From an uncultured Acidobacteriota bacterium (GTDB lineage: Bacteria; Acidobacteriota; Vicinamibacteria; Fen-336), in the NCBI GenBank assembly GCA_964442185.1, contig CAYTWT010000009.1, positions 186 to 64,185 on the forward strand: a stretch of DNA of 64,000 nucleotides, written 5' to 3'. The translations under genes and the position numbers were made by a program. This document shows, piece by piece, positions 1 through 64,000 of the stretch (position 1 is its first letter; the number at the start of each line of letters is the position of its first letter). The notes below the pieces were generated by a model. The model was not told the DNA's origin. It made no database searches and worked only from the letters and a program-made list of their open reading frames with translations.

Positions 1-145
1 TGCGGCGCGGCCTCGCTCCGCGCCGCGAGGGGTCCCGCCGCGGGTTTCCGGTGTTCCGGATCTCCCCTGAAGCTCCGCCACTGACCTCGGAGAGCGTGGA
101 GCGGGCTCTGGACGACGAGCCCTGACGTTCCTTCTCGACGTCAAC

Positions 146-568
146 GTGCTCGTAGCGCTGGCTTGGCCAAACCACGTGCATCACGAGGCGGCTCATCGGT
201 GGTTTGCCGCCCATCAGCGGGCAAAGCGAAGATGGGCAACCTGCCCCATCACTGAGAGCGGGTTCGTGCGAGTGTCCTCCAACTCCAGGATCGTCCCGGA
301 GGCCCGCTCTCCCGTCGAAGCCATTCAGTTGCTGGAACAGATCGTCGCTCTGCCCGGGCACCAGTTCTGGTCCGACGACGTGTCGATCGTCTCCTCAACA
401 CACGTCGCGCGACGAAAGCTGATGGGGCATGGACAGGTGACCGACGCACACCTCCTCGCTCTGGCCATCGCCCGCGCGGGAGTTCTTGCCACCTTCGACG
501 GTGGCATCGCCGAGATCGTCCCGGATTCTGCGAACGCCGCCACGACGGTTCATGTGATCTCTGTTTGA
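146..568 (+). CDS. PIN-domain ribonuclease toxin (VapC-like); start uncertain, frame stays open upstream to window edge
   Basis: ORF-track translation; upstream in-frame peptide ...LTFLLDVNVLVALAW gives the canonical PIN N-terminal motif with conserved Asp. No ATG; GTG candidates at ~96 and ~147. The displayed bases at 146-170 and the ORF track disagree by one nucleotide, so coordinates are taken from the track. Confidence 0.6.
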   Translation: MLVALAWPNHVHHEAAHRWFAAHQRAKRRWATCPITESGFVRVSSNSRIVPEARSPVEAIQLLEQIVALPGHQFWSDDVSIVSSTHVARRKLMGHGQVTDAHLLALAIARAGVLATFDGGIAEIVPDSANAATTVHVISV

Positions 569-644
569 TCTGAGGTCTCGGCTCGAGGTGCCCCCAACTC
601 GCCGCTGTCCGCCAGTCAGGGTGATGCGCCCTTTGCTCAGCGCG

Positions 645-740
645 GAGACCACAGCAATGGCATTCACGAGTTCACGGGTTCATCCTCTCAGCCCTCGGTG
701 GCTCCAGCGGGCCCGCCCGAACGCTGCGGTCGTGGTGGGG
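645..740 (+). repeat. copy A (degenerate) of a ~100-nt composite repeat: tRNA-3'-half-like segment plus GC-box region
   Basis: gagaccacagcaatggcattcacgagttcacgggttcatcc... versus copy C gagaccaagtgaatggcattcacgaggtcatgggttcgatcc.... About 85% identity over the first 45 nt; the downstream ctccagcgggcccgcc region is weakly similar to the GC-box. Confidence 0.4.
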
Positions 741-779
741 CCACGTCACTTGACCCCGGTGGTATGTCGGGGTCATACT

Positions 780-1022
780 ATGTTCATGAAGGTAGCAGTT
801 TCCATACCCGATCCGATCTTTCGTGAAGCAGAGCGGATCTCCCGCCGCATCCGGGTGCCTCGCAGCCAGTTCTACGCCCGTGCCCTCGAGGCCTACGTGC
901 GCGAGCGATCTGGCGAAGACGTCACGGCGCAGCTCAACGAGGTCTACGCGAGGAGCTCGGCGAAACTCGATCCCGCCGCTGAAGCGCTCTCACTCGAGAT
1001 CCTGAGGCGGGAGAAGTGGTAG
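780..1022 (+). CDS. type II antitoxin (MazE/PemI-like) paired with the downstream MazF
   Basis: ATG at 780 (MFMKVAVSIPDPIFREAERISRRIRVPRSQFYARALEAYV), in frame with track ORF 588..1022. The 5' part of the track ORF overlaps a non-coding repeat. The 3' end overlaps the next gene by 7 nt. Confidence 0.55.
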   Translation: MFMKVAVSIPDPIFREAERISRRIRVPRSQFYARALEAYVRERSGEDVTAQLNEVYARSSAKLDPAAEALSLEILRREKW

Positions 1023-1360
1023 CCCGGCGCGGCGAGATCTGGTGGACGGATTTCGGGCAGCCATTTGGATCGGAACCGGCCTACCGCCGGCCGGCGCTCC
1101 TCATTCAGGCCGACGCGTTCAATCGGAGCTCGATTGCGACGGTTCTCCTGATCCCGCTCACGAGAACCGTCGCCCTGGCCTCAGCGCCGGGCAACGTCTT
1201 GTGCCGTCCCCGCGATACCGGGCTACCGAAGCCGTCCGTGGTGAACGTCTCACAACTCACCGTCGCGGACCGGCGGAGGCTCATCGAGAAGGCGGGAGCT
1301 TTGCCGGGACGACTCCTGAAACAAGTGGAAGACGGCCTGCGACTCGTGCTCGAGCTCTGA
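1016..1360 (+). CDS. MazF/PemK-family endoribonuclease toxin
   Basis: GEIWWTDFGQPFGSEPAYRRPALLIQADAFNRSSIATVLLIPLT matches the PemK/MazF signature. GTG start overlaps the antitoxin stop. Confidence 0.75.
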   Translation: MVARRGEIWWTDFGQPFGSEPAYRRPALLIQADAFNRSSIATVLLIPLTRTVALASAPGNVLCRPRDTGLPKPSVVNVSQLTVADRRRLIEKAGALPGRLLKQVEDGLRLVLEL

Positions 1361-1393
1361 TTCTCCCGCCCGTCGGCGGAAGAGGCGTGGCTC

Positions 1394-1432
1394 AGCGGCG
1401 CGCCACCCAAGACGCAGGCGCGCCATGTCTAC
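1394..1432 (+). repeat. GC-box copy (GGCGCGCC-N12-GGCGCGCC) of the composite repeat
   Basis: agcGGCGCGCCacccaagacgcaGGCGCGCCatgtctac versus 2243-2281 agcGGCGCGCTaccctagacgcaGGCGCGCTgtgtctac (about 85% identity). Confidence 0.45.
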
Positions 1433-1568
1433 GCCCTGACCCCCTTCACCGCGCGGACAGCCTTCACCCGAGCTGGCGCCTCTCACCGGTCGCCCCGCGA
1501 CGCTTCGAGCCTTCCACGGCACGGAAATGGTGTCGGGCGTCACGGGCTCGAGTAGTATGATCGGGAGT

Positions 1569-1799
1569 ATGAGAGTCAAGACATCGGTCACGATCGACGA
1601 ACGGGTGCTGAGGGGCATCGACAAGACCACGACTCGGGCCCGAAGCCGGTCTCGGGTGATCGAGGACGCGGCCCGCGAGTTCCTCGCGCGTCGCGCGCGG
1701 GCGGCCAGGGAATCACGCGATCTGGAGATCCTCGACCGTTCAGCAGATGCCCTGAACCGGGAGATGGAAGATGTCCTCGCCTATCAGGCCGACGTTTGA
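1569..1799 (+). CDS. ribbon-helix-helix (CopG/Arc-like) antitoxin
   Basis: [19 protein letters not shown]... is RHH-like. ATG at 1569 is in frame with track ORF 1527..1799. TAGTAT -10-like hexamer at 1553-1558. 4-nt overlap with the downstream toxin. Confidence 0.6.
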
Positions 1800-2122
1800 G
1801 GCGAGGCGACCTCTTCCGCGTGCGTCGGCCGGGCGCAGCCGATCCGAAGCGATCGCGCGTTTTCGCCGTCGTCAGCCGGCAGGCTCTCCTCGACTCGCGA
1901 TTCTCGACGGTCGTCTGCGCCCCGGTCTACACACGTCGCGATGGGCTGGCGACGCAGGTCGAGCTCGGCGGCGATGATGGCCTCAAGCACGAATCGAGCA
2001 TCCACTGCGACGCCCTCGTGAGCCTGCCGAAGTCCATGCTGACCGACTTCGTGGCCAGCCTCGTGCCGGGACGGATACGTGCCCTCGATCAGGCGCTGCG
2101 AGTGGCGTTGGCATTGGCCTGA
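1796..2122 (+). CDS. MazF/PemK-family toxin (CcdB/MazF fold)
   Basis: [11 protein letters not shown]...[26 protein letters not shown]; ATGA overlap with the preceding RHH gene. Confidence 0.65.
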
Positions 2123-2177
2123 CCCGCGTGCGGGGATCACGCGACCCTTGTCTGGGGAGGGCCGCTGGCTCGGCGAT

Positions 2178-2290
2178 GAGACCAAGTGAATGGCATTCAC
2201 GAGGTCATGGGTTCGATCCCCATCCAACTCCAGCATCAACCTAGCGGCGCGCTACCCTAGACGCAGGCGCGCTGTGTCTACACTGTGTCT
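2178..2290 (+). repeat. copy C (best preserved) of the composite repeat; contains a tRNA-3'-half-like segment (anticodon-arm-like GTGA-ATGGCAT-TCAC, T-arm ATGGG-TTCGATC-CCCAT, acceptor-like CCAACTC) followed by the GC-box
   Basis: GGTTCGATCC T-loop consensus with a perfectly paired 5-bp T-stem. No complementary 5' acceptor strand upstream, so not a complete tRNA gene. Confidence 0.45.
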
Positions 2291-2388
2291 GTTCCTGGCC
2301 TCACGGCCACGTGAGTCACTCCCGGCCCATCCGGGACGGCGAGCCGGTCCTTGTCGTGTCCGTACCATCGCTGTAGTATGTACGTACG

Positions 2389-2616
2389 ATGCGCAAACGC
2401 CTGACGAAGACCGGAAACAGCCTCGCGCTCGTGCTGGACCGACCCGTGCTCGAAGCCACAGGTATCGGCGCCGCGACCACCGTGGAGATCTCCACCAACG
2501 GCGACGTGATCGTGATCACACCCGTGCGCCCGAAGAAGCGGGCCGCGAAGCTGGGCTTGGCACTCGATGCGATCAACGCACGCTACGCGGGGGTCTTCAA
2601 GCGGCTCGCCGAGTAG
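2389..2616 (+). CDS. AbrB/SpoVT-type (MazE/VapB-like) antitoxin
   Basis: MRKRLTKTGNSLALVLDRPVLEATGIGAATTVEISTNGDVIVITPV is a swapped-hairpin AbrB domain. Sits immediately upstream of Doc. Confidence 0.65.
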   Translation: MRKRLTKTGNSLALVLDRPVLEATGIGAATTVEISTNGDVIVITPVRPKKRAAKLGLALDAINARYAGVFKRLAE

Positions 2617-2617
2617 G

Positions 2618-3025
2618 GTGAGGAAGCCGCTTTTCCTCACGCTCGACGAAGTCCTGCTCGTCCACACCGATCAGATCCGACGCTATGGCGGGAGTCACGG
2701 CGTACGAGACCTGGGCCTTCTCAGCTCCGCGCTGGCCATGCCCCAAGCCTCGTTCGGGGGAGTGTGTCTGCACACTTCATTTGCCGAGATGGCCGCCGCC
2801 TACCTCTTCCACATCGCGCAGAACCACCCGTTTTTCGATGGCAACAAGCGCGCGGCCCTGGCCACAGCACTGGCTTTCATCTGGCTCGACGACCAGCGCC
2901 TCGAGGCCGCTGAGGACGAGTTGACGGAGTTGGTGATGGGCGTGGCCACCGGCCAGCTCAGCAAGGCCGAGGCGGCGGTGTTTATCGGCGGCCGCCTCCG
3001 CCCCGTGCGCCGAGGGCGAGCGTGA
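2618..3025 (+). CDS. doc: Doc (death-on-curing) Fic-family toxin
   Basis: HPFFDGNKR Fic/Doc motif. GTG at 2618 lies 1 nt after the antitoxin stop, in frame with track ORF 2567..3025. Confidence 0.75.
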   Translation: MRKPLFLTLDEVLLVHTDQIRRYGGSHGVRDLGLLSSALAMPQASFGGVCLHTSFAEMAAAYLFHIAQNHPFFDGNKRAALATALAFIWLDDQRLEAAEDELTELVMGVATGQLSKAEAAVFIGGRLRPVRRGRA

Positions 3026-3246
3026 GACACGCGGCCACAGGGGCCAGGCATGGCGAGCATCACGATCCGAAGGCTCGACGAAAGGACCAAAGTGCGTAAC
3101 CTGGCCGACTTCGAGGGCTGCGGCGTCACAGTCGTAGACGCCTGGAAAGCCTGACAGTCCCGCCTTCGGCCATCGCGGCTGCGCAGGCGCGGCCGACGTA
3201 CCAGGCCGCGAGGGTCGCCGCCAACGCCGCCGCCGCATCCCTAAAG

Positions 3247-3263
3247 TGTGATAATCTGATTTT
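3247..3263 (+). promoter_or_regulatory. extended -10 promoter element (TGtGATAAT) abutting the phd/yefM start codon; implies a leaderless or near-leaderless transcript
   Basis: TG at 3247-3248 and GATAAT at 3250-3255; ATG at 3264, only 8 nt downstream of the hexamer. Confidence 0.35.
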
Positions 3264-3533
3264 ATGACGACGCATGTGTCGGCCACCGAGGCGGTCAGGA
3301 CTTTCTCAGACCTCCTGAACCGGATTCGCTATCGCGGTGAAGAGTTCGTCGTCGAACGGGCCGGCCAACCGGTGTGCCGCATGACGCCAGCCGCGCCGGC
3401 GAAGACTCTGAGCTTCCGGGATCTGGCCTCCCTGCTGCGGGAGCTCCCGAAGCCGGACGCCGGCTACGCCTCCGACGTGCGACGCGCTGCCCGGAGCCAG
3501 GGGCGGCCACCACGATCGCCGTGGGGACGCTGA
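3264..3533 (+). CDS. Phd/YefM-family antitoxin
   Basis: MTTHVSATEAVRTFSDLLNRIRYRGEEFVVERAGQPVCRM is Phd/YefM-like. Extended -10 TGtGATAAT at 3247-3255 directly abuts the ATG. Confidence 0.7.
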   Translation: MTTHVSATEAVRTFSDLLNRIRYRGEEFVVERAGQPVCRMTPAAPAKTLSFRDLASLLRELPKPDAGYASDVRRAARSQGRPPRSPWGR

Positions 3534-3922
3534 TCGATTCGTCGGTCCTTATCGCCGCTGAACGCCAGACGCTCGTTCTCGAAGGCGCCTTGGGGGCGCA
3601 CGCCGAGGACCCTGTCGGCATTGCCGCGATCACCGCTTCCGAACTCCTGCACGGCGTCCATCGGGCGGCAACTACCGCGCAACGGCAGGGCCGGGAAGCG
3701 TTTGTCGAGAGGCTCCTCGCCGTGCTTCCTGTCTTCCCTTTCGACCTCGGGACGGCGCGGATCCATGCATCACTGTGGGCGGGCCTCGCCTCGAAAGGGG
3801 CGATCGCCGGCTCCCATGATCTCCTGATCGGTGCCACGGCGATTGCCCTGGGCTATCGCGTGGCCACCCGCGACCGGCGCAGCTTCGGGAAGATCCCGGG
3901 CTTGGAAGTCGTCGTCCTCTGA
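3521..3922 (+). CDS. vapC: VapC PIN-domain toxin
   Basis: IAVGTLIDSSVLIAAERQ...SELLHGV...FPFDLGTARIHASLWAGLASKG...DLLIGATAIALGY is a PIN fold. GTG at 3521 is in frame with track ORF 3374..3922 and overlaps the Phd 3' end by 13 nt. Confidence 0.7.
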   Translation: MGTLIDSSVLIAAERQTLVLEGALGAHAEDPVGIAAITASELLHGVHRAATTAQRQGREAFVERLLAVLPVFPFDLGTARIHASLWAGLASKGAIAGSHDLLIGATAIALGYRVATRDRRSFGKIPGLEVVVL

Positions 3923-3996
3923 ACGAGCTCGGACCCCCGGCCAAGAGACCACGGCCACGCGCCTGTCCGTCTCGTCGGGAAGGCCCGCGGCCCGCG

Positions 3997-4488
3997 ATGG
4001 GTGGTATGTTGTGGAGTACGAGGGTCAAGACATCGGTCACGATCGACGAGACGGTGTTGAGCGCCGACGTCGATGTCACCCTCCGACTGACCCCCGACTC
4101 GCCGGAACGTTTCGTCGGCGAGATGCGGGTGGCCGGCTTCGAGCTTCGGGTGGACGATCCTGAATTCGTGCGCCGCACGCGTGTGCTGCCCTTCGTCCAT
4201 ATCGCCAGCGGCATGCCCCTCGACGTCGTGCTCGCCGGCTCAGGGCTCGAGGACGAGTTCCTGAGCCGGGCGCGGCTACTGGACATCGCGGGACTGCGCG
4301 TGCCGACGATCGATCCCGAAGACCTGGTCATCGCCAAGGTCCTGGCCGGCCGGCCAAGGGACCTCGGGGACGCACGCGGCCTGTGGCGGGCTCGAGGTCT
4401 GGAAATGGACGCAGCGAGGATCGCAGGGCGCCCAGCCACATGCCAGTCACGGCACGCTTGTTTCCGCGGCAACACCAAGGGAAACTGA
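3997..4488 (+). CDS. hypothetical protein, possibly a degenerate fusion: RHH-like N-terminus paralogous to the 1569 antitoxin plus a nucleotidyltransferase-associated C-terminal region
   Basis: Nucleotides 4011-4060 are ~88% identical to 1563-1612 ([14 protein letters not shown] vs [14 protein letters not shown]), but the paralogous ATG is ACG here. The C-terminus ([30 protein letters not shown]) resembles the conserved tail of small nucleotidyltransferase-family proteins. Confidence 0.35.
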
Positions 4489-4555
4489 ACCTTCCGGCGA
4501 CACGGCGCCCGCCCGCCGAACACGTAGCCGGAGAGATCAGGGCGCAAGGAGGACG

Positions 4556-7500
4556 TTGAAAGCATTCTTTGGTCTGTTCGGGAGCCGCCCTCCGCCTGTG
4601 GCCGAGAAACCCCTGCGCGACGAGCTGCTGAGCATCGAACGGCTGGAAGAGAGGGCGAGAGCCCTCGCCGCGCGGTTCACCCTCGACCCGAACCCCCGCC
4701 GTGCCTCGCGGAACGTCTTGCCGCGCTTCGACGACAATGCCCGCGTTCTGCGCGAGGCCTACGTCACGATGGCCGACGACGTGCACCGGGGGGAGTTCGT
4801 CACGCCCGCAGCGGAATGGATCCTCGACAACTTCCATCTGGTGGCCGCCGAGGTCTTAGGCGTGCGCCGGAACCTCCCGCCCGGCTACTACCGCGAGCTG
4901 CCCAAGCTCGCTTTGCGGGAGCTCGCAGGCGACGCCCGCGTCTACGCGATGGCCGTGGAGCTGATCCGTCACAGCGACTCCCGCCTGGACCGGCAGCAGC
5001 TCGTGCGCTTCATGAACAGCTTCCAGGCCGTGGCGCCCCTTACGATTGGCGAGCTGTGGGCCTGGCCGAGCATGCTGAAGCTGGCCCTCATCGAAAACCT
5101 CAGGCGGCTCGCGGAAGAGACGCTCGAGGCCCGCGAGGCGGTCCGCGCTGCCGACGCCTACGTGGCAGAAATCGACGCGGCCGACCACGGGAGGCCGCCG
5201 CCGTTGCCCAGGCACCTCCACACCGGTTACGTCGTTCAGCTCCTCCAACGCTTGCGCGAGTACGGCCCCCGCCTTTCCCGCCTCCGCGCCGCGGTCGAGG
5301 CTCATCTCTCCGCCCAACAGATGACCTCCGAGGACGCGATCAGGAGCGAGCATCAGCGCCAGGCCGCGGCCCAGGTCTCGGTGGCGAATATCATCACGAG
5401 CCTGCGTCTCGTCGCCGCGCTCGACTGGAGCCAGTACTTCGAGGCGGTCAGCTTGATAGAGCGCGTGTTGCAGCGCGATCCGGCCGGGGCGTACGCGAGC
5501 ATGGATTTCCTGAGCCGCGACCGCTACCGCCAGGCCGTGGAGGAGCTCTCCGAGCCCACCGGAGAGGCGCAGTTGCGGGTGGCGCTGCGAGCGGTCGAGA
5601 GCGCGCGTCAAGGGGCGGAGAGCGGACACTCGGCGGATCGCGCCGCCCACGTCGGCCACCACCTCATCGGCAAGGGCCGCCCCGACCTCGAGACGGACGT
5701 CGCCTATCGTCCCCGCCTCGAGCGGCGGGCGCGACGCTTCCTCTTCGCCCACGCGACCGCTGTCTACCTCGGTTTGATCGGGCTCGTCACGGCCCTGATC
5801 CTGAGCCTCGGGGTCAGCTACCTCCACGGGCAGGGCGCATCAGTCTGGGTCTCGGCCGGCGCCGCGCTGCTGTTGTTGCTGCCGGGGAGCGAGGTGGCGA
5901 TCGCCTTCGTCCAGCGCCTGGTTGTCCGTTGGGCGCCACCGCGACGCCTCCCCCGCCTCGAGTTCCCCGCGGAAATCCCTGAGGACGCCCGGACCATGGT
6001 GGTCGTGCCCACGCTCTTGACGAGCGTGCCCGCGGTGACCGCGCTCGTCGAGCACATCGAGGTGCTGGCTCTCGGAAACCTCGACCGGCGCATCCACTTC
6101 GCGATCCTCAGCGACTTCGTCGACGCCCCCGCCTGCGAGATGCCGGAAGACGAGGCGATCCTCGAAGCTGCCCGGGCGGGCATCGAGGCCCTGAATGCTC
6201 GCTTCGGCGAGGGGCGCGCAGACCGCTTCTACCTGTTCCATCGTGTGCGGCAGTGGAACCCGAGCGAGAGCGTGTGGATGGGCTGGGAGCGCAAGCGCGG
6301 GAAGCTCGAGGAGTGGAACGCCGTCCTGCGTGGGGCCACCGACACGAGCTTCTCGCTGCAGGTCGGCGACGTGGGGATCCTCCCCAGTGTGCGCTACTGC
6401 CTGACCCTCGACTCCGACACCCGCCTGCCGCGGGACGCCGCGAAGAAGCTGCTCGGGATCATCGTTCACCCTCTGAATCGCCCCCGCTTCGACGCCCGCC
6501 TCGGCCGCGTCACCGAGGGCTACGGGATCCTGCAGCCCCGCGTCAGCGTGACCATGGCCAGCGCCGCCGGGTCGCTCTTCGCCCGCCTCTACGCCGGCCA
6601 CACCGGAGTCGACCCCTACACCACGGCCGTGTCGGACACGTACCAGGACTTGTTCCAGGAAGGGATCTTCACGGGCAAGGGGCTCTACGACGTTGACGCT
6701 TTCATGGCCGCCCTCGAGGGGCGCGTGCCCGAGAACGCTCTGCTCTCGCATGATCTCTTCGAAGGGGTCTACGCCCGCGCGGGGCTCGTCACGGACGTGG
6801 AGGTGGTGGACGACTATCCCTCGAGCGTGCTCGTCCATGCGCGGCGCCAGCATCGCTGGGTTCGAGGTGATTGGCAGATCCTCCGGTGGCTGTTCCCCTG
6901 GGTTCCAAGCCGTTCGGGGCTCACGCGCAACCGCCTGCCTCTGATCGCGCGGTGGAAGATCCTCGATAACCTGAGGCGCAGCCTGGTGGCCCCCGCGACC
7001 GTCGCCCTGCTGCTTCTGGCCTGGGCGCTCTTGCCGGGAAGCCCCGCGGTCTGGACGGCCGCCATCCTGGCCGCCCTGGCTTTTCCCCTTTATCCGCTGC
7101 TCCTGGAGACGAGCGCCGGCCCCAGGCCACAACAGCCGTGGCACGTGTTCCTGCGCGCCGCGTGGGAAGACTGGAAAACCGCCCTCGCCCAGGTATCGCT
7201 GCAGCTCACGTTCCTGGCCAGTCAGGCATACGAGAGGGCCCACGCGATCGCCCTGACCCTGGTCCGGCTCACGGCGACCCAGCGCCGCCTGCTGGATTGG
7301 GAGACGGCCGCAGCCAGCGCGGCCCGAGGCTCCGGCCTGGCGAAGCGAATCGGCGCGCGGCTATTCCTGGTGGAGATGATCGCCAGCCCGGTGATCGCAC
7401 TCGGCTCTCTCCTGCTGGTCGCGCTGGCGCGCCCGGGCGCCCTCCTGGTGGCCCTCCCGATCCTGGCCTTGTGGGCCGCCGCGCCACTCATTGCCTACGC

Positions 7501-10500
7501 GCTGAGCCAGCCCGTGGCGCCGCGACGTGTCGAGCTGGGAAAAGAGGACCGCCACTTCCTCCGTCTGGTCGCCCAGAGCACGTGGCGCTACTTCGAGACG
7601 TTCATGGGTGCGGAGGAACACGCTCTGCCCCCGGACAACTTCCAGGAAACACCCGAGCCCAGGGTGGCCCATCGGACCTCGCCCACGAACATCGGCATGG
7701 GCCTGCTCGCGACCCTGGCCGCCCACGATTTCGGCTTCATCTCTACGGATCAGCTCGCCTCGAAGATCGACGCCACCCTCACCACGATGGAAGGCCTCGA
7801 ACGCTTCGAAGGTCACCTGCTCAACTGGTACGACACGCAAAGCCTGGCCCCGCTCCCGCCGGCCTACGTGTCCACGGTCGACAGCGGCAACCTGGCGGGC
7901 GCGCTCATCACCCTGGCGGAAGGGCTGCGTCAGGCGGGCCTTGCAGAGCTGGCGCGCCGCGCTGCCGCCTTCGCCGACGCGATGAGCTTCCGGTTCCTCT
8001 ACGACCCGCAGCGCCGGATCCTCTCCATCGGCTATCGTCTCGCCGACGCCGAGGGGCCGGGACGCCTGGATCTTTCCTACTACGACCTGTTGGCCTCGGA
8101 AGCGCGGCTGGCGAGCTTCATCGGCATCGCCAAGGGCGACCTCCCCGAGACGCACTGGTTCCACCTGGGACGGCTCGTCACCAGCGTGGACGGGACGCCC
8201 ACCCTGCTGTCGTGGAGCGCCACCCTGTTCGAATACCTGACGCCGCTGCTCTTCATGAAGAGCTATCCGGGAACGCTCCTCGACCAGACGTGCCGGATGG
8301 CCGTGCGCCGGCAAATCGAGTACGCGACGGATCGCTCCGTGCCCTGGGGGATCTCGGAGTCCGCCTACAACCTCGTGGACCGGCACGGCAATTATCAGTA
8401 CAAGGCCTTCGGCGTCCCCGGCCTCGGCCTGAAGCGGGGCCTGGGCGACGAGCTGGTCGTCGCTCCCTACGCCACCGCCCTCGCCGCCATGCTCGACCCG
8501 ACGCAGGCCGCCCGGAACCTGCGCCGCCTGGCCGCGGAAGGGCTCGAGGGTGCGTACGGCTACTACGAGTCCATCGACTATACGCACGGGAGGAGCGACG
8601 AGCTTCCGAGTGCTGCGAGACGAGCGGGCCTCCCCCCGGGAACGGTGGTGCGGGCGTTCATGGCCCACCACCAGGGGATGACTCTCGTCGCCCTTGCCAA
8701 CGCCCTGCTCGGCGACCCGATGGTGAAGCGCTTCCATGCCGACCCGCGCGTGCAGGCCACGGAGCTGCTATTGCAGGAGCGGGTGCCCCGCCAAGCGCCC
8801 ATCGCCCAACCGCGGCCGGTCGAGGCGACGCGCCTGGCAGGCCCGGTGGCTGCGTTGGCGATTCGCCGCTTCCGGTCGCCGCACACGCAGTTCCCCCATG
8901 CGCAATTCCTCTCCAACGGCAACTACACCGCCGTGGTGACGAACGCAGGCGGGGGCGCCAGCTTCTGTCGGGGCCACGCGGTCACGAGGCACCGAGAGGA
9001 TCCGACCCGTGACCCGGGCAGCCAGTTCCTCTACCTGCGCGACGTGCGCAGCGGCTCCGTGTGGTCCGCCGCCTTTCAGCCCACGCTGAAGGAGCCGGAG
9101 GACTACATGGTCACGTTCCTCCCGGAGAAGGCGACCTTCCACTGCCGCGACGACGACGTCGTCAGCCAACTCGACATCGCGGTCTCGACCGAAGACGATG
9201 TCGAAGTACGCCGGCTGGCTGTGACCAACCACAGCGATCGTCCGCGCGAGATCGAGGTCACGAGCTACGCCGAGATCGTCCTCGCCCCGCCGGCCGACGA
9301 CCTCGCCCACCCGGCCTTCGGCAAGCTGTTCGTCGAGACGGAGTACCTTCCCGAGAGCGCCGCCTTGCTCTGCCATCGGCGGCCGCGTGGGTCCGACGAG
9401 CCTGGGGTGTGGGCGGTTCACGTCCTGAGCCTGGAAGGCCGGACGCAGGGGCCGGTGGAATGGGAGACCGACCGCGCGCGCTTCCTGGGCCGCGGCCGCG
9501 GGCCCGAGAACCCGCAGGCCCTCGACGGACGCTCCCTCTCCGGCACGACCGGGTTCGTGCTCGACCCCGTCGTCAGCCTCCGGCAACGCATTCGCTTGGC
9601 GCCGGGCGGCTTCATGAGACTGTCCTTCGCCACGGGGATGGCGTCTTCCCTGGAAACGGCCAGGGCCCTCGCTCAGCGGTATCACGAGCCGAGCGCCGCG
9701 GCGCGAACCTTCGCCCTCGCCTTCGCGCATGCCCAGAGCGGCCTCCGCCACCTCGGCGTCTCGAGCGAACAAGCCCTGCTCTTCGAACGCCTGGCCTCAC
9801 GGGTGCTGTCTGCGGACGGATCGCTCCGCGCCAGCCCGGAGCTGCTGGCGAAGAGCACCCTCGGCCAGGAAGGTCTCTGGCCGCATGGCATCTCGGGCGA
9901 CCTCCCCATCCTGCTGGTGCGAGTCGTCGAGGAGGACGACCTGCCACTGGTGCGCCAGGTCCTGCAGGCGCAGGAGTATTGGCGGCTCAAGGGCCTGAGC
10001 GCGGACGTCGTGATCCTCAACGAGCACCCCGTGAGCTATCTCGACGAGATGCACGCGGCGCTCACGGCCCTCCTCGACAATGGACCCTGGCGAGCGTGGA
10101 AGCACCGGCCCGGTGGGGCGTATCTGCTGCGCGGGGACCGCATGCCGGAAACCGAGCGTACCCTCCTCACCGGCGTCGCCCGCGCGGTTCTGAGCGGAGA
10201 GCGGGGCGAACTGGCCAACCAGCTCGACCGGCCCGATCCCGAGTGGCCGGAACCGGAGGAACTAGCACCCTCCGCGGAGCCGAGTCTCGCCGCCCCGGCG
10301 CCGGCGGAGGTGGCAGTGCCTCCGCTCGCCCTGGCCAACGGAATGGGCGGCTTCGCCGACGACGGACGCGACTACGTGATCGTCCTCGAAGCGGACCAGG
10401 AGACGCCCCTGCCCTGGGCCAACGTCATCGCCAACCCGGCTTTCGGAACGGTGGTCACCGCCTCGGGATCGGCCTACACGTGGTCGGAGAACAGCCGCGA

Positions 10501-12784
10501 GAACCGCCTCACGCCCTTCGCGAACGACCCCGTGACCGACCCCACGGGCGAGGCGCTGTTCGTCCGCGACGATGAGACCGGCGAGACATGGTCACCCACG
10601 CCGGGTCCGATGCCCCGCACTGGTACGGACGGTCGCTTCGTGATCCGGCACTCCGCCGGGCTCACTCATTTCGCTCGCGTAGCACACGGCCTGCGGCACG
10701 AGCTGGACGTATTCGTAGACGCGATGCAGCCGGTGAAGTTCTCCCTGCTCAGGCTCACGAACGAGAGCGCAAGGGCGCGTCGTCTGAGTGTCGTCGCCTA
10801 CAACGAGTGGGTGCTGGGGCCACCGCGGGCCGGCCAGAACAGGCACGTGGTGACCGAGCTCGACGGCGAAATCGGGGCAGTGCTGGCCCGCAACCCATAC
10901 AACACGGAGTTCGCGGGGCGCGTGGCCTTCGCCCACGCGAGCGAACCGCTCAGCTCGGCGACCGGAGATCGCCACTCGTTCGTCGGACGCAACGGCTCTT
11001 TGGCGCAGCCGCTCGCTCTGCGCCGTCGAGCGCTGTCGGGGCGCTTCGGCGCCGGGCTCGATCCCTGCGCTGCCTTGCACGTCCGCGTTCTGCTGGCCCC
11101 CGGGGAAAAGCGCGAGCTGGTGTTTCTGATTGGGCAAGGGCGGGATCTCGACCAGGCCCGCGAGCTCGTGGGCCGGCATGGTCAGGTGGATGCCGCAAGA
11201 CGCGCACTCGAAGAAGTGAGGCACAGCTGGGACCGCATCCTCGAGACTATCCAGGTCCGAACGCCAGACGACTCGCTCGACCTGCTGATGAACCGCTGGC
11301 TGCTCTACCAGGACGTGAGTTGCCGGCTGTGGGCCCGCTCCGGCTACTACCAGCCGGGCGGCGCGTTCGGGTTCCGCGACCAGCTTCAGGACGTGATGGC
11401 CCTTTCGCTGGCCCGGCCGGACCTCTTCAGAGAACACCTGTTGCGAGCCGCGAGCCGGCAGTTCCTCGAAGGCGACGTCCAGCACTGGTGGCACGAGCCG
11501 AGCGGCCGCGGCACCCGCACCCGCTGCTCCGACGACCTGCTGTGGCTTCCTTACGCGGTCGCGCACTACGTCCGGACCACCGGCGACGCAGGCGTACTCG
11601 ATGAGCCGGCGCCGTACCTCGAGGCCCCGCTGCTCGCCCCGGAAGCACACGACACCTACGTTCAGCCCCGCGTCTCGGCCGAAAGGGCCTCGCTCTTCGA
11701 GCACTGCCTGCGCGCCATCGACAAGGGACTGACCGCGGGCGCCCACGGCCTTCCCCTGATGGGGAGCGGGGACTGGAACGACGGCATGAACCGCGTGGGA
11801 CGGGAAGGGCGTGGGGAGAGCACGTGGCTGGGCTTCTTCCTCCACGGCGTGCTGCTCGAGTTCGCTTCGCTTTGCGAGGCCCGGGGAGACCAGGCCCGGG
11901 CCGAACGCTACGGCGGCGAGGCCAGGCGCCTCGCGAGCATGCTCGAGCAGACCTGGGACGGCGAGTGGTACCGGCGTGGCTACTACGACGACGGCTCAGC
12001 TCTGGGCTCGGCCCAGAACGACGAGTGCAGGATCGACGCGATCGCACAATCCTGGGCGGCGCTCTCGGGCGCGGTCCCGGTGCGGTTCGCAGAACGGGCC
12101 ATGGACGCGGTCCGCACGCACCTGGTGCGGCGTGGGTCGCAGGTCGTGCTGCTGCTCACCCCGCCCTTCGACCGATCGTCGCAGGATCCGGGGTACATCA
12201 AGGGCTATCCGCCCGGCGTGCGTGAGAACGGCGGCCAGTACACCCACGGGGCTTTCTGGGTCGTCATGGCCATGGCACGGCTAGGCAGTGGTGACGAGGC
12301 TGTGGAGCTGTTCCATCTGCTCAATCCCGTCAACCATACGAGAACCGCGGCGGACGTCGAGCGCTACAAGGCCGAGCCGTACGTCGTCGCCGGAGACGTC
12401 TACGTGCACCCGGCACACGCCGGGCGTGGGGGCTGGACCTGGTACACCGGCTCGGCGGGCTGGATGTACCGCGCGGGCCTGGAGAGCATCCTCGGGCTCC
12501 GGCGCCGGGGCTCGAGCTTCGAGATGGACCCCTGCATCCCGTCCTCCTGGCCCGACTACGAGATCGTCTGGCGCTTCGGCCGAACCCGCTACGAGATCGC
12601 GGTCTCGAACCCGAAGCGACGCTGCCGAGGCATCGCGGAGGCCAACCTGGACGGCGCGCCAGTCGACCCGGGCGCCATTCCTATCCTGGATGACGGCGGC
12701 ACGCACCAGGTACGGCTGGTACTCGGAGATCGGAAGCGGCGGGTCCCGCCCGTTGCCAAGCTGGGGACGATCGCTCCCGCTTGA
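4556..12784 (+). CDS. cgs: cyclic beta-1,2-glucan synthase (Cgs/ChvB/NdvB family), 2742 aa
   Basis: RBS AAGGAGGA then TTG start. Size and architecture fit the family: N-terminal membrane region, GT84-like domain with a DSD motif ([17 protein letters not shown]), multiple TM helices, and a C-terminal GH94 phosphorylase-like domain ([12 protein letters not shown]..., QYTHGAFW). Confidence 0.85.
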
Positions 12785-12828
12785 GTCCAGGGCCTGCCAC
12801 TGAATCGGGCTCGAGTCTAGCCCCAGCT

Positions 12829-13734
12829 TCAGGCCAGGACGCCGCGCACGGCGAGTTGCCCGCACGCCCCCGCGATCTCGGCGCCCCGTGGCCAGCGGAC
12901 GATCGATTTCACCTCCAGCGCCCTCAGCTGTTGCTGGAAGCGCAGCGTGGCGGCGCGCGAGGGCGCCACGTAGGGGCTTTCCGAAAACGGGTTGTGCGGA
13001 ATCAGGTTCAGCTGCGCGTTCAGGCCGCCTAGCCACTCACCCAGGCGCCGCGCGTCATCCCGCGTGTCGTTGACGCCGGCCAGCAGCACGTACTCGAAAA
13101 AGCATCGGCGCTTCGGATGCTGCACGCTGTCCTCCCGCAACAGGCCAAGCAGCGCCGCGATCGGCCACTGCCGGTTGTGCGGCATCAGCCGCGTGCGCAA
13201 GCGATCGGTCGTGGCGTTCAGGGAGAGCGCGAGGTTCGCCTCACTCTCCGCGAGAAAGCGCCTCATGCCCGGCAGCACGCCCGCAGTCGAGACCGTGACG
13301 TGGCGGGGCGAGAGTCCGGGGAAGACGTCGGTGAGGGCGCGGACGGCGGCAAGGACCTCGCCCAGATTGTCGAGCGGCTCCCCCATGCCCATGAAGACGA
13401 CGTTGCGCGGCGGGCACGGGGGAGTCGCTGCGGCGGCGGCGAGGTACTGCGCCACGATTTCGCCAGCGCGCAGGTTGCGGCCGAATCCGAGACGCGCGGT
13501 GGCGCAGAAGTCGCAGCGCCGTGTGCAACCGGACTGGGAGGAGACACAGACGGTGCTGCGGCCACGCGCCGGAATCAGGACGGTTTCGACCGTGGCATCC
13601 CCGAACTCGAGCGCGAGCTTGAGCGTGCCGTCTACGCTCAGCACGCGCGAAACCTCCCGCCAGGCAGGGAAAAACGCGCTCGCCCGCAGAACAGCCCAGG
13701 CTCCGTGCGCAACTCCCGCGATCTGCGCGGGCAA
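12829..13734 (-). CDS. rlmN: radical SAM 23S rRNA/tRNA adenine-C2 methyltransferase RlmN (short N-terminus)
   Basis: CTRRCDFC radical-SAM motif, MGMGEPLDN, SLNATTDRLR and C-terminal GACGQL all match RlmN/Cfr. The only in-frame start is TTG; the N-terminal domain is ~50 aa shorter than typical. Confidence 0.75.
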   Translation of the reverse strand: MPAQIAGVAHGAWAVLRASAFFPAWREVSRVLSVDGTLKLALEFGDATVETVLIPARGRSTVCVSSQSGCTRRCDFCATARLGFGRNLRAGEIVAQYLAAAAATPPCPPRNVVFMGMGEPLDNLGEVLAAVRALTDVFPGLSPRHVTVSTAGVLPGMRRFLAESEANLALSLNATTDRLRTRLMPHNRQWPIAALLGLLREDSVQHPKRRCFFEYVLLAGVNDTRDDARRLGEWLGGLNAQLNLIPHNPFSESPYVAPSRAATLRFQQQLRALEVKSIVRWPRGAEIAGACGQLAVRGVLA

Positions 13735-13843
13735 GACACTCGGGCGCTCCTCGATCAGGAAGCGACGCAGGGCGACGGCCCGCGTGCGGCTCTCGAGTCG
13801 AGCTTCGAGGTCGCCGACCGTCGCGGCCAGCAGATCGAGCGTT

Positions 13844-14410
13844 CTACTTCACCTCGTCGTAGACGAGGTTGAGCTGGAGCGGCTCCTTGAGGTTCTGGTT
13901 TTCGAACAGGATCCCGTAAACGATCTGGCGGCGCGACGGCACCAGCGTGAGGACATCGATGATGCGGGTCTTGTCCTCGCCCAGCTCCTCGACGATGAGC
14001 CGCCCGGTCTCGAAGCGGCTCTTGCACTGCAGCTTGCGGCCGCGGCGGTCGTGGCGAACGTGGTCTCGGCCAAAATAGAAGATGCGCACGTTGTCCTCGC
14101 CGTGGATGATCGTGACCTGCTTCGGCGTCTGCTCGATCTTCAGGTGCTGAAGCGAGTTCACGCGATCGAGCAGGAACTCTCGGAGCCGCACGCGCTCGAC
14201 CTCGCTCGCATCCGTCGAGCGGGGCACCAGCCTCTGGACTTCCCCCTGGCCGCCGCCCTTGAGCTGAGCGGAGCCCGCCGCAGCCTCGATCTTGGCAACC
14301 GCATCGTCGCTCAGCTTGGGGTTGAGCGTGAAGCTGCCCGAGAAGTCCGGCGTGTCCTGGCCAAGGGCGGGTAGAGCCGCGAGCGCGGCAACGGCGAGAG
14401 CTAGGCGCAT
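13844..14410 (-). CDS. secreted hypothetical protein
   Basis: N-terminal signal peptide MRLALAVAALAALPALGQD; no recognisable catalytic motifs. Confidence 0.5.
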   Translation of the reverse strand: MRLALAVAALAALPALGQDTPDFSGSFTLNPKLSDDAVAKIEAAAGSAQLKGGGQGEVQRLVPRSTDASEVERVRLREFLLDRVNSLQHLKIEQTPKQVTIIHGEDNVRIFYFGRDHVRHDRRGRKLQCKSRFETGRLIVEELGEDKTRIIDVLTLVPSRRQIVYGILFENQNLKEPLQLNLVYDEVK

Positions 14411-14438
14411 GCCCCTAGTTTAGTATGCCTGGGCCATC

Positions 14439-14720
14439 CTAGCCGCCGCCCCCGACCTTCCGCGAGGCCGTGACCTTCTGGAAGCCACGCGTGTTCTGCA
14501 AGCCGCCCTTCCACGGCTGACGGGTGCTGTGACGGGGCGTGGCAGGCGTCGGCTTCGCCGCTTCCCCGGGGGCTTCGGCAGGGGCCGCGGCGGGCGCGTC
14601 CGCTAGCACCTTCGCACGCACCTCGCGCGCCTTCGCCTCGTCCGGCCCCAGGTGACAGGCCTTGTACTTCTTCCCCGAGCCGCAGTGGCAGGGGTCGTTT
14701 CGTCCCAGCGTGGATGGCAT
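14439..14720 (-). CDS. SEC-C motif (YchJ-like) metal-binding small protein
   Basis: NDPCHCGSGKKYKACH is the SEC-C zinc-binding motif. Pro/Ala-rich low-complexity tail. Confidence 0.65.
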   Translation of the reverse strand: MPSTLGRNDPCHCGSGKKYKACHLGPDEAKAREVRAKVLADAPAAAPAEAPGEAAKPTPATPRHSTRQPWKGGLQNTRGFQKVTASRKVGGGG

Positions 14721-14799
14721 GCGATCTGACTCTACTACGACTCCGGGCGCCTTGCGCGCCGGCGCAGTGGCAGCGCGACTCCATGAGCGGGGGACACTA

Positions 14800-15720
14800 C
14801 TAGAAGACGCTGAGCTTCAGATAGCGCTTGGGCTCTTTGCGGATGTCCTCGGTGAGCCGCTTCATCTCCAGGATCGTCTGGTTCAGGTTCACGACAGCCT
14901 CGTTGGCACTCACGTATAGCATCTCGTCCTTCGAGAGCCGGCCCAGAGTACCTTCACCCTTCTCGAGGCGAGCGAGGATCGCCTCGGTGGATTTCGCCGA
15001 CCGCTCGAAGGAGTCCGCCAGCGTGTCGAGTTTCTGGGTGATGCTATCGAGGCGCTTCGTCGCGCGCTCGAGCTCCGGGCCCGCCGTTGCCTTCTCGACG
15101 CTACCCGCCGTCTTGCGCAGGCTGGAGACGAGGGCGGACAGCTCCGTCTTCTGGTCCTTGGCCAGCGAGCCGAGATCCTTCAGCAGTGCGTTCATTTCGC
15201 TGCTGCTCGACTCCACGTTCGAGATCGTCTTGTCCGAGAGCAGCGTCTGCATGCGCGTCAGCACCTTGTGCGACTCGCCGGCGAGCTTGCTCGCCTCCTC
15301 GAAGGCCCCCCCACCCATGCCGCCGGGCAAGCTGGCGCCGCCGCGCACGAAGCCGGGGGCGGCGCCCGGGACCACGTCCGCCACCATCCCGCCCAGCAGC
15401 CCGGTCGACTTGAGCTCGACGCGGGAATCGGCCGGGATCGGGTACTCGCCCTCGATCTCGAGGCGGATCGCGACGCCCTCGTTCGCGATCCGGAATCCCT
15501 GGATCCGCCCGATGTTGACGCCGCGCATCTGGACCGGGTCGCCTTTGCGAATGCCGCCGGCGTTCGGGACCACGGTGGTGACGATGTAGCGGCCACGGAA
15601 CAAGGCCGCGTCGGTCAGCGTGAAGAGCGCGGTCAGCACCGCGCCGATGCCGACGATCACGAAGATGCCGACTCGAATCTCGCGGCTCATTCCGCGCGAC
15701 GGCGGAAGCACTTGGCTCAC
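14800..15720 (-). CDS. mlaD: MCE-domain protein MlaD
   Basis: N-terminal TM helix followed by an MCE domain (YIVTTVVPNAGGIRKGDPVQMRGVNIGRIQG). GTGA overlap with mlaF. Confidence 0.75.
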   Translation of the reverse strand: MSQVLPPSRGMSREIRVGIFVIVGIGAVLTALFTLTDAALFRGRYIVTTVVPNAGGIRKGDPVQMRGVNIGRIQGFRIANEGVAIRLEIEGEYPIPADSRVELKSTGLLGGMVADVVPGAAPGFVRGGASLPGGMGGGAFEEASKLAGESHKVLTRMQTLLSDKTISNVESSSSEMNALLKDLGSLAKDQKTELSALVSSLRKTAGSVEKATAGPELERATKRLDSITQKLDTLADSFERSAKSTEAILARLEKGEGTLGRLSKDEMLYVSANEAVVNLNQTILEMKRLTEDIRKEPKRYLKLSVF

Positions 15721-16487
15721 GGCTCCTCCATGATCGCGAGAGCGGCGGCGGCGGCGGCCTGCCGATCCGCGAAAGCGCGCACCAGCGGATCCTGGCTGGC
15801 ACGAAACTCCTCCGGCTTGCCGACGAAACGCAACCGCCCGTGGTCGAGCAGGGCGACCCGGTCGGAGATGATGAGCGCGCCCTCGATGTCGTGGGTCACC
15901 ACGATCGACGTCACGCCGCGATGCTCCGCGATTTCGGTGATCAGGTGGTCGACCGTCGCCGTGTTCACCGGATCGAGCCCCGTCACGGGCTCATCGTAGA
16001 GCAGGATCTGCGGCTCGCCGACGATCGCCCGCGCCAGGCCGACGCGCTTCCTCATCCCGCCCGAGAGTTCGGCCGGCAGCTTGTTCAGGATCTGCGCGGG
16101 ATCGAGGTTCACCTCCTCGAGGGCCCGGCTCACCCGCGCCAGGACCTGCTGAGGCCCCAACTCGCGGGCATCGCCCTCGCGCAGCCCCATCGACACGTTC
16201 TCGAGCACGCTCATCGAATCGAAGAGCGCCGCGTACTGGAAGACGTAGCCGACCTTCCTGCGGATCTCTTGCAGCCGGTTGCGGCCGGAACCATACACGG
16301 ACTCTCCGTCGATCCGCACGTCGCCCTGGTCGGGAACGATCAGGCCAATCGTCGTCTTGAGCAGCACGCTCTTGCCCGTCCCCGAGGGACCGACGATCGC
16401 GAGCGTCTCGCCGCTCTCGACGCTGAGATCGACGCCCGCCAAGACGGGCACGTCGAAGGCCTTGTGGACGTCGATGAACTCGATCAT
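15717..16487 (-). CDS. mlaF: ABC transporter ATP-binding protein MlaF
   Basis: MIEFIDVHKAF...GPSGTGKSV (Walker A), LSGGMRKRVGLARAI (signature), LLYDEP (Walker B). ATG at 16487 is in frame with track ORF 15717..17537; the upstream part of that ORF is an artefact. Confidence 0.8.
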   Translation of the reverse strand: MIEFIDVHKAFDVPVLAGVDLSVESGETLAIVGPSGTGKSVLLKTTIGLIVPDQGDVRIDGESVYGSGRNRLQEIRRKVGYVFQYAALFDSMSVLENVSMGLREGDARELGPQQVLARVSRALEEVNLDPAQILNKLPAELSGGMRKRVGLARAIVGEPQILLYDEPVTGLDPVNTATVDHLITEIAEHRGVTSIVVTHDIEGALIISDRVALLDHGRLRFVGKPEEFRASQDPLVRAFADRQAAAAAALAIMEEP

Positions 16488-17260
16488 CAGTTGAGGAAGA
16501 GCGGCGGGAAGAGCGCGTCCAGCACCAGCACCGTGATGATCATGACGACGACCGAGGTGGTCGTGGCGCGGCCGACACCTTCGGCGCCGCCCCGCGTCAG
16601 GAAGCCCATCTGCGTCGAGACGAGCGGGATCACGAAACCGAAGACGGTCGCCTTCATGAGCGAATAGAACAGGTCCCAGTTGTGCCAGAAGAGCCGGGCG
16701 CCGTAGAGGAAGGACTCGCTGCCCAGGCCCACGGCCATCCGCGCCGAGACGACGCCGGCGAACAGACCGACCGTGTTGGCGATGCCCACGAGCAACGGCA
16801 TGGTGAGGGTGCCGGCGATCAGCCGGGGGGCGGCGAGGACGCTCACCGGATCGCGGCCGAGCGAGAGCAGCGCGTCGATCTGCTCCGAGACTTGCATGGT
16901 CCCGATCTCCGCCGTGATCCTGGCGCCCACCCGGCCGATGATCACGAAGGCCGTCATCACGGGTCCGAGCTCGAGAATGACGCTCGTCGCCACGACGCTG
17001 CCGAGGACGTAGAGGGGGATGGAACTCGTGAACTGGTAGCCGCCCTGCTGCGACGTGACGATGCCCGAGAGAACGGCCGTGACCATGACGAGGGGCAGGC
17101 TTCCGACCCCCATCTCCAGGGCCTGATCGAGGACGTCGCGCAACGCGACCCGGCCCGTGAGTGTCGCCCGCGCCGCACGCCACGCCAGGATCCCGAGGCT
17201 GCCGGCGAAGCGGGCGCTGCCTTCGGCGGCCCAGCCGAGCGCGGCCAGCGCCCGCTGCAA
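16487..17260 (-). CDS. mlaE: ABC permease MlaE
   Basis: Conserved MlaE core (GVGSLPLVMVTAVLSGIVTSQQG...). Only a TTG start at 17260 is in frame. TGATG overlap with mlaF. Confidence 0.7.
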   Translation of the reverse strand: MQRALAALGWAAEGSARFAGSLGILAWRAARATLTGRVALRDVLDQALEMGVGSLPLVMVTAVLSGIVTSQQGGYQFTSSIPLYVLGSVVATSVILELGPVMTAFVIIGRVGARITAEIGTMQVSEQIDALLSLGRDPVSVLAAPRLIAGTLTMPLLVGIANTVGLFAGVVSARMAVGLGSESFLYGARLFWHNWDLFYSLMKATVFGFVIPLVSTQMGFLTRGGAEGVGRATTTSVVVMIITVLVLDALFPPLFLN

Positions 17261-17268
17261 GGGCCGCG

Positions 17269-18063
17269 TCAGCGGCCTGCCCCGGCGAGCTCGGGTACGA
17301 ATGACATGTCGAGAACGTCCACCAGCCCATGCACCGGCGGGTTCCAGCGCAGGTGGCTCGACACGACATAGAGGTCGTCGGCGACGAAAAGCGGCAGCGC
17401 GGGCAGTTCCTGGCTGGCGAGACGCAGGGCGCGCTGGAGCATCTCGAGGCGCCGGCGCGGGTCGGAGACCTTGAGGTTCTCGTCGGTGATCGCGTCGATC
17501 TCGGGGTTGCTGAAAGCACCGTAGTTGCCGGCGCCATAGCCGGCCTTGGGATCCGGCGTGTGCAACCCGAAAGTGAGCAGCTCGCTCGTGTCGGCGCTGC
17601 CGCAGGCGTAGCCCTGGATGGCCGCGGCGAAACGGCCGGTCTCGAGGGCCTCCTGAAGCGCCTCGGGATCGAGGATCTCGAGCGAAGTCCTGATCCCGGC
17701 GCGCGACCACTGACGGACGAGCGCGTCTTCGAGGCTATGCAGGCGCGTCTTCAGCGCGAGCAGCGGGATCGCGAGGCCCGGGTGGCCGGCCTCGGCGAGC
17801 AGGCGGCGGGCGGCTGCCGGGTCATGGACGGACGGCTCGATGCCCGGGTCGAAACCGAAGACCTGCGGCACGACGAGTTGCGAGGCCGCGTGGCCACCAC
17901 CCCCAATCCCCTCCCGCACCACTTCCGCGGGGTCCGTGGCGAGCAAGATCCGCAGCGTCCGCGTTCCGCCGGCCGGCGCCGCGGCCACAGGCTCGGCCGG
18001 CAGCCGGCAGCCGCAGAGCAGCACCGCGGTCAGGAACAAGGCTCTAGCACCGGCCGTCATCAA
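17269..18063 (-). CDS. lipoprotein resembling the C-terminal half of a family-5 (peptide/nickel) ABC substrate-binding protein
   Basis: Signal peptide with lipobox LLCGC. The rest (EILDPEALQEALETGRFAAAIQGY, FSNPEIDA, ELPALPLF) aligns with the second lobe of SBP_bac_5 proteins. Only 264 aa. Confidence 0.5.
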   Translation of the reverse strand: MMTAGARALFLTAVLLCGCRLPAEPVAAAPAGGTRTLRILLATDPAEVVREGIGGGGHAASQLVVPQVFGFDPGIEPSVHDPAAARRLLAEAGHPGLAIPLLALKTRLHSLEDALVRQWSRAGIRTSLEILDPEALQEALETGRFAAAIQGYACGSADTSELLTFGLHTPDPKAGYGAGNYGAFSNPEIDAITDENLKVSDPRRRLEMLQRALRLASQELPALPLFVADDLYVVSSHLRWNPPVHGLVDVLDMSFVPELAGAGR

Positions 18064-18101
18064 TCCGGACAGGCTATGCTGCGAGAGCAGCCCGGGTCAA
18101 C

Positions 18102-18110
18102 TGCTATAAT
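18102..18110 (+). promoter_or_regulatory. extended -10 promoter element TGcTATAAT upstream of the Ser/Thr kinase gene
   Basis: Perfect TATAAT with an upstream TG, 47 nt before the kinase ATG, in a 93-bp divergent intergenic region. Confidence 0.35.
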
Positions 18111-18156
18111 TCGATTCTGCGCCGGTCCTGCATCCCTTCTGGGCTGCGCCTGAACC

Positions 18157-19713
18157 ATGAGCCCCGAGATCCCGAAGAGGCTGGGCCGCTACGAGATCCA
18201 CGAGGAGATCGGGCGCGGGATGATGGGTGTCGTCTACCGCGCCACCGACCCGGAACTGCATCGGACGGTCGCGCTCAAGACCGTGCAGCTCGCCTGGGCG
18301 ATCACGGACGAAGACCGCGAGCTGTTCGAGCAGCGCTTCGTGACCGAGGCCCGCGTGGCCGCAGGTCTCTCGCATTCCGGCATCGTGGTCGTCCACGACG
18401 TCGGCCGGGATGTCGCGAGCGGAAGCGTCTACATAGCCCTCGAGTTCCTCGAAGGCAAGACGCTCGGCGAGTTGACGGCCGGCGGGACGCCGCTTCAGTG
18501 GCGCGAGGCGCTCCGGATCGGCGCGCGCGTGGCCGAGGCGCTGCAGTACGCTCACGAGAAGGGCATCGTGCACCGCGACGTGAAGCCGGCCAACGTGATG
18601 GTGCTGCCTTCGGGCGAGCCGAAGCTGATGGACTTCGGAATCGCCAAGGTGCCGGCCTCCCAGCTCACGGCTGCGGGCGAGTTCTTCGGGACCCCGTCCT
18701 ACATGTCGCCGGAGCAGGCAGCCGCCAAATGCGTCGATGGTCGCAGCGATCTGTTCTCGCTCGGCGCGATTCTTTATCTGCTGCTCACCGGCCGGCGTGC
18801 CTTTGACGCACCGGGCGTCGCTGCCATCCTCGCACGCGTCGCGAGCCAGGATCCCCCGCCACCCTCGCAGCTCGCTCCCGACCTGCCGCCGGACGTGGAC
18901 TACGCCCTGCGGCGCTCGCTCGCCAAGAAGCCAGCCGACCGCTATCCCGACTGCCGCAGCCTCGCCGAGGACCTGAACGACATTCTCGAGGGGCGTCCCG
19001 CCCGACACCGCGCCGCCTGGACCGAGCCGGCGCGGACCGAGGGCACGCTGGTTTCGGAAAAGTCGGAGCTGGAGGCCGAAACGGCCGACCTTCGGACGGC
19101 GCTGCGCCCCACGCTTCAGGGGGCCGCAGCGACGCTACGCTCGGACTCGAAAAGGAGACTCTGGGCGATCAGTCTCGGGGGGCTGGCGCTCGTGGTGATC
19201 GCCTATCTCGCCGGAAGGAGCGACCTGGGCGCGCCCGCGCCGGCGAACCGGCTCGGCCTGAGCCGACCCGCGAAACCGCAACCTTCGCCGACCGCAGCCC
19301 CGCCGACGGCGCCGCCCTCGACCGAGGAATCGGTGTTCAGCTCGTTGTGGCAGCAGCCCAGGATCACTCTTCTGCCTGCGCCCGCGCGCCTCCAGTTCGA
19401 GCTGGAACACGGGCTGAAGAGCGGCACGCTCAAGGTCTTCGTCGACGACAGCGTGGCCCTCGAGCGGAACCTGGGCGCGCCGATTCGGAAGAAGATCCTG
19501 TTCTACAAGCTCCGCAAGCAGGTGTTCCGCGAGGCGCTCGACGTCAAGCCCGGAGAGCATCTGGTGCGCGTCCAGGTCACCGAGGGCGAGGATCTCTGGA
19601 GCGAGCGGATCTTCGGGCTCTTCGAGGGCGGTAAGAGCCGCCGGCTGGTCGCGAACTTCGGCGGCATCATCGGCAAGGAACTCGAGCTGGCCTGGGGCGC
19701 CTCGGCGCCGTGA
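18157..19713 (+). CDS. Hanks-type Ser/Thr protein kinase with TM segment and C-terminal extracytoplasmic domain
   Basis: GRGMMGVVYRA, VALK, HRDVKPANVM, DFGIAK, SPEQ kinase subdomains. Hydrophobic segment LWAISLGGLALVVIAYLAG. Confidence 0.8.
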   Translation: MSPEIPKRLGRYEIHEEIGRGMMGVVYRATDPELHRTVALKTVQLAWAITDEDRELFEQRFVTEARVAAGLSHSGIVVVHDVGRDVASGSVYIALEFLEGKTLGELTAGGTPLQWREALRIGARVAEALQYAHEKGIVHRDVKPANVMVLPSGEPKLMDFGIAKVPASQLTAAGEFFGTPSYMSPEQAAAKCVDGRSDLFSLGAILYLLLTGRRAFDAPGVAAILARVASQDPPPPSQLAPDLPPDVDYALRRSLAKKPADRYPDCRSLAEDLNDILEGRPARHRAAWTEPARTEGTLVSEKSELEAETADLRTALRPTLQGAAATLRSDSKRRLWAISLGGLALVVIAYLAGRSDLGAPAPANRLGLSRPAKPQPSPTAAPPTAPPSTEESVFSSLWQQPRITLLPAPARLQFELEHGLKSGTLKVFVDDSVALERNLGAPIRKKILFYKLRKQVFREALDVKPGEHLVRVQVTEGEDLWSERIFGLFEGGKSRRLVANFGGIIGKELELAWGASAP

Positions 19714-20447
19714 GCATCGTCTCGCTGCGTGCGCTTCACAAGCGCTACGGCGACTGCGTGATCCTCGACGGCTTCGACCTCGAGGTCGGGGCGGGACAGG
19801 TCGTGGCTCTGCTCGGCTTGAGCGGTGCGGGCAAGACGACAGCCCTCAAGACCATCAACCGTCTGGTCGAGCCCGACTCCGGCGGCGTGCAAGTGCTCGG
19901 CCGCGAAGCCCGAGACTGGGAGCCGGTGGCACTGCGCCGCCGCGTCGGCTGGGTGGTCCAGGAGGCCGGGCTGCTTCCGCACATGAGCGCGCTCGACAAC
20001 GCCGGCCTGGTCCTGCGCCTGCTCGGCTGGCCATCCGCACGGCGCCACGCGCGGGCTCGGGAGCTGCTCACGCTGGTCGGCCTCAGCCCCGATCGCCACG
20101 GGGCGCTGCTGCCGCGTCAGCTTTCCGGTGGAGAGCGCCAGCGAGTCGGCCTGGCTCGAGCCCTGGCGTGCGAGCCTCCGCTGTTGTTGATGGACGAGCC
20201 CTTCGGCGCCCTCGACCCGCTGACGCGCCGCCGGCTGCAGGACGAGTTTCGAGCCCTACAGCGGCGCCTGGGAACGAGCGTCGTTCTCGTCACCCACGAC
20301 CTGCCGGAAGCGCTGAGGCTCGGCGACCAGGTCGTTGTCATGGACCGGGGGCGGGTGGCCCAACTCGGGACGCCTGATGAAATTCGCAGCGCGCCGAGCC
20401 CGGGCTTCGTGGCGGAGCTGGTCGCGGCAGCCCTGGGGAACGGATGA
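19710..20447 (+). CDS. osmoprotectant (glycine betaine/choline-type) ABC transporter ATP-binding protein
   Basis: Walker A GLSGAGKTT, signature LSGGERQRVGLARAL, Walker B LLLMDEP. GTGA overlap with the kinase stop. Confidence 0.75.
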   Translation: MSIVSLRALHKRYGDCVILDGFDLEVGAGQVVALLGLSGAGKTTALKTINRLVEPDSGGVQVLGREARDWEPVALRRRVGWVVQEAGLLPHMSALDNAGLVLRLLGWPSARRHARARELLTLVGLSPDRHGALLPRQLSGGERQRVGLARALACEPPLLLMDEPFGALDPLTRRRLQDEFRALQRRLGTSVVLVTHDLPEALRLGDQVVVMDRGRVAQLGTPDEIRSAPSPGFVAELVAAALGNG

Positions 20448-21949
20448 TGGGCCTCGCAGCCTTCCTGGCGGCGCGGCAGGCGGAACTACTCGCGCTGCTG
20501 GGTCAGCACGTCGCGCTCGTGCTGACCGCGACCGGAATCGCCGCACTGATCGGCCTGCCCCTGGGCGTCGCCCTCACCCGACACGAGCGTCTGGCCCGCT
20601 TCGCTCTCGGCGCCACGAGCCTGCTTCAGACCATTCCCAGCCTCGCGCTCTTTGGTTTCCTCATCCCCTTGCCCGTAGTCGGGGGGATCGGGCCACGCAG
20701 TGCTGTGGTGGCGCTCGTGCTTTACGCCTTGTTGCCGATCGTGCGGAACACTTACACCGGCATCCGGCAAGTGGATCCTGTGCTGGTGGAGGCCGTCACG
20801 GGCCTCGGCATGACCCCATGGCAGCGGCTGGCGCTGCTCGAGGTCCCCCTGGCGTTGCCCGTGATATTGGCGGGGCTGCGCCTCGCGGTGGTCGTTTCCG
20901 TGGGCACGGCGACGATCGCAGCCGCGATCGGCGGCGGCGGGCTGGGCACGTACGTCTTCCGCGGCATCGCGACCGTCGACACGCGCCTGGTTCTGGCGGG
21001 GGCGATTCCGACGGCGCTCTTGGCCCTGTTCGCGGATGCCGTGCTCGGCGCGGTGGAACGCTCACGGCGCCCAGGGCGCGCCATGCTCGTCCTCGCTGCC
21101 GCCATGTTGTTGACCCTGGCGCTGCTCCAGCAGTTGGGGCGCAGCGCCCCAGGAACCGTCGTCATCGGCTCGAAGAACTTCACGGAACAGGTGCTGCTCG
21201 GCGAGATCCTGGCCGCACGCCTCGAGGAGCGTGGCTTCCCGGTCGACCGACGCTTGAACCTGGGTGGCACGACGCTGTGTCACGAGGCGGTCCGTGCCGG
21301 CGCGATCGACGCCTATGTCGAGTATTCGGGCACGGCTCTCACGGATGTGCTCAAGGAACCGGCGACCGCGGACCCGAGCACAGCGCTCAGAATCGTCCGC
21401 GACCGCTACCTGGGCCTCGGCCTGCTCGTCGGCGCGCCCCTTGGCTTCAACAACACGTTCGCCCTCGTGGTTCGCCCAGAGGACGCCGCGGCGGGCCTGC
21501 GTCGCATCTCCGATCTTGCCAGCCGGGCGGCTTTCCTGCGGGTGGCTCTCTTCGGCGAGTTCCTGGAGCGCGCGGATGGCTTGCCTGGGCTCCAGCGGGC
21601 CTATGGCTTCACGCTCGGGGTACGCCCTGTCGAGATGGACCTGGGCCTGCTCTACACGGCACTCGAGAAGCGCCAGGTGGATCTGGTCGTGGGTAGCGGC
21701 ACGGACGGCCAGATCGCGGCCCGTGGCTTCGTCGTGCTCGAAGACGACCGGGCCTACTTTCCTCCCTACGACGCGCTCTGCGTCATGAACGCCCGGAGCG
21801 TCGCGCGCCACGCCGGCCTGGACGCGGCCTTGGCGTCACTCGCGGGGCGCATCGACGCGGCGACGATGCGGCGACTCAATTACGCGGTCGATGGAGAGCA
21901 CCGGGCGGCTGCCGAGGTGGCCCGGGAGTTTGTGCGCGGCCTCCGGTAG
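20444..21949 (+). CDS. fused ABC permease/substrate-binding protein (OpuCB-OpuCC / OpuBB-like)
   Basis: N-terminal BPD-transporter permease helices, then a glycine-betaine-type binding domain (VVIGSKNFTEQVLLGEILAARLEERGFPV...). ATGA overlap with the ATPase gene. Confidence 0.75.
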   Translation: MMGLAAFLAARQAELLALLGQHVALVLTATGIAALIGLPLGVALTRHERLARFALGATSLLQTIPSLALFGFLIPLPVVGGIGPRSAVVALVLYALLPIVRNTYTGIRQVDPVLVEAVTGLGMTPWQRLALLEVPLALPVILAGLRLAVVVSVGTATIAAAIGGGGLGTYVFRGIATVDTRLVLAGAIPTALLALFADAVLGAVERSRRPGRAMLVLAAAMLLTLALLQQLGRSAPGTVVIGSKNFTEQVLLGEILAARLEERGFPVDRRLNLGGTTLCHEAVRAGAIDAYVEYSGTALTDVLKEPATADPSTALRIVRDRYLGLGLLVGAPLGFNNTFALVVRPEDAAAGLRRISDLASRAAFLRVALFGEFLERADGLPGLQRAYGFTLGVRPVEMDLGLLYTALEKRQVDLVVGSGTDGQIAARGFVVLEDDRAYFPPYDALCVMNARSVARHAGLDAALASLAGRIDAATMRRLNYAVDGEHRAAAEVAREFVRGLR

Positions 21950-21951
21950 CC

Positions 21952-23379
21952 TCAGCCCTTCCGCCGTCTGGTCTCGACGCGCGACAGCTCGTCGTAGAGG
22001 TACACGGCCGACTTCATGCACTTCATCCAATCGCCGAGGTGGAGGCTCTCGTTCTCCGAATGCGCGTTGCACTTCGGGTCTTCGACGCCCATCAGCAGGC
22101 ACGGCGCCCCGCCGAGCAGCGTGGCGAAGGGCCCCACGAAGCCGATCGACCCCCCCGCGCCGATCATCGCTGTCTCCTTGCCAAAGCCCGCCTTGAGTGC
22201 GCGGCGGGCCGCTTCGAAGGCCGGACCCTCGGGATCGGTCGTCCACCACGGTGTCACGGCTTTGCGACTCGTCGTCACGGTCACCTTGGCGCCATTCGGC
22301 ACCTTGCTGGTCAGCCTCTTCTTGAGCAGGGCCGACGCCTTGTTGCCGTCGATGTTCGGCACCGTGCGTAGCGACAGCCGAGCGCGCGCCGCGTCGATGA
22401 TCTGGTTCGACGAGCCCTGGAACGGCCGCGCTTCGAGGGCGATGATCGTGAGCGACGGCCGCGTCCAGAGCTTCTCGTAGACCGAGTAGCCCTGCTCGCC
22501 CGCGAGCGTCATGCCTTTCATCATCGAGGCTTCCTTCTTGAACTTCGCCTCTCCAAAAGGCAGCGCGCGGATCCGGCCCAGCTGCTTCCTCGACGGCTTC
22601 GCGACCATCTTGTAGAGGCCCGGGATGTCGAGTGAACCGTCGTCCTTCGTGAGACCCGCGATCATCTTGCACAGGATCTGGACCGGGTCGGGGACAGGGC
22701 CGCCCCACATCCCACTGTGGATCGGATGCTCCAGGCACTGGACCTCGAGATCCACCTGGCAGATGCCACGAAGCTGGTAGGTCAGCGCTGGAATGCCAGT
22801 GTCGAAGTTGGCCGTGTCCGACAGCACGATGAAGTCGGCCGCCAGCATGCCCCGGTACTTCTGCAGGAAGGCGTCGAGGTTCCCGGAGCCGATCTCCTCC
22901 TCGCCCTCGATGACGAACTTCACGTTGCAGGGCAAGGTGCCCGAGGACTTGAGATAGGACGCGACCGCGGCGACATGGGCCATCACGCCGGCCTTGTCAT
23001 CGGCGGTGCCGCGGCCGTAGAGCCGGCCGCCGCGTTCAGTGGGCTCGAAGGGTGGCGTGATCCATTTCTCGGGCCGCCCGGGCGGCTGCACGTCGTGGTG
23101 GCCGTAGAGCAGGATTGTCGGGGCGCCCGGCCTGTGCAGCCAGTCGCCGTAGACGTAGGGGTGCACGCCCGGGATCGAGAGCACCTGGACGTTCTCGACG
23201 CCCGCCTGCCGGAGCGCCTCTGCGGTGGCCTCGGCCGAGCGCTGCAACTCCTCGGGAGGATAGCCGTCCGCAGACACGCCGGGAATGCGCGAGAGCTCGG
23301 TAAGAGTGGCCTTGAAACGCCCGTAGTTCGCACTCAAATAGTCGAGAGCGGCCTTCACGTTCCCGTTTGCCTGGCTCAT
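21952..23379 (-). CDS. M20-family dipeptidase/metallopeptidase
   Basis: LLYGHHDVQPP..., GRGTADDKAG, EGEEEIGS are M20 metal-binding motifs. Confidence 0.75.
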   Translation of the reverse strand: MSQANGNVKAALDYLSANYGRFKATLTELSRIPGVSADGYPPEELQRSAEATAEALRQAGVENVQVLSIPGVHPYVYGDWLHRPGAPTILLYGHHDVQPPGRPEKWITPPFEPTERGGRLYGRGTADDKAGVMAHVAAVASYLKSSGTLPCNVKFVIEGEEEIGSGNLDAFLQKYRGMLAADFIVLSDTANFDTGIPALTYQLRGICQVDLEVQCLEHPIHSGMWGGPVPDPVQILCKMIAGLTKDDGSLDIPGLYKMVAKPSRKQLGRIRALPFGEAKFKKEASMMKGMTLAGEQGYSVYEKLWTRPSLTIIALEARPFQGSSNQIIDAARARLSLRTVPNIDGNKASALLKKRLTSKVPNGAKVTVTTSRKAVTPWWTTDPEGPAFEAARRALKAGFGKETAMIGAGGSIGFVGPFATLLGGAPCLLMGVEDPKCNAHSENESLHLGDWMKCMKSAVYLYDELSRVETRRRKG

Positions 23380-23774
23380 GTCTCCTCCTGGTTGGCCGGT
23401 CCCACCGCGAGACTTCGGGCCAGGCAGTCTAGAACAGGTCGGCCACCCGAGGGAATCGAGGCGAGGGTGCCTTGGCCGAGGCGCTCGCGCACGACGGGTA
23501 CGAAGTCCACCTCCACACCTCGGGCTTTCGAATCGGCGCGGTCGGCGCCAGCCACGTGAAGCCCGTGAGCTACCTGTACGCGCCGTGGGCGCCGTGGATG
23601 TGGCTCTACACGAAGGTCGCCTTCCGCAAGGAGAAGAACGCGGGACGGCGCGCGCGCAACCTTCAGAGTCGCCGCGAGCTGTTTTCGAGCGCGCTGCTCT
23701 TCGGCGAGAACCTGCTGCTGGTGGCTTCCGCGATCGAGGCCCGTCCGCTATAGTGGAAGGCCCGAGGAGGACGC

Positions 23775-25202
23775 ATGGCCGAAGTGCCTAGAATGTTGAT
23801 CGACGGCGAGTGGACGGGAGCCGCGCAGAACCTCGACGTCATCGACAAGTACACCGGCGAAGTCATCGGCAGCGTTCCGGTCGCGACCCTCGAGGACGTG
23901 GCGCGAGCCACCAAGGCCGCCAAGGCGGCATTCGCGACGTGGGGCGAGACGCCGGCCTGGAAGCGCTCCCAGATCCTTAGCAAGACGGCCGAAGGCCTGC
24001 ACGCACGCCAGGACGAGATCGCCGAGACCATCGCCCGCGAAGCGGGCAAGGCCTGGAAGTATGCCGTAGCCGAAGTGCAACGCTCGGTCGAGACGTTCTC
24101 GTTCGCCGCCGAGGAGGCGAAGCAGATCCACGGCGAGACGATTCCGATGGACGCCTCTGCTTTCGGCGAGAAGCGCATTGGCTTCTACCTGCGCACCCCG
24201 ATGGGTGTGGTGGGCGCGATCACGCCCTTCAACTTTCCGTTGAACCTGGTCGCCCACAAAGTGGCGCCGGCGCTTGCGGCGGGCAACACGATGGTCCTGA
24301 AACCCGCCCACGAAACGGCGCTCACGGCGGTCAAGCTCGGCGAGGTGCTCGAGGCGGCCGGGCTGCCGAAGGGCGTGCTCAACATCGTCCACGGCGAAGG
24401 CCGCATCGTCGGCGAGGCGCTGGTCCGCGACCCGATCCCGGCCAAGTTGTCGTTCACCGGCAGCCCGCCGGTCGGCGCGCACATCATGGCCGTCGCCGGC
24501 TTGAAGCGCGTGACGCTGGAGCTGGGCAACAACTCCGGCACGATCATCGAGCCGGACGCCGAGCTCGACAAGGCCGTGCCGCGCTGCGTCACCTCGTCGT
24601 TCGCGAACTCCGGCCAGATCTGCATCAGCCTGCAGCGCATCTACGTGCACGAGCAGGTCGCAGAACAGTTCATTGCGCGCTTCGTGAAGGCAACGGCGGC
24701 GCTCAAGGTGGGCAACCCGCTCGACAAGGACTGCGACGTGGGGCCGATGATCACCGAGCTGGCGGCCGAGCGTGCCGAGCAGTGGATCAAGGACGCCGTC
24801 GCTGAGGGCGCACGCGCGCTGATCGGCGGACGCCGCGAGGGCCGGATGTTGTGGCCGACCGTCCTGGTGGACACGCGCCCCGAGATGAAGGTGATGTGCG
24901 AGGAAGCCTTCGCGCCGCTCGTTTCGATCGTGACGTACCGCGACTTCGACGAGGCGCTGCGGCTGCTCAACGACTCGCCCTATGGCTTGCAGGCGGGGAT
25001 CTACACCCAGGACATCCGCAAGGCGTTTGCGGCCGTACTGAAGGTCGACGTGGGCGGCATGATGGTGAACGACACCTCGATCTTCCGCGTCGACCACATG
25101 CCCTACGGCGGCAACAAGCTGAGCGGGATCGGCCGCGAAGGCGTCAAGTTTGCGATCGAGGAAATGACGAACCTCCGGATGGTCTGCTTCAACCTCGGAT
25201 AG
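23775..25202 (+). CDS. NAD(P)-dependent aldehyde dehydrogenase
   Basis: FNFPLNL, VLKPA, ELGNNSG and catalytic Cys region (SGQICIS). RBS AGGAGGA upstream. Confidence 0.8.
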   Translation: MAEVPRMLIDGEWTGAAQNLDVIDKYTGEVIGSVPVATLEDVARATKAAKAAFATWGETPAWKRSQILSKTAEGLHARQDEIAETIAREAGKAWKYAVAEVQRSVETFSFAAEEAKQIHGETIPMDASAFGEKRIGFYLRTPMGVVGAITPFNFPLNLVAHKVAPALAAGNTMVLKPAHETALTAVKLGEVLEAAGLPKGVLNIVHGEGRIVGEALVRDPIPAKLSFTGSPPVGAHIMAVAGLKRVTLELGNNSGTIIEPDAELDKAVPRCVTSSFANSGQICISLQRIYVHEQVAEQFIARFVKATAALKVGNPLDKDCDVGPMITELAAERAEQWIKDAVAEGARALIGGRREGRMLWPTVLVDTRPEMKVMCEEAFAPLVSIVTYRDFDEALRLLNDSPYGLQAGIYTQDIRKAFAAVLKVDVGGMMVNDTSIFRVDHMPYGGNKLSGIGREGVKFAIEEMTNLRMVCFNLG

Positions 25203-25330
25203 ACGCTCGCGTTGTCCTCGCCGCGTCGTGGCCGTGCGCTGTTCCGCCAGACGACGACACCGTTCCCAGGTACGACGCCGGACACGCGAGCAGGTCGAGC
25301 GCTGCGGGCCCTCCCCGCCGCTCAAACGCG

Positions 25331-25355
25331 GACGCTTCGCGTGAAAAACGCGTCC
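25331..25355. terminator. hairpin between convergent genes (aldehyde dehydrogenase / DUF853), possible bidirectional terminator
   Basis: GACGC-ttcgcgtgaaaaac-GCGTC with nested CGCGT-gaaaa-ACGCG; no strong U-tract. Confidence 0.3.
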
Positions 25356-25379
25356 CCAACTCGTCGATGCGCTGTTTGC

Positions 25380-27569
25380 CTAGTGAACCCAGAGCACGTC
25401 GTAGCGCAGGATCGTGACATCCGCTCGGGCGGGCAGCAGTTCCTTCGCCTCGAAACGCACGGGATCGAAAGACGAGACGGCCTGGAGTTGCGCTTCGAGA
25501 TCCGCGATCTCGGTCTTCAGCCCGTCGACGCGCGCCTCCGCGTTGTTCTCCATGCGGTTCTTCGTGAGCACCGTGGAGGCTCCGGAGACGGTGCGCTTGC
25601 GCCCCGTGAAGAGGCCGATATTGGAGAGGATCGCGGAACCGATCGCGAGCCACTTCTCGCTCTTGCGGCCCGTCAGGTTCTGTTCTTCGGTCGCGAGGTC
25701 TCGGCGCTTCTTGTCGAGCCGTTCGCTGAGCCGCTGCGCGGTGACGCCGCCACCCTCGGCGGAAAGGCGCTCGGCGAAGGCGTCGGGGCGCTCGCCCGGC
25801 CTCGACGCCTGTTTCGAGATCGGATCGAAGAAGAGGGTCACGGCAAGCTTGCCGGGCAGGCGCTCCCTCAGCGTCTTTTCCACGCCTTTCGACCCAGCTG
25901 TCGCGAACCAGTCGGGCAGCTCGGCGTATTGAAGCCCGGCCGGGGCCTTCGTGGTGATCTTGGCCTCTTCGATCGTGAGCGGCTCGGCGTCCAGTACCTC
26001 GGCCGGAGAGCCTTCGGCCAGCGGCCAGGCGCGCGTCGCGACGACTTCGCCCGTGTCCTTGTAGCGAACCGCGTGCTTCACGAGCAGATGTGGCGTGGCG
26101 CGATCGCCGCCGTACTTCGCGAAATAGCTGTGGCGGAGGGGCGCTGGGAGAACCGGAGCGGTGCTCGCCGCCGCGGCGCTCGCCGGAACGGCCGCTTCCG
26201 GCGCGGCCTTGCCCTTCATCAGCCGGGCGATTTCCTCGCGTGTCAGGGGCCCCCGCAGATACGACATCGCCCAGCGCGATTCGAGCAGGCACGGCGCCGA
26301 CCGGTGCACGTCGTGGAGCAGGAACACGCGCTTCCTCGTCCCGTCCAGCAGCCTGTCGATGGCAGCAGGCTCGAGGCCCGAACCCTGCAGGCCTTCGCGC
26401 AGCCGCGTACGATCCTGGGCGGTCTGCAGCGTGCCCACGAGCCAGGTGCCCATGTTGGCGAGGCCCTTGTAGTCGAGATCCACCGGGTTCTGCGTGGCCA
26501 GCACGACGCCGACGCCCTGGGCTCTCCCCTGTTTCAGAAGCGTGAGCAGCGGTCGCTTGGTCGGCGGGTTGGCCGGGTGCGGCGGAAAATAGCCGAAGAT
26601 CTCGTCCATGTAGACGACCGCTCGCAGCTCGCTCGTGCCGCCCTGCCGGCGCATCCAGGTCTTCACCTTGTCCAGCACGAGCGCCGTGACGAAGAGCCGC
26701 TCGGCGTCGGAGAGATGGGCCGTATACAGGACCGAGAGACGCGGCTTGCCGTCCGGGGTTCGCAGCATCCGCTCGATGTCGAGCGGCTCGCCGCGGCGCC
26801 AGACCTCGAAGGACGGCGACGCGAGCAGGTTGTTGAGTGCCAGCATCAGGCCCTGGCGCTCCTTGTGCGGGTAGACGCTCTCGAGCGGCAGGGCGCCGAG
26901 TCGCTCGAAGGGCGGATCCGCGATCCCGCTGATCAGCGACTCGAGTGCTAGACCCTTGCCCGAGCGCCAGGTGGTTTCGATCAGGGTCGAGAGCAGGATG
27001 AACTCGCGCGAGTGCAGCGGATCGGCCTCGATGCCGATCAGCCCCAGCAATCCAGTCACGATCCCGACGATCTCGTCGCGCAGCTCCTCGGCCGCCTCCT
27101 CGAAGGAGGCGCCCGGGGCCTCGAGCGACTGGAGCACGTTGAGCGGGACGCCCGACGTCGAGCCGGGCGTGTAGATCACGGCATCGCGAGCGGCCTTGAG
27201 TGCTTCGATGTCGGCGCCGCCGAGACCCCAACCCTGAAGGCCCTTCTTCCAGTTCCCGGCAACGTCGGCGGCCGTCCTGCCTTCGCGTTTCTCAGCCTCG
27301 GCGTCGATCCAGGGCGCGAAGGACTCGGCGTCCAGCTTCTCGAAGAGCAGCAGCAGGTTGCCGAGGTCGCCCTTGGGATCGACGGCCAGCACGGGGATAC
27401 CCTTGCGCAGGAGCTCCTCGATGAGGTCCACCGCGAGGCCTGTCTTGCCGGAGCCCGTCATGCCCACGATGAAAGCGTGAGTCAGCAGGTCCCGCGACTC
27501 GAGCTCCAGGCGCTCCCCGGGCTTGCCGGAAGGATCCACACCGCGTCCCAGATAGAGGCCGCTTGCCAT
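25380..27569 (-). CDS. DUF853/HerA-like P-loop NTPase (YjgR family) with extended C-terminal region
   Basis: HAFIVGMTGSGKTGLAVDLIEELL and LAVDPKGD match the DUF853/HerA Walker A core. 729 aa. Starts 8 nt after the gltA stop. Confidence 0.55.
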   Translation of the reverse strand: MASGLYLGRGVDPSGKPGERLELESRDLLTHAFIVGMTGSGKTGLAVDLIEELLRKGIPVLAVDPKGDLGNLLLLFEKLDAESFAPWIDAEAEKREGRTAADVAGNWKKGLQGWGLGGADIEALKAARDAVIYTPGSTSGVPLNVLQSLEAPGASFEEAAEELRDEIVGIVTGLLGLIGIEADPLHSREFILLSTLIETTWRSGKGLALESLISGIADPPFERLGALPLESVYPHKERQGLMLALNNLLASPSFEVWRRGEPLDIERMLRTPDGKPRLSVLYTAHLSDAERLFVTALVLDKVKTWMRRQGGTSELRAVVYMDEIFGYFPPHPANPPTKRPLLTLLKQGRAQGVGVVLATQNPVDLDYKGLANMGTWLVGTLQTAQDRTRLREGLQGSGLEPAAIDRLLDGTRKRVFLLHDVHRSAPCLLESRWAMSYLRGPLTREEIARLMKGKAAPEAAVPASAAAASTAPVLPAPLRHSYFAKYGGDRATPHLLVKHAVRYKDTGEVVATRAWPLAEGSPAEVLDAEPLTIEEAKITTKAPAGLQYAELPDWFATAGSKGVEKTLRERLPGKLAVTLFFDPISKQASRPGERPDAFAERLSAEGGGVTAQRLSERLDKKRRDLATEEQNLTGRKSEKWLAIGSAILSNIGLFTGRKRTVSGASTVLTKNRMENNAEARVDGLKTEIADLEAQLQAVSSFDPVRFEAKELLPARADVTILRYDVLWVH

Positions 27570-27576
27570 TGCCGGG

Positions 27577-28872
<1,296 letters not shown>

Positions 28873-29167
28873 CGACGCCTCGGGCCTCCAAGAGTCCCTC
28901 GAGGGACACTAGCACCAGGCTCGACGACGGGTCAAGAAGCGGTGGCCCTCCCCGGCCCGAACAAGATCGCGCTCGTCAGCGCCGCATCAGGTCGAGCACG
29001 ACGCGGCGTTCGCGGGGGCTCGGCGACGGGGATCCCGTCGAGCGACGGTGACGGAGGCGCAGGGTGAGAGGCTGGCCGACCCAACCACCTCTCCAACACC
29101 CGTCCGAGAACCTTGGGTGCGGATACTACGTGGCTCCCGGCGCGCCTTTCAAGTGGGACCCGGCTTG

Positions 29168-29926
29168 TCACGATCGGCTCGGGATCGGCATGGAAGGCGT
29201 GGCGACGGGGGCTGGACGCAGGCCGCGGTAGAGGCCGATCATCTCCGCGGGCCGGCCTGCCCCGACGACCTTGCCCTGGTCCATGACGATGAGGCGATCA
29301 CAGAGCGCTTCGAGCAGCACGGGCTCGTGGCTGACGAACAGGGCCGTGTCGCCGCGCTCACGCCTTCGCCGCAGCTCCGCAAGGCAGCGCTCACGAAAGG
29401 TTTCGTCGCCGACTGCCAGCGCCTCGTCGATCAGCAGGATGGGCGCCTCAGCGCGCAGGGCCACGGTGAACGCGAGGCGCATCTTCATGCCCGTGGAGAG
29501 GTTCTCGAGCCGAACGTCCGTGAAGCGCTCGAGGCCGGCAGCCGCGACGATCTCGTCAGCCTCCGTCACGAGCCTCCGGCGCGGGATGCCGAGCACGACC
29601 CCGTACAACAGCACGTTGTCCAGAACGCTCAGTGCCCCGTGAAAGCCAACCCCCAGCTCCAGGATCGGCGCCACCCGTCCACTGACGACCACCGACCCGG
29701 CGCTGGGCGGGTAGATGCCCGCCACGATCCGAATCAGCGTGGACTTGCCCGAGCCGTTCTTGCCGAGCACCCCGACGAACTCGCCGTCCGCGACGCGCAG
29801 CGAGACGTCGCTGAGGGCGTGGAGTGTCTCGTAAGTGAAACGGCCCTGCACCAGCCAGCGGCCGAAGCTGCGTCGCCTCTGGTGCGGGACACGGAAGATC
29901 TTCGAGAGCCCCGTGACCTCGATCAC
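29168..29926 (-). CDS. polysaccharide/glycolipid export ABC transporter ATP-binding protein (Wzt/TagH/KpsT-like)
   Basis: GKNGSGKSTL, LSTGMKMRLAFTVAL, LLIDEALAVGD. Confidence 0.75.
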   Translation of the reverse strand: MIEVTGLSKIFRVPHQRRRSFGRWLVQGRFTYETLHALSDVSLRVADGEFVGVLGKNGSGKSTLIRIVAGIYPPSAGSVVVSGRVAPILELGVGFHGALSVLDNVLLYGVVLGIPRRRLVTEADEIVAAAGLERFTDVRLENLSTGMKMRLAFTVALRAEAPILLIDEALAVGDETFRERCLAELRRRRERGDTALFVSHEPVLLEALCDRLIVMDQGKVVGAGRPAEMIGLYRGLRPAPVATPSMPIPSRS

Positions 29927-30687
29927 AGCGATTCCGGGATCATGCGCTGACGTCGCACAAAGGCGTAGAGGCCCAGGGCGAACACAGCCACGCAGAACGC
30001 GGCCGTGAGCACGATGAAGCGCGTGGCCGGGAAGAAGCTGGAGGTCAGGAACCAGCGGATCAGGTAGAGACAGCGCGCGATCGGGTTCAAGTACAGCACT
30101 TCAGCCAGGGCCTCTGACTGAACCGGATAGACGACCGGCGTCAACCAGAACAACGCCTGCAGGGCGGTGTGCCAGAGCAGGCCGGTGTCGCGGAAGTCGA
30201 CGTAGGCGAGCGCCACGAAGAAACCGATCCCGGCCGCCAGCAGGCCGAGGCAGACGATCGGCAGAATCGCGAACGGCGCCAGCGGCGACAGCACACCCCT
30301 GACGGCGAGTACGAACACGAGCAGCACACTGTTGATGGCGAGCGTGATGAAGGTCGAGAGCATGCCCGAGGCCACCACTACGACGACCGGCAGCGGCACC
30401 GCCCTCAGGATCCCCATCTTGCGCGTGAGCGCATCGAGACCCGAGAAGGTGCAGTCCTGGAAGAACGTCCAGAAAACCACCCCCACGAGAACGTAGATCT
30501 CGAAGCCCCGACCCCCGATACCCAGGATCTTGCGGAAGACAGCCAGATAGATGCCCAGCATCACCAGCGGGCTCAAGAGGCCCCAGGCATAGCCGAGCAC
30601 CGAATCGTTGTACTTGAGGCGGAAATCGCTCACCGCCACCTCGCGCACGATGTCGAGAAGGCGGGCGCGATCACGCCAAAGATGCAT
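29923..30687 (-). CDS. ABC-2 type permease (Wzm/TagG-like)
   Basis: MHLWRDRARLLDIVREVAVSDFRLKYNDSVLGYAWGLLSPL is the ABC-2 N-terminal signature, with 6 TM helices. ATG at 30687 is in frame with track ORF 29923..31044. ATGA overlap with the ATPase gene. Confidence 0.7.
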   Translation of the reverse strand: MHLWRDRARLLDIVREVAVSDFRLKYNDSVLGYAWGLLSPLVMLGIYLAVFRKILGIGGRGFEIYVLVGVVFWTFFQDCTFSGLDALTRKMGILRAVPLPVVVVVASGMLSTFITLAINSVLLVFVLAVRGVLSPLAPFAILPIVCLGLLAAGIGFFVALAYVDFRDTGLLWHTALQALFWLTPVVYPVQSEALAEVLYLNPIARCLYLIRWFLTSSFFPATRFIVLTAAFCVAVFALGLYAFVRRQRMIPESL

Positions 30688-31843
30688 ACAGGGACTCCAT
30701 GGTGCGTGCGTAGTGGGCGCGCGCGTATCGTACCGCGACGCGGGTCCGGCCGGCCGCGGCCAACTGCTCGCGCAGCCCCCGTTCGCCAAGCAGCCGCAAG
30801 ACGGCCTGCGCCAGCGACACGGGGTCGCCGGTGCGGAAGTGCAGGCCACTGCGCTCGTCTTCCACGATCTCGGCAGGCCCCCCGGAATCAGACACGACGA
30901 CCGCGACGCCCGCGGCCATGGCCTCGACGACCACGAGCCCGAACGGCTCCCGGACCGAGGGGCAGACCACCACGCTGCAAGCGGCCATGACCGCGGCGAC
31001 GTCCGGAACGAAGCCGGTGATGCGCACGGCAGCGTCGAGACCAAGCTCCTGGCGCATCCTCATGACCCTGCCCCTGACCCGCCTCACGTGCGGCAGCAGG
31101 TCGGCGTTGAGCGCCCCCCCCACGATCGCGAAGGCGACTTCTGGGCGCTTCGCCCGGATCGCGCGCGCTGCCAGCAGGAACGTCTCGTGCCCCTTCATCG
31201 CGTCGAAGCGGGCGAACATCGCAACGAGCGGCGCGGCATCTGGGATGCCCAGCCGCATGCGCACCGCGCGCGGGCTCTCGCTGGGAGCGGCGGGATCGAT
31301 TCCGACGGGGACGACGTCCGTGCGGGCGGCGAGCTCCGGCGCAAACCCCGTGATCTCGGCGCGCTGCGCCTCCGAGAAGGCGAGGATCCGGGCCACCCAC
31401 CGGCCCGCCGCCATCCGCCAGAGAAGGCGCCTGGGCGCGGCGCCGAGGTAGTTCACCTGGTAGACGAGCCTGGCTCCCTGCCGAGCAGCCGGAACGGCGA
31501 GCAACAGCCCGAGGACGTCGGACACGTGGAGGAGACGGACCCCTCTCTCCTGCACCAGCGTGCGCAGCCGCAGAGCGGCCCGCGCGTGCCGAAACAGCAC
31601 CCAGGGAATCGCAAGATGCCAGAGCGAGCGAGCCGAAAACGGGATCACGAGGGCCTCGACACCCGCCTCCCGAAGCCTGGTCGCGAGCGCTCCGTCGCTC
31701 GCGAGGACCACCAGCGGTCGAAACCGCAAGGGGTCGAGATCGGAAAGCAGATGCAGGAGCGCGTTCTCGGCTCCACCCAGTTCCGCGTAGAGGTTCAGGT
31801 AGAGGACCGGCGTCCTTTCGAGGAAGCTCGCGCGCTGGTTCAT
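30671..31843 (-). CDS. GT4-family (GT-B) glycosyltransferase
   Basis: EPFGLVVVEAMAAGVAVVVSDSGG is the GT4 E-x7-E region. Overlaps the Wzm start by 17 nt. Confidence 0.75.
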   Translation of the reverse strand: MNQRASFLERTPVLYLNLYAELGGAENALLHLLSDLDPLRFRPLVVLASDGALATRLREAGVEALVIPFSARSLWHLAIPWVLFRHARAALRLRTLVQERGVRLLHVSDVLGLLLAVPAARQGARLVYQVNYLGAAPRRLLWRMAAGRWVARILAFSEAQRAEITGFAPELAARTDVVPVGIDPAAPSESPRAVRMRLGIPDAAPLVAMFARFDAMKGHETFLLAARAIRAKRPEVAFAIVGGALNADLLPHVRRVRGRVMRMRQELGLDAAVRITGFVPDVAAVMAACSVVVCPSVREPFGLVVVEAMAAGVAVVVSDSGGPAEIVEDERSGLHFRTGDPVSLAQAVLRLLGERGLREQLAAAGRTRVAVRYARAHYARTMESLYASLA

Positions 31844-31871
31844 CGAGGTAGGGAGTCCCTGTCTCGCCAGT

Positions 31872-32570
31872 CTATGGAGCCCCGGACCAGGGTAGCCATG
31901 GGCGGCGGACGACGTGCTCGCAGTCGCGAGTCACCGCGACCGCTGCCACGTAGCCTGGGGCCACGGCCAGATCCGCCAGGGCAAGGCCCCCGATCCGTCG
32001 AAAGCCGGGCGGCCGCTCTTCGACGCCGACGTCGATCCTGTCGAGCCCGTGCCCGATCCCCTCGCCCAGCGCCTTCAGGCAGGCTTCCTTGCGAACCCAG
32101 CAGCGGAAGAAGGCCACGGGGCGAGCTGCTTGAGGAAAGGCGCGAAGCGCTTCTGCCTCCGGCCTCGCGAAGAAGCGGCCGGCGATCGCCGTGTTGTCGC
32201 GGGTTGCCGAAAGCCGCTCGATGTCCACTCCCGGCTCGTCGCGGCAGGTGAATGCGAGCAGGGCCCGGTCACCCGAGTGAGAGACGTTGAAGCGAAGCTC
32301 GGCGCCGCCCGTCTCGGCCAGGGCGAGCTTCCCGTGCGGCCCGCGCGCAAACGAGATGGACTGAGCCGGAGCGTCGAGATAGCGAGCGAGAAGTGCGCGC
32401 AACGCGCCACGCGCGACCACGAAGCGTCGGCGCGGTTCGTCGGCCCGAAAGCTCGCGGCGCGCTCCAGCTCGTCCGCCGAAAGAGGGGCCATGGCATATC
32501 CGATCGCATCGCCCAGGACCACATCCCAGACGTGTACCTCACCTGCATTGGGAAGGGCGAGGTCGCTCAC
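31872..32570 (-). CDS. Sfp-type 4'-phosphopantetheinyl transferase
   Basis: FNVSHSGDRAL and WVRKEACLKALG PPTase motifs; EVHVW N-terminus. GTG at 32570 is in frame with track ORF 31872..33104 and overlaps the upstream stop (GTGA). Confidence 0.7.
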   Translation of the reverse strand: MSDLALPNAGEVHVWDVVLGDAIGYAMAPLSADELERAASFRADEPRRRFVVARGALRALLARYLDAPAQSISFARGPHGKLALAETGGAELRFNVSHSGDRALLAFTCRDEPGVDIERLSATRDNTAIAGRFFARPEAEALRAFPQAARPVAFFRCWVRKEACLKALGEGIGHGLDRIDVGVEERPPGFRRIGGLALADLAVAPGYVAAVAVTRDCEHVVRRPWLPWSGAP

Positions 32571-35092
32571 GCCGGATCCACGCCGGCCAGGAGAGCTCGG
32601 ATCCGGGCGGCCACGGCGTCGACCGCCGGCTCCTGAAACAGCTCCGCGTGGCCCGCGCTGATGCGTTCGACGCGGACGTCCCCTCCCGTAAGCCGGCGCA
32701 GGGCGTGCTCGGCCTCCTGGGCCGGCTCCGGCGGGCCTTGCTCGGCAAAGAACAGCGCCAGAGGCGCCTCGACCGGACGGGGCCGGTAGCGGCGCAGCGC
32801 GCGCCGATTCGCCTGCACCAGGGGCGCTTCCGCTGGCGAAATGGGCGGCCCCGGCCCGTGGCCGCGCAGCCGATTCGCGAGCGCGCTGAGGGCGACTCCG
32901 AGACGATCTTGCAGCCGGCAGCGGGCGCCCAGCGGTAGCGGCGGTGGATCGAGCAGGATCAGCAGGCTGACCGCCTGCTGCTGCTGTTCGAGCTGGTAGG
33001 CCATCTCGAGGGCCACGGCCACCCCCATGCAGAATCCCCCCAGCAAGTAAGGTCCCAGGGGCTGGCTTCGCTGCACCGCACGGACGTAGTGAGCGGCGAG
33101 ACACGGCACTTCACCGAGGGGCGGCTCGCGACCGTCGAAGCCAGGGGCCTGCAGGCCGAAGAATGGCCGGCCTTCGAGTCGGCCCGCGAGCTTGGAAAGA
33201 AACATCACGCCGCCGCCGATCCCGTGGACGAAGAAGAAGGGCAGGCCGGAGCCCCGCGCGCGCAGGGGCACGAGGGGGCCCCACGCGGCAACCTCAGTGC
33301 TGCGGACATGTTCGGCGAGCGCCCCAGCGCTGGGTGCGTCGAAGAGCACGCTGACCGGGAGGCTCACGCCGAGTCGTTCGTGGAGCCTCGCCATCAGCTC
33401 TGCCGCCCCGACCGAGTCTCCTCCAAGGTCGAAGAAGTCGTCGGCGACCGAGATGCCGGGCACGTCGAGGACCCGCGCGAGTTCCTCGGCGATCGAGCGT
33501 TCCAACAGCGACGCGATCGGAGCCGCCGCGGACCGGGGACCCGGCTGCACAGCAGGTCGGCCGTGGCCGCCCGGGCCCAGCATCGCCGCGAGTCCGTTGC
33601 GCGGCACCTTGCCCGCGGCGTTGCGCGGAATGGCGTCCCGGAAGACGATCCTCGACGGCACCTTGAACGGCGCGAGGCGTGCTGCCACAAAGGCCCGCAG
33701 GCTGGCTGGCGCGACGGCCGCGTCCGGCTGCAGCACCACGACGGCTGCGAGATCCTCGCCCAGGCGAGGATGGGCGACTCCGAAGGCAGCGGCTTCGGCC
33801 ACGGCGGGATGCGCGAGGAGCGCTTCATCCACCTCGCGCGGCGAGATCTTCTCGCCGCCGCGATTGATCTGTTCCTTGAGCCGGCCAGTGATCCTCAGGT
33901 CGCCGTCTGCATCCAGCCACCCAAGGTCCCCCGTCCGCAGCCAGTGGCCGAAAAAGGCTGCGCTCGTGGCTTCTGGGTCCCCGTCGTAGCCCGCCATCAC
34001 GCCCGGTCCCTCGACCAGGATCTCGCCGACCGAGCCCGTCGGCAGCGGCCGGCCGGAGGCGTCGACGATCGCTAGCGACGGTCCGACGGATCGGCCTACG
34101 CTACCGGGCTTGCGGCGCGCCTGCTTTTCAGTCACGGCGCTGACGAGCCCGGCCTCCGTGAGGGCGTAAGCCTCCAGGACGGGCACGCCGAAGAGAGCCT
34201 CGACGCGTTCCCTTGACGAGCTCGGCAGAGCGGCGGCTGCGGAGCGCACGAAACGCAGCGGCGCCCGATGACGCAGCTCCTCGGGGCCGCCGGCACGATC
34301 CAGGATCGCCTGGTAGACGGCCGGTGAGGCGCCGAAATGCGTGGGCATCGCCTCCTGAAACCAGCCGCGGAAACGCTCGGCGTCGAAACCCGGCGACACG
34401 AAGACGCTGCTTCCCGAAACCAGTGGGAACGCGAGAGTGTGGTAGAGAGCGGCCAGATGGAAGAGCGGCGAGACCGTGAAACCCCTGTCGCCAGCCGTCA
34501 GCCCCCACACCCGGCAGGCGTCCCTGCCGGCTCCGCAGAACTGAGCATGCGTGATCCGCACGCGCCGCGGCTCACCGGCCGTGCCCGACGTGCGCAACAC
34601 GAAGGCGGCGTCGGCCGGCGACGCCGCCGACACCGCGGCGAGCCTACCTCGATCACCTCGCCCATTCAGGTCGAAGAGACCCGCAGGCCCGCTCGGGCGC
34701 GATTCGAACTCGAGCACTTCAATCCCCAGCTCGCGCGCCGCCGCAGCCGCCGGCACGGCGCGGCGCTGGGGCACGGCGATGGCACGGGCGCCCAGGCCGC
34801 TCAGGACCCGGCGGGCTTCGTGGAGCGGCAGCCCGATGGGAAGGGGGGCCGCGATGGCCACAGCGGTGACCGACAGAAGAGCTGTGACGGTCGCTGCCTC
34901 GTCCGGAAGCGCCAGCGCAATCCGGTCTTCTCGACCAAAGCCCCGCCCAGCGAGCAGGCCGGACACCCTCTCGACGTGACCTGCCAGCTCGCCGTAGGTG
35001 AGAGGCGGTTGGCTCGGGGCCCTCAGGGCCTCGGCACGCGGCCGCTCGCGCGCGTGCTGCTCCAGAAGCCGAACCAGGGTGTTCCCGTACAT
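32567..35092 (-). CDS. standalone NRPS-like enzyme: adenylation - thiolation (PCP) - thioesterase (A-T-TE), 841 aa
   Basis: A-domain cores (LTYGELAGH; TSGTAGEPRRV; YRTGDL-like WLRTGDLGWLDADGDL; RLKEQINRGGEKI; AGKVPRNGL). PCP core FFDLGGDSV. C-terminal alpha/beta-hydrolase TE (FFFVHGIGGGV...GGFCMGVAVA). Confidence 0.8.
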   Translation of the reverse strand: MYGNTLVRLLEQHARERPRAEALRAPSQPPLTYGELAGHVERVSGLLAGRGFGREDRIALALPDEAATVTALLSVTAVAIAAPLPIGLPLHEARRVLSGLGARAIAVPQRRAVPAAAAARELGIEVLEFESRPSGPAGLFDLNGRGDRGRLAAVSAASPADAAFVLRTSGTAGEPRRVRITHAQFCGAGRDACRVWGLTAGDRGFTVSPLFHLAALYHTLAFPLVSGSSVFVSPGFDAERFRGWFQEAMPTHFGASPAVYQAILDRAGGPEELRHRAPLRFVRSAAAALPSSSRERVEALFGVPVLEAYALTEAGLVSAVTEKQARRKPGSVGRSVGPSLAIVDASGRPLPTGSVGEILVEGPGVMAGYDGDPEATSAAFFGHWLRTGDLGWLDADGDLRITGRLKEQINRGGEKISPREVDEALLAHPAVAEAAAFGVAHPRLGEDLAAVVVLQPDAAVAPASLRAFVAARLAPFKVPSRIVFRDAIPRNAAGKVPRNGLAAMLGPGGHGRPAVQPGPRSAAAPIASLLERSIAEELARVLDVPGISVADDFFDLGGDSVGAAELMARLHERLGVSLPVSVLFDAPSAGALAEHVRSTEVAAWGPLVPLRARGSGLPFFFVHGIGGGVMFLSKLAGRLEGRPFFGLQAPGFDGREPPLGEVPCLAAHYVRAVQRSQPLGPYLLGGFCMGVAVALEMAYQLEQQQQAVSLLILLDPPPLPLGARCRLQDRLGVALSALANRLRGHGPGPPISPAEAPLVQANRRALRRYRPRPVEAPLALFFAEQGPPEPAQEAEHALRRLTGGDVRVERISAGHAELFQEPAVDAVAARIRALLAGVDPA

Positions 35093-35172
35093 CCGCGTTC
35101 AGTCTACGCGGGCGGCGAGCGGCGGCGCAACGACCATGTGGCTGGCAACGACCGCTACTAGAATGACAGCGC

Positions 35173-36771
35173 GTGAGCCCGCTCCTTCGGCCCGAGCAAC
35201 GCCAGCACTTCGTCGCGCGCAGCTACCGCGCGCTTTCGGGGGCGGTCGGGGAAGGGCACGCCCGGCGCATTGCCCGCCTGCACCCGGCCCTCGACAAGGA
35301 AGCGGCCTATCAAGGCTGGCTCCGGGCGCGGCAGCAGCTCGCGAGCGGCTTCCCAGCCATGGCCTCGCTTCGGAGCAGACCCCTGATCAGCGTGCTGATG
35401 CCCGTCTTCGACGCGCCGGAGAGATTTCTGCGTGAGGCGATCGGGTCGCTGATCGAGCAGTCGTATCCGGAATGGGAGCTGTGTGCGGCCGACGGCGGCC
35501 CGGACGGATCCGCTGGGAGCCGTGTCCTGCAGGAGTGGGCCCGCACCGATCGTCGCCTCCGTGTCGTTTCGGTCGGCCGGAACCGTGGCATCGCCGGCAA
35601 CTCGAACGAAGCCCTCCGAATGGCACGCGGCGAGTTCGTCGCTCTGCTGGATCAGGACGACCTGCTCGAGCCCGAAGCGCTCCTCGCCATGGTGGCCCGG
35701 CTCGATCGGGAGCCGGGTCTCGACCTCGTCTACTCCGACACGGACAACGTGACCTGCTGGGGCGACCTCTATGCTCCCTTCTTCAAACCAGACTGGTCCC
35801 CGGAACTGTTCCTCTCCGCGAACTACCTCGCGCACCTGACGCTGGTGCGGCGCTCCACGGTCGAGGCTGCCTCCGGCTTCGACGAGAGCCTGGACGGCGC
35901 CCAGGACTGGGATCTGCTACTGCGCGTCACCGAGAAGACCTCTCGGATCGCCCACGTGCCTCGGGTCCTCTACCATTGGCGGTCGCTCCCGACCTCGTGC
36001 GCCTCGAGCCTGGACGCCAAGCCCTATGCGCGTGAGGCCCAGCGGCGGGCGGTGCAGGCGCATCTTGAGAGGCGCGGCCTCGCGGCGAAAGTCGAAGTCG
36101 CCGCGACCGGCAGGGTGCGGATCGAGTTGCGGCCGAAGCAACTTCCGAGCGTCACGCTGGTTCTCGCCAAGGGCGTTGCGCGCGCCCACAGCATGGGCTT
36201 CGCGGCCAGCGGCCTTCTCGGCCTCGACGTCGCCGCGGACGCGCGAGACGCGCGCGGTGAAGTGCTGATGATCTGGGATCCTGGGTTCGATCCCGGCGAC
36301 GGGGGCTGGGCCTGTGACCTCGCTGCCTGGGCGCTCGATCCCGAGATCGGCGCCGCAGGAGGGCTGGCCGTCAACAAGGATGGCCGAGTGGATTCCGTCG
36401 GCTTCGTGGCGAACGAAGGTATCGCCACGCCCGTTTTTGCCGGTGCTCAGGCCGATGCGTGGACACCGCTTGGCAAGGCGGAGTGGTACCGCAACCTGCT
36501 GGCGCCGTCGCCGCGCGCGTTTGCCACGCGGCGCGAGGTCTGCGAGCGGCTGGGCGGCCTCGAGGCGTCGCCGCAGGGGATCTTGGACTATGGAATGAGA
36601 TTGCGACGCGCCGGGTTGCGCAGCATGGTCGTGCCTACAGCTCGGCTGGTTCGACGCTGGCCGACGAGTGCGTTGTCCGCAGTACCGGCGGACTCCTGTG
36701 TCGGAAACGACCCCTGCTTCAACCCGAACCTGGCGCCGGAGTCGACAGTGCCCCGCCCTCGCGAAGGCTAG
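35173..36771 (+). CDS. GT2-family glycosyltransferase (two-domain)
   Basis: ISVLMPVFDAPERFLREAIGSLIEQSYPEWEL, DQDDLLEPEAL (DxD). TAGAAT -10-like element a few nt before the GTG start. Divergent from the A-T-TE gene. Confidence 0.7.
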   Translation: MSPLLRPEQRQHFVARSYRALSGAVGEGHARRIARLHPALDKEAAYQGWLRARQQLASGFPAMASLRSRPLISVLMPVFDAPERFLREAIGSLIEQSYPEWELCAADGGPDGSAGSRVLQEWARTDRRLRVVSVGRNRGIAGNSNEALRMARGEFVALLDQDDLLEPEALLAMVARLDREPGLDLVYSDTDNVTCWGDLYAPFFKPDWSPELFLSANYLAHLTLVRRSTVEAASGFDESLDGAQDWDLLLRVTEKTSRIAHVPRVLYHWRSLPTSCASSLDAKPYAREAQRRAVQAHLERRGLAAKVEVAATGRVRIELRPKQLPSVTLVLAKGVARAHSMGFAASGLLGLDVAADARDARGEVLMIWDPGFDPGDGGWACDLAAWALDPEIGAAGGLAVNKDGRVDSVGFVANEGIATPVFAGAQADAWTPLGKAEWYRNLLAPSPRAFATRREVCERLGGLEASPQGILDYGMRLRRAGLRSMVVPTARLVRRWPTSALSAVPADSCVGNDPCFNPNLAPESTVPRPREG

Positions 36772-37778
36772 CCGGTGACGTGAGGCAGATCGCCCGTCGG
36801 CAGGCCGGCCAGTTCGCGCAGGGCGCGGGCCACCTCGATACGGACCATGCGCTTGCGCCAGGCGTAGGCCAGGTCCGCGTTGTCGAGAGGCTTCGCTCCC
36901 TTGTAGGCGATGCCCGAGGCCATCTCGATCGCCTCGGCATCGAGCACGCGGCCTTGCAGGAACTCCTGCGCCTCCGTGGCCTCGACCGGGTGGGTGTGCA
37001 CGGCGCCGAGGACGATGCGGCAGGCCTCGACCACGTTGCCGCCCCCGAACTTGACAGCGGCCGCAACACCGACGATCGGGAAATCGATCGAGCCCCGGCG
37101 CCGCAGCTTGCGATAGGTCGTCTTCCACCCGGTCCGATCCGGCACGTGAATCTGCGTCAGGATTTCCTCGGGGCGCTTGGTGAGGTAATGAATCCCGTCC
37201 GGACCGTAGAGCGCGCTCACCGGAATGCGGCGCTCGCCGCCTGCTCCGACGAGCGTCACCTCGGCGCCGAGCGTCATCATCACCGGCGCGGTGTCGGACG
37301 ACGAGAGCGCCCAACAGATCGAAGAACCCGGGGCGACCAGGCAGATGTCGCCGTCCTTCTTCAGGCAATAGCCGATCGAGGCGCGCCAGAACTCCGACTG
37401 GTTGTAGTAGTTGCAGCGCGTGTCGACGCACAGGTTGCCGCCGATGGTGCCGGCGTTGCGCAGCGGCGGCGAGGAAACCAGGCCGGCGGAGCGCGCGATC
37501 GACGGCCACCGGCTTCGAACCGCAGCGTGCTCCGCAACGGCCGTGAGCGTCGCCAGCGCGCCGATCTGCAAGCCGCCATTCGCGTGGATGACGCCCGCGC
37601 CCTCGAGCTTGCGAACGCTGACGAGAAGCTTCGGCGTGAACTGCTTCCGCTTCATGTTCGGGTAGAGATCGGTGCCGCCGGCCACGGCCATGGCCCCGGG
37701 CCCGTGGTCGGCCAGGATGCGTGCCGCCTCGCGCGCCGTGTTCGGCGCGATGAACCGGAACTCCGGCAATCTCATCAT
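36768..37778 (-). CDS. molybdenum hydroxylase (xanthine dehydrogenase/CO-DH family) FAD-binding medium subunit
   Basis: MMRLPEFRFIAPNTAREAARIL...AVAGGTDLYPNMK FAD-binding motifs. Strong RBS GGAGAGGGGG. ATGA overlap with the large subunit. Confidence 0.75.
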   Translation of the reverse strand: MMRLPEFRFIAPNTAREAARILADHGPGAMAVAGGTDLYPNMKRKQFTPKLLVSVRKLEGAGVIHANGGLQIGALATLTAVAEHAAVRSRWPSIARSAGLVSSPPLRNAGTIGGNLCVDTRCNYYNQSEFWRASIGYCLKKDGDICLVAPGSSICWALSSSDTAPVMMTLGAEVTLVGAGGERRIPVSALYGPDGIHYLTKRPEEILTQIHVPDRTGWKTTYRKLRRRGSIDFPIVGVAAAVKFGGGNVVEACRIVLGAVHTHPVEATEAQEFLQGRVLDAEAIEMASGIAYKGAKPLDNADLAYAWRKRMVRIEVARALRELAGLPTGDLPHVTG

Positions 37779-40240
37779 GGACGCACCCCCTCTCCGGCGA
37801 ATTCGGATGCGACCGACTTCGCTCCGCGATGGCCCTCGGGGACAGGCGCCGTTGCCGGATCGAGAGGCTCGACCGCCATGCTCACCGGGTACTCGAAGCG
37901 CGGCATTTGCGGGGCGCGATAGCGACCCGCGAGCGCCGCGACGATCTTCTCGGGCGTGATCGGTACTTCGTCGATGCGGATGCCGAGAGCCTCGTGGATC
38001 GCATTCGCGACCGCCGGGATCACCGGCAGCAGCGGACCCTGGCCGCACTCCTTCGCGCCGTACGGACCTTCCGGATCCAGGGTCTCGACCAGGATCGAGT
38101 CGACGGGCGGCATCTCCAGTGTCGTCGGACTCTTGTAGTCGAGCATCGACGGGATCTTGTGCAGGCCCTTGCGAAAGACCTGCTCCTCCATCAAGGCCTC
38201 GCCCAGGGCCATGTACACGGAGCCTTCGACCTGGCCGAGCACCAGCATCGGGTTCAAGGACCGGCCGATGTCATGAGCAATCCAGACCTTGTCCACGCGC
38301 ACGATGCCGGTCTCCTTGTCCGCTGAGAGCTCCACGGCGGCAACGGAGTAGGAATACGTCGGCGTCGGGCCCACACCCGAGCCCTTCCACTTTGCGACAC
38401 TCCTGGGTGGTTTGTACGAGCCCACCGAGCCGAGCGTGCCGTTCGCAGACTCGGCAAGCACCACGGCCTCCGCGAAGGAGAGCGAGCGGCCTGGGTCGGC
38501 GGCGTCGAAGATGCGGCGTCCGCTCGCCCGCAGGCGGCCGACGGAAAGCTCGAGCTTGCTCGCTGCGGCCTCGAAGATCAGCTTGCGCAGCTTGCGCGCC
38601 GCCTGGATCGCCGCGTTGCCGGTCATCAGCGTGACACGCGACGAATACGAGCCGAGGTCGACGGGAGTCAGGTCGGTATCCGCGGTCACGACGCGAATGT
38701 CTTCGAAGCGGATGCCCAGCTCCTCGGCCACGATGTAGGCGAGGATCGAATCGGAACCCTGGCCGATGTCCGTCGAGCCGCAGAACACCGTCACGCCGCC
38801 ACCGCGATCCAGCTTGATCTGGACGCCCGATTGAGGCATCGCATTCCAGTAGATCGGCAAGCCCGCCCCCGTCAGGTACGCCGACGCCGCGATCGCGATG
38901 CCACGGCCGGGCCCGAGCTTGCCGTGCTTCTCCCGATAGCCGCTTCTCTCGATCACGCGCTCGAGGCAGGCCTTGAGGCCGATCGTGCGGACGTACATGT
39001 GATTGGCGGTGACCGTGTACGGCTCGAGGCAGTGGTCGATCCGCCACTGCGCCGGGTCGAAGCCGAGCTCCTCGCAGAATTTGTCGATGTGGCACTCGAG
39101 AGCGAAGCGCGGCTGCGGCGTTCCGTGCCCGCGCTTGGGTCCACACGGCGGCTTGTTCGTGAAGACGCGCACGGCCTCGAAGCGATAGCGTGGGATCCTG
39201 TATGTCACCGTCTGCAGCGCGCCGGTGTAGTAGAGGCTCGCGACCCCGTAGCTGCCGTACGCGCCGCCGTCGAGCGCCGTCTTGAAGTGCATCGCCGTGA
39301 TCGTGCCGTCCTTCTTGAGGCCGGTCTTCACCCACATCTTCACGGGATGGCGTCCTCGATGGCAGTAGAAGACTTCCTCGCGCGTGAGCGTCAGCTTCAC
39401 CGGCCGGCCGGTCTTCATCGAGAGTTTGCAGGCGACGATCTCGTGGCCGAACGGGTCGCTCTTGCCGCCGAAGCCGCCGCCGTTCGGGCAGGCGATCACG
39501 CGCAGATGCGAGGGCGGCATCTCGAGCACCTTCGCCGCGGCCCGATGGACGTAATGCGGCGTCTGGGTCGAGGACCACAGCGTCAGCTTCCCGTCCGCGC
39601 CCGCCGCCGCGACACAGGCGTGCTGCTCCATCGGCAGGTGCGTGTTGCCCTCGAAGTAGAAGGTGTCCTCGCGAATGTGCTCGGCCTCGGCGAAGCCGGC
39701 TTCGACGTTTCCGAAGTCGAACGACACCTCCTTGTGGACGTTGCCGCGTGGACCGTAGTCGTGGATCCGCGCGGCCCCCCCAGCCCCCCCACCGGCGAGC
39801 GCGTCGTCGATCGACATGAACGCGGGCAGCGGCTCGTAGTCGACCTCGATCATGGCGCAAGCGGCCTCTGCGCTCTCCTCGTCGACCGCCGCGATGGCCG
39901 CCACTGGATCCCCGACGAAGCGGACCTTGTCGATGCAAAGCGCGTGTTCGTCCTGGCTGACGGGCAGGATCCCGAATGGAATGGGCAGCTCGCCGCCCAC
40001 GAGCGTCGCAAGCACCCCGGGCTGCGCCGCGGCCTTCGAGACGTCGATGCGCTTGATCCTGGCGTGAGGATGCGGGGATCGCAGCAGTTTGGCGAAAGCC
40101 ATGCGTGGCAGCACGAGGTCGTCGGCGAAGACCGTCTGGCCCGTCACCTTGGCCGCGGCGTCGACTTTCAGCAGCGATTGGCCGATGACACGCAGCGGCT
40201 CGCCCGCCTCGCCGGGCGTGGGAATCCGGGGATCAGCCAC
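37775..40240 (-). CDS. molybdenum hydroxylase molybdopterin-binding large subunit
   Basis: 821 aa. N-terminal a/b-hammerhead (KVTGQTVFADDLVLPRMAFAKLLRSPHPHARI) plus MoCo-binding domains. Confidence 0.85.
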   Translation of the reverse strand: MADPRIPTPGEAGEPLRVIGQSLLKVDAAAKVTGQTVFADDLVLPRMAFAKLLRSPHPHARIKRIDVSKAAAQPGVLATLVGGELPIPFGILPVSQDEHALCIDKVRFVGDPVAAIAAVDEESAEAACAMIEVDYEPLPAFMSIDDALAGGGAGGAARIHDYGPRGNVHKEVSFDFGNVEAGFAEAEHIREDTFYFEGNTHLPMEQHACVAAAGADGKLTLWSSTQTPHYVHRAAAKVLEMPPSHLRVIACPNGGGFGGKSDPFGHEIVACKLSMKTGRPVKLTLTREEVFYCHRGRHPVKMWVKTGLKKDGTITAMHFKTALDGGAYGSYGVASLYYTGALQTVTYRIPRYRFEAVRVFTNKPPCGPKRGHGTPQPRFALECHIDKFCEELGFDPAQWRIDHCLEPYTVTANHMYVRTIGLKACLERVIERSGYREKHGKLGPGRGIAIAASAYLTGAGLPIYWNAMPQSGVQIKLDRGGGVTVFCGSTDIGQGSDSILAYIVAEELGIRFEDIRVVTADTDLTPVDLGSYSSRVTLMTGNAAIQAARKLRKLIFEAAASKLELSVGRLRASGRRIFDAADPGRSLSFAEAVVLAESANGTLGSVGSYKPPRSVAKWKGSGVGPTPTYSYSVAAVELSADKETGIVRVDKVWIAHDIGRSLNPMLVLGQVEGSVYMALGEALMEEQVFRKGLHKIPSMLDYKSPTTLEMPPVDSILVETLDPEGPYGAKECGQGPLLPVIPAVANAIHEALGIRIDEVPITPEKIVAALAGRYRAPQMPRFEYPVSMAVEPLDPATAPVPEGHRGAKSVASEFAGEGVRP

Positions 40241-40769
40241 GGCCGCCGCCGGTTTCGACTCTCAGCGTCTCCAGCGCGACGGGGAGCGGCGGATCCTCGC
40301 CACGCATCCGCGCCCCGGCCAGCTCGACCGCCTCGAAGATCTTGAGGTACCCGGTGCAGCGGCAGAGGTTTCCCGCCAGCGCTTCGGCGATCTCGGCGCG
40401 ACTCGCTTCTGGCTTCTCCCGGAGCAGCGCCTCTGACGTGAGCAGAAAGCCCGGCGTGCAATAGCCGCACTGCGCTGCGCCCAGGTCGGCGAACGCCTGC
40501 TGCAGGGGATGTAGACGCGCGCCCTCGGCCATCGCTTCGACCGTGCGAATCTCGCGGCCCTCGCATTCCACGGGCAGGCTCAGGCACGAGAGGATCGGCT
40601 GGCCGTCGACGAGCACCGTGCAAGTGCCACACTCCCCGAGCTCGCAGCCGTGCTTCGTGCCCATCAGGCCCAGCTCCTCGCGAAGCACCTCGAGCAGCGT
40701 ATGGTGCACCGGCGCGAGGCACTCCCGCTCTTCGCCGTTGACCTTCAGCCGAATCCGTTCCTTGACCAT
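40233..40769 (-). CDS. molybdenum hydroxylase [2Fe-2S] small subunit
   Basis: CGTCTVLVDGQPILSC and CGYCTPGF...CRCTGY 2Fe-2S motifs. ATG at 40769 is in frame with track ORF 40233..40919. Confidence 0.8.
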   Translation of the reverse strand: MVKERIRLKVNGEERECLAPVHHTLLEVLREELGLMGTKHGCELGECGTCTVLVDGQPILSCLSLPVECEGREIRTVEAMAEGARLHPLQQAFADLGAAQCGYCTPGFLLTSEALLREKPEASRAEIAEALAGNLCRCTGYLKIFEAVELAGARMRGEDPPLPVALETLRVETGGGRG

Positions 40770-41058
40770 CAGGACGCCCTCTCGCCTCCCTGAACGCGCG
40801 TTCAAACGAGCACTATAGCTGGTCAGGACGGCACAGTCCAAGGCGCCTTTCGGCTGTCTCCCGCGAGATCCGACGACGCCCCAGAGGGCGGGAGCCACAA
40901 CCCTCCGTCGATAGTGCAAAGACCCGGCGCCGGCTTCGGAACTGCGGATCGAAGGGGAATGGTCCTACAGGTGAATCGACTTCCACCTCGCCCGGCGCGG
41001 GCCACGCTCCTGAGGGCGAAGGGTCACGGGCAGACGGGGCGCCTCAGCACCCCAAGGC

Positions 41059-41529
41059 TCAGTCGCCGACCTGCTGAGCCAGGTAGTTCTCGATGCCGAT
41101 CTCCTCGATCTGGTGGAGTTGAGCCTCGAGCCAGTCGATGTGCCCTTCCTCGCTCTTCAGGATCTCTTCGAGGAGCGAGCGCGTGCCGTTGTCGCCTTTT
41201 TCAGCACTGAGCGCGATGCCGGCGTTCAGCCGCTTCACGGCGTCGTACTCGAGCTGCAGGTCGAACTCGTGCTGCTGCTTCACGTCCTTGCCGACCTGCA
41301 CCTTCATGTATTTCTGCATGTTCGGCTGGCCATCGAAGTAGAGGATGCGATCGATCACGAGCTGGGCGTGCTTCATCTCGCCGATGGATTCCTTGTGGGT
41401 GTACTCGGCCAGGCGCTTGTAGCGCCAGTTCTCCCGCATGCGGGCGTGGATGAAGTACTGGTTGATCGCCGTCAGCTCCGCGCACAGCACGTCGCCCAAC
41501 ACCGCGATGACGTCGGCATTTCCCTTCAA
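41059..41529 (-). CDS. bfr: bacterioferritin
   Basis: MKGNADVIAVLGDVLCAELTAINQYFIHARMRENWRY...EGHIDWLE is the bacterioferritin signature, including the heme-ligand Met region. Confidence 0.9.
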   Translation of the reverse strand: MKGNADVIAVLGDVLCAELTAINQYFIHARMRENWRYKRLAEYTHKESIGEMKHAQLVIDRILYFDGQPNMQKYMKVQVGKDVKQQHEFDLQLEYDAVKRLNAGIALSAEKGDNGTRSLLEEILKSEEGHIDWLEAQLHQIEEIGIENYLAQQVGD

Positions 41530-41781
41530 CGCTCACCTCCGCCCCTAATCCCAGGCGAAGATTCTAATGCAAAGACCGACTCTTCGTAGAAAAGTCAGCG
41601 TCGGGAGGCGAGGTAGGCTTTGAGATCCGGGAGGCAAACGGTGCAGGTTTGAGCGCAGCCGGTGTGCTTGCCGAGATCCTCGAGACTGAGGCGCCATAGA
41701 CCAAAATCTTAACTGAAACTGAATGTCAGGTTCACGTTGTCTGCAAAGCGAGCGGCCTGCGGGTGCTAGAATCGCAGCATC

Positions 41782-42072
41782 GTGCCCGAGGCCCTCGACG
41801 TCACCTGCCCGTGCTGCTCGGCCCTGCTCAAGCTGGATCCCGAGACCGGGGCGATCATCTGGGTCGAGCAAAAGAAGGCCCCGGCCAAAGACTTCGACGA
41901 TCTGGTGAACCGGGTGCATTCGCAGAAGAGCCAGCTCGATGAGAAGTTCGCGCGCTCGGTCGAACAGACGAAGCATGCGAAGCAAATCCTCGAGAAGAAG
42001 TTCGAGGAGGCTCGGCGGCGTGCCGAGGCCGATCCGACCGGGCGGCCACCCAGTCCCTTCGACAACGAATAG
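41782..42072 (+). CDS. hypothetical small Cys-containing protein (possible zinc-ribbon-like N-terminus, Lys/Glu-rich tail)
   Basis: VTCPCCSALLKLDPETGAI; ORF-track prediction with GTG start; no family recognised. Confidence 0.4.
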   Translation: MPEALDVTCPCCSALLKLDPETGAIIWVEQKKAPAKDFDDLVNRVHSQKSQLDEKFARSVEQTKHAKQILEKKFEEARRRAEADPTGRPPSPFDNE

Positions 42073-42079
42073 GCGGAGA

Positions 42080-42601
42080 GTGCCGGCTGGCAGGGCCGTT
42101 TCGCTCTGGCTCGCTGGCTTGTGGCTGGGTCTGCTTCTGGCTTCCTGGGTTTCGGCCACAGCGAGCTTCCGGGGCGTCGATCGCGTTCTGGGGCCCGGAC
42201 TGCGGCCCGAGTTGGACGCGAGGCTGACAGCGGTCGCTCCTGGCGATCGCCGCCTGGTCCTGCGCCACCTGGCCGCTGAGATCAACCGCTGGATGTTCCA
42301 GCGCTGGGCCTTGGCTCAGCTGGCACTGAGCCTCGCCCTGCTCGTCGCCGCGTGGCGTGGCGGAGCGCCGCTGCGAGCAATCGGGGTGCTGGCGCTCGCG
42401 ATCGTCGTCGTGCAGTCGTTTGCGCTCGCACCGTCTATCGAGGCCCTGGGCCGCTCGATCGATTTCCTGCCCCGCCCGCTGCCTCCCGAAATCGGCCGCC
42501 ACTTTGGCCTGTTGCATGCGGGGTTCGTCGGCCTCGACCTCGCCAAGGCAGTGGTGCTCCTGGCCGCGGGATACCTGCTCGCGCGCCGTCCGTTCCCTTG
42601 A
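42080..42601 (+). CDS. hypothetical integral membrane protein (about 4 TM helices)
   Basis: Track ORF 41939..42601 trimmed to the GTG at 42080 after the upstream stop. Hydrophobic helices LWLAGLWLGLLLASW, LALSLALLVAAW, IGVLALAIVVV, VVLLAAGYLLA. Confidence 0.4.
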   Translation: MPAGRAVSLWLAGLWLGLLLASWVSATASFRGVDRVLGPGLRPELDARLTAVAPGDRRLVLRHLAAEINRWMFQRWALAQLALSLALLVAAWRGGAPLRAIGVLALAIVVVQSFALAPSIEALGRSIDFLPRPLPPEIGRHFGLLHAGFVGLDLAKAVVLLAAGYLLARRPFP

Positions 42602-42605
42602 CCTC

Positions 42606-43598
42606 GTGACGCCCGTCTCGGTGATCGTTCCCGTCAAGGACGGGGCCGCGTTCCTGGAGCGGACCCTGCCGCCGCTCGTCGCCAGCTTGCCACTGGGCGT
42701 GGAGCTGATCGTGAGCGACGATGGGTCGAGCGACGCCTCGGCAGCGGTGGCCCGGACGAACGGCGCGCGCTTGGTGAACCACGCGGCGACCACGGGTCCC
42801 GCCGGCGCGCGCAACCGTGGCGCGAGCTCCGCCCACGGCGCGATTCTCGTTTTCCTCGACGCGGACGTCCGCGTTCACGCCGATACCCTCACGCGACTCC
42901 TCGGCGCCTTCGAGGATTCGGCTGTCGCGGCTGCGTTTGGCTCCTACGACGAAGCGCCACAGGCCCGTTCCTGGATCAGTCTCTACAAGAACCTGGCCCA
43001 CCACTTCGTCCACCAGCGCTCGAGCGGAGAGGCCGCGACGTTCTGGGCGGGCTGCGGGGCGATCCGGGCCTCGGTTTTCCACGAACTGGGCGGCTTCGAT
43101 GAGACGTATCGACGGCCGTCGCTCGAGGACGTGGAACTGGGCTACCGGCTTCGCGCAGGCGGCCACCCTATCCGGCTACTACCCGAGGCGCAGGTCACGC
43201 ATCTCAAGGAATGGTCGCTGGCGAGCTGGCTGCGCGCCGATTTCGCCGACCGTGCGGTGCCGTGGGCCCGCCTGCTGCGCGAGGGGCGCGGCCTCCCCCG
43301 CGATCTCAACTTCACCTGGATGGATCGAGCGGCATCGCTGCTGGTCGGCCTCGGTTGTGTCGGCCTCGTTGGCGGGGCCCTCGTGCCCCTGGCGGCGCTG
43401 TTCGGCGGTGCCGCGCTCGCACTCGCGATCACGCTCGATGCGCCCTTCCTCGGCTTCTGCGCGCGTCGGGTCGGCGTTGCCTTTGCCATCGCGGCCGCGG
43501 GCCTGCATCTCCTGCACCGCATCGCGGGCCTCACGGGTCTCCTGCTCGGCTTCGCAACGGCCGGGCGGCGGCTTGCCTCGACCCCGTCCTCAACCTAA
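42606..43598 (+). CDS. GT2-family glycosyltransferase with C-terminal transmembrane helices (GtrB/ArnC-like polyprenyl-phosphate glycosyltransferase architecture)
   Basis: VSVIVPVKDGAAFLERTLP, SDDGSSD, FLDADV DxD motif. C-terminal helices LLVGLGCVGLVGGALVPLAALF. GTG at 42606 is in frame with track ORF 42357..43598. Confidence 0.65.
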   Translation: MTPVSVIVPVKDGAAFLERTLPPLVASLPLGVELIVSDDGSSDASAAVARTNGARLVNHAATTGPAGARNRGASSAHGAILVFLDADVRVHADTLTRLLGAFEDSAVAAAFGSYDEAPQARSWISLYKNLAHHFVHQRSSGEAATFWAGCGAIRASVFHELGGFDETYRRPSLEDVELGYRLRAGGHPIRLLPEAQVTHLKEWSLASWLRADFADRAVPWARLLREGRGLPRDLNFTWMDRAASLLVGLGCVGLVGGALVPLAALFGGAALALAITLDAPFLGFCARRVGVAFAIAAAGLHLLHRIAGLTGLLLGFATAGRRLASTPSST

Positions 43599-43636
43599 GA
43601 TCGGCTGGGGCTTGTTCCTCAGGAGGTCAGCGAAGC

Positions 43637-44125
43637 ATGAAGCGTCGAGTGTTCCTTTCGTCATCCCTCTTTGTCCTGGTCGTTCTACCCATCTTCGCGC
43701 ATGCTGTGCCGCGTGGCGAGGCGAAGGCGACGCTGGCAGGCAAGGCCGTCTCGATCGAGTACGGCCGCCCCAGCCTGCAGGGCCGCGATGCGCTGAGCCT
43801 CGCGACGGTGGGCGAGCCGTGGCGCATGGGCGCTGACGCTGCGACGACGCTCACCACCGCAGCGGATCTCGACTTTAGCGGCGTTGCCGTTCCCAAGGGC
43901 GGCTACATCTTGACTGCCACGAAGGACGACAAGGGCGCCTGGACGCTCAACGTCCGCGACAAAGCCGACCGCAAGAACGTGATCGCCAACGTCCCACTCG
44001 TTTCTGCCGCCCTGACGGAGAGCGTCGAGCTGTTGACGATCGATCTCAAGGGCGAGAAGGACAAGGGCAGCTTCACGATGAGCTGGGGGACCGGGGCCTT
44101 CTCGGCAAGCTTCACCGGCAAGTAG
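43637..44125 (+). CDS. DUF2911-family secreted protein
   Basis: RBS AGGAGG then ATG. Signal peptide, then GKAVSIEYGRPSLQGRD...GEPWRMGADAATTLTT as in DUF2911. Confidence 0.6.
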   Translation: MKRRVFLSSSLFVLVVLPIFAHAVPRGEAKATLAGKAVSIEYGRPSLQGRDALSLATVGEPWRMGADAATTLTTAADLDFSGVAVPKGGYILTATKDDKGAWTLNVRDKADRKNVIANVPLVSAALTESVELLTIDLKGEKDKGSFTMSWGTGAFSASFTGK

Positions 44126-44188
44126 CCGCACCTGGACTCGGGGGGTAAGGACCCGCGCCCCCCTTCGGGCTCGCCCCCAGCCGCCACG

Positions 44189-44893
44189 CTAGCGGCCGGC
44201 CTTCCGTTCCTTGAAGACCGTCCACGCGATCGGGAGAACGGAGAGGAGCACCACCACCAGCGCAATCTTGTCGATGTTCGCGGCGAGGTCGAAGCCAGGC
44301 ACGAACCGCTGCAGCAGCGGCGGCAGGACGTACCCGGCGATCACCATGCTCCACACCCAGGTGAAGGCGCCCAGCACGTTCCAGGCCACGAAGGTTCGGA
44401 ACCGCATCCGGGTTACGCCCGCCACTATGGGAGCAAACGTCCGCACGATCGGAACCCAGCGCCCGGCCACGATGAAGAACGTCCCCCAGCGCTCGTAGAA
44501 GCGCTCGGTCCTCTGAAGATAGGCCTGCTTGAAGATGGGAATGCCCAGGAAGGCCACGTCCCTCCAGGTGTAGAGCGCCCGCCCAAACCAGGTCCCGAGC
44601 CAATAGCCCACCTGGTCGCCCAGCACACCGAAGACAGGAACGACCGTGAGCAGGAGCGGCAGCGACAGGAGCGGCCGGCCATCGGCCCCTGGAGTGGCCG
44701 CGAAGATGCCGCACAGCACGAGCATCGAGTCGCCCGGGAGCAGAGCGAAAAAGCCCGTCTCCGCGAAGATCACCAGGCAGATGGCCGGCAGGCCGCCGGT
44801 CTGGATGAGCCACTGAATGCCCTCCGGCTTCAGCAACCAGAGGAGCTTCTCAACGAACTCCAGGGCAGTCTCCTCCTGCGTGCCGGTTGGCAC
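44189..44893 (-). CDS. dedA: DedA/SNARE-associated (TVP38) family membrane protein
   Basis: ETGFFALLPGDSMLVLCGIFAA and GRWVPIVRTFAPIVAGVTRM DedA motifs. Confidence 0.8.
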   Translation of the reverse strand: MPTGTQEETALEFVEKLLWLLKPEGIQWLIQTGGLPAICLVIFAETGFFALLPGDSMLVLCGIFAATPGADGRPLLSLPLLLTVVPVFGVLGDQVGYWLGTWFGRALYTWRDVAFLGIPIFKQAYLQRTERFYERWGTFFIVAGRWVPIVRTFAPIVAGVTRMRFRTFVAWNVLGAFTWVWSMVIAGYVLPPLLQRFVPGFDLAANIDKIALVVVLLSVLPIAWTVFKERKAGR

Positions 44894-44947
44894 AATCCAG
44901 TTCGAGCCTCGAAGTCCAGGCGCGAAGCGGAGTCGCCCGCATCCCGT

Positions 44948-47110
<2,163 letters not shown>

Positions 47111-47191
47111 GCGGTCTCCTAGCCGGGTGATCTCCCCTTAAACACGAGGACCGGGGAGGTTAAGCCGATCGGCCCGCTCTCGTCAAGGCGG

Positions 47192-48561
<1,370 letters not shown>

Positions 48562-48565
<4 letters not shown>

Positions 48566-48855
48566 TTCTTTCCGCCGCCGCGCTTCTTGAACATGCCGAC
48601 CATGCGCCAGGTGATTAGATACCCGCCCACGACGTTGATCATCGAGGCCGTCACCGCCGCGGTGCCGAGGATCGTCGAGAGCGGTGTCTCCTGCTTCCCG
48701 GCGATCACGAGGGACCCGACCACGGCGATGGCCGAGATCGCGTTCGTGAGGGACATGAGGGGCGTGTGCAGCAACGGCGAGACGCGCTTGATGATCTCGA
48801 GGCCGATGAACGTCGCGAGCAGCAGGATGTAGAGCAGCGGAAGCAGGTCTTGCAG
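48562..48855 (-). CDS. pntAB: NAD(P) transhydrogenase subunit alpha part 2 (membrane PntAB); start uncertain (putative CTG after an AAGGAG RBS)
   Basis: LHTPLMSLTNAISAIAVVGSLVIAG...INVVGGYLITWRMVGMFKKRGGG matches alpha-2. The first TM helix (LYILLLATFIGLEIIKRV) lies upstream of the TTG-based track ORF 48562..48774. Confidence 0.55.
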
Positions 48856-48888
48856 CGGCGCGTCTCCTTGAGTAAGTGGCCTTTTGGC

Positions 48889-50391
48889 CTATTTTTTGGC
48901 GTCCGGGCTTCGCAGCTTTGCGAGCACGCTGTGGTGACGTCCGTAGCCGAAGTAGATCGCGAAGCCGAGCGCGAGCCAGCCAAAGAGCCGGTACCAGTTC
49001 TCGACGCCCAGGGAGAACATGAGCATCAGACAAGTCAGGATGCCCGCGATCGGCACGAAGGGCACGAGTGGAGCGCGGAAGGGTCGCTCGGCTTCGGGAT
49101 GCTTGGCCCGCATGATCAGCACGGCAATGCAGACGACAACGAAGGCGAACAGCGTGCCGATGTTCGTCAGCTCCGCCAGCACTCGAATCGGAAGCAGGGC
49201 TCCCCCCACGCTGACGAAGGCTCCGGTCAACAGGGTTGCCTTCCAGGGCGTGCGGTACTTGTCGTGAATCGCGCCGAAGAAGCTCGCGGGGACGAGGCCG
49301 TCCCGCGCCATCGCGAGCCAGACGCGAGGCTGGCTCAGCATCATCACGAGCAGGACCGAGGTGATCCCGGCGATTGCGCCCAGCGAGACGAGGAACTGGG
49401 CCCATGGCAGGCCCGCCTGGGCGAAAGCGTTCGAGACCGGCGCCTTCAAGTCGATCTTGTCGTAGGGAACCATGCCGGTCAGCACCGCGGCCACTGCGAT
49501 GTAGAGAACGGTGCACAACACCAGCGAAACGATGATCGCGATCGGCACGTCGCGATTCGGCCGACGCGCTTCCTCGGCATGCGTGGAAATGGAGTCGAAC
49601 CCGATGTAAGCGAAGAAGATGATCGCCGCGCCGGCGAGAACTCCCACCGGCGCGCCGGTCGGCGAGGTCTGTCCGAGCACCGGCTGGCCGAAGAAGCTCA
49701 AGCCAGAATAGCCGTAGGGCGCGAAGGGGTGCCAGTTCTCCGGGTTGACATAGAAAGCGCCCACGCCGATCACGAAGAACACCACGACGAGCTTGATGAC
49801 CACCATCGCGGTGTTGAAGCGTGCGCTTTCCTTGATTCCGATCACCAGCACGTAAGTCACCGCCAGCGCGATCAGAACGGCCGGCAGGTTGAAGAGCGTG
49901 CCCGTCATCGTGAAGCCCGTGGCGGGATCGAAGTCGAACGGCGCGCTCCCGAGCAGCTTGGGCCAGTGCAGCCCGAAGACGGTCAGGAAGTCCTGAAAGT
50001 AGCCGGACCATCCCTGGGAGACGGCGGCGGACGCCACCGCGTACTCGAGGATCAGGTCCCAGCCGATGATCCAGGCGGCCAGCTCGCCGAGCGTCGCGTA
50101 GGCGTACGTGTAGGCCGAGCCGGCCACCGGCGTCATCGAGGCAAACTCCGCGTAGCACAGCGCCGCAAAGATGCACGCGATGCCCGACACTACGAACGAG
50201 AGCATCAAGGCGGGACCGGCCTTGTCGTGGGCGGCGACGCCGGTCAGCACGAAGATGCCGGTGCCGATGATGGCGCCGACGCCGAGGCTGGTGAGCTGGA
50301 CCGGGCCGAGAACGCGGCGCAGCCGGTTCTCCCCCTTGGCTTCTTCGAGCAGCATGCTGAGCGGTTTGCGTGCAAACAGTGGACTGGACAA
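48889..50391 (-). CDS. APC-superfamily amino acid permease (YhdG/cationic amino acid transporter-like)
   Basis: SSPLFARKPLSMLLEEAKGENRLRRVLGPVQLTSLGVGAIIGTGIF matches the conserved N-terminal segment. TTG at 50391 follows AAAGGGGGG; the track ORF starts earlier, at 50445. Confidence 0.7.
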   Translation of the reverse strand: MSSPLFARKPLSMLLEEAKGENRLRRVLGPVQLTSLGVGAIIGTGIFVLTGVAAHDKAGPALMLSFVVSGIACIFAALCYAEFASMTPVAGSAYTYAYATLGELAAWIIGWDLILEYAVASAAVSQGWSGYFQDFLTVFGLHWPKLLGSAPFDFDPATGFTMTGTLFNLPAVLIALAVTYVLVIGIKESARFNTAMVVIKLVVVFFVIGVGAFYVNPENWHPFAPYGYSGLSFFGQPVLGQTSPTGAPVGVLAGAAIIFFAYIGFDSISTHAEEARRPNRDVPIAIIVSLVLCTVLYIAVAAVLTGMVPYDKIDLKAPVSNAFAQAGLPWAQFLVSLGAIAGITSVLLVMMLSQPRVWLAMARDGLVPASFFGAIHDKYRTPWKATLLTGAFVSVGGALLPIRVLAELTNIGTLFAFVVVCIAVLIMRAKHPEAERPFRAPLVPFVPIAGILTCLMLMFSLGVENWYRLFGWLALGFAIYFGYGRHHSVLAKLRSPDAKK

Positions 50392-50468
50392 GGAGGCCCC
50401 CCTTTCGGGCGCCCATACGATGCTTCCGGTTGCGCGCCGCGTCAAGCGCCCCCTGGCCGCGGTGCGTG

Positions 50469-50493
50469 AAAAAGGCCCCGCTTTCGCGGGGCC
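50469..50493 (-). terminator. rho-independent terminator downstream of the BON-domain gene
   Basis: On the minus strand: GGCCCCGC-GAAA-GCGGGGCC, an 8-bp GC stem, followed by UUUUUCAC. Confidence 0.55.
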
Positions 50494-50519
50494 TCGTTCA
50501 TGCAGCTGTGGCTGTGGGC

Positions 50520-51302
50520 TCAGATCTCGATGGCGGGGCCCTCGATCAGCGCCGGCCTCGCGTCCTCGGGTTTCTCCCCATCGACGTGCAGCTTGCTGAC
50601 CACGTCGAAGGCCAGCGTCTGGCGAGCGATGCTCTCGATCTGGACACGCTCGACCGAGCTCTGGACGAACCCGGTGAGCGTCACACGGCCGCGGTCGACG
50701 ATGATGCGGATCGGTGGGTTCACGCGGTTGCGGTACTGCGCAAAGTCGATGCTGCCGTAGATCTGCGCGTAGATCTGGCGCCGCAACTGGTCGTCGAAGG
50801 GCGAGAGCGACTGCACGCTAATCTGGTTCTCGATCGCGCGCACGCCGGCGACCCGCGCCACCGCCGCGTCGAGATCGCTCTTCCGGTTGGGGCGGTACAC
50901 GGAGCCCGCCAGCGTCACGACGCCCTTGTCTACGCCCAGCTCGACGCTGTCGAAGACGCCGTAGTTCGGGTAGCGCAGGATGGCGCTGCGCACGTCCTTG
51001 GTGATCTGCGCGTCGGTGCGCTCCTCCGGGATCACGCGCACGCGGTTCTCGACGACCTTCGACTCCTTGCGCGCGGCCCGCTCGGCCTCGCGGCGCGCGG
51101 CAACCGTCGTGACCGCCCCTTCGAGGATCACGGCGCCCTGGTCGGCGCTCACCTCGACAGCACCTTCGCTCAGGAGCTTCGACTTCGCGAGGCGATCGAG
51201 GACGCGCTGCTTGACGTCTCTCTCGTCGGCCGCGGAGGGGAGGGCAGCCAGAATGAAGATGGCGGCCGCCGCTCCCGTCACGCGATGAAAGGTTCGGTTC
51301 AT
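50520..51302 (-). CDS. BON-domain (OsmY-like) periplasmic protein, three BON repeats
   Basis: Signal peptide MNRTFHRVTGAAAAIFILAALPSAA. Repeated VTLAGSV/VTLTGFV BON-type segments. Confidence 0.7.
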   Translation of the reverse strand: MNRTFHRVTGAAAAIFILAALPSAADERDVKQRVLDRLAKSKLLSEGAVEVSADQGAVILEGAVTTVAARREAERAARKESKVVENRVRVIPEERTDAQITKDVRSAILRYPNYGVFDSVELGVDKGVVTLAGSVYRPNRKSDLDAAVARVAGVRAIENQISVQSLSPFDDQLRRQIYAQIYGSIDFAQYRNRVNPPIRIIVDRGRVTLTGFVQSSVERVQIESIARQTLAFDVVSKLHVDGEKPEDARPALIEGPAIEI

Positions 51303-51461
51303 GATTCCCTCTGCTCCGAGGCCAAGCCCCCTCGGCGGCCTCTAGCCATCCCTTGGTAGCAAGTCCCTTGCCAGTTCCCAAATGGCGTCAAGTGAGTGAA
51401 CTGAAACAGCTTCACATCCCTTGACGTGCACGGCTTGTCCGCGGGCGCGGACGACGAAGGA

Positions 51462-51899
51462 CTACAAATCCGCGAGTATCTCTTCGGGGTGGGTAGTGGC
51501 GTTGACCTTGGGGTAGACCTTCTTCACCTTGCCGTCGGGTCCGATCAGATAGCTGATGCGCTTCGCATGCTGGGCGGTGACGTCGGCGGCGGCGCCGTAC
51601 GCAAGCCCCACGGCGCGGTTCGCGTCGGAGAGTAGCGGGAAGTTGAAGCCAAACTTCTGCGCGAAGACGGCCTGATCAGGGACCGTGTCGAAGCTGACAC
51701 CCAGCACCTGGACACCCTTGTCCTCGTACTGCCGAATTCGGTCGCGGAACCCGCAACCCTCGCCCGTTCAACCCGGCGTGTCGGCCTTCGGGTAGAACCA
51801 CAGCACGACGCTCTTACCCCGATACTGAGACAGCCGGATCAGCTTGCCCGTGTGGTCGCGCACCTCAAAATCCGGCGCCTCGGCTCCAGCCTCCAGCAT
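51462..51899 (-). CDS. bcp: Bcp-type peroxiredoxin with in-frame TGA at the peroxidatic Cys position (predicted selenoprotein, Sec44)
   Basis: RBS GGAGG then ATG (51899). MLEAGAEAPDFEVRDHTGKLIRLSQYRGKSVVLWFYPKADTPG-[TGA at 51768-51770]-TGEGCGFRD...VLGVSFDTV.... FYPKxxTPG(C)T...C is the Bcp CP-x4-CR motif with TGA replacing the CP codon. The track ORF 51462..51707 is the 3' part, in frame. Confidence 0.6.
51740..51758 (-). promoter_or_regulatory. putative bacterial SECIS hairpin, 9 nt 3' of the in-frame UGA
   Basis: mRNA GGU-U-GCGG-GUU-CCGC-G-ACC is a bulged-U stem-loop with a G/U-containing apical loop. It closely resembles the E. coli fdhF minimal SECIS GGUUGCAGGUCUGCACC. Confidence 0.45.
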
Positions 51900-52053
51900 G
51901 GCGAACCTCCAAGCGCAGGATTATACGGCGCGGGGGTCGCCGCGGGCCGACCAGGGCAACGACCACACGCAGCCCAGGTCGCCCTTCTTCTAGCAGGGCC
52001 GCTTGTGGGCCTTGGGAGTTCTCCTCCGATCCTTTACACTTAAACGACATGAT

Positions 52054-52827
52054 ATGAGCCTCGCGGGGTGTCGGGCGCTGGTGACGGGAGGCGGTCGCGG
52101 CATCGGCCGAGCGGTGGCTCGGGAGCTCTCGCGCGCCGGTGTTTCGGTCGCGGTCGCGTCGCGCACGCGCGCCGAGGTCGACGCCGTTACCGCGGAGCTA
52201 CGCGCCGCGGGCGCCCACGCGGTGGGCCTCACTGCCGATGTTTCCAGGGCGGAGGATGTCGCCAGCATGGTTCGCGCCACCAATGCTGCGTTGGGCGGTA
52301 TCGAGATCCTGGTGAATGCAGCGGGGGTCGCGCCCTCGGCGCCGCTCGTGAAGACCTCCGACGAGCTGTGGCGGGCGGCCATCGAGACCAACCTCAGCGG
52401 AGCCTTCTACGCGATGCGCGCCGCGCTGCCTGGAATGCTGGCGGCGGGTTGGGGGCGCATCGTGAACCTGGCCTCGATCGCGGGCAAGACCGGCTACCCC
52501 TACATCTCGGCCTACGCCGCGAGCAAGCATGGCCTGCTCGGGCTCACGAAGTGCGCGGCGCTCGAAGTCGCGGCGAAGGGTGTCACGGTCAATGCCGTTT
52601 GCCCCGGCTACGTGGATACGCCGATGACCGACGTCTCGATCGCCCGCATCGTGGAGAAGACCGGCCTGCCGGCCGCCGAAATCCGCCGACGCCTCGAGGA
52701 GGCGAGCCCGCAAAAACGGCTCTACACGGCCGAAGAGGTGGCGGCGCTGGTCGTGTTCCTGTGCGGCAGAGCTGCGGGTGGCATCAACGGCCAGGCGTTC
52801 AGCGTCGATGGTGGGACGGTGGTGTGA
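52054..52827 (+). CDS. SDR-family oxidoreductase (FabG-like)
   Basis: ALVTGGGRGIGRA, NAAG, catalytic YxxxK (YAASK), PG motif. ATG at 52054 is in frame with track ORF 52003..52827. Confidence 0.8.
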   Translation: MSLAGCRALVTGGGRGIGRAVARELSRAGVSVAVASRTRAEVDAVTAELRAAGAHAVGLTADVSRAEDVASMVRATNAALGGIEILVNAAGVAPSAPLVKTSDELWRAAIETNLSGAFYAMRAALPGMLAAGWGRIVNLASIAGKTGYPYISAYAASKHGLLGLTKCAALEVAAKGVTVNAVCPGYVDTPMTDVSIARIVEKTGLPAAEIRRRLEEASPQKRLYTAEEVAALVVFLCGRAAGGINGQAFSVDGGTVV

Positions 52828-53216
52828 CAGCGCGACCCGTGAATCCCGCGACCCTCGCGCCGGCGCGCGGCTACAGCCACGGCATGCGGGGCTCTGGCGA
52901 GCTGCTCTTCGTCGCCGGCCAGGTCGGCTGGGATGCAGCGGGCCGGCTCGTGTCGGACGACTTCGCACGCCAGTTCGGCCAGGCGCTCGACAATGTCCTT
53001 GCGGTGGTGCGAGAGGCGGGCGGCAGACCCGAATCGATCGGCCGCTTGACGATCTACGTCGTGGACAAGGGCGAATACCTGGCGCGGGCCAGGGACGTCG
53101 GGGTGGTCTACCGGGAACGCATGGGGCGCCACTTCCCGGCGATGGCTCTCGTGGAGGTGAAGTCGCTGCTCGAAGCGGGGGCGAAGGTAGAGATCGAGGC
53201 CACGGCGGTCTTGTGA
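52824..53216 (+). CDS. RidA/YjgF-family (Rid) protein
   Basis: GELLFVAGQVGWDAAGRLV...AMALVEVKSLLEAGAKVEIEA is the RidA fold signature. GTGA overlap with the SDR gene. Confidence 0.75.
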   Translation: MTARPVNPATLAPARGYSHGMRGSGELLFVAGQVGWDAAGRLVSDDFARQFGQALDNVLAVVREAGGRPESIGRLTIYVVDKGEYLARARDVGVVYRERMGRHFPAMALVEVKSLLEAGAKVEIEATAVL

Positions 53217-53656
53217 AGAGCCCCGATGCGCGCCTGGCGCTCTCGGTCTGGGTCCGGCTGCTCAAGGCCCACGGCCTGCTGTTGCGCGAGCTGCGGCGCC
53301 GCGTGCCCGACGCGCTGACGCTGCCGCAGTTCGACGTGCTCGCCCAGCTCTACCGCAGCGAGGAAGGCATGACGCCGGGCGGGCTCACCCGCGAGCTGCT
53401 CGTGACCGCGGGCAACGTCACGGGGATCGTCGAGCGGCTCTCGAGCCTCGAGCTCGTCGAGCGCCATCCCGTACCCGGGGATCGCCGGGCGGTGCGGCTC
53501 CGCTTGACGGTCAAGGGCCGGAAGCTGATGCGCCGCGCCATCCCGCGCCATCGGCGCGATGTCGGCACGCTGTTCGCCCCGTTGGCCGAAGCCGAGCTCG
53601 CCCGCCTGCGCGACCTGCTGGGTACGCTGAACCAGCGCCTGGAGGAGCGCGCGTGA
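53213..53656 (+). CDS. MarR-family transcriptional regulator
   Basis: LTLPQFDVLAQLYRSEEGMTPGGLTRELLVTAGNVTGIVERLSSLELVERHPVPGDRRAVRLRLT is a winged-helix MarR domain. GTGA overlaps at both ends. Confidence 0.75.
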   Translation: MKSPDARLALSVWVRLLKAHGLLLRELRRRVPDALTLPQFDVLAQLYRSEEGMTPGGLTRELLVTAGNVTGIVERLSSLELVERHPVPGDRRAVRLRLTVKGRKLMRRAIPRHRRDVGTLFAPLAEAELARLRDLLGTLNQRLEERA

Positions 53657-54453
53657 CGGCGAAGAGCTTTCGTTACGAGGAGGCGGATGGCGTCGCGACG
53701 CTGACGCTCGAGCGTCCGGGCAAGCTCAACTCGCTCACCTTCGAAACGTACCGCGAGCTGACGGGAGCCTTCCGCGCGCTGCACGCCCGCCCCGAGGTCC
53801 GGGCGGTGGTGCTCACCGGAACCGGGCGCGCTTTCTGCGCTGGCGGCGACGTCGAGGAGATCATCGGCGAGCTGCTCCACTACGACCACGCGCAGTTGCT
53901 GGCGTTCACGCGGCTCACCTGCGAGCTGGTGCGCGCCATGCGCGAAGCGCCGCAGCCGATCGTCGCCTCCCTGAACGGCACGGTGGCGGGCGCGGGGGCC
54001 GCCATCGCACTCGCCGCCGACTTCCGCGTCGCGGTGGACACGGCCAGGATCGCCTTCCTGTTCGTCAAGGTGGGACTCGCCGGAGCGGATATGGGCGCTG
54101 CCTGCCTGCTGCCGCGGGTGGTGGGCCTGGGTCGCGCCACCGAGCTGCTAATGACCGGCGACTTCATCGAAGCCGTCGAAGCGGAGCGCATTGGCCTGTA
54201 TCACCGCGTGGTGCACCGCGACGGCCTCGAAGCGGCGACCCGCGAACTGGTCGCCAGCCTGGTGCGTGCCCCGCGCGAAGCCATCGCCGCGACCAAGGCC
54301 GCCCTCAGCCGCGAGCTCACGCTCGAGCTCGGAGCCGCGCTCGACCACGAGGCCGCGGTGCAGGCCGAGCTGATGACGCGCCCCGATTTCCGCGAAGGCT
54401 TCGCGGCCTTCATGGAAAAGCGGCCGCCCCGTTTCGAAGGAGCCCCCGAGTGA
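53653..54453 (+). CDS. enoyl-CoA hydratase/isomerase (crotonase) family protein
   Basis: TLERPGKLNSL, VVLTGTGRAFCAGGDV, oxyanion-hole region. Confidence 0.8.
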   Translation: MTAKSFRYEEADGVATLTLERPGKLNSLTFETYRELTGAFRALHARPEVRAVVLTGTGRAFCAGGDVEEIIGELLHYDHAQLLAFTRLTCELVRAMREAPQPIVASLNGTVAGAGAAIALAADFRVAVDTARIAFLFVKVGLAGADMGAACLLPRVVGLGRATELLMTGDFIEAVEAERIGLYHRVVHRDGLEAATRELVASLVRAPREAIAATKAALSRELTLELGAALDHEAAVQAELMTRPDFREGFAAFMEKRPPRFEGAPE

Positions 54454-55580
54454 GCGGCGATCCCTTCCTCGAAAAGAAGCACCTCGCTCTCGCCGAACGG
54501 GTCCGCGAGTTCGGCGACAAATGGCTCCGCGCTTCGGCCCAGGACGAGTCGGACCCCGCTGGTCGCACGCGCCGAGTCGTGACGGCGATGGCGGAGGCGT
54601 CGTTCCTGCGCTTCGCGGTGCTGCCCCCGCACGGAGCCATGGACCTGCGCTCGCTCGTCGTGGTGCGCGAAAGCCTGGCGTACTTCTCGTCGCTCGCCGA
54701 CACGGGCTTCGTGATGCAGGGTCTCGGTTCGTATCCGATCGCCCGGGCCGGCACGGAGATCCAGCGCAACACCTGGCTGCCGCCGATCGCCGGTGGCCAC
54801 GTGCTCGCCGCGTTCGCGGTGACCGAGCCCGAGGCCGGTTCGGACCTGGGCGGCGTGCGCACGCGGGCGGATCGCGACGGCGCCCTGTGGCGGCTCACGG
54901 GCCTCAAGACCTACATCTCGAATGCCGGCATCGCTGGTGTTTACAGCGTGCTGGCGCGCACCGGCGAGGGCTCCGCGCATTCCGGCCTCTCGATGTTTCT
55001 GGTCGACGCCGAGGCCCCGGGCCTGTCGGTGAAGATGCTGGAGCCGATGGCGCCACATCCGCTCGGGGAAGTGCGCTTCAGCGACACGCCGGCCCTGCTG
55101 CTGGGTGAGGAGGGTGGCGGTTTCGCGCTCGCCGCCGCGACGCTCGAGCTGTTTCGCCCCACGGTCGGCGCCGCCGCCTGTGGTCTGGCGAGTCGCGCGT
55201 TCGACGAAGCGCTGCGCCACTCGCAGGCGCGGCGGCAGTTCGGCCGGACCATCGCCGACTTCCAGGCCACGAAGATGAGTCTCGCCGACATGCACGTCGA
55301 GATCGAAGCGGCGCGGCTGCTCGTCCGCAAGGCCGCCTGGCTCAAGGACGGCGGCGCCGAGTCGATCGCCCGCGAGGGCGCCGTGGCGAAACTAGCGGCG
55401 ACCGAAATGGCCCAGCGCGTGGTGGATCGCGCGGTGCAGATCCACGGCGGCCAGGGCGTGATGCGCGGCGCGACCGTGGAGCGGCTGTACCGCGAGGTGC
55501 GGGCGCTGCGCATCTACGAGGGCACCAGCGAGATCCAGAAGCTCGTGATCGCCCGCGAGCTGTTGAAGGAGAGCAGATGA
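54450..55580 (+). CDS. acyl-CoA dehydrogenase
   Basis: FAVTEPEAGSDLGG and C-terminal YEGTSEIQKLVIAREL ACAD signatures. Confidence 0.85.
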   Translation: MSGDPFLEKKHLALAERVREFGDKWLRASAQDESDPAGRTRRVVTAMAEASFLRFAVLPPHGAMDLRSLVVVRESLAYFSSLADTGFVMQGLGSYPIARAGTEIQRNTWLPPIAGGHVLAAFAVTEPEAGSDLGGVRTRADRDGALWRLTGLKTYISNAGIAGVYSVLARTGEGSAHSGLSMFLVDAEAPGLSVKMLEPMAPHPLGEVRFSDTPALLLGEEGGGFALAAATLELFRPTVGAAACGLASRAFDEALRHSQARRQFGRTIADFQATKMSLADMHVEIEAARLLVRKAAWLKDGGAESIAREGAVAKLAATEMAQRVVDRAVQIHGGQGVMRGATVERLYREVRALRIYEGTSEIQKLVIARELLKESR

Positions 55581-56290
55581 GCACGGAAGTCGTTCACGCA
55601 GAGGAGATGTCGGCCGAGTACCGACAGATGATCGTGCAGCTGATGCAGAGCCAGGCCTACCGCGAGCTGGCGGCCGCGCACATGTTCGGGCACGGGCTGC
55701 GCTTCGTCCCGGACAAGTGGCTGCGCTTCATGGTCTGGCACATCCGCGAGGAGGCCGAGCACTACGAGGCGGTGGCGAAGATGTACGAGCAGTTCACCGG
55801 CGAAAGCGTCGAGCCGGTAGTCCGCCAGCGCCTCGCCGGTAAGCCGATTCCGATGGCCGAGAGCTGGATGGAGCTGGCGATGGCCCAGTTCCTGTACGAC
55901 CGCGGCGGCTTCTGGCAGCTGAAGGAATACGAAGAGTGCTCGTTCGTCGCGTACCGCGGCGTCATCCAGAAGATCGTCAAGGAGGAGGCCGGCCACCAGA
56001 GCCTGGGGGAAAAGATCGTCGTCGAGCAGTGTCAGTCGGGCGCATTCGACGACGTCAAGCAGGCTCTGTTCGAGAAGTGGCTCCGGATCGGGCTGCTCTC
56101 GTTCGGGCGACCGGGCACGCCGGGCAACCGCTACGCGATCGAGCAGGGCATCAAGAAGCGCGATTCGGGCGAATGCATGAAGGACTTCGTAGCCGACATC
56201 CGCCCAGCCGTCAAGGCCGCCGGGTTGCGCTTCCCCGAGCCCGCAGCGCTGCGCATGGAGCTGCCAGCCGACATCGACTGGAGCGTGTGA
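55577..56290 (+). CDS. ferritin-like diiron-carboxylate family protein (oxygenase-like)
   Basis: Two E-E-x-x-H segments (HIREEAEHYEAV; KEEAGHQSLGE) in a helical protein. Family not assigned. ATGA overlap with the ACAD stop. Confidence 0.5.
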   Translation: MSTEVVHAEEMSAEYRQMIVQLMQSQAYRELAAAHMFGHGLRFVPDKWLRFMVWHIREEAEHYEAVAKMYEQFTGESVEPVVRQRLAGKPIPMAESWMELAMAQFLYDRGGFWQLKEYEECSFVAYRGVIQKIVKEEAGHQSLGEKIVVEQCQSGAFDDVKQALFEKWLRIGLLSFGRPGTPGNRYAIEQGIKKRDSGECMKDFVADIRPAVKAAGLRFPEPAALRMELPADIDWSV

Positions 56291-56291
56291 A

Positions 56292-56741
56292 ATGGGGCGC
56301 ATCCTGGATCTGTGCGCCGAGATCACGACCGAGGCCGAAGAGGGAGAGGACGGTCTCCACCTCTCACCCGACGCCTGGGACCGCTTCCGCCAGGATTGGA
56401 ACGACGAGGACATCGAGGACGCGATGGCCATCGTCAAGGACAGCCTGCTCCAGAGCGAGCTGGCCGAGGCGGCCGACAGCCTCTCGGCCCGGCTCGTCGA
56501 CGTTCTCGGAGACCATGGAACGGCCCCGGCCTTCCAGGCGGCCGTGGCTGGCGACGCGCGCATCAGCGTCGAGACGCTCGGCCAGCTGGCGCGGCGGGTC
56601 AACCGGCTCGAAGAGGTCCTGGAGGTCTTCCGCGACGGCAAGCCTCCCGACCGCACCGGCTTCGATGGCCTGCGCCGCCGGCTGGTCGATCAGGGCGTCG
56701 AAGCGGAGATGGGCGGCGACGACGAAGACGCGGACGACTGA
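56292..56741 (+). CDS. hypothetical acidic protein
   Basis: ORF starts 1 nt after the upstream stop; Asp/Glu-rich (..EMGGDDEDADD); no motif recognised. Confidence 0.4.
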   Translation: MGRILDLCAEITTEAEEGEDGLHLSPDAWDRFRQDWNDEDIEDAMAIVKDSLLQSELAEAADSLSARLVDVLGDHGTAPAFQAAVAGDARISVETLGQLARRVNRLEEVLEVFRDGKPPDRTGFDGLRRRLVDQGVEAEMGGDDEDADD

Positions 56742-56748
56742 CGCCGCC

Positions 56749-58149
56749 GTGACCGAGGCCGACCGGACCGAAGCGTTGCTGTTCCAACCGCTCCCCCTCG
56801 GCGGCGGCGGGCGCACACTTCCCAACCGCATCTGGCTTCCGGCCATGGTGACGTGGCGCGGGACCGAAGATGGCTTCGTGACGCCCTCGGTCCGCGAGAT
56901 CTACCTACGCTACGCCCTGGGCGGCGCCGGCATGATCGTGATCGAGGCCACCGGGATTCGCGACGTCGCGAGCGGACCGCTGCTACGGCTCTCCCACGAC
57001 CGCTACGTGCCCGGCTTGCGGGCGCTGCGCGAGGAGATGCGGGCCGCCTCCGACTCCCTCGTCGTTCCGCAGCTCATCGACTTTCTCAAGATCGCGACAC
57101 GCAAGCCGACACGGGAGTACATCGCCGGCATGGTCAGGCGCGGACGCTTGCCGGAGGCGACGCTCGCCGTCACTGATGCAGACTTCGAGGCCAACCTCGA
57201 GGCGTACCTTCCCGACCCGCGCGACCGGCGCGACTTCCGCTTCGGTTACCGGCAGACGATCGAAGACCTGGCACTCTCCGAGCTTCGGCAGATCCCCGGC
57301 TACTTCGCGGCGGCGGCGCGGCGCGCCCGGCACGCAGGCTTCGACGGTGTCGAGTTGCATTTTGCGCACGCGTACACGATGGCGTCCTTCCTCTCGATCA
57401 CGAACAGGCGCAGCGATGCCTACGGCGGCAGCTTCGAGAACCGGATGCGCCTTCCCCTCGAGGTGATCGCCGCGGTGCGCGAGGAGATCGGCCGTGATTG
57501 CCTCGTGGGCTGCCGGTATCTCGGCAGCGAGGACATCCTGGGCGAGGATGGCCGCATTCACGGCAACACGCCCTTAGACGCGCAGGCGATCGGCGTCGAA
57601 CTCGCGCGCGCTGGACTCGACTTTCTCTCGATCTCGCGCGGCGGCAAGTTCGACGATGCCAAGCAGCCGCCCATGGGCGAGGCCGCTTACCCTTACACCG
57701 GCTGGAGCGGCGCCCGTTGCATCCCGCGCGAGAGGAAGGATCCGTTCGGCATCAACGTGCCCCTCGCGGCCGGCATCCGCGACGCAGTGCGAGCGGCAGG
57801 CTTTGCCGTGCCCGTCGTGGCGGCCGGCAAGATCCACAGCTTCGAGCAGGCCGAGGGCATCCTCCGCGAGGGCAGGGCCGACCTGATCGGCATGGCCCGC
57901 GCCCTGCTGGCCGACCCCGACCTGCCGCGCAAATGGAAAGCCGGCGCCGACGCGGCTGGCCGTGCCTGCGTGTTCTGCCCCTACTGCGAGCAGGAGGATC
58001 AGCAGCATCGCGTGGTGACGTGCACGCTGTGGCCCAAGTCGAAAGCGAACCATCGGCTGCGCTTGACACCCGCGGTGTGGGAGCCGGGAACCAGCTTCGA
58101 TCGGCAGGCGGTCTTCGAGGCGAGCCCCGGGCGAGGGAAGACGCGGTAG
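56749..58149 (+). CDS. Old Yellow Enzyme-family NADH:flavin oxidoreductase with C-terminal 4Fe-4S-type Cys cluster (FadH N-terminal-half-like)
   Basis: LLFQPLPLGGGGRTLPNRIWLPAMVTW... OYE TIM-barrel (HFAHAYTMASFLS). C-terminal CVFCPYC-x11-C motif. GTG at 56749 is in frame with track ORF 55936..58149. Confidence 0.7.
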   Translation: MTEADRTEALLFQPLPLGGGGRTLPNRIWLPAMVTWRGTEDGFVTPSVREIYLRYALGGAGMIVIEATGIRDVASGPLLRLSHDRYVPGLRALREEMRAASDSLVVPQLIDFLKIATRKPTREYIAGMVRRGRLPEATLAVTDADFEANLEAYLPDPRDRRDFRFGYRQTIEDLALSELRQIPGYFAAAARRARHAGFDGVELHFAHAYTMASFLSITNRRSDAYGGSFENRMRLPLEVIAAVREEIGRDCLVGCRYLGSEDILGEDGRIHGNTPLDAQAIGVELARAGLDFLSISRGGKFDDAKQPPMGEAAYPYTGWSGARCIPRERKDPFGINVPLAAGIRDAVRAAGFAVPVVAAGKIHSFEQAEGILREGRADLIGMARALLADPDLPRKWKAGADAAGRACVFCPYCEQEDQQHRVVTCTLWPKSKANHRLRLTPAVWEPGTSFDRQAVFEASPGRGKTR

Positions 58150-58166
58150 AATCGCTGCCCGAAGCG

Positions 58167-60269
58167 ATGCGGCAGCGAATCAGCGGCGCCGGGGCGGTCT
58201 TGGTCGCGGGCCTGCTAGGAGCGATGCTCTCCGCCGCCGGCGGCCGCACGGAGGAACCGGCTCGCAAGCCGCGACTGCCCGAGATCGACACGCGGGAGCC
58301 GCTCCCGCCGCTGCCCACTACCTCGCCGCGCAACGCCAACTACACGATCGAGGCGCGCCTCGACCCGAAGACCCAGACGATCGACGGTAGCCTCGTGCTC
58401 GAATGGCGCAACCTCGGCGAGATTCCGATGGACACGTTCCCCTTCCATCTCTACTGGAACGCCTTCCGCAACAACCTCTCGACCTCCGCACGGGGCGAGG
58501 GGGGCCGGGCGGCGCGCTTCAAGGCGGATCGCGACTACGGCTTCATCCACGTGAAGCGGGTCGTGCTCCTGGGTGAGACCGAGCAGGACCTCACGGAGCG
58601 CGTCCGCTACGTCGCGCCCGACGATGGCAACGGCGACGACCGCACGGTTCTCGGGGTCAAGACCTTTGCCGCCGTCGCCCCGGGCGCCACGGCTCGTTTC
58701 AAGATCGACTGGACGTCGCGGGTCCCGCATGGCAGCGGTGGGCGCTCAGGCTGGGTCAACGACTACTACTTCATCGCGCAGTGGTTCCCGAAGCTCGGCG
58801 TATTTCGCAAGGAGAACTGGAACGCGCACCAGTTCCATGCCACGACCGAGTTCTTCTCGGACTATGGCAACTACGACGTCAAGCTCACGCTGCCGCAGGG
58901 CTTCGTGGTCGGAGCGACGGGAAGCGCGGACGGCCCCGTGAGCAACGCCGACGGCACGCAGAGCGTGCGTTTCCGGCAGGACGACGTCCACGATTTCGCC
59001 TGGACGGCGAGCCGCCGCTTCCTCGAGCGGCAGGCACGCTTCGAGGATCCCGGCTACCCGCCGGTAGCGATGCGCCTCCTGCTCCAGCCTGAGCACGCGC
59101 ACCTGGCCGATCGCTATCTCGAGGCGACCAGGGTGGCGCTTCGCAGCTACGGCGCCTGGGCCGCTCCCTACCCTTACGCTCACGTCACCGTGGTCGATCC
59201 CGCCTGGTTCTCCGCGTCGGGCGGAATGGAGTACCCGACGCTCTTCACTGGCGGGACCCACGTGCAGGCGAAGCTCGAATTGCAGAGCCCGGAATCGGTG
59301 ACGGTCCACGAGGCCGGCCATCAATTCTGGTACGGGCTCGTCGGCACCAACGAGTTCGAGGAAGCCTGGCTCGACGAAGGGCTGAACGACTACCACGAGG
59401 CCAAGGCCCTCGAACTGTTCTACGGCCCCGCCGGCTGGGGCCGACGCTACTTCGGCGGCAAGGACGCCCGCGGACGCCCGCGCGGCTTCCCGGTGCTGGC
59501 GCCCGGCGTCTCCATCGGTCGCGGCGAGGGGGGGCTCGGCGAGCTGCGGGAGTTCGGCCGGCGCGACCCGATGGCGCGAGCCTCGTGGCAGTTCGACGCC
59601 TCGGACGTGTACTACCTCAACGCCTACCGCAAGCCGGCGCTCGTGTACAAGACGCTCGAGGCGCTCGTGGGCGACGAGACGATGACCCGCATCCTGCGCA
59701 CCTGGGCGCGGCGCTACCGCTTCGAGCATCCGACCACGGCGGATTTCATCGCCACCGTGAACGAAGTCACGGGCCAGGACTGGCGCTGGTTCTTCGACGA
59801 AACCTTCTTCTCGAGCGGCCTGTGCGACTACGCGATCTCGGTCAAGGAGGAGCCGCGACGCCGCGTCACGGGCTTCGCCGAGGGCCCGGCTCCCGCTCGC
59901 GCGCCTGTGTCGGCGACGACGCTTCCCAAGGGCGCGCCCAGCGACGGAGCCCTCGACAGCGTCGTGACCGTGCGGCGGCTGGGCGAAGTACGCATCAGTG
60001 TCGAGATCGTCATCGAGTTTGCCGACGGCCGCATCGCCCGCGAGAGCTGGGACGGCCGCGAGCGCTGGAAGCGCTTCGCTTACGGCGGCGCCCCGAAGAT
60101 CCGCCGTGCGGTCGTCGACCCGGACCACAAGCTCGCGCTCGACGTGGATCCGAGCAACAACGCGTGGCGGGCTGAAACGGGGCTCAGCCGGCAGGCTGCT
60201 TTCAAATGGTCGGCCCGCTTCCTGTTCTGGCTCCAGAACCTGCTCGAACTGCATACGGTTCTTGGATGA
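58167..60269 (+). CDS. secreted M1-family zinc metallopeptidase (gluzincin)
   Basis: Signal peptide MRQRISGAGAVLVAGLLGAMLSAAGG. VHEAGHQFWYGLVGTNEFEEAWLDEGLNDY gives HExxH plus a downstream E. End coordinate taken from the ORF track. Confidence 0.75.
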   Translation: MRQRISGAGAVLVAGLLGAMLSAAGGRTEEPARKPRLPEIDTREPLPPLPTTSPRNANYTIEARLDPKTQTIDGSLVLEWRNLGEIPMDTFPFHLYWNAFRNNLSTSARGEGGRAARFKADRDYGFIHVKRVVLLGETEQDLTERVRYVAPDDGNGDDRTVLGVKTFAAVAPGATARFKIDWTSRVPHGSGGRSGWVNDYYFIAQWFPKLGVFRKENWNAHQFHATTEFFSDYGNYDVKLTLPQGFVVGATGSADGPVSNADGTQSVRFRQDDVHDFAWTASRRFLERQARFEDPGYPPVAMRLLLQPEHAHLADRYLEATRVALRSYGAWAAPYPYAHVTVVDPAWFSASGGMEYPTLFTGGTHVQAKLELQSPESVTVHEAGHQFWYGLVGTNEFEEAWLDEGLNDYHEAKALELFYGPAGWGRRYFGGKDARGRPRGFPVLAPGVSIGRGEGGLGELREFGRRDPMARASWQFDASDVYYLNAYRKPALVYKTLEALVGDETMTRILRTWARRYRFEHPTTADFIATVNEVTGQDWRWFFDETFFSSGLCDYAISVKEEPRRRVTGFAEGPAPARAPVSATTLPKGAPSDGALDSVVTVRRLGEVRISVEIVIEFADGRIARESWDGRERWKRFAYGGAPKIRRAVVDPDHKLALDVDPSNNAWRAETGLSRQAAFKWSARFLFWLQNLLELHTVLG

Positions 60270-61261
60270 GAGCCGCGCTCGTGGCCGGCCTGCAAGCCGC
60301 CTGGCGTTGCCGCGCGCTCGTGGCCCTGTTGCTCGCCGTCAATCTCGGCGCTGCGGGCATCCTCGCCGTTCCCTTCGCCGCCGAACTCGAGCGGGAACTC
60401 TACGAAACCGAGTCCGCAGCGCAGATGGCGCGCGGCTTCGACTTCCCCTGGTGGAGCCACTGGTCCGATCAGCAGCAGGGCTATGCAGCCGCCTTCAAGC
60501 CCGACATCTTCGGCCTGGGCTTCGCGTTCCGGAACACGGACCTGCTGCTCAAGGGCGAGCTGCCGGCTCGGCTCTTCGCTCCGCCGGCTGAGGAGCCGGC
60601 CGCGAGTCGCCCGAAGCCCGAGCTGGACGGTACCATTCTCGCCCTGGGCGCCGCTTACCTGCTGCTGCAGGTCTTCTTCAGCGGCGGGATCCTGGCGGCA
60701 CTCCGCAGCCCTCGCGGCGGCTTCACTGTGCGCGGCTTTGCTCACAGCTGTGGCTTCTATTTCGGCCGGATGCTGCGCCTCTCGCTGCTGGCGCTCCTCG
60801 CCGACGCGCTGCTCTTCCGGCTGAGCGTGCCAGCGTCGGCGTGGGTCGCCGCCAGGGCCGCTGAGTCTGTCTCGGAGACGACGGCGCTCAGCTGGTGGTA
60901 CGGGCGCAGTGCCGCGCTGCTTTTCGGCATCCTCCTGATCCACATGCTCGCGGGCTACGCGCGGGCGATCACCGTGCTCGAAGAGCGCAAGAGCGCGAGC
61001 CTCGCGTTCGTCTCGGCGATCGGGTTCTGCCTCGGTCGCCTCCCCGCCGTCTTCGGGCACTATCTCTCGGTCGCACTTCTGGCGGCTGCGACGCTCGCGG
61101 CCTGGGTGGCTTTCGACGGCGCCTTCACGGTGGCCGGCTGGGGCACCCAGGCGCTCGCTTTCATGCTCATGCAGGGCTTCGTGCTCGGGCGCCTGGGCCT
61201 GCGACTGGCTCTCGCCGGCGGCCAGCTGCAGCTCTACCGAGGCGTCGGACCGTCGCAGTGA
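60266..61261 (+). CDS. hypothetical polytopic membrane protein
   Basis: ATGA overlap with the peptidase stop. Several hydrophobic helices (ALVALLLAVNLGAAGILAVPF; LALGAAYLLLQVFFSGGILAAL; ...). Confidence 0.45.
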   Translation: MRAALVAGLQAAWRCRALVALLLAVNLGAAGILAVPFAAELERELYETESAAQMARGFDFPWWSHWSDQQQGYAAAFKPDIFGLGFAFRNTDLLLKGELPARLFAPPAEEPAASRPKPELDGTILALGAAYLLLQVFFSGGILAALRSPRGGFTVRGFAHSCGFYFGRMLRLSLLALLADALLFRLSVPASAWVAARAAESVSETTALSWWYGRSAALLFGILLIHMLAGYARAITVLEERKSASLAFVSAIGFCLGRLPAVFGHYLSVALLAAATLAAWVAFDGAFTVAGWGTQALAFMLMQGFVLGRLGLRLALAGGQLQLYRGVGPSQ

Positions 61262-61749
61262 ACGTGCCTGTCGGGGAAGGGGACTTTCGGCAGGCGCTGG
61301 GCCAGTTCGCGACCGGGGTCACGATTGTCACCACGCGCGACGCCTTGGGCCAGCCGATGGGGCTCACCGTCAACGCGTTCTCGTCGGTCAGCCTGGATCC
61401 GCCCCTGGTGCTGGTCTGCATCGACAACCGCTCGGACACCCACGACGGCTTCGAGGCCTCGGGCGTCTTCGGCATCAGCGTGCTGTCGGAGGCGCAGGAG
61501 GGCTGGTCGCGGCGCTTCGGAGCGCCGGGCAGGGAGAAGTTCCAGCCGGCCGATCTGATCGTCGGCGAGACCGGTGTGGCGCTCGTGCCCGAGGCGCTGG
61601 CCCACATCGAGTGTCGCATCAGCGCGCGGCTCCCCGGCGGCGACCACACGATCTACGTCGGCGAGGTGCTGCGGCTGCACGTGAGGCCCGGACGACCGCT
61701 TCTGTATCACGCGAGCGGCTACGCCAGACTGGGCGCTTCGGGGTCGTGA
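61258..61749 (+). CDS. NAD(P)H-dependent flavin reductase (HpaC/flavin reductase-like domain)
   Basis: FRQALGQFATGVTIVTTRDALGQPMGLTVNAFSSVSLDPPLVLVCI is the flavin reductase signature. GTGA overlap. Confidence 0.75.
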   Translation: MNVPVGEGDFRQALGQFATGVTIVTTRDALGQPMGLTVNAFSSVSLDPPLVLVCIDNRSDTHDGFEASGVFGISVLSEAQEGWSRRFGAPGREKFQPADLIVGETGVALVPEALAHIECRISARLPGGDHTIYVGEVLRLHVRPGRPLLYHASGYARLGASGS

Positions 61750-63299
61750 GCGAGCTTCAGTTTCCCGAACGCTTCAACATGGCCTGGTACTTCCTCGACC
61801 GCAACCTCGAGGCAGGCCGCGGCGGCAAGACCTGCCTCTACTTCCGCGAAGAGGCCTACACGTATCGCGAGGTGCAGGCGCGCTCGAACCAGGTTGCGAA
61901 TGCCCTGCGCTCGCTCGGGATAGCGCTCGAAGATCGGGTGCTGCTGATCCTGCCCGATCGGCCCGAGTTCGCGTTCGCCTGGTTCGGGGCGGCGAAGGCC
62001 GGGGCGGTGATCGCGATGCTGAACCCGCTGCTGCCCGCAGCCGACTACGCCCACTACTTCGAGTACACGCGAGCCAAGGTGGCGATCGTGGACGCGTCGA
62101 CCCTGGACCTCTTGGATCCGCTGCGCGACTCGTTTCGTCACTTGAAGCACCTGATCGTCGTGGGCGAATCTGGCCGGCACGTCGGCTTCGACGAGGTGAC
62201 CCGGAAGGCCTCCGACTCGTTCACGAATGCCGACACGCATCGCGACGATCCGGCCATCTGGCTCTTCACCAGCGGTTCAACCGGCAAGCCCAAGGCCGCG
62301 GTCCATCTCCAGCAGGACTTGCCCTGGAACACGGAGCGCTATGCCCGGCAGGTGCTCGGGATCGGCGAAGCTGACTTGACGGTCTCGGTGCCGAAGCTGT
62401 TCTTCGGCTACGCGACCGGGACCAACCTGCTGTTTCCGTTCGCGGTGGGCGGCGCCACGGCGCTGTTCAGCGAGCGCAGCGAGCCGGCCACGCTGTTCGA
62501 CGTGATCGAGCGCTACAGGCCGACGGTCCTGACGTCCGTGCCGACGATGATCGGCGGGATGCTGAACCACCCGGCCGGGGCTGGGCGCGATCTGTCGTCT
62601 CTGCGCCTCGTCCTCTCCGCCGGAGAGGCGCTGCCTCCAGAGCTCTACCGGCGCTGGAAAGAGACCTTCGGTGTCGAGATTCTGGACGGGATCGGTTCCG
62701 CCGAGATGTTCCACATCTACATCTCGAACTACCCGGGCGAGGTAGTGCCGGGGAGTCTCGGCCGGCTCGTGCCCGGCTACGACGCGCGCATCGTCGGCCC
62801 AGAAGGCAGCGATGTAAACGAGGGCCAGGCGGGGACGCTGTGGATCAAGGGCGAGTCGGCCGCCATCCTGTACTGGCAGGCCCACGAGACGTCCAAGCAG
62901 GTGCTGCGCGGCGACTGGGTCGTGACGGGCGACCTGATGCGGCGCGACGCCCGGGGCTTTTTCTGGTACGAGGGCCGGTCGGACGACATGCTCAAAGTCG
63001 GCGGCATCTTCGTCTCCCCCCTCGAACTGGAGAATTGCCTGTTGCAGCACGAGGCGGTAGCGGAATGCGCTGTGATCGGCTATAAAGACGTCGACGGACT
63101 CGTGAAACCCAAGGCCTTCGTGGTGCTCCGGCAGCGGCAGGGCGACGACGCACTCGCCCGTGAGTTGCAGGATTTCGTGAAGCGGCGCCTGGCGCCCTTC
63201 AAGTACCCGCGGGCCGTGGCCTTCGTTCCGTCGCTCCCAAAAAACGACCGTGGGAAGATCGATCGGCGCCGGCTCGAAGCCGAAGCTTCCCCGGCATGA
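61746..63299 (+). CDS. benzoate-CoA ligase-family aryl-CoA ligase (adenylate-forming)
   Basis: FPERFNMAWYFLDRNL N-terminus typical of benzoate/4-hydroxybenzoate/2-aminobenzoate-CoA ligases. TSGSTGKPKAAV, YGxTE-like region, WVVTGDLMRRDARGFFWYEGRSDDMLKVGG, PKNDRGKIDRR. GTGA overlap with the flavin reductase. Confidence 0.8.
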   Translation: MSELQFPERFNMAWYFLDRNLEAGRGGKTCLYFREEAYTYREVQARSNQVANALRSLGIALEDRVLLILPDRPEFAFAWFGAAKAGAVIAMLNPLLPAADYAHYFEYTRAKVAIVDASTLDLLDPLRDSFRHLKHLIVVGESGRHVGFDEVTRKASDSFTNADTHRDDPAIWLFTSGSTGKPKAAVHLQQDLPWNTERYARQVLGIGEADLTVSVPKLFFGYATGTNLLFPFAVGGATALFSERSEPATLFDVIERYRPTVLTSVPTMIGGMLNHPAGAGRDLSSLRLVLSAGEALPPELYRRWKETFGVEILDGIGSAEMFHIYISNYPGEVVPGSLGRLVPGYDARIVGPEGSDVNEGQAGTLWIKGESAAILYWQAHETSKQVLRGDWVVTGDLMRRDARGFFWYEGRSDDMLKVGGIFVSPLELENCLLQHEAVAECAVIGYKDVDGLVKPKAFVVLRQRQGDDALARELQDFVKRRLAPFKYPRAVAFVPSLPKNDRGKIDRRRLEAEASPA

Positions 63300-63378
63300 G
63301 GACGCTGCCCGCCTGACGCTCTAAGGACCCCTGAAGGATTAACCGAAAGGAGAGAAGGGGCACTTCCCTTCGCTGGCC

Positions 63379-64000
63379 ATGGCCGAGAACATCGTGATGT
63401 CGGAGCTGACGTGGACGGAGATCGACGAGGCGCTCAAGGAACGGCCCGTGGGGCTGCTCCCGGTGGGTGCTGTGGAAGCGCACGGCCCGCACCTGCCCGT
63501 GTCGGCGGACACCGTGATCGCCATAGAGATGGCGCGGCGCGGCGCGGAAAAGCTGAAGGACCGCGGCATCCCGTCGTTGATCCTGCCGCCGGTGTTCTTC
63601 ACCGTCGCCGATTTCGGCGCCTCCTTCGCCGGCACGCTGAGCATTTCAGCCGAGACGGCGACCGCTCTGCTGCGCGATGTCTGCATCGCGGCCTCGAAGC
63701 GCTTCCGCTGCGTGGGTCTCGCCAACATCCACCTCGAGCCGACGCATCTCGAGTGCGTGAAAAAGGCGCTCGAGGAAGCGAACAAGGCGGGCGCCTCGGC
63801 CTGCTATGCAGACCTGACGCGCAAGCGCTGGGCCGAGCTGATGGGGCCGGTCTTCCAGCTCGGCGATCACGCCGGGGCCTGGGAGACGTCGCTGATGATG
63901 GCCGCCGCTCCGACGATGGTGCGCGAGCGCGAGCGGATCGGCCTGCCGCCGCTCGACGGTCTGCTGCCCGCCCTCAAGAAGGGCGCCAAGACGTTCGTCG
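63379..64000 (+). CDS. creatininase-family amidohydrolase (partial, runs off window end)
   Basis: RBS AAGGAGAGAAGGGG then ATG. LLPVGAVEAHGPHLPVSADTV and GLANIHLEP creatininase/mycofactocin-MftE-like motifs. Confidence 0.65.
   Translation, partial: MAENIVMSELTWTEIDEALKERPVGLLPVGAVEAHGPHLPVSADTVIAIEMARRGAEKLKDRGIPSLILPPVFFTVADFGASFAGTLSISAETATALLRDVCIAASKRFRCVGLANIHLEPTHLECVKKALEEANKAGASACYADLTRKRWAELMGPVFQLGDHAGAWETSLMMAAAPTMVRERERIGLPPLDGLLPALKKGAKTFV

Follow-up and report, generated by a model that had tools for sequence, protein, structure and literature searches.

A gene cluster of an uncultured soil acidobacterium, represented by a MAG, may direct the synthesis of an O-antigen-like glycan that depends on an ABC transporter for its export and bears a variant-specific acyl decoration. 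The acyl group would be loaded onto a carrier domain and transferred by a cysteine-type thioesterase (Cys-TE) before export. We put the probability of this reading at about 0.5, and with it would see the locus as one of the variants of a hypervariable surface-glycan locus that depends on an ABC transporter, as O-antigen and teichoic-acid loci do. The genome probably belongs to the Vicinamibacteria (Acidobacteriota). We infer that the glycan is the acceptor of the TE, that it is a lipid-linked polymer, and the nature of the acid.

The cluster comprises six genes of the window, namely the whole analysed stretch of 64,000 nucleotides. Their coordinates, order and domains, as given in the initial annotation, agree with Pfam and NCBIfam profile searches:

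29168-29926, minus strand: Wzt, ATPase of the ABC-2 exporter, 252 aa (ABC_tran)
29923-30687, minus strand: Wzm, ABC-2 permease, 254 aa (ABC2_membrane)
30671-31843, minus strand: GT4 (GT-B) glycosyltransferase (Glycos_transf_1 and Glyco_transf_4)
31872-32570, minus strand: Sfp-type 4'-phosphopantetheinyl transferase (PPTase), 232 aa (AASDHPPT_N and ACPS)
32567-35092, minus strand: A-T-TE, 841 aa (AMP-binding, AMP-binding_C, PP-binding and Thioesterase)
33578-35092, minus strand: adenylation (A) domain of A-T-TE, residues 1-505, acyl-CoA-synthetase type (AMP-binding and AMP-binding_C)
33293-33502, minus strand: carrier (T/PCP) domain of A-T-TE, residues 531-600 (PP-binding), Ser560 codon at 33413-33415
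32570-33250, minus strand: thioesterase (TE) domain of A-T-TE, residues 615-841 (Thioesterase), Cys688 codon at 33029-33031
35093-35172, no strand: 80-bp divergent intergenic region between A-T-TE and GT2, presumed bidirectional promoter region
35173-36771, plus strand: GT2 glycosyltransferase, 532 aa (intact GT-A domain and vestigial second GT-A domain)

The operon is tightly coupled by two GTGA junctions and a 17-nt overlap. In the sequence, GTGA at 32570-32567 is common to the A-T-TE stop and the GTG start of the PPTase, a second GTGA at 29926-29923 joins the Wzm stop to the Wzt start, and the ATG of Wzm lies 17 nt inside GT4 (30687-30671). The first junction, the GT4/Wzm overlap, the 80-bp divergent gap (35093-35172) and the 841-aa A-T-TE (35092-32567, by its Pfam domains) had all been described correctly. 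No sigma-70-like consensus was seen in the 80-bp region, a result that is uninformative for Acidobacteriota. Pfam detects no Condensation domain in A-T-TE.

The A domain derives from oxalyl-CoA-synthetase-like enzymes, whose oxalate-binding residues it has lost. It matches Pfam AMP-binding (189.5 bits) and AMP-binding_C, and its best PDB match is the oxalate-CoA ligase AtAAE3 (5ie0, 275 bits, full length). Core motifs and the catalytic Lys are shared with the oxalate-CoA ligases AtAAE3, LsOCS and yeast Pcs60 and with bacterial FadD7; this residue, Lys495, is invariant. However, the score against the NCBIfam FadD7 family (350 bits) is under the cut-off of 650, and the acceptor in the window is a fused carrier domain and not CoA. 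The roles of the pocket residues are known for AtAAE3 (PMC8905533). Relative to it, V215/H216 are replaced by L213/A214, C288/S289 by A285/A286 and A313/M314 by A310/L311, and H319 is deleted. Most members of the parent family of A-T-TE keep the oxalate-binding signature, and the clade-specific pocket change coincides with linkage to glycan genes. All nine clade members have nearly the same pocket residues (FHLA/AAA/AL/..GL), down to 53% overall identity and with residue 314 as the single variable position, which indicates a selected specificity.

The initial annotation had proposed an ATP-activated acid of amino, aryl or fatty type. The A domain is of acyl-CoA-synthetase type, and the amino option did not hold, because His212 occupies the site of the amino-binding Asp of amino-acid A domains. 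An alpha-amino acid is ruled out on this ground, and oxalate is ruled out by the loss of S289 and H319, which define its binding, together with that of the pocket residue H216. A pocket lined with Leu, Ala and Gly would suit an uncharged acid, and the small-pocket ancestry of the enzyme hints at a short one. No FAAL or FACS long-chain feature was seen, and the alignment with AtAAE3 shows no FAAL-type insertion.

The carrier domain (Pfam PP-binding, 66 bits) has its attachment site, Ser560, within GGDS. The D551-S560 segment (DDFFxxGGDS) does not vary across the clade alignment, and all 122 family sequences retain Ser560. In the TE domain (Pfam Thioesterase, 98 bits), the triad Cys688, Asp715 and His815 is invariant in nine clade members. 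The nucleophile is Cys688 and not Ser: GFCMG aligns with the nucleophile motifs GWSLG and GYSYG of an NRPS TE (7crn) and a FAS TE (3tjm), and Cys takes this place in two-thirds (64/96) of the family members having a TE. If the TE hydrolysed the thioester, the cycle would be futile, which counts for a transfer role. Because most family members carry the oxalate signature and no cyclisation or self-condensation of oxalate is plausible, intermolecular transfer is likely to be the ancestral chemistry of this TE.

The PPTase contains the motifs GVDIE and WxxKEAxxK and scores 136.8 bits against NCBIfam HetI, under the cut-off of 370; Wzm, Wzt, GT4 and PPTase all fall under NCBIfam equivalog cut-offs. 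The PPTase had been called dedicated. It is GTGA-coupled to A-T-TE, but the partnership is not obligate. One related locus (L003) has A-T-TE without the PPTase and couples A-T-TE straight to GT4 by a 4-nt overlap, and another (L091) has the PPTase and the GT2-GT4-Wzm-Wzt set without A-T-TE.

The exporter is of true Wzm/Wzt/TarGH type, a polymer-exporting class, and not of DrrAB or NodIJ type. Wzt matches Pfam ABC_tran with 72.9 bits and has a Walker A motif (GKNGSGKST), a signature motif (LSTGM) and a Walker B motif. Its best NCBIfam matches are galactan Wzt/RfbE (161 bits) and TagH, both under the curated cut-offs, and among solved structures it is closest to Aquifex Wzt (6amx/6m96, 161 bits) and next to TarH and Mtb RfbE. 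In contrast to the 161 bits for galactan Wzt, the Nod-factor and drug pump families NodI and DrrA reach 97 and 103 bits, respectively. No C-terminal carbohydrate-binding domain was detected in the 252 aa of Wzt by Pfam and PDB comparison. Wzm scores 33.1 bits against Pfam ABC2_membrane, above the cut-off of 26.9, and 55.8 bits against NCBIfam galactan Wzm as compared with 24 bits for KpsM. It matches Aquifex Wzm (6m96_B), TagG and Mtb Wzm in the PDB, and is the best conserved protein of the cluster (81-94% identity in close relatives). The nearest solved systems, Aquifex Wzm/Wzt, TarH/TagG and the mycobacterial galactan exporter, support the initial assignment to ABC-2 exporters of O-antigen/teichoic-acid type.

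GT4 (Pfam Glycos_transf_1, 122 bits, plus Glyco_transf_4) carries the EX7E-type motif EPFGLVVVE, and its best PDB match is Alr3699 (4xso, 70 bits). It lies directly upstream of Wzm in locus types A-E and accompanies Wzm/Wzt in nearly all locus variants, being absent only in L112. GT2 has one intact catalytic domain and a truncated second one without the DXD motif. Pfam Glycos_transf_2 matches residues 73-181 (79 bits), above-threshold GT2 matches are confined to residues 72-274, and the intact GT-A domain (residues ~70-290, 35380-36042) contains a DQDD motif. Among PDB sequences, GT2 best matches K4 chondroitin polymerase, in its second GT-A domain (2z86, residues 369-572, 85 bits). The C-terminal half, whose sole profile match is GT2_3 (E=0.04), is homologous to the second GT-A domain of tandem GT2 proteins of ~620-640 aa. 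These proteins are named 'O-antigen biosynthesis protein' by JGI, and some are fused to a methyltransferase. In the alignment with them, the vestigial domain (residues ~325-500, 36145-36672) has lost ~90 residues of its N-terminal half throughout the clade and has IWDPGF at the DXD position, where they have FLNNDI. The initial annotation was right on the divergent orientation of GT2, but its description of a two-domain enzyme needs correcting, as the second domain is a truncated remnant. An AF2 model of GT2 (pLDDT 92.6) has the tandem GT-A polymerases K4CP and heparosan synthase 2 as its top fold matches.

GT4-Wzm-Wzt adjoining citrate synthase forms a conserved core, and what lies upstream of it is exchanged from one relative to the next. 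The upstream variant is GT2 and A-T-TE, with or without the PPTase, in eight loci; in others it is a PPTase without A-T-TE, a multi-module NRPS, ordinary GT/methyltransferase blocks, or nothing. The gene order recurs with A-T-TE identities of 88% (L001), 76% (L002), 55% (L003) and 45% (L106), and the divergent layout of GT2 is found in these four and in L091. The flanking citrate synthase is 90-94% identical in L001-L003; L106 ends short of it. Three further contigs have a clade A-T-TE with a neighbouring citrate synthase, two of them also with GT2. The arrangement is more than chance, its order recurring down to 45% A-T-TE identity, and the proposed linkage of A-T-TE to GT and ABC genes is conserved in the eight loci. 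As the known examples all come from one narrow lineage, the conserved synteny may partly reflect shared ancestry. A-T-TE is an accessory cassette of a hypervariable locus and not part of a fixed six-gene system.

At the same position, L096 encodes a multi-module NRPS, the first A domain of which is 41% identical to that of the window. Its terminal T-TE is 39% identical and shares the GFCMG and LIDPPP motifs of the window TE. It also has a Cy-type motif (FPLTxxQxAYWVGR), an A domain of Cys type that contains LSGDWIP, and a nitroreductase-like oxidase domain. Because the donor varies and the TE, GT4 and exporter are kept, L096 points to a conserved acceptor. In L098, L102, L104 and L105, the blocks at the core encode a 703-aa tandem GT2, a 1052-aa GT, a 476-aa methyltransferase and a YfhO-like protein; the divergent GT block of L108 is related to these but gave no methyltransferase match. 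Since orthologous cores at the same position carry O-polysaccharide blocks, the exported product is most simply a glycan.

From these features, the following pathway is proposed. GT4, Wzm and Wzt would assemble a glycan at the cytoplasmic face, on a lipid carrier, and export it, and GT2, with its one working catalytic domain, and the acylation module would form the variant-specific part. The PPTase would convert Ser560 to the holo form, and the A domain would adenylate a non-amino carboxylic acid other than oxalate and load it as a thioester onto the carrier domain. The acyl group would then pass to Cys688 of the TE, which would act as an acyltransferase and not as a hydrolase and would acylate the nascent glycan at a hydroxyl or amino group before export by Wzm/Wzt. 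A lipid-linked polymer is assumed, since the scan of window ORFs gave no initiating phosphoglycosyltransferase, ligase or sugar-nucleotide gene. Against a polymer, the cluster has only two intact GT domains, and a short oligosaccharide fits too. We know of no TE that acylates a polyprenol-linked glycan.

It is unlikely, though it is the strongest alternative, that the product is a small secreted or outer-membrane glycoconjugate, in which an acyl unit from A-T-TE, or an acyl-peptidyl unit from the L096 NRPS, is glycosylated by GT4 and GT2 or esterified to a mono- or disaccharide, and the acyl-sugar or glycolipid is expelled by the ABC-2 pump, as in clusters with DrrAB/NodIJ-type exporters. The paucity of intact GT domains, the missing initiating transferase, the typical secondary-metabolite NRPS in L096 and the presence in the operon of an Sfp-type PPTase, as is characteristic of natural-product clusters, all fit it. 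The TE of Pks13, which transfers mycolate to trehalose, is a precedent for an acyl-sugar. However, the Wzm/Wzt scores are nearest to channel-forming polymer exporters, the orthologous cores of sister genomes bear classical polysaccharide gene blocks, and GT2 belongs to the tandem-GT2 family with a fold like polysaccharide polymerases.

Somewhat less probable still, A-T-TE, together with its PPTase, may be an unrelated passenger that acts on another cellular acceptor from a recombination-prone slot upstream of GT4-Wzm-Wzt. Its relatives at ~35-44% identity have no GT or ABC genes in the neighbourhoods examined: one stands alone (L004), one has only a PPTase (L006), two are accompanied by radical-SAM pairs (L087 and L089) and one has MMPL, PMT_2 and XDH genes nearby (L088). 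The core occurs without A-T-TE in L091, L098, L102 and L121, and the PPTase and A-T-TE each occur without the other. These relatives and the L091 set count against the preferred reading, as the enzyme is self-sufficient and could have another target. However, A-T-TE opens the operon and is coupled in translation to the genes downstream, to GT4 itself in L003; it stays with GT2 and the core over 45-100% identity; its pocket changed where glycan-gene linkage appears; and L096 retains the same TE lineage despite replacement of the donor module.

In ABC-transporter-dependent systems, both cap-dependent termination and acyl anchors are known, and an acylated HexNAc anchors the Vi antigen. Acylation once per chain, as a reducing-end lipid anchor or primer replacing the polyprenol-linked start or as a non-reducing-end cap stopping polymerisation (which in sister loci may be the task of the 476-aa methyltransferase, found there in place of A-T-TE), would suit these precedents, the missing initiating transferase and the NCBIfam placement of the A domain among fatty-acid-CoA ligases, but is improbable here, since Wzt has no cap-binding domain, the small-pocket, oxalate-type descent without a FAAL-type insertion argues against a long-chain anchor, and priming cannot depend on A-T-TE when loci without it keep the same GT4 and exporter.

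The proposed acylated, exported glycan has partial counterparts in known systems. The O-antigen Wzm/Wzt, TarGH and mycobacterial galactan pathways share the ABC-2 permease and Wzt-type ATPase, and cytoplasmic GT4 and GT2 enzymes are encoded in the exporter operons of ABC-dependent O-antigen/teichoic-acid pathways; serotype loci likewise vary around a conserved exporter. The window differs from these pathways in that no initiating transferase, ligase or sugar-nucleotide genes were found nearby and Wzt has no carbohydrate-binding domain, and in having an NRPS-like A-T-TE and a PPTase inside the operon. DltABCD and AlmEFG, which make D-alanyl teichoic acids and glycyl lipid A, adenylate a small acid, load it onto a carrier and esterify it to an envelope glycopolymer or glycolipid, the same logic as that proposed for the window. 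However, their substrates are amino acids, and transfer is by the MBOAT DltB with DltD or by the LpxM-like AlmG, with no TE; the scan of window ORFs gave neither an MBOAT nor an LpxM-like gene.

In Vibrio cholerae, wbeK encodes an acyl carrier protein, and the product of wbeL resembles a ligase. The perosamine of serogroup O1 is N-acylated with tetronate, and wbeL has an ATP-binding domain (PMC3441752). This tetronate module (wbeK-O) likewise encodes ATP-dependent acid activation within a Wzm/Wzt-dependent O-antigen locus, and the acid ends as an acyl substituent on every sugar. However, its ligase, carrier, reductases and acyltransferase are separate proteins, with the acid assembled on the carrier, whereas the window has fused A, T and Cys-TE domains, a PPTase and no tailoring enzymes. 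NRPS-like A-T-TE enzymes also have a single module with no C domain, and the GxCxG nucleophile recurs in rare Cys-TEs, such as the beta-lactone TE of ObiF1 and the monobactam TE of SulM (PMC6668435 and PMC11298585). Neither is among the sequence matches of the window TE, the best of which are ordinary Ser-TEs. The window differs from such enzymes in its acyl-CoA-synthetase-type A domain, which is not of amino- or aryl-keto-acid type, and in its glycan-export context; the TE of Pks13 has the role proposed for the window TE, that of an intermolecular acyltransferase to sugar.

Full-text searches of a library of papers found no description of an A-T-TE and a PPTase inside an ABC glycan-export operon. 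An acid-activating, carrier-loading enzyme in a surface-sugar export locus, known here from sequence alone, would thus be a combination not described before.

The ORFs of the region and their Pfam and NCBIfam matches give exactly the genes that the initial annotation had assigned to an acyl- or aminoacyl-glycoconjugate cluster at 29168-36771.

Genes of the cluster and citrate synthase in its downstream flank (cluster genes from ORF, Pfam and NCBIfam evidence; A-T-TE, adenylation-carrier-thioesterase)
27577-28872, citrate synthase, downstream flank, together with a HerA-like ATPase
29168-29926, minus strand, Wzt, exporter ATPase
29923-30687, minus strand, Wzm, exporter permease
30671-31843, minus strand, GT4 glycosyltransferase
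31872-32570, minus strand, Sfp-type phosphopantetheinyl transferase (PPTase)
32567-35092, minus strand, A-T-TE, 841 aa, with AMP-binding, AMP-binding_C, PP-binding and Thioesterase domains
35173-36771, plus strand, GT2 glycosyltransferase

Pfam and NCBIfam detect no condensation domain in A-T-TE. The junctions proposed earlier are borne out by the sequence: the stop codon of A-T-TE and the start codon of the PPTase are coupled in a GTGA (32570-32567), the ATG of Wzm lies 17 nt inside GT4 (30687-30671), and A-T-TE and GT2 diverge from a gap of 80 bp. A second GTGA is common to Wzm and Wzt (29926-29923). A promoter and terminator scan gave no convincing site in the 80-bp divergent region, and all terminator-like sites were intragenic.

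The cluster is flanked by housekeeping genes on both sides. The upstream flank encodes a three-subunit enzyme of the xanthine dehydrogenase (XDH) family, whose FAD subunit gene on the minus strand converges with GT2 on the plus strand. Because their stop codons overlap by 4 nt (36768-36771), there is no space for a terminator between them, and the same convergent overlap is seen in L001, L002 and L091, three of the relatives' loci recovered by comparative searches. On the downstream side, the HerA-like ATPase gene directly follows citrate synthase (27569-27577), and an extra gene for a FAD_binding_4, cytokinin-dehydrogenase-like protein lies between the two in L001 (20562-22187), L002 (17222-18943) and L003 (16481-18214). 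Composition analysis finds no anomaly in GC content, and therefore nothing suggests a recent foreign origin. An Rfam search of the whole window gave no match. The host is most probably a soil acidobacterium of the class Vicinamibacteria, because its citrate synthase shares 82% identity with proteins named as those of a Vicinamibacteria bacterium, and a GT2 homologue at 48% identity bears the same name. Such a host would be diderm, in line with a TonB-dependent receptor beside a sister locus.

The A domain is of the acyl-CoA synthetase type. Its best solved relative is the plant oxalate-CoA ligase AtAAE3 (5ie0; 275 bits), to which residues 3-501 align with gaps of only one or two residues, and the best NCBIfam model is the FadD7 family, at 350 bits, which is under its cut-off of 650. 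The core adenylation motifs TSGT (168-171) and GRxKExINRGGEKI are invariant, as is the catalytic Lys, K495. The pocket of AtAAE3 is formed by Val215-His216, Cys288-Ser289, Ala313-Met314, His319 and Lys500, of which Ser289 and His319 contact the oxalate and show conservation in no enzymes other than oxalyl-CoA synthetases (PMC8905533). These positions correspond in A-T-TE to Leu213-Ala214, Ala285-Ala286, Ala310-Leu311, a one-residue deletion after Gly315 and Lys495, respectively; the pocket was read on the AtAAE3 map, the alignment to GrsA positions 278-301 being ambiguous for a domain of the acyl-CoA ligase type. The pocket is lined with small hydrophobic residues and holds nothing for binding a second carboxylate. 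Except for the variable residue 314, the nine clade members all share these pocket residues, even where overall identity drops to 53%.

Several candidate identities have been rejected on these grounds. Oxalate is an unlikely substrate because the residues that confer specificity for it are lost, Ser289 being replaced by Ala286 and His216 by Ala214, with His319 deleted. In A domains that activate amino acids, the Asp at Stachelhaus position 235 binds the alpha-amino group. This Asp (FDxS) is absent from A-T-TE, where F211-H212-L213-A214 aligns to F213-H214 of AtAAE3 and its FH is the FH of acyl-CoA ligases. An alpha-amino acid is therefore also unlikely, since His212 occupies the amino-binding position. 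A FAAL has been rejected, as comparison with AtAAE3 shows no trace of the N-terminal insertion, some 20 residues long, that is specific to FAALs, and no FAAL model is found among the best 25 of its 110 NCBIfam matches. The outcome that would have spoken against the initial annotation, a generic fatty-acyl-AMP ligase unconnected with the glycosyltransferases and homologous to enzymes of lipid A or ornithine-lipid synthesis, does not apply: the A domain is of the acyl-CoA ligase class, but the T-TE fusion, the clade-specific pocket and the linkage to glycosyltransferase and ABC transporter genes in eight loci argue against it. A look-up of the exact A-T-TE sequence returned no record, although the representative of protein cluster P0001 in the comparative searches is identical to A-T-TE. 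A second AMP-binding acyl-CoA synthetase gene, which stands alone and encodes 562 aa, is located at 61611-63299 on the plus strand near acyl-CoA dehydrogenase and short-chain dehydrogenase genes; its product is only distantly similar to A-T-TE and looks like a part of ordinary fatty-acid metabolism.

The carrier domain scores 66 bits with Pfam PP-binding, and its phosphopantetheine-attachment residue, Ser560 in GGDS, is conserved in 122 of 122 family sequences. In the TE domain the nucleophile position is occupied by Cys688 in GFCMG, where Ser-type TEs have GWSLG or GYSYG (aligned to 7crn and the FAS TE). The TE fold is present together with Asp715 and His815, both invariant in the clade alignment. 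The Cys-type TE is a rare but known variant, exemplified by ObiF1 and SulM (PMC6668435, PMC11298585). Kinship to these beta-lactone- and beta-lactam-forming enzymes has been rejected, as neither ObiF1 nor SulM is among the sequence matches of the TE. The PPTase is two-lobed, with AASDHPPT_N and ACPS domains (Pfam, 35 and 56 bits), and its translation contains both Sfp-type motifs, GVDIE (GxD) and CWVRKEACLKA (WxxKEAxxK). Among the NCBIfam models HetI comes nearest, with a score of 137 bits against a cut-off of 370.

Wzm matches Pfam ABC2_membrane (33.1 bits, cut-off 26.9), and the separate nucleotide-binding subunit Wzt matches ABC_tran (72.9 bits) and shows Walker A and B motifs and the LSxGM signature in its translation. 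The NCBIfam matches of Wzt are galactan Wzt (161 bits), TagH (140 and 122), DrrA (103) and NodI (97), and those of Wzm are galactan Wzm (56) and KpsM (24). The top PDB matches of the exporter are Aquifex Wzm/Wzt, TarH, TagG and Mtb RfbE. The nearest relatives are thus TarGH/TagGH and the exporters of Aquifex O antigen and mycobacterial galactan, with DrrA and NodI further off. The curated equivalog cut-offs are not reached (161 versus 400 for Wzt and 56 versus 380 for Wzm), and the exporter is a member of the superfamily and not of any named equivalog. Wzt is short, with 252 aa and no carbohydrate-binding domain. No genes for PGT, WaaL or sugar-nucleotide synthesis, the initiating transferase included, were found among the window ORFs scanned.

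GT4 has no close characterised relative in NCBIfam or the PDB. The first GT-A domain of GT2 is intact, with an invariant DQDD at 160-163. In the PDB, the closest match by sequence is K4 chondroitin polymerase, in its second GT-A domain (residues 369-572). Homologues of GT2 at 33-40% identity are tandem-GT2 proteins of about 620-640 aa, some fused to methyltransferases, which carry the JGI name 'O-antigen biosynthesis protein'. The predicted model of GT2 (pLDDT 92.6) finds its best fold matches in the tandem GT-A polymerases K4CP and heparosan synthase 2. As to ancestry and fold, the earlier description of GT2 as a two-domain enzyme therefore holds, yet its second domain is truncated: in the window clade it lacks about 90 residues and the DXD motif in the alignment (IWDPGF versus FLNNDI in homologues) and is probably inactive. 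A tandem-GT2 polymerase would be expected to have both GT-A domains complete and a DXD motif in either of them, which GT2 does not.

A conserved three-gene set of the window at 41779-43595 on the plus strand encodes proteins of about 100 and 173 aa, with no Pfam matches in the relatives' precomputed annotation, and a 330-aa GT2. It adjoins genes for a bacterioferritin-associated ferredoxin and a ferritin, recurs in L002 and L003, and is possibly a polyprenol-phosphate sugar synthase set. An ORF of 2742 aa at 4556-12784 on the plus strand, whose codon bias is coding-like, contains GH94 supersandwich, GH94 catalytic and glucoamylase-like domains and resembles a cyclic beta-1,2-glucan synthase. 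The sole tRNA call of ARAGORN in the window, a tRNA-His of 91 nt at 11295-11385, lies inside this ORF and is probably a false positive.

For the comparison of relatives, Wzm served as the query of a metagenome scan, and the contigs were then analysed with tblastn and Pfam. A common frame, in which XDH is followed by a variable block and then by GT4-Wzm-Wzt, an optional second GT2 gene (GT2b) and citrate synthase, occurs in about 20 contigs.

Locus types among the relatives (<> marks divergent genes)
Type A, GT2<>A-T-TE(-PPTase), without GT2b: window, L001-L003, L106
Type B, GT2<>PPTase-GT4-..., without A-T-TE: L091
Type C, multi-module NRPS, then PPTase-GT4-...: L096
Type D, divergent block encoding a GT2 (511 aa), a methyltransferase (476 aa), a tandem GT2 (703 aa), additional GT4s and a YfhO-like protein: L098, L102, L104, L105
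Type E, XDH straight into GT4: L121
Type F, Wzm-Wzt only: L112
Type G, cluster absent: L090

The layout of the window is kept in L001, L002 and L003, whose A-T-TEs are 88%, 76% and 55% identical to that of the window; L003 lacks the PPTase, and its A-T-TE overlaps GT4 by 4 nt. Across these three loci, identity is 90-94% for citrate synthase, 81-91% for Wzm and 80-88% for Wzt, falls to 66% for GT4, and falls together for A-T-TE and GT2 to 55% and 54%, respectively. The specificity genes evolve far faster than the neighbouring housekeeping genes. The A-T-TE of L106 is 45% identical and has different pocket residues, and L108 carries a glycosyltransferase block related to type D with no methyltransferase match. 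In L091 (1339-7150; GT2<>PPTase-GT4-Wzm-Wzt-GT2b) the PPTase is kept without its presumed substrate; there is no carrier-protein gene in this locus, and tblastn found no remnant of A-T-TE in it. In L096 an NRPS (1-8150, plus strand) is followed by the PPTase (8150-8752), GT4, Wzm, Wzt, GT2b and citrate synthase. The first domain of the NRPS is an A domain that shares 41% identity with that of the window; after it come a T domain, a Cy-type domain, a Cys-type A domain and a T domain, then a nitroreductase-like oxidase, a C domain with a substitution of the second His (HLxxxDG versus HHxxxDG), a T domain and a Cys-TE. Its terminal T-TE is 39% identical to that of the window, and the two share the GFCMG and LIDPPP motifs. 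An apparent frame change near position 5745 of L096 may be an assembly error. Overall, the locus behaves like a serotype locus, with a conserved exporter, one conserved glycosyltransferase and replaceable specificity genes.

The exported product is most simply read as a lipid-linked surface glycan, because sister loci with the orthologous exporter carry textbook polysaccharide genes and the relatives of the exporter are polymer channels. A-T-TE and the PPTase would then be a decoration module specific to this locus variant. With a TE limited to hydrolysis, A-T-TE would be a futile ATPase. The TE lineage is retained with differing donors, namely an A domain for a simple acid in the window, another pocket in L106 and a multi-module NRPS in L096, which suggests that the acceptor is the constant element. 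What stays constant in the locus is GT4, the exporter and, wherever the sequence extends that far, GT2. On this basis we favour, at a probability of about 0.5, a mechanism in which the TE would pass the acyl group from the carrier to the nascent glycan on the cytoplasmic side, and Wzm/Wzt would then export the acylated glycan. More tentatively, NRPS machinery may serve this acidobacterial lineage as interchangeable 'serotype cassettes' of an O-antigen-like locus, so that the Cys-TE would place a carrier-bound acyl chain directly on the lipid-linked glycan before export by Wzm/Wzt, the surface polysaccharide would be NRPS-tailored, and a swap of the donor would change the decoration; the chain made in L096 would then be acyl-thiazole-containing. 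The natural-product look of L096, the presence of a PPTase and the small number of glycosyltransferase domains would also suit a small product, either an acyl-glycoside or a glycolipid, expelled through the ABC-2 system, which we regard as rather unlikely.

All examples of A-T-TE linked to a glycan locus belong to one narrow lineage. Outside it, relatives at about 35-44% identity have no glycosyltransferase or ABC-2 genes in the neighbourhoods examined: one in Cylindrospermum stands alone, one in an Anaerolineae genome accompanies a PPTase, and one contig combines it with MMPL, PMT_2 and XDH genes. A contig scan with the clade alignment and generic peptide patterns for PCP and A4 gave a set of 80 loci with relatives at most 37% identical, in which a tblastn search with the cluster proteins as queries revealed no linkage to GT4, Wzm or GT2 among the matches listed. 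This independence of the family from glycosyltransferase genes, together with L091, would be expected if A-T-TE were an unrelated passenger enzyme in a recombination-prone slot, a doubtful alternative. Terminal acylation of the glycan, as an anchor or a cap, is improbable given the short Wzt, the small-pocket ancestry of the A domain and the existence of locus variants free of A-T-TE.

The 122-member family alignment has His at AtAAE3 position 216 in 90 sequences, Ser at 289 in 90, Met at 314 in 102 and the inserted equivalent of His319 in 76, and a Cys-TE is present in 64 of the 96 members with a TE. Because of these oxalate-binding residues, most of the wider family looks oxalate-activating, usually with a Cys-TE. 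The full oxalate signature is combined with a Cys-type TE in the cluster representatives P0011, P0013-P0015, P0017 and P0019-P0023, among others, and in loci L006 and L088. This suggests a large uncharacterised family that may make carrier-bound oxalyl thioesters or transfer oxalyl groups; a full-text literature search returned no description of oxalate-activating carrier-dependent A-T-TE enzymes or of bacterial carrier-bound oxalyl transfer. The clade of the window is a derived offshoot, with a changed substrate and a link to the glycan locus. Two relatives at 43% identity (L087, 3588-6245; L089, 10425-12562) show a third pocket type (HHIG/GAA/GM) and a Cys-TE and are each located beside a radical-SAM gene pair, which may be a separate conserved association.

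A TE is not without precedent as a sugar acyltransferase, since that of Pks13 is reportedly able to acylate a sugar. In function, the locus comes closest to the O1 antigen locus of V. cholerae with its tetronate module, where export likewise depends on Wzm/Wzt (PMC3441752). The logic of adenylation, then carrier, then envelope acylation is common to the window locus and the Dlt and Alm systems; however, the latter use amino acids, and membrane transferases of a kind not found here. No Pfam family of an MBOAT DltB with DltD or of an LpxM-like AlmG was detected in the cluster or the flanking ORFs scanned, and a Dlt/Alm-type system has been rejected for want of such a dedicated transferase there. 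A literature search found no description of A-T-TE, NRPS or PPTase genes inside a Wzm/Wzt locus, the only paper matching both Wzm/Wzt and PPTase being on a siderophore plasmid (PMC10059132). Within the known frame of ABC-transporter-dependent glycan loci and carrier-dependent acyl decoration, A-T-TE inside the locus would therefore be a new variation.

If the TE does acylate the glycan, a fused adenylation-carrier-Cys-thioesterase would give bacteria a further enzymatic means, new to science, of modifying their surface glycans, and thiotemplate modules and polysaccharide genes would be recombinable in one hypervariable locus. Genome mining would be affected, as annotation would label loci of this kind 'NRPS-like' secondary-metabolite clusters, and the enzyme would be relevant to the engineering of acylated polysaccharides. 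For the organisms themselves, it would bear on surface variation of the abundant, poorly cultured soil Acidobacteriota, for example in the face of phage, predation or desiccation.
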